Positions 1 through 23,014 of a stretch of 23,014 nt of DNA are shown here, piece by piece (positions within the stretch are counted from its first letter, which is position 1; each line of letters opens with the position of its first letter). The notes under the pieces were generated by a model. It had not been told where the DNA came from and ran no database searches. It was given only the letters and a program-made list of their open reading frames with translations. The stretch lies in IMG/VR virus record IMGVR_UViG_3300034375_009390. The stretch is one strand, 5' to 3'. Source of the stretch: an uncultured virus (IMG/VR IMGVR_UViG_3300034375_009390). Taxonomy: Duplodnaviria; Heunggongvirae; Uroviricota; Caudoviricetes. A program made the translations under genes and the position numbers.

Positions 1-169
1 CGTCCCCTTCTGATTCATAATCTACGTAAATATTTATTTTTACCTCTAGTTCATACTCTAAATAAGCACGAATAGTGTTAACTAGCGAATTTATACGTTT
101 TAAAGGCTGGTGAGCCGTTATTGCGACCCAGACACGTGACCCAGCGAGCGTGGAAGTGTGAGTTTTCAT
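1..169 (-). CDS. Hypothetical protein, 5' part only (runs off the window start); possibly glycosyltransferase-like
   Basis: ATG at 169-167 overlaps the terminase TGA (TGATG coupling). Open frame MKTHTSTLAGSRVWVAITAHQPLKRINSLVNTIRAYLEYELEVKINIYVDYESEGD to the window edge. Not in the ORF track. Confidence 0.7.
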   Translation of the reverse strand, partial: MKTHTSTLAGSRVWVAITAHQPLKRINSLVNTIRAYLEYELEVKINIYVDYESEGD

Positions 170-1689
170 CAGTACTCGATTGAAAAGTTGCCGCGACGCT
201 GTAGAAATGTAATCAACCAAGTGTACGCGTCTAACAAATCGTCATGAGCTGTAGCACCAACGTTGATCAACTGGTCAAAGAGGCCATCAAACTTACGATA
301 TTTGTTAAAAGTCACCTTTTTATTCTCTAACAACCCGAGAGTGCCTCTAAATCTAGCAATTTTATCCCCTCGGAAACCCTTGACTTCGTGAATATGGAGG
401 TTACTAAGGCCACGCTCGTTCAAAAGTACGCGGCGGAGGTCTGCTGCGAGGGATGCTTGGTAGGCAACAGACTCAACTACAAGCGTAATCGTGGAATATG
501 TCGGGAAAAATTGCCCATCTTGCTGAGCTAAAATTCCCCACTCCAGCAGCATATCGCACAGCATGTCTATTTTTTCAAGATTTCCGATAGATCGACACTG
601 ATGTGCATCAATAATGTAGTAATTGTCTTTAAGACGACCACCTAACACAAAAGCTGTGTAATCGCTTGTCTCGTTTTTACTCGCTGAGAGGTCAATACCT
701 ACCGCCAAACTGTCGAACTCGGTAACAACTTCACCCTTAATAAGTAGATCTGGCGACACAACCAAGTCGGAGGTCATCACGGGCTGTTGTTGATACTGAT
801 ACGCGAACGCAACAGGGTCAAGCTCCTTCTGACCGAGCAGATAATCGGCGCTCCACTGTTCTGGCCAATAGCTGACAGGTTCGCCACGATCGTCGTACGT
901 AATGGCTTCCTGCGTTACTTGTTTCCACCCTTTCTCCGGAATGAACATCGTTTTATGGATGTCCAACGGATGGAACCGAGTTCCAAGACAAATTGATCGG
1001 CCACCCTCAAAAATAATCGGCGCGATCACAGAGCTCCAGTTGTTATTCATCTCATCCCTAATAGCAGGGTTTTTAATATCTGCACTCGACTTAATAGGGT
1101 CATCTACGATAACAATATGAGCACGTTTTGACGTAATAGAGCCGCGGAGTCCGGCAGCACGCAACGTAAACTCTTCGTCACCGAGCCTAGGGATACCGGC
1201 ATAGTCAAAGTCGATCGACCAACCGATGTCAGACTGCATACCCGAACGCAGTTTGACACGAGGAAATACTTTACGATACTCAGGAGAATCAATAATTTGC
1301 TTGATAATACGGCTCTTAGGGATAGCTGTAGCAATGTTGTACGAGCAGTAAATAATTTGGAGAGGTCTTTTTGCAGTCGTGTGTCGTCCGATAATCCACG
1401 CGGTGAACAAGTTGAGCACAGTCGATTTCGCTGAACCCCTTGGCGCGAGGATGTCAAGATTTTGTCCAGCGATATCTAGCAAGTATTTGTTGGACTCCCC
1501 GGTAATCAAATGACGGTGCCACTCCAACATATGACGTGCAGGAGTTTTGTCTAAAATAGTACAGAACGTATGGAAATCGTTAGCTGCTCTAGTGTATATG
1601 GTATCTACTGTGCCGTCGTTTTTTTCCGAAGCTTTTTTGGCTTGAAGCTGAGCGCTGCGGCGGTAAGCGAAAGAGGCACGGCTAGGCAT
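169..1689 (-). CDS. terL: Phage terminase large subunit
   Basis: 506 aa. Walker A-like APRGSAKST, Walker B HIVIVDDP, coupling motif LGTRFH, nuclease-domain acidic motifs VGIDLS, DYTA and HDDLLDA. Confidence 0.93.
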   Translation of the reverse strand: MPSRASFAYRRSAQLQAKKASEKNDGTVDTIYTRAANDFHTFCTILDKTPARHMLEWHRHLITGESNKYLLDIAGQNLDILAPRGSAKSTVLNLFTAWIIGRHTTAKRPLQIIYCSYNIATAIPKSRIIKQIIDSPEYRKVFPRVKLRSGMQSDIGWSIDFDYAGIPRLGDEEFTLRAAGLRGSITSKRAHIVIVDDPIKSSADIKNPAIRDEMNNNWSSVIAPIIFEGGRSICLGTRFHPLDIHKTMFIPEKGWKQVTQEAITYDDRGEPVSYWPEQWSADYLLGQKELDPVAFAYQYQQQPVMTSDLVVSPDLLIKGEVVTEFDSLAVGIDLSASKNETSDYTAFVLGGRLKDNYYIIDAHQCRSIGNLEKIDMLCDMLLEWGILAQQDGQFFPTYSTITLVVESVAYQASLAADLRRVLLNERGLSNLHIHEVKGFRGDKIARFRGTLGLLENKKVTFNKYRKFDGLFDQLINVGATAHDDLLDAYTWLITFLQRRGNFSIEY

Positions 1690-1743
1690 ATCAATAAACT
1701 GACAGTACTGCTATATTGATTGTACTAGAAACTCAAACCAAGC

Positions 1744-2916
1744 ATGACGAAAATTCTTTGGTACGGAGATGCTTGCAGTAACACAGGATTCGGTCGTGTA
1801 ACACATAGTGTTCTGGAACATTTAAGTAAAGATTATGAAGTGTGCGTTTTAGGTATTAATTACACGGGGGATCCGCACTCGCATCCCTACAAAATCTACC
1901 CAGCCGGTGCGGGTGGCTCCCAGGATAGGTTTGGAATCAACAGAATCCCGGAGATCCTACAAAAAGAAAAACCCGATGTCGTTATCTGTCTGAACGATAT
2001 CTGGATCGTCAATCAATTTTGGGAGCGGTGTCATTTCCTTAAGGACGATCTGAAGTTTAAATTCATCGCTTACTTCCCGGTAGACAGCGAAAGTTACTAC
2101 CCAGACATGCTGCAGCACATGCCCTTCTGGGATCTCGCAATCACGTTTACCGTCAACTGCGCTCACAGAATCCTGTCGCACAAAATCAATGTGCCACGCC
2201 TGGGGGTTCTTCCTCATGGCGTGGACAAGGATCGTTTCTATCCGATCGATAAAAAAGACGCCCGCGAACAGCTTGGTTTGCCTCTAGATAAATTCATCGT
2301 ATTTAACGGAAACCGTAACCAGCCCCGTAAAAGAATTGACCTGACGATTCAGGCGTTTGCCGAGTTCGCGAAGGACAAGCCTGACACGATGCTCTACTTA
2401 CATATGGGGGCGAAGGACCTTGGATGGGACGTCATGCCTCTGTTCCACCGCGAGATGTCGAAACGCGGCCTCGACGACAAACATCGTCTCATCCTCACGT
2501 CACCTAACATGAATTACATGGATGCTCCTCCAGATACATTATTGAACACTATTTATAACGCGTGCGACGTGGGTCTGAACACAGCTGACGGAGAAGGTTG
2601 GGGACTCGTCAGTTTTGAAAGCGCCAGTTGCCGTAAACCGCAGGTTGTTCCGAATCACACAGCGTGTAAAGACATTTGGGAGGGAGCTGCTCAACTCGCG
2701 GAAATCGCCACGTGGGTAATCGACAAAGATCTCGGTGTTGAGCGAGGGCTTGTAGATGTTCAACACACCTCTCGGTTACTTACTGAGCTATACGAAGATG
2801 ACACGATTTACGCCGAAGTGGCTGATGCCTGCTACGCCGTAACTCAACGCCCCGAGTACCGATGGGAATCCGTCGCGATGGGTTTTTCTAAAGCTATTTC
2901 CGATCTTTCTGTTTGA
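1744..2916 (+). CDS. GT4 (GT-B fold) glycosyltransferase
   Basis: N-terminal KILWYGD..NTGFGRV, PHGVD, RNQPRKRIDL, and C-terminal EGWGLVSFE (EX7E) motif. Confidence 0.9.
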   Translation: MTKILWYGDACSNTGFGRVTHSVLEHLSKDYEVCVLGINYTGDPHSHPYKIYPAGAGGSQDRFGINRIPEILQKEKPDVVICLNDIWIVNQFWERCHFLKDDLKFKFIAYFPVDSESYYPDMLQHMPFWDLAITFTVNCAHRILSHKINVPRLGVLPHGVDKDRFYPIDKKDAREQLGLPLDKFIVFNGNRNQPRKRIDLTIQAFAEFAKDKPDTMLYLHMGAKDLGWDVMPLFHREMSKRGLDDKHRLILTSPNMNYMDAPPDTLLNTIYNACDVGLNTADGEGWGLVSFESASCRKPQVVPNHTACKDIWEGAAQLAEIATWVIDKDLGVERGLVDVQHTSRLLTELYEDDTIYAEVADACYAVTQRPEYRWESVAMGFSKAISDLSV

Positions 2917-2919
2917 GCT

Positions 2920-4002
2920 ATGCAAACTTCACATCGTTTTTACCACGCGTATAGCGACGTTCTGTTTCCGGTTAAAACGCACGCCCCGGGAACACCGACT
3001 GTTTATGAACAAGCCGAAATGCTCGGCGGAAAGTTCACTCGCATTGTGAATGGACTCCCGGAAAACACAATTGCCAATTTCAACCCCTCTGTTATTCGTT
3101 ACAACGGGACGAATTATGTAGCTTGGCGGTGTCAGCCTCAGCCGTTCGGCTTTAGGCACGACATGAAATACTTCTACCTAAACGGACAGCCGAATGAAAT
3201 CTACGTCGGTATTCTTGGTTCCGATGACGCGAGCCTGATCGGAACCAAAAAACTGCGTCCAGGTAAGCACCGACTGAGCTACGAAGATCCTCGTTTATTT
3301 AAGGGTCCGGATAACCAGCTTTACGTTCAGTTTGTCACTTCAACGTACGCAAGCAGGTACGACACCAAAAATTACAAGTTGTTCCACCAACCGAAAGTTT
3401 CGGTGTGTTGGATCAACGAGAATTTTGAAGCGGTCCAGTCAGCCACCCCTCCGATTGGAGAGAATCTTGTCCCCGGTAAACCCGAAAAGAACTGGTGCTT
3501 CTTCACGCGAAACGACGAGCTGTCGTGTCTTTACTCGACGCGTCCCCTAATTGTGGAGAGCGAGAAGAGTCCCAGGATTGAGCTGGACACACAAGTATTA
3601 GATACGGTCACGAACGGTGCGCCTACTTTTAACTCCACGGCGCCTATCGATCTCGGGTACGGGTACCTTATTTTTTACCACTGGAAACACACTGCGTTCG
3701 CTCCGAGCGGCAAACCTTATCTTCTGTACCATGTAAGCGCTTACATGGTTGATAAAAACTTCGAACAAGTTACATACGTAGTAGATCGCCCACTATTTAC
3801 AGGTTCTCTAAATGACCGCGTAATCGAATGGACCGACTTGGGAGGTAATCCTGTGTCAAATCAACCAGCGGTTATCCTCCCGTTCGGAGCCTACGTCGAT
3901 GGAACCGAGTTAGTTATGTCCTTAGGAGTAAACGATGCCTTTATGGGTATTTTCCGGACTCAACTGGAGAACGTTATGAAGCTCTTAGAGAGAGTGGATT
4001 AA
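2920..4002 (+). CDS. Beta-propeller glycosidase/phosphorylase-like protein (GH130/GH43-like)
   Basis: FNPSVI, YEDPRL, EKNWCFF, VILPFG and LGVND motifs resemble five-bladed propeller GH130-like proteins; follows the GT4 gene after 3 nt. Confidence 0.6.
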   Translation: MQTSHRFYHAYSDVLFPVKTHAPGTPTVYEQAEMLGGKFTRIVNGLPENTIANFNPSVIRYNGTNYVAWRCQPQPFGFRHDMKYFYLNGQPNEIYVGILGSDDASLIGTKKLRPGKHRLSYEDPRLFKGPDNQLYVQFVTSTYASRYDTKNYKLFHQPKVSVCWINENFEAVQSATPPIGENLVPGKPEKNWCFFTRNDELSCLYSTRPLIVESEKSPRIELDTQVLDTVTNGAPTFNSTAPIDLGYGYLIFYHWKHTAFAPSGKPYLLYHVSAYMVDKNFEQVTYVVDRPLFTGSLNDRVIEWTDLGGNPVSNQPAVILPFGAYVDGTELVMSLGVNDAFMGIFRTQLENVMKLLERVD

Positions 4003-4529
4003 GACTTCTCTTCGTTCTCCATCGTGGACCAAACAAGCAGCGAGGCGTCCTCTAGTAAAGCTTGGACGCCTGGCTGACCATCAAACGTTTGAACAAGTTC
4101 CCGAAGACAACGATCAGCGCCAGCGAGTAATAAACCACGGCGATCAAGGCCGTCGGAAATAGACCGTACCGCCTGAATGTGACTGCGAAGCTCTTTTTGC
4201 AGCGCCGATATTTTAGTGGCTGCGGTAGCATGATCTAACATTTGATTTTGAGTCATATCTCGCACATTACGAATATCCAGTTGAAGATCATCAATCTCGC
4301 GCAGCAAAACTTTTCGAAGATCCTCTTTTGGATACTTTTCCTGGATCCAGGCCGTAAGGTCCGAGATACTTCCAGCGTAAGCAGGCTTCAGAAATCGAGC
4401 ATAAAGATAAGCTTCAATGTCTGATGTAGCGTTTTTTGCATAATATACAAACGCGTCTTTTTGGGCCTTGTCGAGCGAAGATAACCACGAGGCAACCGTG
4501 GTGGAGTCTCCGACTGTTGATTTGATCAT
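3999..4529 (-). CDS. Hypothetical helical/coiled-coil phage protein
   Basis: 176-aa ORF; start overlaps the upstream stop (ATGA); no recognised motif. Confidence 0.75.
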   Translation of the reverse strand: MIKSTVGDSTTVASWLSSLDKAQKDAFVYYAKNATSDIEAYLYARFLKPAYAGSISDLTAWIQEKYPKEDLRKVLLREIDDLQLDIRNVRDMTQNQMLDHATAATKISALQKELRSHIQAVRSISDGLDRRGLLLAGADRCLRELVQTFDGQPGVQALLEDASLLVWSTMENEEKS

Positions 4530-5278
4530 GCGAATGCTCGCTGTCCTGCCATCGCCATTCCAGCACCGAATCGCTTCATCGCCAACTGACCTTCGACTTG
4601 ACCACGTTGCAGGGCTAAGGCGTTACGTGTATCTTCTTGAGCTTTGGCGATATTTAGATTCGTCTGAGTTGTGGCAAGCACTTGTTGATTACGAGTCTTC
4701 GCGGCTTCTAAACCAGTCTGAGCTGCTGCTGTAGCAGTGGGAAGAAGTAACTGAGTTTCGCCTTGAAGACCTGTTTGCTGCAACGCACCAGCCGTGGACC
4801 CAAACTGTTTAGTAAGAGCTGCAGCGGTTTCAGGACCAAGCATTTCGGTTGCAAGTTTTGCTTTACCAGCAGCCTCGCCAAGACCGATAGCACTGCTAGC
4901 AAGTTGGGAAGCAATACCGGTTTGTAACCCAGCTGAGGTTAGATCTTTCTGCCGAGCGACATCAAACTGACCTAAAGCACTCTCAAGCCCCACAGTTGCA
5001 CGATTACCGAGAAGACCAGAGTAGAGACCAGTCATAGCCGCTAAGTCTTGGCCAGCCAGAGTCGTTTTTACTTGCCCTGGGACTAAACCAGCATAGAGAG
5101 AAGAGAAGTCGGCTTGACCTCCTCCACCCCCTCCCATAAAAGCACTACCTAAAGATCCGAGTCCACTTAAAGCGGACCCGACTCCAAACAGAGTACTACC
5201 GAGTCCGCCGGCTGCGGCAGCTCCTCCGCCCCCCGCGAGAAGGGGCATTCCCATAGCAGCAGCAAAAGGAACAGCCAT
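4526..5278 (-). CDS. Ala/Gly/Gln-rich protein, putative internal virion/DNA-ejection protein
   Basis: 250 aa; hydrophobic Gly-rich N-terminus followed by an A/Q/T-rich helical region. Function inferred from composition only. Confidence 0.55.
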   Translation of the reverse strand: MAVPFAAAMGMPLLAGGGGAAAAGGLGSTLFGVGSALSGLGSLGSAFMGGGGGGQADFSSLYAGLVPGQVKTTLAGQDLAAMTGLYSGLLGNRATVGLESALGQFDVARQKDLTSAGLQTGIASQLASSAIGLGEAAGKAKLATEMLGPETAAALTKQFGSTAGALQQTGLQGETQLLLPTATAAAQTGLEAAKTRNQQVLATTQTNLNIAKAQEDTRNALALQRGQVEGQLAMKRFGAGMAMAGQRAFA

Positions 5279-5280
5279 GA

Positions 5281-6000
5281 TTATTTCCGTGAAGTACGGA
5301 TGTTAAAAGGTTGCATAGACGCTTTATAAATTTCAGCGTAATTAGAAAGGTTCGGGGTCATTGCAGACACCGTAGCTAAACCAAGGGCCATCTGCTGACG
5401 AGCGTTGGCTTCAATCTGGGCGGCTTTAATGTCCCGCCACGCCTGGATATTCTGACGTTCAATCTCGGCAGCTTGCTTTTGACGCTCACGTGGAGCACGC
5501 AAGGCACTAAGAACCGAAGCAGCTTCGATTAAGTTACGAGTCTTAATCCGGCTAATTTCTTGCTGATACTCTGGGTCAGCGTATCGATCTAGGCGTTCTA
5601 ATACAGCCGAAGTAATAGGCTCCTGCTCTTGCTTAGCGCCTTCTCCCTCTAACGTCGGACCTCCTTCTGGGGTAGTGACTTCGGGACCTGTTTCTGTACT
5701 AACTTCCGGAGCTGTAGGCTCTGCTTGTTCCAGAGTCGGCTGTTGAGCAGCTGAGGGCGCAAAGCCCTTCGGGTACTCACCAGTTACTTGTTTGTAAGAT
5801 TCAGGGCTCTGGTAACCGTAATCTTCGCCTGCGTAATAAACCGGTTTACCGCCTAGCTTTGCTTCCTGGCCGAGGGCCGGTTTCCCAGATTGAGTAAAGA
5901 ACTGCGCCGCATTGATACCCAACCGCGTAGGATACGTAAAAGGAAGCGTAGTAAACGGAAAACTACTAAGGCGGTCTTCTAAAAACTGAAGAGGATCCAT
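5281..6000 (-). CDS. Hypothetical protein (acidic Pro/Glu linker plus helical C-terminus), putative virion protein
   Basis: 239-aa ORF preceded by GGAGG Shine-Dalgarno (plus-strand cctcc 6011-6015). Confidence 0.7.
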   Translation of the reverse strand: MDPLQFLEDRLSSFPFTTLPFTYPTRLGINAAQFFTQSGKPALGQEAKLGGKPVYYAGEDYGYQSPESYKQVTGEYPKGFAPSAAQQPTLEQAEPTAPEVSTETGPEVTTPEGGPTLEGEGAKQEQEPITSAVLERLDRYADPEYQQEISRIKTRNLIEAASVLSALRAPRERQKQAAEIERQNIQAWRDIKAAQIEANARQQMALGLATVSAMTPNLSNYAEIYKASMQPFNIRTSRK

Positions 6001-6015
6001 TGTCCAACAACCTCC

Positions 6016-6570
6016 TTAGGTAGGCCCAGCAATCGATTGCAGGACGTTGCTGTTATCCAGTCTATCCTGCGCTAAGACGTTCTTAATTGCGGAATCAAGA
6101 ACATTTTGAGCAAAATCGTAAGAGGATCCGACACGTTCGCGCTGGATATCCCCAAGAGATTTAACTTCAGTCTGCTCAATCGCAGCTCGGCCACGGGCTA
6201 ACTCATTAAGATATTCGTACTGCCTCTTCAGCTGCTCCATCTGCATCTGACGTTGATTCAGGCTCTGAGCTTGACGCTCTAAGCGCTGCTCAACGCCGCC
6301 CATAAATTCTCCTGGACTGGCTAAATCAGGTAAATCAAACCCGAGACTATTTAAAAGATTGCGTTTGAACTGCTCGTTAGCGTAATACTGAGAATAAGCA
6401 AGCTCGGGAGCAGCGCCTTGGAAATACGGTTTATTGACTGAAGACGCAGCCACGTCGTATTGAGACGGTGCGGCAGCGGCGGAGGCAGGCCCAGCTACTT
6501 TGTTGGCAACAATATCCGAAAGCAAACTCATTAAGAATTGCCCAGCGGTAGCAACAACGGGAGCAGCCAT
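6016..6570 (-). CDS. Hypothetical Ala/Gln-rich protein, putative virion protein
   Basis: 184-aa ORF, coupled to the upstream gene by a TAATG overlap. Confidence 0.7.
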   Translation of the reverse strand: MAAPVVATAGQFLMSLLSDIVANKVAGPASAAAAPSQYDVAASSVNKPYFQGAAPELAYSQYYANEQFKRNLLNSLGFDLPDLASPGEFMGGVEQRLERQAQSLNQRQMQMEQLKRQYEYLNELARGRAAIEQTEVKSLGDIQRERVGSSYDFAQNVLDSAIKNVLAQDRLDNSNVLQSIAGPT

Positions 6571-6803
6571 TAGGACCCAGCGGGATTATCGTAAGAGGTT
6601 CCCTTAGGAATCTTCTTACTTGATTTTACACTCTGCCCGTCTTCTTGTGGAAGAATACCAAGCATCAACTGATTCTTTGAAGGTAAAGAAGCAGTCTGTG
6701 GAAAGTTAGAACGAATGTATAAACTTAAAAAAGATGTGGGATTAAGATCCGGGGAATCTTTCCGGACATCAGCCTCCCGAAGCTGCTGCTCGCGAACGTT
6801 CAT
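6570..6803 (-). CDS. Hypothetical protein
   Basis: 77-aa ORF fitting exactly between neighbours in the minus-strand operon. Confidence 0.65.
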   Translation of the reverse strand: MNVREQQLREADVRKDSPDLNPTSFLSLYIRSNFPQTASLPSKNQLMLGILPQEDGQSVKSSKKIPKGTSYDNPAGS

Positions 6804-6804
6804 G

Positions 6805-7308
6805 TCAACCTAATTCCTGATACTGTACAGAAGCAGGGACGGTAGAGCTAGAAGGAGCGTTTAAAACAGAATACTGTCCACCGTAATTTGGCAGGTCGTA
6901 TTCAAGAGGACGCTGACGGCTGAGGTATTCAGCCCCCTCATCACCTTCAGCGTTTAGGTTTTGGATGAAATCCAGGAACATCTCCATGAGATTAGGATCC
7001 TGGAACAGCATCCCAATCAGCTGCTGAAGCTCAGCTTCATCCGAGGGGGATGAAGCGGTAGCTTGTAAACGGTGCATCAGCTGGCCACGCACCTCTGGCT
7101 GGGCTGTGTTGGGGTAACCGTTCAGAGAGCGAGTCGGGGAAGTCATGATCCCGTCCCCCTCCATGCCAGGCATCGGAGGAGCAGCCCGGTGGAAGTTACG
7201 AAGAACAGCAGCGGTCATTGGCGCTGCAGCGGCCATCTCAGCCGGAGTCTTCGGGCAGGGGAGCCCTAAAACCCGAGAAGCAAACTCGTAATCTTGAGGG
7301 CTAAACAC
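6805..7308 (-). CDS. Hypothetical protein
   Basis: ORF track 6805..7347; GTG at 7308 (MFSPQDYEF...) preferred because it minimises overlap with the HTH gene. Confidence 0.7.
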   Translation of the reverse strand: MFSPQDYEFASRVLGLPCPKTPAEMAAAAPMTAAVLRNFHRAAPPMPGMEGDGIMTSPTRSLNGYPNTAQPEVRGQLMHRLQATASSPSDEAELQQLIGMLFQDPNLMEMFLDFIQNLNAEGDEGAEYLSRQRPLEYDLPNYGGQYSVLNAPSSSTVPASVQYQELG

Positions 7309-7570
7309 CAGAACATACCGCCTCTGTTGCTTCCATCTTAGACGCAATCCGGAGAATATCGCCAGGCTGCACGTCTAAAACTAAACAGATGCGTTCTAGA
7401 ACTTCGGGTGAAGGAATGTAAAATTTGTCTGAGTAGATCTTCCGCGTGGTTGTAGGAGATAGATCAGATATTTTGCTGAATTTAAAAGACGTAATATTTT
7501 TATCGTCCAGAACAGACCGTAACGTATTGACTAATCGACCTTCCGTTGGGTAGGAGGAGTAAAAAGGCAT
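7301..7570 (-). CDS. Cro/C1-type (XRE/HTH_26-like) transcriptional regulator
   Basis: LRSVLDDKNITSFKFSKISDLSPTTTRKI...PSPEVLERICLVLDVQPGDIL is a typical XRE HTH pattern. Confidence 0.85.
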   Translation of the reverse strand: MPFYSSYPTEGRLVNTLRSVLDDKNITSFKFSKISDLSPTTTRKIYSDKFYIPSPEVLERICLVLDVQPGDILRIASKMEATEAVCSGV

Positions 7571-7598
7571 CGCGCTGCCCTAAGTATCAGTATCTTAA

Positions 7599-7922
7599 CT
7601 ATATCTCGACTAAGAAGGATTTATCCAACTCTGCGTCCAAAATAAGAGTGTTGCAGCTCAAGGCATTCAGTTTATACCAAGCTAACATGTCGTAACCAGA
7701 CTCCTCACCAAGTTTCTTTATATTGCATAGTAAAGGTCTGTCGTCATATACACTGCACAAACCGTTTTCTAGCTGTAAACAAGCTCCGTTTTGATCGGTA
7801 TCATAAGGAAAGTCCTGAATAGCCTTGTACATAGTAGGTATATCTTTATAACTCTCAACGTTGTTTTTAATCTCCTGAATTTTCTTACAGCAGAGCCCGC
7901 AGCTAGTACAAGGGAAATCCAT
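7599..7922 (-). CDS. YkgJ-family cysteine-cluster (Fe-S/Zn) protein
   Basis: FPCTSCGLCC ... GACLQL..GLCSVYDDRPLLC. Confidence 0.85.
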   Translation of the reverse strand: MDFPCTSCGLCCKKIQEIKNNVESYKDIPTMYKAIQDFPYDTDQNGACLQLENGLCSVYDDRPLLCNIKKLGEESGYDMLAWYKLNALSCNTLILDAELDKSFLVEI

Positions 7923-7924
7923 GA

Positions 7925-8692
7925 TCAGAAACCCAGATTCTTCGCACGAACAAACTCAAGATTGTAAGTAGTGAGACTTACAGGAAGAGCTTCGTTATTG
8001 AACGGATGTGGGTAAACCTCCCCCTCAATATGAGCTTGCCACGCTGGACTCCATTTGGCGTGCAAGTAGTGTTTGTTCATCTCGTGAGCAATGTGGATTT
8101 TCTCGGCTAGTGCAGGCTCGCTCCGCCAAGTTTGAGATCCGTCAGCGTAGTCACCGCACGTTTCACCATGGAAATAGGGGACGCCTACAGACATATGTCG
8201 TTTTAGTTCTTTATGCTTAAAACGCATCCCATAGTCCATATCTTCACAGTACGCAGGATATAGGTTTTCGTCGAACAGACCGTACTGCTGTACAACCCAG
8301 TCTTTAAGTAAGAAGATATCCCAACTACCGTTCTCCCCATGGACGATCCCGACTTCAGGATCCTCGGCATGAGACACCATGGTCTTTAAAAACCCAGGTG
8401 TATACATCAAATCGTGATTAGTTATTAACCAATACGGAGCGTTCATAAAGCACTTAATTATTAAATTCCACGCTCCGGAGCACCCGATGTTGGCGGGCAT
8501 GTGACACACGATCACATTTTTAACGTACTTGTGAGGGAGCTTAGGAAGCAGATCAAGCTCTTCTGTAATTTGGTTACGTCCGTTATTATTAAAAACTACA
8601 AAAGTATCTACAGGGTAATCTATGCTGTAAAAAAGTCTGTAAACCCAATGAGGAGCATTAACGACTGCGGTGCCTAGAACGGGTATAGTCAT
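7925..8692 (-). CDS. GT2-like (GT-A fold) glycosyltransferase
   Basis: NIGCSGAWN, ITNHD and GLFDENLYPAYCEDMDY motifs. Confidence 0.8.
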   Translation of the reverse strand: MTIPVLGTAVVNAPHWVYRLFYSIDYPVDTFVVFNNNGRNQITEELDLLPKLPHKYVKNVIVCHMPANIGCSGAWNLIIKCFMNAPYWLITNHDLMYTPGFLKTMVSHAEDPEVGIVHGENGSWDIFLLKDWVVQQYGLFDENLYPAYCEDMDYGMRFKHKELKRHMSVGVPYFHGETCGDYADGSQTWRSEPALAEKIHIAHEMNKHYLHAKWSPAWQAHIEGEVYPHPFNNEALPVSLTTYNLEFVRAKNLGF

Positions 8693-8735
8693 GACAAATT
8701 AAAGCTGCTAGCATGTTAACACCGTCTTAGATTCA

Positions 8736-9476
8736 ATGGCTGTCTGCGTCTGGAACCCAGAGTTAGATCAAATCACAGCAGCACAAGGGCTGACATTCCT
8801 GATGCACAGAGACGATTCCGCTCAGTGTCAGATGCACAATGTGGGCGTTCCCGAAGCAGCGATCATCAACTGGGCAAAAGAGCAGTTCGGGGACAAAACT
8901 AAAACCTTCGTTGACGGAGGAGCTCACATGGGTGTGTACTCCGTGATGCTCTCAGACAGCTTTAAAGAAGTTCATTCTTTTGAAGCCCAACGAAGAACAT
9001 ACCTCCAGCTCTGCGGAAACATCTTTTTAAACGAGAAAGAAAATGTGCGGCCATATAACGTGGCCATAACAAGTCCACCCAAAGCAAACGAGATCACAAC
9101 GCTGTCAATCGTATCGCAAGATGGGGGCGGATCCACGATCTGTCCGCCACACGTGCCTGTGCTGGCTACCGAGAAAGTGAGCACAAAAACAATCGATAGT
9201 TATCGCATCGAAAATGTCGGTTTGATCAAGCTGGACATCGAAGGAAATGAGCTGAACGCATTAAAGGGGGCTCGGAGCACGATTGAACGCAGCAACAAGC
9301 CCCCGATTATTTTTGAAGCAAACAACGATGCGTGGTACGCAGAACAGAAAAAAGAACTGTTTAGCTACTTAAACGGAACTGGATACGACGTTATAGAGAT
9401 ACGACCTTTCGACAACATGTTTGTTGCTATAGAACGTCCAGAGTTATTAGATCAATCTTTGCCTCAGAGAACATAG
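8736..9476 (+). CDS. FkbM-family SAM-dependent methyltransferase
   Basis: FVDGGAHMG, VHSFEAQ, LIKLDIEGNELNALKGA and PPIIFE motifs. Confidence 0.9.
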   Translation: MAVCVWNPELDQITAAQGLTFLMHRDDSAQCQMHNVGVPEAAIINWAKEQFGDKTKTFVDGGAHMGVYSVMLSDSFKEVHSFEAQRRTYLQLCGNIFLNEKENVRPYNVAITSPPKANEITTLSIVSQDGGGSTICPPHVPVLATEKVSTKTIDSYRIENVGLIKLDIEGNELNALKGARSTIERSNKPPIIFEANNDAWYAEQKKELFSYLNGTGYDVIEIRPFDNMFVAIERPELLDQSLPQRT

Positions 9477-9870
9477 ATTTAGACATGTCGAAACTTTCAA
9501 GCCAGCGATCAGGAATCGTGGTGTTCGGCACAATCACGCGTCGAACACCAGCTTGGATTAAGAGTGTGCAACAACTGCTGCAGGGGATAAACGGCCACAC
9601 ATAAATGTCTGCCCCTGAAAGAGAGATGGCGTTTTTGGCAGCCTGGGCAACCGCATTAGCCTCCGCGTGGACCGTACGAAGGTATTTTTCGTTCCGGTTC
9701 TCAAGGCGACCGGGAAGATCTGCGACCCCTTGCGGAAAACCGTTGTACCCCGTCGCCAAGATACGACGATCCTTCACGGCGACTGAACCAACTTTCGTGC
9801 TGGGGTCTTTAGACCATTCAGAAATGTGTCTCGCTAGCTCAAGAAAGCGAGTGTCCCACTTGAGTGTCAT
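9427..9870 (-). CDS. dCMP deaminase (ComEB-like)
   Basis: WSKDPSTKVG, ATGYNGFP, HAEANA and PCSSC zinc motifs; ATG at 9870 preferred to TTG at 9879. Confidence 0.92.
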   Translation of the reverse strand: MTLKWDTRFLELARHISEWSKDPSTKVGSVAVKDRRILATGYNGFPQGVADLPGRLENRNEKYLRTVHAEANAVAQAAKNAISLSGADIYVWPFIPCSSCCTLLIQAGVRRVIVPNTTIPDRWLESFDMSKSMFSEAKIDLITLDVL

Positions 9871-9871
9871 G

Positions 9872-10273
9872 TCAAACAAAAGCCACGCGGTCTGTGGACG
9901 AGTCTGAGCACAGATATACCATCCCAGGAGCCCACTCCTCCAACTTACCTGTCAGGTCACTCTTAACGATGTAGAAGGGTTTACGGGTTCCCGTTTTAGT
10001 TCGAGACTCACCGTAGTCAACAATCACCCCGGTTCGATTTGGTCCGCCAAGATTTGCACTGGGCTTACGCTTACCCACGCGGTCTCCAATTTGAAACTTC
10101 ATCTTTGGTTTGCGAGAGGACATGTTTTTAAGACAGTTGTTTGCGTCTAAAACCGCAAAAACTGCCCGCATTCGATGGAGAGATGAAAGAGTCTCATCTT
10201 TAAACTCATCAGACCAAAACGCATCGACACAAGCAACCAGAAGATCACGCTCAGATAACTTCGTTGAGCTCAT
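9872..10273 (-). CDS. Hypothetical protein (C-terminal SH3/KOW-like, KFQIGDRV...)
   Basis: 133-aa ORF in the minus-strand operon. Confidence 0.65.
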   Translation of the reverse strand: MSSTKLSERDLLVACVDAFWSDEFKDETLSSLHRMRAVFAVLDANNCLKNMSSRKPKMKFQIGDRVGKRKPSANLGGPNRTGVIVDYGESRTKTGTRKPFYIVKSDLTGKLEEWAPGMVYLCSDSSTDRVAFV

Positions 10274-10421
10274 GTGGAATGAAGTGTTCGCAATCTTGAT
10301 CTGACGTAGGGTCGAAAAAGTTGGCGTAACTTTGACGACGCCCAGGTTCAGCGATAAACCTATGGCAGTTCAAACGCCTGGGACAACCCTGTGAATTGGC
10401 GCAAAGCGTAATGTCAGCCAT
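10251..10421 (-). CDS. Small Cys-rich phage protein (56 aa)
   Basis: MADITLCANSQGCPRRLNCHRFIAEPGRRQSYANFFDPTSDQDCEHFIPHELNEVI; D-I-x-x-C...CP....C.R pattern common in phage small proteins. Below the ORF-track cutoff. Confidence 0.7.
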   Translation of the reverse strand: MADITLCANSQGCPRRLNCHRFIAEPGRRQSYANFFDPTSDQDCEHFIPHELNEVI

Positions 10422-10435
10422 AAGAAGATGCTGAA

Positions 10436-10508
10436 TAGCCGACCCCGGATTCGAACCGGGACTTGAGCGATTTTAAGTCGCTTGCCTCTGCCGTTGGGCT
10501 AGCCGGCC
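10436..10508 (-). tRNA. trnL: tRNA-Leu (anticodon UAA), short variable loop, CCA not encoded
   Basis: Minus strand GGCCGGC TA GCCCAACGGCAGAGGC A AGCGA CTTAAAA TCGCT CAAGT CCCGG TTCGAAT CCGGG GTCGGCT A; full 73-nt cloverleaf, anticodon at 10473-10475, discriminator A. Confidence 0.93.
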
Positions 10509-10705
10509 AGTGATGTCAGTATACAATCACTCTTGTGTTTCCGCCAGAAGTACAGTCTCTTCTCGTGTACTAGATGCCACGAGCTCACGAAACACACGTC
10601 ACCCCAGATCGAGGAGACCCGAACACAGTCGTCTTCGAGCTGCTCGACCGAGGTGCACGCATCCAGTTCAGTTGCCTCGGGATTCAAGGCGGGCTCGGTA
10701 GGCAT
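10499..10705 (-). CDS. Hypothetical protein
   Basis: 68-aa ORF; its stop codon falls inside the 5' end of the tRNA. Confidence 0.55.
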   Translation of the reverse strand: MPTEPALNPEATELDACTSVEQLEDDCVRVSSIWGDVCFVSSWHLVHEKRLYFWRKHKSDCILTSLAG

Positions 10706-10988
10706 CAGCTTCGACAGTGCAGGTCAGGTGAGCCCGGTTGCTATCAGACCGGACACCCTGGTTCACGAAGTTTAGTATGCACCGTTCGTAGTGCTGACGG
10801 CTCAACTTTGCGTTTTCGTTAAAAATCGGGCTGTTCTGCTTGATGAACGCAGCCCCCAGAACAAAAACGACTAGGAAGGTTGACCCAGCAAGTGCAGCCA
10901 GGATTGAGACACCAATAAGATCTGGGGTCCGCCACACGGCAGCAGTCTTAACCAGATCGCGGGAATCAAGACGGACGCGGGTGTTCAT
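10668..10988 (-). CDS. Hypothetical membrane protein
   Basis: Hydrophobic segment LIGVSILAALAGSTFLVVFVLGAAFI; ATG at 10988 lies downstream of the putative promoter at 11013-11024. Confidence 0.6.
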   Translation of the reverse strand: MNTRVRLDSRDLVKTAAVWRTPDLIGVSILAALAGSTFLVVFVLGAAFIKQNSPIFNENAKLSRQHYERCILNFVNQGVRSDSNRAHLTCTVEADAYRARLESRGN

Positions 10989-11012
10989 GTGATTTGGGTG
11001 TGATCTGTGATT

Positions 11013-11047
11013 ATGGTAGCACACTATGCGGCGGCCCCGGTAACGGG
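11013..11047 (-). promoter_or_regulatory. Putative extended -10 promoter (GTGTGC-TACCAT) preceded by a short hairpin and GCCGCCGCA motif
   Basis: Minus strand CCCG-TTAC-CGGG-GCCGCCGCA-TA-GTGTGC-TACCAT; the same GTGTGCTA core recurs at 13722 and 19977. Confidence 0.55.
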
Positions 11048-11104
11048 CTTTATTGCTGCGCCCACAGACTTTGCATTATTATGCTGCTAGCAACGAACTG
11101 ACAC

Positions 11105-11722
11105 ATGTCCGTCTTACTGGATGAGAAATATGAGATTACTCATGACTGGTATACGAACCTGACTCGGAGCTATGAAGCGCTGCAATCCGAGCCACGCGCC
11201 AAAAAGCTTAATTTCAAACCTGATTCTAAGCGACTCATTCTCGAAATCGGTATCTACGAGGGCGCTTCTACAGTTTGGTGGTCCGACAACTTCCTAGAAC
11301 ACCCCGAAAGCCGCTTGATCACGATCGATCCTTTCACCGGCTCGGACGAACATATTGCCAGTCCTTCACAGTACCCAACCCTAAACCGTATCGAGCAAAT
11401 CGCTCGGACCAACGTCGCCCGCAGCAAACAACCCGGCAAGGTCGACATTCGCAAGGGTCTCAGCTGGAACCTGTTCCCAGACCTGCTTGACGACCTCGAA
11501 CAGGGTCTCGACATCCTCTACATCGACGGATCCCACGAAACCGTGGCTGTCATGCGCGACCTAACTCTGTTCTACCCCTACGTAAAACCCGGTGGCGCCG
11601 TAATCATCGACGATTACGCGTGGGACAGCGTTAAATCCGGCGTCGATGCCTGCGTTGCATCCTTTATGGACGTAGAAAACGGCTTCTGCTGCTTCAACCA
11701 GCTCTGGACAATCAAAAAATGA
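11105..11722 (+). CDS. Class I SAM-dependent methyltransferase (Methyltransf_24-like)
   Basis: ILEIGIYEGAST, IDPF, DILYIDGSH and VKPGGAVIIDDY motifs. Confidence 0.9.
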   Translation: MSVLLDEKYEITHDWYTNLTRSYEALQSEPRAKKLNFKPDSKRLILEIGIYEGASTVWWSDNFLEHPESRLITIDPFTGSDEHIASPSQYPTLNRIEQIARTNVARSKQPGKVDIRKGLSWNLFPDLLDDLEQGLDILYIDGSHETVAVMRDLTLFYPYVKPGGAVIIDDYAWDSVKSGVDACVASFMDVENGFCCFNQLWTIKK

Positions 11723-12600
11723 CCCGATTTAACGTAATCTGCACCGGATCCGGCATTCATAAATGGGGCAAATCCTGGGTCGAGCACATGCTCAGCCATC
11801 TGAACTGCAAATTCCACTATTTAACCCCCTCAGATGACATCCCACTCCTAGAAAAGTGTATTGTCGTCACCAACACGACGGAATCTTACTTTTACATTCG
11901 CCGTTTACAGCAGGCCCACCTCAAATACGGCGTCATTTTGCTGTCCGACGAGTGCCTCGACTCCTCATTGGCGTTTTTAAATAACCCAGAGTGCGTGTTT
12001 CTGGCCCGAAACTACGTACACCCAGGCTGTTACCGAAACTTTAAAGTGTTTCACTTCGGGCTCGGCTACAAAAACGAGTTCGAGAAGTACGCAAACCCAC
12101 GCCGAACCGCATCAAACCGCGAGTTTCTGTGGAGTTTCACCGGTTCGCTGAAGGCGGATCGACAACACGCCCTCGAAGTCTTCTCCCAATTCGAACCAAA
12201 CTTCATGTACCTTGTCGAAAAGTTCGACGACCCGGAATATTTAACTACACAAAAATACGCCCAAACCCTGAACGACAGCATTTTCGTTCTTGCACCAGCC
12301 GGTGGGGCGAGCAACGACTCGTTCAGGATTTACGAAGCTCTGGAATGCGGAGCAATTCCGGTCGTGATGCGCAACACGCCACACCTACAGATCATGCCGA
12401 GCTACTGGCACGGGATCTTCCCAGGTTCAGATTTGCCGTTTGTCGTAGCAGACACGTGGGAAGAAGCTGCCGAACAAGTCCAATCGCTAATCAACGACAA
12501 CCACGTCGAACTCGTTCGCAAAGAGTGTATGGATTTCTGGCGCAGCTGGAAAAAGTCGTGGAGGCTCGAATTCGAAAAACGAGCCGCCAGTCTCATTTAA
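11719..12600 (+). CDS. Exostosin/GT47-like glycosyltransferase
   Basis: WSFTGS and Y...LNDSIFVLAPAGG...DSFRIYEALECGAIPVV; ATGA-coupled to the methyltransferase. Confidence 0.8.
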   Translation: MTRFNVICTGSGIHKWGKSWVEHMLSHLNCKFHYLTPSDDIPLLEKCIVVTNTTESYFYIRRLQQAHLKYGVILLSDECLDSSLAFLNNPECVFLARNYVHPGCYRNFKVFHFGLGYKNEFEKYANPRRTASNREFLWSFTGSLKADRQHALEVFSQFEPNFMYLVEKFDDPEYLTTQKYAQTLNDSIFVLAPAGGASNDSFRIYEALECGAIPVVMRNTPHLQIMPSYWHGIFPGSDLPFVVADTWEEAAEQVQSLINDNHVELVRKECMDFWRSWKKSWRLEFEKRAASLI

Positions 12601-12755
12601 GACTCATTTTGAACACGTTCCATGCAGTACGACCGGAACAGTTCTTTACACTCGTCGTCAGAAATCCCTAAAGCCTTGGCTGCCTTAGGTACATTCCAGC
12701 GAGCCTTAAACAACATATCCAAAGGATCTACTTCATCTGATTTCAAGTTCCCCAT
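12597..12755 (-). CDS. Small HTH-like cyanophage-type protein (52 aa)
   Basis: MGNLKSDEVDPLDMLFKARWNVPKAAKALGISDDECKELFRSYCMERVQNES; not in the ORF track. Confidence 0.7.
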   Translation of the reverse strand: MGNLKSDEVDPLDMLFKARWNVPKAAKALGISDDECKELFRSYCMERVQNES

Positions 12756-12912
12756 TTTTATCCCAACTCATGTACGTACTCAGACGATGGCGGTCGACGT
12801 TGGCTTGGAACTTAGCCACGGTCGTCGGATTCACGCCGCTATTTAACTTTATCAGCTTCGCAAGCTGAACAACGATGGGGACGTCGCCCATCACGGAGGG
12901 GTCTGCTTCCAC
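12733..12912 (-). CDS. Hypothetical protein (59 aa)
   Basis: GTG start; MEADPSVMGDVPIVVQLAKLIKLNSGVNPTTVAKFQANVDRHRLSTYMSWDKNGELEIR; fills the gap in the minus-strand run. Start uncertain. Confidence 0.55.
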   Translation of the reverse strand: MEADPSVMGDVPIVVQLAKLIKLNSGVNPTTVAKFQANVDRHRLSTYMSWDKNGELEIR

Positions 12913-12952
12913 AACGGGCGCTTAAATCCCTCTTAATTTACTCCCAACCGAA

Positions 12953-13114
12953 TCAAAAAACGGATGGTCCTTCGGCAGTTACAGCAGGACGGTAACGAAC
13001 ACCCCGATAGCAAAGCCAGAGCGTGGCGCGATGCACAAGCGACCACCAAGCTAGGTGGTTCTTGTGATGCTGTTCGCGATCATATGTAACACCGCGATAC
13101 GTAATTGTTGTCAC
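12953..13114 (-). CDS. DUF4278-like small protein (53 aa)
   Basis: MTTITYRGVTYDREQHHKNHLAWWSLVHRATLWLCYRGVRYRPAVTAEGPSVF; two YRGVxY repeats typical of cyanobacterial/cyanophage DUF4278. Not in the ORF track. Confidence 0.8.
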   Translation of the reverse strand: MTTITYRGVTYDREQHHKNHLAWWSLVHRATLWLCYRGVRYRPAVTAEGPSVF

Positions 13115-13147
13115 TACAGTTCAGCAACTGTAGTTATTCTAAAGACT

Positions 13148-13161
13148 GTAACGTGAGCTAC
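13148..13161. promoter_or_regulatory. NtcA-type box GTA-N8-TAC next to the -10 element of the DUF4278-like gene
   Basis: tGTAacgtgagcTACt; on the minus strand it lies 6 nt before TAGAAT (13141-13136). Confidence 0.55.
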
Positions 13162-13201
13162 TTAGTTTAGGGTGTTACAAGATGAGTTAAGAAAACCTTA
13201 G

Positions 13202-13429
13202 TTACACACCCTTAAGCATCCCACGCTGACGAAGCAACTCGATCAAGCTTCCTCCGGGAGCGTTCTCTAAAAGCTCGTTCATACGGCGATCGTCCCGCCG
13301 TTGATTGACCAGATCACGAAACTGATCTTGATCAAGAGGGAAAGAAACGTCACCGTCACCGGTAACACCAGCAATCATCTGCTCGGCGATGACTTTATCG
13401 AGGAACTGCTTAGCGATGTCGCCGGGCAT
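13202..13429 (-). CDS. Hypothetical protein
   Basis: 75-aa ORF with ATG start. Confidence 0.65.
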   Translation of the reverse strand: MPGDIAKQFLDKVIAEQMIAGVTGDGDVSFPLDQDQFRDLVNQRRDDRRMNELLENAPGGSLIELLRQRGMLKGV

Positions 13430-13502
13430 GTCGTTAAAAATACCTGAGTTAACTTTAGCGTGTAAAAGATCCTAGGATTAAATCGACCTACATCTCCCCA
13501 AA

Positions 13503-13697
13503 GTGACTCGGGAGTGGAATACACCCACGCGTGAACCGTGGAATACAGCGATTAAGACTGCACTAGACACTCTAGACAAACATAATCAGTTTTATTTTAA
13601 AACAAACGATACAAAACACTTGATTTTAGCTCAATTACTACGAGATTACGTAAATTATCTTAAAAATTTGATCACGGAGACCGAAGACCAGCCCTAA
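13503..13697 (+). CDS. Small cyanophage-type protein (REWNTP.REPWN)
   Basis: 64 aa, GTG start; N-terminal motif recalled from cyanophage hypothetical proteins, not checked by search. Confidence 0.7.
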   Translation: MTREWNTPTREPWNTAIKTALDTLDKHNQFYFKTNDTKHLILAQLLRDYVNYLKNLITETEDQP

Positions 13698-13699
13698 CT

Positions 13700-13733
13700 C
13701 CGCTTCGCGGGCGCCTTCATGGTGTGCTATAGT
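13700..13733 (+). promoter_or_regulatory. Triloop hairpin plus GCGCC motif and extended -10 (GTGTGC-TATAGT)
   Basis: CCGC-TTC-GCGG-GCGCC-TTCATG-GTGTGC-TATAGT, 25 nt before the ATG at 13759. Confidence 0.6.
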
Positions 13734-13758
13734 AAGCACGTAGTCACATCACAAGCAC

Positions 13759-13863
13759 ATGCGCACCTACAAAGTCCGTCTCGGCGTCTCTGGTCGTTCA
13801 GTCGGTAGCCGCACGGGAAGAAAAACCTCTTCTAGCTGGAGCAAGCGCGTCCGCTGGACCTGA
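13759..13863 (+). CDS. Very basic 34-aa peptide
   Basis: MRTYKVRLGVSGRSVGSRTGRKTSSSWSKRVRWT, bracketed by a promoter-like site and a terminator. Confidence 0.55.
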   Translation: MRTYKVRLGVSGRSVGSRTGRKTSSSWSKRVRWT

Positions 13864-13874
13864 AAAGTTTGACG

Positions 13875-13902
13875 AGTCGCCCCACGCGGGCGATTTTTTT
13901 TT
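13875..13902 (+). terminator. Rho-independent terminator
   Basis: AGTCGCCC-CACGC-GGGCGATT stem-loop running into T9 (13894-13902). Confidence 0.85.
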
Positions 13903-14074
13903 CGACAAGCGGCTGATTGTATACTGACACTCAAAAGTTTTACCTCAATTTCCCAGCAAGATACCCATACCCTTCTCGCCCGGGGCGTCGTCGAAAGGCT
14001 CTATTTAAAAAAAAGGCGAATTGCGGGCAGGATTGCGCATACATGTAAACCATTTACATTTATATTTAGGCCCC

Positions 14075-14182
14075 CGCGTGCGTGCGCGTGTACATGTGCG
14101 CGTGTGCGCCTGCGTGTACGCGTGTGCGCGTATATACGCGCGTGGGTGTGCGCGTTACATTCGCGCGTGCGGACGCGTGCGC
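14075..14182. repeat. Alternating purine-pyrimidine (CG/TG/TA) low-complexity tract with central palindrome
   Basis: Unbroken alternation at 14075-14109 and 14111-14144 plus shorter runs; perfect palindrome GCGCGTATATACGCGC at 14126-14141. Confidence 0.9.
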
Positions 14183-14217
14183 CCGGTTCTTGTTACCTAC
14201 CAGCAAGCCCCGGAGAG

Positions 14218-14277
14218 TGTGCCAATCAACTATCCGGCACAAGACTGTTGACTCCCTGCACTGATCCGGCATACCTT
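14218..14277 (+). promoter_or_regulatory. Sigma70-type early promoter with upstream inverted repeat
   Basis: TGTGCC-N12-GGCACA (14218-14241), -35 TTGACT (14248-14253), 18-nt spacer, -10 TACCTT (14272-14277). Confidence 0.6.
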
Positions 14278-14317
14278 GTGGTCACTGGAGGAACGGGGTG
14301 AGAGCCACGCCGCCAGG

Positions 14318-14330
14318 GCACCTGGACAAC
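14318..14330 (+). promoter_or_regulatory. boxA-like antitermination element 1
   Basis: GCACCTGGACAAC directly after a CTGG...CCAG-closed hairpin (boxB-like position). Confidence 0.5.
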
Positions 14331-14466
14331 CGAAGAGGAACCGCCGGGCCGAACCAGCCCCGCAACTGCCGCCGATGGTAGGGAGAACATCCCCGAAGTG
14401 TAGGCGATGGCAGACGTGGTGTGCCGGAACGTGAAGCAGCGGATCCTTAAAGGTAACTAGGTGAGA

Positions 14467-14479
14467 GAACCTTGACAAT
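14467..14479 (+). promoter_or_regulatory. boxA-like antitermination element 2
   Basis: GAACCTTGACAAT matches the cyanobacterial rrn boxA pattern GAACCTTGA(A/C)AA. Confidence 0.6.
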
Positions 14480-15105
14480 CTAAATAGTTAGTCGTGCTGA
14501 GATAGTTTGCACGGAAAGCCTAAGGTATGGCTAACTGTTTTACATAATGTGGCACCGTCAAGAGACGGAACTAGGGGTGCGAGCGATCCCCCGAGCACAA
14601 TAGAGTTGCAACCCGACTCGCTAAGTGTGCACGGTGCCGTATGTCAGCAGGTATCTTGTCTGTAACTAAGGAAATGTATCGGCGTTAAACATTAGCCACG
14701 CTCGCCACGTGGCGACTGAATACAACCTACATGCTGTCCGTATGTAGTTAGTTACAGTACACAAGCTGTGTCCAGAGTATCTGTCCTTAGTGCAGGTACG
14801 CTGGACAGACTACCTAAGCTCCACTGCACCGTCTGTGCACGATGGCAGCGCAGGATTATATAGTTTGTGTGCACAATTGTGTGCTGTAACTAACTACATG
14901 CAGCAGTTTAGTTTCAGTTAGCTGGCCCGACTTTTAGTTGGGGAAGTCCAGCTAACGCCTAGCGTATTGTCGCTTGGTATGTATCAGGATCAAGTTAGAT
15001 CATTCTTGATCACAGACTGTAGACTCTCTCCCCAAGCTTATCAGTTTGGTGAGGGATTCACTCCCTCTTTGTTGTTAGCTGCCAGCTCTATTGCTGGTGA
15101 ATGTT

Positions 15106-15414
15106 ATGAACATCCGCACGAACAATGTTCCTCGCGATCTGATGCACTTGTGCGACTTTAGCCCATCAGATCAAGACAAGATCCGCAAGCAATACGATTG
15201 GATGGATCCTAATGATCTTGAGTGTAACTATGGTTTCTTTAAATATCGTGGTTGCATTTATCATCTGCAAGAGTTTCTAACTACAGAGAATGTAGCGTCC
15301 GGTGCTCTTACTGAATGGGATGGATGCCTCGGCGATTCATATTTCAGCGGCACACTTATCAAGCTCGCCGACAACGACTGCGACCGTGTGATCGTAGGTC
15401 GTTACTTCTGCTGA
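15106..15414 (+). CDS. Hypothetical early phage protein
   Basis: MNIRTNNVPRDL...FFKYRG..YHLQEF...WDG...DSYFSG; first gene of the plus-strand array. ATG at 15106 preferred. Confidence 0.8.
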   Translation: MNIRTNNVPRDLMHLCDFSPSDQDKIRKQYDWMDPNDLECNYGFFKYRGCIYHLQEFLTTENVASGALTEWDGCLGDSYFSGTLIKLADNDCDRVIVGRYFC

Positions 15415-15418
15415 TTAA

Positions 15419-15440
15419 CTGTAACTAATCCAACGCAATC
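15419..15440 (+). repeat. Start-associated intergenic repeat, copy 1
   Basis: CTGTAACTAATCCAACGCAATC between the stop at 15414 and the ATG at 15446. Confidence 0.9.
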
Positions 15441-15445
15441 AAACC

Positions 15446-15703
15446 ATGACTGAACTGCAAACTACTGTGTACACTCTGCCCGCACACTGGGCCAGCATTC
15501 TGATCAACCACGATTACACCGGCACAAGTGACGAAGAAGAACAAGAGATTAGTAACTTTATCGACGGTGAATTCGGTGAGTCTCTGTTCTGTACTGTGTG
15601 CCTAACTGATAACGACAGCGAACCCGAGTTCCGTAAGTATCATGACGCACAACCTTATGGTGTGCTTGCTTGTGACTGCCTGGACTACACATTCATTCAC
15701 TGA
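15446..15703 (+). CDS. Hypothetical acidic phage protein
   Basis: 85 aa, YTLPAHWASILIN.D.TG pattern; preceded by the repeat. Confidence 0.8.
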   Translation: MTELQTTVYTLPAHWASILINHDYTGTSDEEEQEISNFIDGEFGESLFCTVCLTDNDSEPEFRKYHDAQPYGVLACDCLDYTFIH

Positions 15704-15707
15704 TCAA

Positions 15708-15729
15708 CTGTAACTAACCCAACACAATC
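15708..15729 (+). repeat. Start-associated intergenic repeat, copy 2
   Basis: CTGTAACTAACCCAACACAATC, identical to 16118-16139. Confidence 0.92.
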
Positions 15730-15734
15730 TGATC

Positions 15735-15950
15735 ATGACCAAAGAGTCTTACTACTTTGTCGCTGAACGTACAACAACTCGCCGTGGTTGTACTCAAGAT
15801 AAGCAGGAACTTATCTGCATCAACGCCGATAGTTTCCACGCTGCTGATAAGTGGATCAACGCCAACTACAAAGGTTGGATTCATTATCACGTCACCGAAC
15901 CCGCGCCTTATCTGTTCACTGCCACCAACTTTTGCGCTTACTCTGCCTGA
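15735..15950 (+). CDS. Hypothetical protein
   Basis: 71 aa; preceded by the repeat. Confidence 0.75.
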   Translation: MTKESYYFVAERTTTRRGCTQDKQELICINADSFHAADKWINANYKGWIHYHVTEPAPYLFTATNFCAYSA

Positions 15951-15952
15951 TT

Positions 15953-16117
15953 ATGACCTACTACATCAACCGCCAAGCTGGCCGTTATCACGAAACGGTC
16001 GATGAGTTTGTGTCACGTTCTGAAGCAGAACGTATGTGTAAAGAGTACCAATTCGGCGAGCACGGTAGAGCTTACTTCTACGTCTCTCGTGTTGCACGTC
16101 CTAACTGGACTGTCTGA
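15953..16117 (+). CDS. Hypothetical phage protein (54 aa)
   Basis: MTYYINRQAGRYHETVDEFVSRSEAERMCKEY...; 3' part of track ORF 15851..16117, ATG 2 nt after the previous stop. Confidence 0.75.
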   Translation: MTYYINRQAGRYHETVDEFVSRSEAERMCKEYQFGEHGRAYFYVSRVARPNWTV

Positions 16118-16139
16118 CTGTAACTAACCCAACACAATC
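16118..16139 (+). repeat. Start-associated intergenic repeat, copy 3
   Basis: CTGTAACTAACCCAACACAATC immediately after the TGA ending at 16117. Confidence 0.92.
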
Positions 16140-16150
16140 ACATTAACATC

Positions 16151-16423
16151 ATGGCAACCATTCAACATCTCTGTGCTCGCAACGATGTCAACGGCAACCC
16201 ACAACGTTTGTATGTTCTATCTGTAGACGGTGAGCAGATCGCTGCGTGGGATGAAGGCTACCTAGGTCACCACGCTATGCCTGGTATCTGGCGCGATGCT
16301 GCATACAATGCAGAGCGTATTGATTGCAGCGTGGCACTGTATCGCAAACTATTGCGTACACTTCCTTCACCCGATTGGGCTCACGATGTGCCAGGTTATG
16401 CACATCTCCGCGAGCACGTTTGA
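16151..16423 (+). CDS. Hypothetical phage protein
   Basis: 90 aa, NDVNGNPQRLYV...AAWDEGYLG; preceded by the repeat. Confidence 0.8.
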   Translation: MATIQHLCARNDVNGNPQRLYVLSVDGEQIAAWDEGYLGHHAMPGIWRDAAYNAERIDCSVALYRKLLRTLPSPDWAHDVPGYAHLREHV

Positions 16424-16458
16424 TCAATTCACTGTCATCAATTCCCCTGCATCTGCCT

Positions 16459-16473
16459 CCGTAACTAACCCAA
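16459..16473 (+). repeat. Start-associated intergenic repeat, copy 4 (partial)
   Basis: CCGTAACTAACCCAA before the ATG at 16487. Confidence 0.8.
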
Positions 16474-16486
16474 TCGCGCCCTAATT

Positions 16487-16681
16487 ATGTACATCGACAA
16501 CACACAACTTGACCGTGAATTCATGCGTCGCATGATACGTGCGTATGAACAGGATCTGCTGCAGTTAGTCAGCGAAACCCCAGATCACCCTGGTGGTGAC
16601 TGGGCACGCGAACATCTAGCCAAACTAGAAGAACTGCGCGGACTTACATTCAGCTCATTCACTCAAACTGTTACCTTCTGA
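16487..16681 (+). CDS. Hypothetical protein
   Basis: 64-aa ORF in the array. Confidence 0.7.
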   Translation: MYIDNTQLDREFMRRMIRAYEQDLLQLVSETPDHPGGDWAREHLAKLEELRGLTFSSFTQTVTF

Positions 16682-16683
16682 TC

Positions 16684-16899
16684 ATGTCTTACAACAGCAT
16701 GTCCAACTTCCACAAAGATCAGATCTTGCACGTAGTTAGTAACTACATGACATCAGAGATGCGACGCATAATGATGCGGGAGTGTCCGGCAGCATACAAC
16801 GCACTGTGCGGACGTACAGTTGTAACTTCTCAGGTAGAAGACACAGGCCGTAAGGTTATCGAACGTCCGGAGGATGAAGGAGCCATAACCTTTAACTAG
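16684..16899 (+). CDS. Hypothetical protein
   Basis: 71-aa ORF, 2 nt after the previous stop. Confidence 0.7.
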   Translation: MSYNSMSNFHKDQILHVVSNYMTSEMRRIMMRECPAAYNALCGRTVVTSQVEDTGRKVIERPEDEGAITFN

Positions 16900-16900
16900 A

Positions 16901-16922
16901 CTCGCTCCGCGAGGCGCCCTCA
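16901..16922 (+). promoter_or_regulatory. Triloop hairpin plus GCGCCCTCA motif
   Basis: CTCGC-TCC-GCGAG-GCGCCCTCA, intergenic. Confidence 0.65.
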
Positions 16923-16940
16923 CACAATTACATCAACATC

Positions 16941-17399
16941 ATGGGACTCGATCAGTACCTTCAAGCTGACTATTACTTCTCCGACACATGGGATAACAAC
17001 AATGGCAAAGCTGCTGAGATCGCCCGAATCTGTGATCTTCCCTCTGGCTTAGTTAGATCTAAACAAGTATCTGTGCGCATCACATTGATGCACTGGCGCA
17101 ACACACAGTGGCTGCACGATTACATAATCGAACACGCACAAGCTGATTGTGATGCTTCTGAATGTTATGTAGACACGAAAGTTCTAGAGGATTTCATTGT
17201 TGACGCCACGCGGGTGATCGACGGCGAGGATCCTATTGATTGTATGTTTCCTAACCCTGATTGGAGTGATCTACTTAAACACTACGACCGTAAACACACA
17301 GACTACGATCGTTTAGTCCTTGTTGAGACACGCGACAAGTTTATCGAGATAATTAACACACTCCCCTGCGTTGACTTCTACTACCGTTCAAGTTGCTAA
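16941..17399 (+). CDS. Conserved phage hypothetical protein (MGLD.YL / WR...LH family)
   Basis: MGLDQYL...MHWRNTQWLHDYI...FYYRSS pattern. Confidence 0.8.
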   Translation: MGLDQYLQADYYFSDTWDNNNGKAAEIARICDLPSGLVRSKQVSVRITLMHWRNTQWLHDYIIEHAQADCDASECYVDTKVLEDFIVDATRVIDGEDPIDCMFPNPDWSDLLKHYDRKHTDYDRLVLVETRDKFIEIINTLPCVDFYYRSSC

Positions 17400-17403
17400 C
17401 ACA

Positions 17404-17604
17404 ATGATCACACTAACTACACTTGACGAATATGGTGTAACTTACGCCGTAGACACATTCCTATCTGTTGAAGACGCTAAAGATGCTCTGTGGCAGATGG
17501 AATGCACACTAGATGAAATGCCACACGGCGCTCGTTATTACGAATTGCAGGACGCAATCGCGGATCTTCGTTCCCAAATTACAGAGCATGAATCAAATGA
17601 CTAA
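17404..17604 (+). CDS. Hypothetical protein
   Basis: ATG at 17404 within track ORF 17371..17604. Confidence 0.7.
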   Translation: MITLTTLDEYGVTYAVDTFLSVEDAKDALWQMECTLDEMPHGARYYELQDAIADLRSQITEHESND

Positions 17605-17779
17605 GCAACAAGCCCTAACTGAGTTTCGGTGCCTTTGGGCTGATTCAGTTAGCTACGATCCTACATTGCGCAGAGACACTGCTGCAAAGCGTGAAGCATT
17701 TAGTGACTTCGTGAAGTTGTTAAATCAACAACGGCTAGTGTCTGATCGCCAAGTTTACACTTGGTCTAATCCTTTCTAA
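17597..17779 (+). CDS. Small cyanophage-type protein (MTK.QAL..F...AKREAF...W.NPF)
   Basis: ATG at 17597 within track ORF 17513..17779; overlaps the previous gene's end. Confidence 0.75.
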   Translation: MTKQQALTEFRCLWADSVSYDPTLRRDTAAKREAFSDFVKLLNQQRLVSDRQVYTWSNPF

Positions 17780-17784
17780 ACATC

Positions 17785-17961
17785 ATGCCCAATCACTTCC
17801 CTTACGACGTGTACAACCTGGACTCACACTCTCTGTCCTACCACGCTCTCGCACAATTCAGACAGATTCTCCTTAAAGAGAAGATGCCTCTCGACATTGT
17901 GGACACAATCGAGGATCGAATCATCCCAGCACTCGAACACATTGTGTCCAGCGACTACTAA
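17785..17961 (+). CDS. Hypothetical protein (58 aa)
   Basis: MPNHFPYDVYNLDSHSLSYHALAQFRQILLKEKMPLDIVDTIEDRIIPALEHIVSSDY; fills the gap, below the track cutoff. Confidence 0.7.
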   Translation: MPNHFPYDVYNLDSHSLSYHALAQFRQILLKEKMPLDIVDTIEDRIIPALEHIVSSDY

Positions 17962-18000
17962 CTTTTAACTAACCAAACACATCAACATCACATCAACGTC

Positions 18001-18348
18001 ATGCGTAAGATCGAAGCACAAATGCTGCAGGCTATTGCCAATAAGCAAGACTGGAAGTGCGACAACACTGAGGTTGTTGTAACGTACTTCGCCCACGCTG
18101 ATCGAATGATTGATCGTGCAACTGTTTACCTGCACGGCAGCCCGATTGCACAAGTCAGCCCCAATACAGTAACAGTGTGCGACTGTGGTTATCAGACCGC
18201 AACAACGAAGTCACGTATCAACACCATCTTGCGCGAACTGTGTGGTGGTGGTGTGTACCAGAGGAATCACAAGTGGTACGGCTACTCTAGTACCGAAACG
18301 GAATGGTTGATCGAGCCTAATTCCTCCTACTGTTTCGTGCGAGGCTAA
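18001..18348 (+). CDS. Cyanophage-type hypothetical protein (MRKIE.QM..AI)
   Basis: 115 aa, VYLHG..IA...G.QT.TTKSRIN.IL pattern; preceded by degenerate repeat TAACTAACCAAACAC (17966-17980). Confidence 0.85.
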   Translation: MRKIEAQMLQAIANKQDWKCDNTEVVVTYFAHADRMIDRATVYLHGSPIAQVSPNTVTVCDCGYQTATTKSRINTILRELCGGGVYQRNHKWYGYSSTETEWLIEPNSSYCFVRG

Positions 18349-18367
18349 AGCACTATCATCAATCCCT

Positions 18368-18403
18368 CCCAGCTTCGCTGGGGCCGCCCTCATAATGTAC
18401 AAT
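18368..18403 (+). promoter_or_regulatory. Triloop hairpin plus GCCGCCCTCA motif and -10-like TACAAT
   Basis: CCCAGC-TTC-GCTGGG-GCCGCCCTCA-TAATG-TACAAT, intergenic. Confidence 0.65.
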
Positions 18404-18423
18404 CAAGTGCATTTACTAACACC

Positions 18424-18672
18424 ATGAAACTTGTAAGCTCTAGGCACATCGACATTGCCAATCTCAAAGGCGCCATCGTAACTAACACAAACGGCGCTGA
18501 GTTCTACGTTCTCGGATTTGAGGTTGACGTTGAGTCCCACACGATCAACATCGTGATGCAACCAACTGACGGTAGTGGTCCAATAGGTTTACTGTGGGAT
18601 CATATTAAAGACTGGACAATCGCACTGCAGCCGATCCACTGGCTCAACGACATCCTGACAATTAGCAAATGA
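18424..18672 (+). CDS. Hypothetical protein
   Basis: 82-aa ORF. Confidence 0.7.
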   Translation: MKLVSSRHIDIANLKGAIVTNTNGAEFYVLGFEVDVESHTINIVMQPTDGSGPIGLLWDHIKDWTIALQPIHWLNDILTISK

Positions 18673-18929
18673 AACGCGCAGAACTAATCGACTTGTACGC
18701 TGACATCACCGTAAGCTCAATGGATTACAGCGAGCTTGAATCCTTTGTGTACAACATGATCGCCCAACAACTAGAAACAGAAACAGACAACAAGCTGGTC
18801 GATCGGTTTTACAAAGACATCTGCGAAAGCAAGCCCAAATACCTGTGGGATCTTGGACGCACGGTCTTAACGAAAGACGAAGTGCAAGCGTACCTTAACT
18901 CAACTTCCGTAACTAATCCAACCCACTAA
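18669..18929 (+). CDS. Hypothetical protein
   Basis: 86 aa, ATGA-coupled; 3' end runs through a repeat copy (18907-18922). Confidence 0.7.
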   Translation: MKRAELIDLYADITVSSMDYSELESFVYNMIAQQLETETDNKLVDRFYKDICESKPKYLWDLGRTVLTKDEVQAYLNSTSVTNPTH

Positions 18930-19198
18930 CCAAGTACTCATAGATAAACCCTGCGGCGAAACACATCATCAGCCACGTGCCAAGATCAAACGGTATATCG
19001 TACATAGGTAAGTAGAAATGCTTACCCTGTCAGTCTGGCCGTACATCATCAGCCTGTCTCGTATCGTTCACGACACATCATGAAACCCAGACACACTGGC
19101 AACATCCTTAAACATCTGCCCAACCCTTACAAACATCTCCTTTAACCCTGTGGGAGTTGACTGGGCGCCACGCTGCTCTCCCGCGAACTAAATTCACT

Positions 19199-19220
19199 CC
19201 GGCTTCGCCGGGCCGCCGCA
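19199..19220 (+). promoter_or_regulatory. Triloop hairpin plus GCCGCCGCA motif
   Basis: CCGGC-TTC-GCCGG-GCCGCCGCA, 12 nt before the ATG at 19233. Confidence 0.65.
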
Positions 19221-19232
19221 TTATTTACTACG

Positions 19233-19631
19233 ATGCCTTTCTCGCCTACACAACCTCCAGAAGACATAACTAAATGTCCCAAATGCGCGTCACACGCCTT
19301 TTATGTTCTTGAGACTCGCTCAAACAGAGAGTATACAAGACGTAGAAGATACTGCAAACAGTGTGAGTATCGTGCAACATTTTACGAAGTCTCAAAGGAG
19401 CGTTACCTGCAGTTTCAAGCTGACTCTAAAGCGTTGAGCCGGTTACTTGATCAACTCCAAAGTCTCTTGGATACAAGAGGTGAACAATCTCAAGAAGTTA
19501 AAGTTCCGAAAGTTAAGTCTATACCTTGTAAGGATTGCAGTTACGCGCCTGAAGGAAAGTGTTCATTCGAATACCCGGAGGCGTTCACATTAGAAGCACA
19601 CGATTGCTCTATGTTCATACAAAAGCACTAA
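19233..19631 (+). CDS. Zinc-ribbon protein with NrdR-like N-terminal domain and a second Cys cluster
   Basis: CPKC...VLETR....TRRRRYCKQC.YR.TFYE, then PCKDC...CSF.YPE.....DC; no ATP-cone seen. Confidence 0.8.
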   Translation: MPFSPTQPPEDITKCPKCASHAFYVLETRSNREYTRRRRYCKQCEYRATFYEVSKERYLQFQADSKALSRLLDQLQSLLDTRGEQSQEVKVPKVKSIPCKDCSYAPEGKCSFEYPEAFTLEAHDCSMFIQKH

Positions 19632-19771
19632 GAGGAAAATCTCGTTAAGTAGAAGCTAGTTTACAGAAAGTTTTTACTAGTCAGTGGTTCGATACGCTAT
19701 AACACTAAGTTAAATAATGGAAAGAAGACTGAGCGACGCTGTGATAAATTAGCTTCGCTTTCCTCTCAACC

Positions 19772-19945
19772 ATGCGTAAGCAGGAATCTGCGGTTAAAGA
19801 GTTCGACATCTTCAGTAACCATAAGGGGCCGTGGGGTTTCTTGTGCTCAGTTGAAGCAAACAACGAAAACGATGCAAAACTGATTGCGATGAGGGAGCAC
19901 CACATCTTCCATCACAATCAAGTCTCCGTCTACCCGAAGAAATAA
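19772..19945 (+). CDS. Hypothetical protein (57 aa)
   Basis: MRKQESAVKEFDIFSNHKGPWGFLCSVEANNENDAKLIAMREHHIFHHNQVSVYPKK; co-oriented with neighbours, below the track cutoff. Confidence 0.7.
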   Translation: MRKQESAVKEFDIFSNHKGPWGFLCSVEANNENDAKLIAMREHHIFHHNQVSVYPKK

Positions 19946-19976
19946 CCTGTGTTAAACCATGTACAGGGTGGTGGCT

Positions 19977-19988
19977 GTGTGCTACCAT
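19977..19988 (+). promoter_or_regulatory. Putative extended -10 promoter GTGTGC-TACCAT
   Basis: Identical 12-mer to the minus-strand site at 11013-11024; intergenic, upstream of 20046. Confidence 0.55.
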
Positions 19989-20045
19989 TCTGTATAAGGC
20001 GGCACCGGCCTTTAACGTGGCGCACCAACCTCACTTCGTATCACC

Positions 20046-20468
20046 GTGAACATCAAAACATCTGATCTCGTCTGTCTCGGCGAGCGTGCAGCTGCCACGT
20101 GGGACGAACGCGATCGTGCGCAAACAGCCTTAGACGTAGCTTTCGGAACTCCTTTCGAAGCTGCGAAAGACAACCTGCTGCGTGACATCACGATTGCAGA
20201 ATCTTCCGGGGTCGACCTTTCGATCTTTAGCGGCACTGACAGCCGTTTTAAGTTTCCTGATCTTCACACGAACATCGTCGTTCGCATCTCTCGTAAACCC
20301 ACGCCGCACGCCAAACTCGAAAAGCTTGCCGACAAAGTGGCGAAGCTTGAGCAGGATCTTAAAGTTGCCAAGATGCAACTTAAGCACACAGCCGAACAAC
20401 TCATCGCACAGCAAGAGTGCGACGAGATCACCGACAAAATTACCCTCGCCTTCACCCGTCTCAAATGA
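20046..20468 (+). CDS. Hypothetical protein with C-terminal coiled coil
   Basis: 140 aa, GTG start. Confidence 0.75.
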   Translation: MNIKTSDLVCLGERAAATWDERDRAQTALDVAFGTPFEAAKDNLLRDITIAESSGVDLSIFSGTDSRFKFPDLHTNIVVRISRKPTPHAKLEKLADKVAKLEQDLKVAKMQLKHTAEQLIAQQECDEITDKITLAFTRLK

Positions 20469-20626
20469 TGACAAAGAAGCTGCAGGATTTCGCACTGTTT
20501 ACAGTAGCGAGCACGATCATGGCGATCACAGCTTTCGGTGCTCTTGGTCTTGATCCAAGCGAAGCACACCACTCTAAAAGTTGTGAATCAACACAAAGCC
20601 TTGACGTCAAGTGCTCCAAGCACTAA
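20465..20626 (+). CDS. Small membrane/exported protein
   Basis: MMTKKLQDFALFTVASTIMAITAFGALG...; ATGA-coupled. Confidence 0.6.
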   Translation: MMTKKLQDFALFTVASTIMAITAFGALGLDPSEAHHSKSCESTQSLDVKCSKH

Positions 20627-20647
20627 CCTACGCTAGAGCTTGAGCTC

Positions 20648-20679
20648 GGATCCCTTGTGCTACACAAGGGATTCTCTTT
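20648..20679 (+). terminator. Strong intergenic hairpin (terminator or processing/stability stem)
   Basis: GGATCCCTTGTG-CTA-CACAAGGGATTC followed by TCTTT; weak U tail. Confidence 0.5.
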
Positions 20680-20710
20680 ATCCACCTCACAGTCACTCCC
20701 GTAACTAAAC

Positions 20711-21907
20711 GTGAACCACTACCTTCTGTCCTGCTCCATTTCTGCGGACGTCCGCCAATCCGTACAGATTAAATTCGACGACCTCAAACTGCCTCAACAA
20801 GTTATCGACACACTCGAAGCGAACAATACGGTCAGCATTCGACCGCACCTTTCAAATGCACTGAAAGCAAAGCTCGACGCACTGCGTGTTAAGCAACGTC
20901 AACTGTACGATGCCTACTGCATTCATTACGGGGACGCTCACTTCGTTACAGCTTCTTACTTTCAGGAAGCTAACGAGATGATCAAAGAGATTAAGCGCGA
21001 CGCAGAGGGATACAACGAAGAACTCAAAGGTATGTGGGAACAGGAGTATGCACGCTGGCAAGAAACAGCCAGCGGAATTCTTCGACCGCTGTTCTCTGAA
21101 GATACAGAGTACTCAATCGCATTCGATGCGTACATGCGGTTTTTCCCCACGCGGGAGGAATACCGTAAGCCTATTCGTGTGTCGGTTCTCGGTCCCCTTC
21201 CTGTATCTCTTCAGAAAGTTGAGGCGCCTGTCGATGGTGACATTGATTCCGTTCTCGCTTACGAAAACGCGATCAACACACAACAAGTTCTCGAAGCCGC
21301 TAAAGCATCTGCCTCTGACAAAGCTTTGACACTCGGAGCTCAGCTGCTCGATGATCTAGACGTGCGTAGCGTTACTAAGATCGGGAGGCAACAGACGGGA
21401 TCAGAAAAGAAACGTGGTAGCTGGCAGATTACTGCAGAGAAACTCAAGCTCATCAGTGACAGCGTACCGGCTTTTAGTGATCTCGCTGTCCTCGCAGATC
21501 GTCTCCTGGAATCTGGCAACAACCTACAGTCTCCCGATCGTTCTATACGGACGAAGGCTACGGAGAACTTCTACGCAGTCCAGGAAGAAATCCGGACAGA
21601 GCTTTCTAACATCTGCGGTAGCCACAGCAGCTCCAAGGGTTTAGAGAAACTGCAGCAGTCTCTTGCACTGAGTTCACAGTACAAACTCCTCTGCGACAAG
21701 ATCAAAACTGCCGAAAGTACAAACACTCTGAATCTTCTGGTCAAAGACGCAAACACTGAGATCGACATCTACGAACAGCGTTCTAAGCAACTCCGCAAGC
21801 TGATCTCGCAACGACGCGAGCTCATCCAAGCTGCAGGAGATAACCTCGATGAACTCATCGAAGGTGTTAACTCACAAATCGACGAACAACCTGAAGCCGA
21901 CTTCTAA
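20711..21907 (+). CDS. DUF3150-like helical protein
   Basis: 398 aa, GTG start directly after CCGTAACTAAAC. Overall pattern (...HFV....EIKRD...EY..W...FPTREEY...) and position before an AAA ATPase resemble DUF3150. Family call by eye. Confidence 0.55.
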   Translation: MNHYLLSCSISADVRQSVQIKFDDLKLPQQVIDTLEANNTVSIRPHLSNALKAKLDALRVKQRQLYDAYCIHYGDAHFVTASYFQEANEMIKEIKRDAEGYNEELKGMWEQEYARWQETASGILRPLFSEDTEYSIAFDAYMRFFPTREEYRKPIRVSVLGPLPVSLQKVEAPVDGDIDSVLAYENAINTQQVLEAAKASASDKALTLGAQLLDDLDVRSVTKIGRQQTGSEKKRGSWQITAEKLKLISDSVPAFSDLAVLADRLLESGNNLQSPDRSIRTKATENFYAVQEEIRTELSNICGSHSSSKGLEKLQQSLALSSQYKLLCDKIKTAESTNTLNLLVKDANTEIDIYEQRSKQLRKLISQRRELIQAAGDNLDELIEGVNSQIDEQPEADF

Positions 21908-22110
21908 TGGATCGAACAGTCTTCGTATTTAAGACACATCAGGGGTATCTCTCTGATGTGAATCACTACACTCACGACGTTGCACGTGCTGTTTCGTTTG
22001 TAGATTTTGACTCGGCTGTAAGCAGATTGGCAGCAGTCAGTGGGACACTCACTGAACCTGTGTCAATCGAAGAAGTTTCAATTCCTTTTCCCCGTCCTTT
22101 CCCTCAGTAA
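21907..22110 (+). CDS. Hypothetical protein
   Basis: 67 aa, TAATG-coupled. Confidence 0.7.
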   Translation: MDRTVFVFKTHQGYLSDVNHYTHDVARAVSFVDFDSAVSRLAAVSGTLTEPVSIEEVSIPFPRPFPQ

Positions 22111-22114
22111 AACA

Positions 22115-23014
22115 GTGAACGATCAACTTTTCAGCAAGCTTCAAAACTTCCGTGGTGCTCTTAACTCTGCCACGCTCGAACGCGAACACGTTATCGACGG
22201 TCTCCTCGCTTCTGTAATCTCTAAACAGAATGCTTTCCTTCTCGGTGCTCCGGGCACTGGCAAGAGTGATCTCGTCCGTAGCGTTTGTAAGGGTATCAAA
22301 GGTGCTGACTACTTTGGCTATCTCCTGACGCCTACAACTGATCCAAGCGAACTGTTCGGTCCTGTCGCGGTCACCAAACTCCTCAAAGACGAATACACAC
22401 GCGACGTCTCCGGTTATCTTCCCTCGGCTCACATCGGTTTCCTCGATGAGCTGTTCCGCAGTTCTTCTGCGATTCTGAACTCGCTTCTGTCGCTACTGAA
22501 CGAACGTACGTTTAACAACGGAAATGAAGTCGTAAAGACTCCTCTGCAATCAATCATCGCTGCCACAAACAGCTGGCCACAAGAGGAGTCGCTGCAAGCG
22601 TTCGCCGATCGCTTTCTTTTCCGTCCGACAGTTGAGCTCCTCAAGAAGCCCGTGTCGAAGCGGACACTAGATGAGTGGGCACTGGGCATCGAAGAACGCC
22701 CAGAGGTTGGCGAGTTTCTGACACTCGACGAGCTCAACCAAATCCAGGAGTATGCCAAGACCCTTAAAGTCTCGGACGATTTTCTCGACAAGTTCAATTC
22801 TGTCTGGCAGATGCTGTCCCAACGCAGCATCACAATCTCAGATCGTCGTCGTGTTCAGATCCTGAAGTTCCTTCGCGCGTGGGCAATCGTTCAAGGTGAT
22901 GAAGAGCTTTACCCTGAGCACATGCACAACAGTATCGTACACATCGTGTACAACGATCTCGAAGACCAAAGCACTATCATCGAGATCTTGGAGCAGGAGA
23001 TTCCCACGGCGGAG
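22115..23014 (+). CDS. MoxR-family AAA+ ATPase, RavA-like (3' truncated by the window)
   Basis: GTG at 22115, open for 300 codons to the edge. Walker A GAPGTGKS, ELFGP, GYLP.A, Walker B GFLDELFR, AILNSLLSLLNER, AATN, DRFLFR, ISDRR. Not in the ORF track because it has no stop. Confidence 0.92.
   Translation, partial: MNDQLFSKLQNFRGALNSATLEREHVIDGLLASVISKQNAFLLGAPGTGKSDLVRSVCKGIKGADYFGYLLTPTTDPSELFGPVAVTKLLKDEYTRDVSGYLPSAHIGFLDELFRSSSAILNSLLSLLNERTFNNGNEVVKTPLQSIIAATNSWPQEESLQAFADRFLFRPTVELLKKPVSKRTLDEWALGIEERPEVGEFLTLDELNQIQEYAKTLKVSDDFLDKFNSVWQMLSQRSITISDRRRVQILKFLRAWAIVQGDEELYPEHMHNSIVHIVYNDLEDQSTIIEILEQEIPTAE

Follow-up and report, generated by a model that had tools for sequence, protein, structure and literature searches.

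Genomic context of the locus

The window, by which the whole analyzed stretch of 23,014 nt is meant, comprises bases 6135-29148 of one 48,990-bp viral contig, which is 61% complete according to CheckV and carries genes for the large terminase, portal, DNA polymerase A, primase-helicase, ThyX, and dCMP deaminase; no T7-type RNA polymerase gene was found in the part of the contig examined. The late genes run mostly leftward and the small early genes rightward from 15106 on, and a gene-free stretch at about 13430-15105 separates the leftward late arm from the rightward early arm. The first early gene (15106..15414, + strand) encodes 102 aa without a family match, and its relatives share 65-100% identity. 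No PHROG or Pfam match to an N-like or other RNA-binding early protein was obtained among the 17 early ORFs. An alternating purine-pyrimidine tract lies at 14064-14214 and adjoins the folded span described below.

No ORF of ≥100 aa is present in 13430-15105, and only frames of 40-64 aa cross the span; among natural variants from metagenome runs, indels of one base occur within it, which fits non-coding sequence. The preliminary description of this DNA, which had seen no credible ORF before 15106, was correct on this point. It had also expected no known RNA family here, and the Rfam 15 covariance models, including GOLLD, ROOL, riboswitches, and ribozymes, indeed gave nothing in the span at the gathering score, the only match being a tRNA at 10436-10508. 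Relaxing the cutoff to E≤10 added nothing but low-complexity miRNA/snoRNA noise, which fell on an adjacent GCGTGTGC-like tract, and ARAGORN found 0 tRNA or tmRNA genes in 13400-15200.

Folding of the gene-free span

The + strand of 14284-15076 folds at -313.6 kcal/mol (z -7.12) and the - strand at -285.4 kcal/mol (z -6.77), and on either strand 0 of 20 shuffles folds as well. The + strand fold is more stable than that of the - strand by 28 kcal/mol, with similar z-scores on both strands. The inverted repeats are therefore real, as had been supposed, and energy alone hardly separates the strands. The sense strand is fixed as the + strand by a U-G pair of the core motif, which 52 of the 58 distinct sequences retain; this agrees with the earlier remark that imperfect pairs are repeatedly G-U on the plus strand and reflect a conserved sense-strand structure. 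As for RNA evidence, 14320-14665 is represented in a single RNA library by two contigs; these could be DNA carry-over, and the regions outside this cover prove nothing.

A conserved three-way junction

The core of the span is a three-way-junction motif of ~90 nt (14551..14638, + strand), which scores 85.6 bits with the covariance model R1 and shows covariation. It consists of the closing stem P1 (14551-58/14631-38), the conserved purine-rich strand J1/2 joining P1 to P2 (14559-73), P2 with the conserved 11-nt loop UGCGAGCGAUC (14574-77/14589-92), P3a (14595-99/14626-30), and P3b with the loop CAACC (14603-08/14614-19), all on the + strand. The P2 loop is nearly invariant across members as (A/U/C)GCGAG(C/A/U)GAUC, and the P3b loop reads CAAC(C/U). 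Junction and loop nucleotides are invariant or near-invariant, and the stems covary.

When the window was compared by blastn with 50,697 phage records, the only match, of 62-67 nt (window 14552-14617), was to the Synechococcus podoviruses S-CBP1 and DSL-LC07, in both of which it falls in the gap that follows the last late gene and precedes the first early one. Scanning IMG/VR with a pattern yielded 41 loci and with a looser one 94, of which R1 accepts 85; these 85 contigs together with the window form the core set of 86 matches, with 58 distinct sequences. Eight of the 94 viral loci fit the loose pattern and not R1 and were discarded as chance matches; the loose-pattern matches in other genome contigs, found only in GC-rich bacteria and archaea, were likewise attributed to chance. 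The motif was absent from the 151 cyanobacterial genomes searched with R1, bar a single match (35.6 bits) within a 577-aa ORF of the opposite strand, which was also taken to be chance. It is common to T7-like Synechococcus podoviruses and to the phage group of the window, which suggests that it has been swapped as a cassette among unrelated cyanophages.

In the alignment A4 of the 58 distinct sequences, which was fitted by R1 itself, 97.4% of the cells are paired and 17 of the 23 pairs are compensated, compared with 30-40% of cells paired in the slid-partner control. The covariation score of the core is 0.487 vs. 0.116 ± 0.008 in shuffled alignments, none of the 500 attaining the core value, and 0.018-0.074 when the partners are slid. 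In the unfitted MAFFT alignment A3, which holds 28 sequences, 95.5% of the cells are paired and 14 of the 23 pairs are compensated. The inner part of P1, otherwise invariant, is compensated in two divergent members (L217 and L243), which at the same time break the local hairpin CGUC/GACG, and this hairpin was thereby ruled out as a substitute for inner P1. The core is a conserved structured RNA motif with compensatory changes beyond the controls. The covariation among homologues that had been called for as a check was thus found, and it confirms the four core arms GGCACCGT/ACGGTGCC, GGGG/CCCC, GCACA/TGTGC, and GAGTTG/CGACTC, which had all been read correctly from the single sequence.

No Rfam family was detected on the core in five diverse members. 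A likeness of J1/2 to the glutamine riboswitch was considered and dropped, as no Rfam match supports it. The three-way-junction motif is new and has no match in Rfam 15.

Flanking hairpins and exchangeable modules

Upstream of the core, RNAalifold on nine sequences gives a hairpin domain, A1 (14486..14536, + strand), closed by GUUAGUCGU/AUGGCUAAC, in whose 10-pair closing helix (14486-94/14527-36) 5 of 10 pairs are compensated. In A1, GGCTAAC pairs locally with GTTAGTC, which leaves the distant pairing with TTAGCC unsupported; the helix 14529-40/14687-97 that had been proposed to close a larger Domain A around the core therefore fails. Downstream of the core, a hairpin GCCACG/CGUGGC (14695..14713, + strand) has a compensatory stem, read by eye on the alignments, which appears in relatives as GCAACC/GGUUGC, AUCAC/GUGAU, and GUCGUU/AGCGAC. 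A "14-nt palindrome" described at 14702-14715 is reinterpreted as part of this hairpin.

Domain B (14740..14901, + strand) is a 25-bp closing helix around two hairpins. With 10 sequences, RNAalifold gives 43 pairs for it, 16 of them compensated, and the helix is kept in 10 of 10 sequences, its 12-bp centre being invariant and both its ends covarying. This upholds the 25-bp helix 14740-64/14877-901 together with both enclosed arms, as first described. The 3' arm of the helix is also a copy of an intergenic early-gene motif, CTGTAACTAAC.

Alignment of the relatives places three further hairpins in 14917..15049 (+ strand), at about 14928-44, 15003-16, and 15032-49. Those near 14928-14944 (CCCGAC/GUUGGG) and 15032-15049 (CCAAGC/GUUUGG) covary and are thereby confirmed, while GAUCA/UGAUC at about 15003-15016 is conserved, nearly invariant, and uninformative on pairing. 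A terminator scan found a terminator-like hairpin, GAGGGA-UUCAC-UCCCUC followed by UUUGUUGUU, at 15051..15076 (+ strand). Its stem GAGGGA/UCCCUC (15051-15067) is invariant in 9 of 9 relatives and is likewise uninformative on pairing; UCUCUC (15026-31) can pair with GAGGGA instead, the folds of 15024-15080 having -16.3 vs. -15 to -16.2 kcal/mol. Terminator-like hairpins occur at 15051-67 and 20648-74, and in 13400-23014 there are 11 terminator-like sites compared with 8.7 ± 2.5 in shuffles, i.e., no excess.

The window-type relatives comprise nine loci with the core motif and two more, L048 and L050, without it. These two keep the boxA described below and the rest of the leader, and L048 has another sequence in place of the core; three others (L196, L179, and L193) have a ~190-nt insert after it. 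The first early gene is conserved in the relatives that lack the motif. The leader is therefore a series of separately conserved and separately exchangeable modules, not one nested fold. The absence of the motif from two close relatives indicates an add-on that is dispensable for the basic job of the leader. A single nested RNA of ~800 nt comparable to GOLLD or ROOL, which the preliminary description had envisaged, is not supported as described, since modules come and go and one closing helix fails. What remains of that description is a conserved, folded, sense-strand structure with a putative host-type promoter upstream, and a modular leader is a better reading than a single large RNA.

Host-type boxA elements in the leader

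The preliminary description had overlooked two copies of the host rrn boxA in the 5' part of the leader. Copy 1b, GAACCTTGACAA (14467..14478, + strand), is 12/12 identical to a cyanobacterial rrn boxA, and the boxA-like copy 1a, GCACCTGGACAA (14318..14329, + strand), is 10/12 identical to copy 1b. Copy 1a is kept as GCACCT(A/G)GA(C/A)AA in 9 of 10 aligned relatives, and its CCUGG finds a partner in CUAGG at about 14456-60 in the RNAalifold structure. The boxA of the cyanobacterial 16S-23S spacer is given as GAACCTTGAAAA in a published study (PMC8461337), and copy 1b is 11/12 identical to the form printed there.

The 12-mer GAACCTTGACAA occurs at seven places in five cyanobacterial genomes of 1.6-2.7 Mb, which may not be those of the host. 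Five of these seven places lie between tRNA-Ala and 23S rRNA, one lies ~130 nt upstream of 16S, and the remaining one follows a lone tRNA. In 401 sampled cyanobacterial genomes, the 12-mer was present in 265, as a raw count made without comparison with a reversed-pattern control. In larger genomes, at least 8 of 30 loci have the 12-mer 20-45 nt upstream of an ORF starting MA(T/A)IQQQKIRIRLKAF; one of these ORFs proved to encode ribosomal protein S10 (NusE) and has the 12-mer 21 nt upstream of the gene. For gamma-proteobacteria, boxA upstream of rpsJ has been reported by Baniulyte et al. (PMC5725501). The assumption that the 12-mer always stands in an rrn operon was ruled out, as two loci (L276 and L277) carry it without rRNA or tRNA. 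The host flank ...CAGCAGAACCTTGACAACTGCATAGGT resembles the phage ...CCAGCACCTAGACAATTGCATATGTAGGT, and the likeness runs on into the host D4 flank.

Among the phages with the motif, a boxA-like element with the consensus G(C/A)ACCTnGA(C/T)AA precedes it in 67 of 67 distinct upstream regions; the pattern NNNCCTNGAHAA is found within ≤130 nt of the motif in 63 of them and is one base off in the other four. Between boxA and P1 there are 5-12 nt in 54 regions, all of podoviruses, and 71-92 nt in nine regions of the window type, where the longer spacing results from the insertion of hairpin A1. Given that boxA contains TTGACA, it was also considered as a -35 hexamer and rejected, there being no -10 at 16-19 nt and position 7 being free. 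By partition function, the predicted accessibility of boxA is 0.48 vs. a leader mean of 0.40 in 55 podovirus leaders and 0.37-0.54 vs. a mean of 0.31-0.35 in six window-type leaders; boxA is thus predicted to be only slightly more accessible than average, which is not decisive. The copies of host rrn boxA favour a transcription leader acting in cis over a free RNA of the GOLLD/ROOL kind.

Upstream signals and the arrangement in podoviruses

A putative early promoter of host sigma-70 type, TTGACT-N18-TACCTT, was read from the sequence at 14248..14277 (+ strand), and its TTGAC and spacing are kept in relatives. The promoter proposed previously at this place is thus plausible and conserved in position among relatives, but it was not listed by a consensus scan. 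At the corresponding position, the podovirus loci carry T(T/A)GACA-N16-19-TAnnnT (46 of 67 distinct upstream regions). The promoter-like site of the window lies 190 nt upstream of boxA copy 1b.

Immediately after it comes a 5'-proximal hairpin CUGG...CCAG with GAGCCAC in its loop region (14285..14315, + strand), which is present in relatives with a variable interior. RNAalifold recovers just three inner pairs of it, and the 5' quarter of the leader as a whole is weakly resolved, with 26 pairs and four compensated. By eye, a GGUGG...CCACC hairpin occupies the same place in the podovirus loci. Relative to rrn spacers, the 14285-14315 hairpin occupies the place of boxB before boxA.

The elements follow in the fixed order of promoter, hairpin, boxA, and motif. 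In podoviruses, the motif is followed by a hairpin with the loop GAG(C/U)CACA in 52 of 55 distinct downstream regions, next by a TnG(A/T)TCATGGC box in 49 of 55, and then by the first gene. The window has the same pieces as the podoviruses, spread over 800 nt, whereas in podoviruses the elements fill only ~200 nt directly before the ribosome site of the first gene. Behind the podovirus hairpin, the tail is rich in A/T but not in U (in 40 of 52 regions, 3-5 of 12 letters are T), and the GAGCCACA-loop hairpin was rejected as a classical intrinsic terminator on account of this U-poor tail. ATGGCA after the same hairpin was rejected by eye as the start of a leader peptide, as the frames differ between relatives. 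A phage polymerase gene lies ~4.6-5.4 kb downstream of the leader in three podovirus records, and no such gene was found in three window-type records, which are 51-89% complete.

Possible mechanism and alternative explanations

The interpretation preferred here, read from the sequence, is that ~14284-15105 may serve the early operon as a long, folded 5' leader that the host polymerase transcribes under rrn-type Nus antitermination, to which we give about an even chance of being right. Conservation, covariation, strand, host boxA identity, and the order and spacing of the elements were computed directly, and we infer the transcription start, Nus binding, antitermination, and the role of the motif. 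In the species studied, boxA is the loading site of NusB and S10/NusE on nascent rRNA. The host RNA polymerase would start at the promoter 14248-14277, and the leader would mimic the layout of host rRNA antitermination, with a hairpin first and boxA next. The phage boxA would then load the host Nus-factor complex onto the polymerase, and the polymerase so modified would run fast and read through the 15051-15076 hairpin and later ones, such as that at 20648-20674. The motif at 14551-14638 may be an accessory cis-acting module of the boxA signal, as its fixed place right after boxA suggests that both belong to the same signal; its mode of action could resemble that of boxB/boxC or of the HK022 put RNA, with a host factor or the polymerase itself as the bound partner.

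The position of the podovirus polymerase gene, ~4.6-5.4 kb downstream, means that the host polymerase must travel far. Counted against this mechanism are the number of terminators (11 vs. 8.7 ± 2.5), the motif-less relatives L048 and L050, the lack of a recognised N-like protein, the predicted accessibility of boxA barely above the mean, and the similar folding z-scores of the two strands. Cyanobacteria are reported to lack Rho, which makes the target of antitermination unclear and also weighs against the mechanism. A more specific suggestion, offered tentatively and more doubtful than probable, is that the boxA-linked junction could be a new class of cis-acting RNA that, with Nus or put-like alone, reprograms the polymerase at the start of infection and is spread across unrelated cyanophages as a mobile ~90-nt cassette.

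The terminator-like hairpin conserved exactly at the end of the span admits another reading, in which transcription from 14284 mostly ends at 15051-15076 and yields a stand-alone non-coding RNA of ~790 nt that acts in trans, boxA aiding its making or folding. Many covarying domains along the whole length would suit such an RNA, rrn boxA normally heads structured untranslated RNAs, and the RNA-library contigs, which cover the leader and not 14666-15400, lend it weak support. However, domains come and go among close relatives, the podovirus elements occupy only ~200 nt before the ribosome site of the first gene, and the hairpin is short (6 bp), with a broken U-tract and an alternative pairing of equal energy, so that this reading is considered unlikely.

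It is similarly, and quite, unlikely that the junction is a riboswitch or protein-binding aptamer that senses a host metabolite or factor, sets a choice between terminator and antiterminator, and thereby gates the early genes. No Rfam riboswitch matches it, and by eye the P1 3' strand and the downstream hairpin show no pairings that would exclude each other, although invariant junction and loops with covarying stems are typical of ligand- or protein-binding RNAs and the location in a 5' leader is a fitting one. The two near-isoenergetic folds at 15024-15080 could serve as a switch, but the motif of the window lies >400 nt from the terminator-like hairpin; the podovirus hairpin does follow the motif in 52 of 55 distinct downstream regions, but its tail, as noted, is A/T-rich and poor in U.

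The T7 early region carries RNA-processing sites, and the domains might correspondingly be RNase III/E sites with 5' protection of the early mRNA. This has a low probability: many long near-perfect helices, for instance the 25-bp helix, and a hairpin at the 5' end, close behind the putative start, are in keeping with it, but protection or cleavage needs no invariant junction and loop sequences, and the exact host boxA at fixed spacing would be left unexplained. Finally, an element acting as DNA, such as a replication origin, packaging site, or protein-binding array, is very improbable, since changes keep pairing and not sequence in 17 of 23 core pairs, on the opposite strand the conserved G-U pairs would turn into A-C mismatches, and in T7-like phages the same elements sit between promoter and first gene, even though the span lies between divergent arms beside the purine-pyrimidine tract 14064-14214, folds about equally on both strands by z-score, and has a 25-bp helix whose centre is invariant on both arms.

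Relation to known systems and implications

The preferred reading as an antitermination leader has its closest parallel in the rrn signals, which are arranged as boxB-boxA-boxC or, in spacers, as boxB-boxA-D4 in the nomenclature of Iteman. The phage boxA is identical at 12/12 positions and has a hairpin just upstream, in many podovirus loci it continues in a D4-like way, and both signals head a long structured untranslated RNA. They differ in that the phage boxA stands in an early operon and is followed by a three-way junction, and Nus binding by the phage element is suggested by analogy.

Lambdoid coliphages borrow host Nus-factor antitermination, and lambda nut consists of boxA and a boxB bound by the N protein. 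Similarly, boxA here precedes a folded element by a few nt (54 of 67 regions have a spacing of 5-12 nt), and it is placed shortly after an early promoter and ahead of the first early gene. In contrast to the small hairpin of nut, a ~90-nt three-way junction is found here, and no N-like protein was recognised; the leader thus does not match the lambda nut type, which combines a boxB hairpin with an arginine-rich N-like protein. HK022 put is a cis-acting, protein-independent antiterminator RNA of two stem-loops that is not known to carry boxA. As judged from its description rather than its sequence, put resembles the motif as a multi-stem RNA of <100 nt right after early promoters, the motif being presumably cis-acting as well; unlike put, the leader has boxA and a three-way junction, and any likeness in activity is by analogy. 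With GOLLD and ROOL, the leader shares a large, ornate, covarying stretch of phage non-coding RNA, but it is modular, variable among close relatives, promoter-proximal to early genes, and equipped with boxA.

In titles and abstract openings, no literature on boxA in cyanophages or on this motif was found. The motif, represented by 58 distinct sequences that covary very strongly and accompanied by boxA as its fixed partner, is a good candidate for a new Rfam family, and its presence in the cultured phages S-CBP1 and DSL-LC07 makes its role testable at the bench. If the proposed mechanism is true, abundant freshwater and estuarine Synechococcus viruses would dress the host polymerase at the start of infection as it is dressed for rRNA. 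On the more specific suggestion of a new class of cis-acting RNA, a polymerase-modifying RNA would come from hosts reported to be Rho-less. The cassette would then serve both podoviruses that have to cross ~5 kb to reach their own polymerase gene and a group of phages in which no polymerase was found.

Conserved elements of the leader

The three-way-junction RNA at 14551–14638 (+), the core motif common to phages of the window type and T7-like Synechococcus podoviruses, occupies a site that, judged from sequence, behaves as if it were a cassette slot, as L048, a close relative without the core motif, carries a different hairpin-forming insert at approximately 1120–1180 (aligned to window 14549–14640), exactly at the core-motif position. 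Both phage types retain two short elements, GAGCCAC and AUGGCA, which lie at 14302–14308 and 14409–14414 in the window and 3′ of the core motif in the podovirus loci. From their sequences, they could pair via GCCA/UGGC; since both are invariant, they offer no covariation by which this pairing can be judged.

Repeated motif preceding early genes

The motif C(T/C)GTAACTAA(C/T)CCAAC recurs about 10–30 nt 5′ of early-gene starts, at the Shine–Dalgarno position, with copies at 15421, 15710, 16120, 16461, 18909, and 20701. Further copies are present at 14662 and 14886, with a reverse copy at 14755; the 25-bp helix closing Domain B (14740–14764/14877–14901) has one copy of the motif as its 3′ arm and the reverse complement of the motif as its 5′ arm.

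Promoter-upstream tract, terminator-like hairpins, and tRNA gene

Immediately 5′ of the putative early promoter (14248–14277) lies an alternating purine–pyrimidine, GCGTGTGC-like tract (14064–14214), which is kept in relatives, attracts spurious miRNA matches in Rfam, and might be a Z-DNA-prone or origin element. At 13874–13896 (+), within a gene-free stretch, a strong hairpin resembling a terminator precedes nine consecutive T, and TATAGT lies 5′ of it at about 13727. These features might belong to a small RNA gene some 150 nt long, 5′ of the early promoter. Within the early operon, a 12-bp GC-rich terminator-like hairpin at 20648–20674 (+) shortly precedes the 398-aa gene at 20711. The tRNA gene (10436–10508, minus strand; 52.5 bits) is located between the late and accessory genes.

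boxA and the S10/NusE gene in cyanobacteria

The boxA 12-mer at 14467–14478, identical to the rrn boxA of small cyanobacterial genomes, is also found 20–45 nt 5′ of the gene for S10 (NusE) in at least 8 (L278, L280, L281, L282, and L289–L292) of the 30 loci retrieved from cyanobacterial genomes. This position is a hint that cyanobacterial NusE may be autoregulated through boxA.

Follow-up and report, generated by a model that had tools for sequence, protein, structure and literature searches.

RNase P makes the small antisense RNA of the phage systems P4 CI and P1 c4. In phage T4, many early messages carry a common short motif in their start regions, which allows class-wide shut-off; it is read by the phage proteins RegA and RegB and has no antisense or helix copy. 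A further comparison comes from rrn leaders and spacers, which combine boxA antitermination with RNase III processing stalks, and from the early RNase III sites of T7. As described in PMC4825925, the antisense sequences of P4 CI and P1/P7 c4 lie in the untranslated head of their own operon, with sense targets up- and downstream (seqA-CI-seqC in P4), and are exposed in a small RNA processed from the untranslated primary transcript. PeSL cassettes of T4-type phages (PMC2839356, PMC4122927) combine an early promoter with a terminator stem-loop, recur as short repeats between small early genes of a plastic region, and serve as exchange points.

We analysed a 23,014-nucleotide stretch of DNA (the window) from a 48,990-bp record, estimated to be 61% complete, of an S-EIV1-like phage infecting picocyanobacteria. 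The part considered here is best explained as the folded untranslated head of the phage's early transcript. As in P4 and P1/P7, this head holds an antisense sequence with sense targets on both sides: along the transcript come a sense copy (14660), the antisense arm, and further sense copies. Unlike those systems, which have two targets and an exposed antisense, it has up to eight start-proximal targets and an antisense locked in a 25-bp helix; to our knowledge, the host group also lacks Rho. Like rrn leaders, it has two exact copies of host boxA upstream and a long perfect helix enclosing a folded RNA that heads a polycistronic early transcript, but the core of the phage helix is a specific word reused before cistrons, and cleavage is here only proposed. 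Neither the rrn leader and spacer of the host nor its 16S contains the word. Pairing with 16S rRNA was rejected as a candidate function, as no GUU[AG]GUU[AG] site, even with one mismatch, occurs in the 16S of five picocyanobacteria. With PeSL cassettes, the phage repeat shares its position between small early genes of a plastic region and homology blocks that end at the repeat; unlike them, it is read from a single strand, its antisense partner lies in the leader RNA, and neither promoter nor terminator stem-loop was found at the repeats. It differs from the T4 motifs in its antisense helix copy, and no RegA/RegB-like protein was found in this phage.

A conserved leader RNA downstream of boxA-like boxes

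The elements at the head of the transcript are:
14318..14334, + strand: boxA-like box 1, GCACCTGGACAACCGAA, host rrn leader type; matches the boxA region of the Vulcanococcus limneticus rrn leader at 17/17 positions
14466..14478, + strand: boxA-like box 2, AGAACCTTGACAA, host 16S-23S spacer type; 13/13 identical to the boxA in the spacer of three freshwater Synechococcus-type genomes
14552..14617, + strand: conserved leader element common to the T7-like cyanopodoviruses S-CBP1 and DSL-LC07 (blastn, 84% over 62-67 nt)
14681..14958, + strand: rod-like folded leader RNA (minimum free energy, MFE, outline), with core hairpin 14733-14907; from MFE and alignments A1 and A2 with RNAalifold
14740..14764, + strand: 25-bp basal helix, 5' arm; the antisense word GTTAGTTACAG spans 14747-14757
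14877..14901, + strand: 25-bp basal helix, 3' arm; the sense word CTGTAACTAAC spans 14884-14894
15022..15077, + strand: attenuator-like element, CUCUCC...GAGGGAUUCACUCCCUC then UUUGUUGUU, with a terminator-like match at 15051-15067; conserved in 8/8 aligned relatives

The + strand encodes a conserved RNA fold. Positions 14730-14910 have an MFE of -87.8 kcal/mol (z = -7.7), which none of 200 shuffles equalled, and the 25-bp stem proposed in the first-pass annotation, in which 14740-14764 pairs with 14877-14901, is real. The core hairpin is kept with strong covariation in about 28 related phages, which are mutually related and several of which were retrieved with a pattern taken from the helix arm itself. 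In a 20-sequence alignment, 95% of cells are paired, compared with 25-39% in a control with slid partners, and the hairpin covariation score of 0.319 (shuffled, 0.146 +/- 0.012) was reached in 0 of 500 shuffles. The tip helices covary, tip helix 3 with both-side changes in 10 of 14 pairs, and G.U pairs of the hairpin are confined to the + strand. No Rfam family matches the leader RNA.

Judged by identity to host sequences, boxA signals of the rRNA type lie upstream of the leader RNA. The box 2 region is also identical (15/15) to a Prochlorococcus MAG, and the boxA pattern has only two matches in the 49-kb record, box 1 among them. At least one boxA-like box precedes the hairpin in 16 of the 18 relatives scanned, and two are kept in 10. 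The versions of the leader element in S-CBP1 and DSL-LC07 are non-coding, lie ahead of early genes, and follow a boxA-like box by about 25 nt. Six relatives (marine-type) carry a second attenuator-like element with GUUAGUUACAU on the + strand.

One word in the helix and before early genes

The basal helix pairs GUUAGUUA with UAACUAAC, and its 8-bp core is nearly invariant. In one arm comparison, the 5' arm core GTTAGTTA is exact in all 19 homologues and the 3' arm core TAACTAAC in 17 of 18 distinct versions. Both sides of the motif helix changed in only 1 of 11 pairs; adjoining stem positions covary freely, as do the 4-nt outer flanks of the arms (tgta/taca, gcag/ctgt, cagt/actg, taca/tgtg, tcta/tagg, and ttca/tagg). 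Copies of the word and neighbouring features are:
14660..14670, + strand: upstream sense copy CTGTAACTAAG, one mismatch
15127..15414, + strand: first early gene, with conserved GCTGGTGAATGTTATGAACATC start context and a leader of its own that lacks the motif
15419..15429, + strand: leader copy CTGTAACTAAT, one mismatch; ATG 15446, 16 nt on
15708..15718, + strand: leader copy CTGTAACTAAC, exact; ATG 15735, 16 nt on
16118..16128, + strand: leader copy CTGTAACTAAC, exact; ATG 16151, 22 nt on; homology blocks to relatives break here
16459..16469, + strand: leader copy CCGTAACTAAC, one mismatch; ATG 16487, 17 nt on
17963..17973, + strand: leader copy TTTTAACTAAC, two mismatches; ATG 18001 (Kyano_Gp96-family gene), 27 nt on
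18476..18486, + strand: copy TCGTAACTAAC, two mismatches, probably within a coding frame; context conserved in relatives
18907..18917, + strand: copy CCGTAACTAAT, two mismatches, at the end of ORF 18669-18929
20648..20674, + strand: terminator-like hairpin (12 pairs); the 398-aa gene follows about 35 nt on
20699..20709, + strand: copy CCGTAACTAAA, two mismatches; the 398-aa gene (20711-21907) starts with GTG 1 nt on

The first-pass annotation was accurate in all its coordinates: GTTAGTTACAG is the exact reverse copy of CTGTAACTAAC, and sense copies are exact at 14884, 15708, and 16118, have one mismatch at 14660, 15419, and 16459, and have two at 17963, 18476, 18907, and 20699, where (G)TAACTAA is retained. 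Its claim that the 5' arm is the only reverse copy from 14.2 kb onward holds at up to one mismatch; at two, weak reverse matches appear at 14907 and 20941. One further reverse copy lies upstream, at 13197. In this phage, the repeat is longer than first stated (CTGTAACTAAY-CCAACRCAATC, then ATG 16-22 nt on).

Matches with up to two mismatches number 18, compared with 5.74 +/- 2.46 in 100 shuffles, none of which reached 18, and 10 of the 12 copies of the 8-mer GTAACTAA in the record are on the + strand. When the early regions of 17 phages are pooled (105 kb), the + strand holds 63 copies of TAACTAAC and the - strand 7 (expected, 2.8 and 1.6); 42 of the 63 + copies have an ATG-ORF start 0-35 nt downstream (13% for random positions). 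Leader copies are G-poor (G 16-17%) and more often unpaired (mean probability 0.73 vs 0.43, p = 9e-11). Of 54 related loci, 39 have TAACTAA within 40 nt upstream of the 398-aa gene start (30 of 40 when only distinct contexts are counted). UAACUAAC, which is confined to the early class and the first downstream gene, marks open, G-poor RNA that precedes many early-gene start codons, and that of this first conserved downstream gene, by 2-35 nt. Helix and leaders share one word, and the analysis supports a real, strand-specific, RNA-level, and family-wide link between them.

A DNA site, either an operator bound by some phage regulator or a promoter element of unusual type, with the arms as two inverted operators, seems very improbable. 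Non-coding copies do occur in both orientations, L008, L149, and L156 have inverted pairs of them, and the record encodes an HTH protein. Against this, intergenic copies are nearly all on the + strand (63 vs 7), arm flanks covary in a way that preserves RNA pairing, only the + strand tolerates G.U, the ATG lies anywhere from 2 to >30 nt away, and the 87 distinct contexts have no conserved -35 or -10 partner. No phage RNA polymerase was seen in the 49 kb, in a record estimated to be 61% complete.

The homology breaks bear on another reading, in which the word is the core of an intergenic linker (stop codon, TAACTAAC, CA-rich spacer, ATG) that bounds mobile early-gene cassettes and acts as a crossover point like the PeSL; the arms would stem from an inverted linker duplication, with no regulatory traffic between helix and leaders. 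Gene order is not the same in L007, where segments 15953-16132 and 16109-16445 of the window have changed places and the junctions fall at the word, and 28 of 93 homology-block ends fall within 30 nt of it (8.8% expected), compared with 13 of 93 for word-less gene starts (9.9% expected). Many copies have a CTGA stop 1-8 nt upstream, and the word supplies TAA in two more frames. If stops sufficed, however, TAG/TGA and other spacers would be expected, and none appear; neither a PeSL-like promoter nor a PeSL-like terminator stem occurs at the repeats. Descent alone does not account for the nearly frozen 8-bp core in about 28 versions beside covarying stem pairs, nor does a linker explain recurrent antisense copies in loops. 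We consider this reading unlikely.

Arms and leaders across relatives

In six versions (L166, L184, L192, L200, L222, and L218), the 3' arm has drifted to G.U-compatible letters and the 5' arm is still the exact complement of the unchanged leaders. L043 and L079 display UUAGUUACAU in an open hairpin loop of 14-15 nt, at an opening cost of +2.8 and +8.0 kcal/mol, respectively. These cases, the copies in the second attenuator-like element, and L173 (see below) count for an antisense link, in that the antisense word has an importance of its own.

The six versions, the open loops, and the second attenuator-like element also count against the possibility, which we hold to be rather doubtful, that UAACUAAC acts as a signal in single-stranded RNA, recognised by a protein or the ribosome. 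Its reader could be a translational repressor or nuclease for the early class, similar to RegA/RegB of T4, or the word could be a landing site of S1 type, in a host where Shine-Dalgarno pairing is rare; the helix would mask one copy, or an RNase III processing stalk would happen to contain it, and the 5' arm would be constrained merely by the need to pair with the masked copy. Open, G-poor leader copies adjoining start codons and the restriction to the early class and first downstream gene agree with this, as does the 25-bp perfect helix 3' of boxA, an arrangement that matches rrn processing stalks. In 7 of 11 versions, an AUG comes 3 nt after the 3' arm word, resembling a masked start site. 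The 14660 copy, found at the same place in L007, L008, L011, L016, L050, L149, L151, and L156, is mostly flanked by UUGUC...GRCAA, which could place it in a hairpin loop, and looks loop-displayed in most relatives. Yet the would-be masked 3' arm lost the word in the six versions that kept the 5' arm, the extra antisense copies in loops and in the second attenuator-like element would have no role, and none of the early genes was recognised as encoding an RNA-binding protein.

Arm and leader cores vary so rarely that the expected joint change of repeat and arm says little here, and the outcome is mostly negative: in the four lineages (ten phage versions) with changed arms, a leader had changed too at a single site, in L173. 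The L173 arms are GUUAGCUA/UAGCUAAC, and one leader has UAGCUAAC in place of the UAACUAAC of its counterpart in L176; this is one of four leader-type copies, the other three being unchanged. The 5' arm is GCUAGUUA (a C.A mismatch) in L204 and L220, whose leaders still read UAACUAAC, and also in L040, whose phage (read via locus L154) has at least one UAACUAAC leader. Leader copies are present without recognisable arms in L178, and the spacer between genes 1 and 2 lacks the word in L050 and L072 despite a kept helix. Copies per phage vary from 1 to 8 with the helix constant. Because leader words are flanked by CTG only in the window's clade and by TTT or CTT in other clades, family-wide complementarity is 8 nt rather than 11.

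The first-pass proposal of one docking site and many selectors stands as to the shared word, the accessible leaders, and the open loops of L043 and L079; it does not for the window, where the arm is locked, nor does joint change of arm and leaders mostly support it. Opening the window's 5' arm costs +21.1 kcal/mol, more than the -9.3 to -17.7 gained on leaders, so the intact RNA cannot dock, and this buried copy is the sole antisense in the window and most relatives. Word searches of outgroups L179-L181 found no + strand GTTAGTTA and 0-2 TAACTAAC, and S-EIVl has no GTAACTAA at all. Co-occurrence of antisense and leader words at clade level also counts, as a sequence pattern, for an antisense link.

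Possible control of early genes by the leader RNA

Our best guess, at a probability of about 0.35, is by analogy an antisense link like that of P4 CI and P1 c4, acting after processing of the helix. UAACUAAC would be an RNA-level mark of the early class, for which the leader RNA would store a complementary 'anti-leader' strand. We infer that the long helix is cut or unwound, possibly as an rrn-like processing stalk cleaved in the manner of RNase III; in relatives with the strand in an open loop, no cut would be necessary. The freed strand would pair with leader words beside start codons and block ribosome entry, much as the P4 CI and P1 c4 RNAs act on targets of their own operons. The leader RNA may in this way control early genes by pairing, and the outcome would be a delayed, class-wide shut-off or tuning of the early genes.

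Layout of the leader region

The window corresponds to bases 6135-29148 of a 48,990-bp IMG/VR record estimated to be 61% complete, and its nearest isolate is Synechococcus phage S-EIVl (52.8% aa identity in TerL). Minus-strand genes in the left part encode a terminase, sugar and methyl transferases, a dCMP deaminase, and a tRNA-Leu(UAA); a big block of glycosyltransferase, glycoside phosphorylase, and methyltransferase genes beside the terminase (1744-12600) is unusual cargo at such a phage size. We found no convincing gene at 12.9-15.1 kb. Small plus-strand genes run from ~15.1 kb and are followed by genes for a 398-aa protein that matched no known family, a MoxR-type ATPase, a VWA protein, a family A DNA polymerase, and a D5-type primase/helicase. 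Comparison of the early proteins with PHROGs and Pfam returned no RNA-binding or nuclease domain. To our knowledge, almost nothing is known about early-gene timing in picocyanobacterial phages, and the matches listed for S-EIV1 and cyanophages in the literature were genome descriptions.

Features of the window, with matching positions in other phages
10435-10509, minus strand: tRNA-Leu(UAA)
14318-14334, plus strand: leader-type boxA, 17/17 identical to the boxA region of the Vulcanococcus limneticus rrn leader
14466-14478, plus strand: spacer-type boxA, matching the 16S-23S spacer boxA of three freshwater Synechococcus-type genomes at 13/13 positions
14552-14617: ~65-nt element common to S-CBP1 (L005 3001-3067) and DSL-LC07 (L006 4001-4062)
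14740-14764 and 14877-14901, plus strand: 5' and 3' arms of the 25-bp basal helix
15022-15077: attenuator-like element just before gene 1, CUCUCC...GAGGGAUUCACUCCCUC and a U-rich run

The two boxes are the only boxA matches in the 49-kb record and both lie on the plus strand; the spacer-type box also matches a Prochlorococcus MAG at 15/15 positions, and boxA in other cyanobacteria is GAACCTTGAAAA. Among 18 relatives with the hairpin region, 16 have at least one box upstream and ten have two. By sequence, these boxes suggest borrowed Nus-factor antitermination and point to a Synechococcus/Cyanobium-type host. The 65-nt element lies just before the early genes and ~25 nt after a boxA-like box in S-CBP1 and DSL-LC07, which are unrelated T7-like cyanopodoviruses, and DNA searches of isolate phages, for near and distant matches alike, returned nothing besides this 62-67-nt match. 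The GAGCGATCCC hairpin of the element resembles a host rrn leader segment upstream of boxA.

Six marine-type relatives (L200, L222, L218, L204, L205, and L220) carry a second attenuator-like copy downstream of the first, with GUUAGUUACAU inserted ahead of GAGGG. Terminator-like hairpins are seen at 15051-15067 and 20648-20674. The latter has 12 pairs and lies only ~35 nt ahead of the 398-aa gene, too close for a normal promoter to fit in between, and expression of the replication block may thus need read-through. We know of no Rho in picocyanobacterial hosts. An alternating purine-pyrimidine, (GCGTGT)-like tract (14064-14200), the source of spurious Rfam miRNA matches, could form Z-DNA; the related locus L141 has a similar tract near a TAACTAAC copy.

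A conserved structured RNA family

The basal stem of the leader RNA comprises 25 consecutive perfect pairs between the two arms, and the hairpin around it has a minimum free energy of -87.8 kcal/mol (z = -7.7); with longer flanks, the fold grows into a rod spanning ~14681-14958. We collected relatives with an extended-repeat scan (six loci), a scan with a 15-mer from the arm (111 loci, mostly chance matches, the true relatives being those with both arms), a scan with the 398-aa protein (54 loci), and a scan with a 16-mer from the start of gene 1 that is independent of the arms (42 loci). The element is present in 22 of the 42 16-mer loci; another 16 matched by chance and are unrelated, three have too little upstream DNA, and one (L218) bears an insertion; this insertion (1871-2236, minus strand) is a 121-aa HNH endonuclease gene (Pfam HNH, E = 1.2e-6) located in the hairpin tip, with both arms intact. 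A profile built on the hairpin detected it in 17 of the 54 loci anchored on the protein, most of the remainder being short of upstream DNA.

Eleven versions of the hairpin share 45 consensus pairs, 17 of which have compensatory changes. Across 20 versions and 32 pairs, 95% of cells are paired, compared with 25-39% when the partners are slid, and the covariation score is 0.319, a value reached in none of 500 shuffles (0.146 +/- 0.012). The U.G pairs found in nine and five of the 20 versions would be A.C on the opposite strand, which identifies the plus strand as the one that folds. A search of Rfam 15 returned only the tRNA at gathering score, and at E<=10 only chance miRNA and snoRNA matches at 12800-15500. 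This is a conserved structured RNA family that is new and absent from Rfam. A leader peptide after the 3' arm was rejected, as four of 11 versions have AUA in place of its AUG and the short frames vary.

Given the rrn-like layout of the leader, the 25-bp helix can naturally be read as a putative RNase III processing stalk. By analogy, stalks of the rrn and T7-early type are near-perfect helices of at least 20 bp in polycistronic leaders, and the helix is a candidate for this class.

The part of the stem that contains the antisense of the leader word, an 8-nt motif ahead of early-gene ATGs, is nearly frozen: both-side changes affect ten of 14 pairs in tip helix 3 and one of 11 in the motif helix, and four positions just outside the helix core covary. 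Among these versions, which are kin sequences and in part were retrieved via the arm itself, the antisense word GTTAGTTA is exact in all 19 homologues of one arm comparison and has an exact TAACTAAC partner in 17 of 18 distinct versions. With later finds, the helix is kept in about 28 distinct versions, with G.U or compensated changes. Eighteen are canonical; six have a changed 3' arm that maintains pairing through G.U (UAGCUAAC in L184, L192, L200, L222, and L218; UAGUUAAU in L166); three (L040, L204, and L220) have the 5' arm GCUAGUUA and a C.A mismatch; and in one (L173), both arms are changed and compensated (GUUAGCUA/UAGCUAAC) and the tip is cut down to a 25-nt loop.

A leader word at early-gene starts

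The positions of the repeat reported in the first-pass annotation were all correct. Exact matches to its 11-nt form CTGTAACTAAC lie at 14747 (reverse), 14884, 15708, and 16118, and imperfect ones at 14660, 15419, 16459, 17963, 18476, 18907, and 20699; with up to two mismatches, 18 matches were found compared with 5.7 +/- 2.5 in shuffles, none of which (0/100) reached 18. GTAACTAA occurs 12 times in the whole 48,990-bp record, ten times on the plus strand, and no word-type leader precedes the minus-strand structural genes anywhere in it. In the window phage CCAACRCAATC follows as part of the repeat, whose end lies 16-22 nt ahead of an ATG.

The word common to the family is TAACTAAC, and its CTG flank is specific to the window clade (TTT or CTT in other clades). 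Pooling the early regions of 17 phages (105 kb, partly redundant) gave 63 plus-strand and seven minus-strand copies of the word, versus 2.8 and 1.6 expected from base composition, and an ATG-initiated ORF of at least 40 codons begins 0-35 nt downstream of 42 of the 63 plus-strand copies, versus 13% of random positions. We set aside the fraction of plus-strand ORFs with the motif (41/390), which takes in spurious overlapping frames. TAACTAA precedes the 398-aa gene start in 39 of 54 loci and is absent in an outgroup of 46-49% identity. The initial observation is confirmed and generalised to the family. Nothing related was among the matches listed in the literature for TAACTAAC and phage.

S-EIVl lacks GTAACTAA, and its GTGTAACT matches were dismissed as coding repeats. 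Its early genes (L126/L127, ~23-44 kb, minus strand) have CA-rich leaders that lack both a Shine-Dalgarno sequence and the word, and a different, GCATGACATTAAACTGCT-like repeat, which may be a promoter, lies ~35 nt ahead of at least six early ATGs. Several early genes of DSL-LC07 (L006 4791-5979) have CA-rich leaders with ACTAAC directly ahead of the ATG, which in this unrelated cyanophage recalls the word in shortened form.

Across 87 distinct contexts, the only conserved flanks of the word are [T/G] before and C[C/A][C/A]A after it; G makes up 16-17% of these contexts, and many of the copies have a CTGA stop 1-8 nt upstream. It is very improbable that the word is a DNA site; no -35 or -10 is conserved across these contexts. 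A promoter scan returned seven sites versus 9.4 expected, none of them at the repeat, and a sigma-70 promoter at the repeats was rejected on both grounds. No phage RNA polymerase gene was found in the 49 kb of the record, estimated to be 61% complete, which speaks weakly against a promoter of that type. Picocyanobacterial hosts have few Shine-Dalgarno sites. Pairing of the word with 16S rRNA was also rejected: the 16S of three freshwater Synechococcus-type and two Prochlorococcus genomes has no GUU[AG]GUU[AG] site, even with one mismatch, and the only related finding was GUUGGUUA in 23S. The word is absent from host rrn leaders and spacers, save one-off near matches in one genome. At the RNA level, the word is predicted to be unpaired (0.73 versus 0.43, p = 9e-11). 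It is possible, if somewhat unlikely, that leaders and hairpin merely share a single-strand signal, for which the helix serves as a mask or stalk.

The word also coincides with boundaries between genes. Gene order is permuted relative to the related locus L007 with junctions at the word, and 28 of 93 homology-block ends have a word no more than 30 nt away (8.8% expected), compared with 13 of 93 for starts that lack it (9.9% expected). Since block ends and L007 junctions gather there, the word marks exchange points in a PeSL-like manner. PeSLs have been reported as exchange points (PMC2839356, PMC4122927); the likeness is that indels and replacements between relatives start and end at the repeat, whereas the window repeats lack the PeSL promoter and terminator. 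That the repeats are cassette boundaries and nothing else, with no regulatory traffic, is improbable.

Proposed pairing between the hairpin arm and the leaders

On one transcript, all on the plus strand, the order is sense (14660), antisense (14747), and sense again at 14884, 15419, 15708, 16118, 16459, and beyond. The first-pass annotation proposed that the antisense arm docks on many leaders, in cis or after processing. Docking by the intact window RNA fails energetically: opening the antisense word costs +21.1 kcal/mol, which exceeds the -9.3 to -17.7 kcal/mol gained in leader duplexes. L043 and L079 have a different hairpin in place of the first tip hairpin, with UUAGUUACAU in its loop; opening costs are only +2.8 and +8.0 kcal/mol, respectively, so docking would be favourable there.

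The proposed co-variation of arm and leaders is mostly negative or silent, as leaders remain UAACUAAC in the early regions listed for the 3'-variant phages L184, L200, L222, and L218 and in the 5'-arm variants L204 and L220. One case is suggestive: the L173 leader at 4809 is UAGCUAAC, as in its arms, and its counterpart in L176 is UAACUAAC; three other leader-type copies in L173 are unchanged. As to the joint occurrence of repeat and arm, L179-L181 have no plus-strand GTTAGTTA and 0-2 TAACTAAC, L178 has three leader-type copies and no recognisable arms, and L050 and L072 keep the helix and have a gene 1-gene 2 spacer without the word. Further plus-strand antisense copies lie in the second attenuator-like element of the six marine-type relatives, at a conserved intragenic site in L007, L011, and L043, and, in L008, L149, and L156, within an additional upstream hairpin, whose 3' arm the copy forms.

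Our preferred reading, to which we assign a probability of roughly 0.35, is an antisense link that acts after processing, modelled on the P4 CI RNA as presented in PMC4825925. As in P4 CI and P1 c4, target sites lie both upstream and downstream of the antisense on the same transcript; an accessible antisense segment, a further feature of these RNAs, is absent in the window and present only in the L043 and L079 variants. There is no sequence or structure homology to the curated family (Rfam 15), and P4 and P1 have two targets, whereas the window leader would govern many cistrons.

In a more specific and distinctly doubtful version of this antisense link, the stalk would store a guide for the whole early class. 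The leader RNA would be transcribed under borrowed boxA antitermination, a cut of the rrn-style stalk would free the GUUAGUUA strand, and this strand would dock on the UAACUAAC word ahead of many early cistrons, timing their translational shut-off or cleavage. The word would double as a crossover point at which early cassettes are swapped with control retained. The antisense reading predicts a stable leader fragment that ends in or carries GUUAGUUACAG. Among the 24 sequencing runs listed, none was an RNA run containing this stretch.

The analysis thus yields a new RNA family, a class-specific leader word, and a sequence-level link that joins both, in a lineage widespread in lakes and sea. If the link is not regulatory, the word still marks early-gene starts and cassette boundaries. 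If it is, a single antisense segment in the leader would control numerous cistrons within its own operon, which would explain the shared control of shuffled early cassettes.
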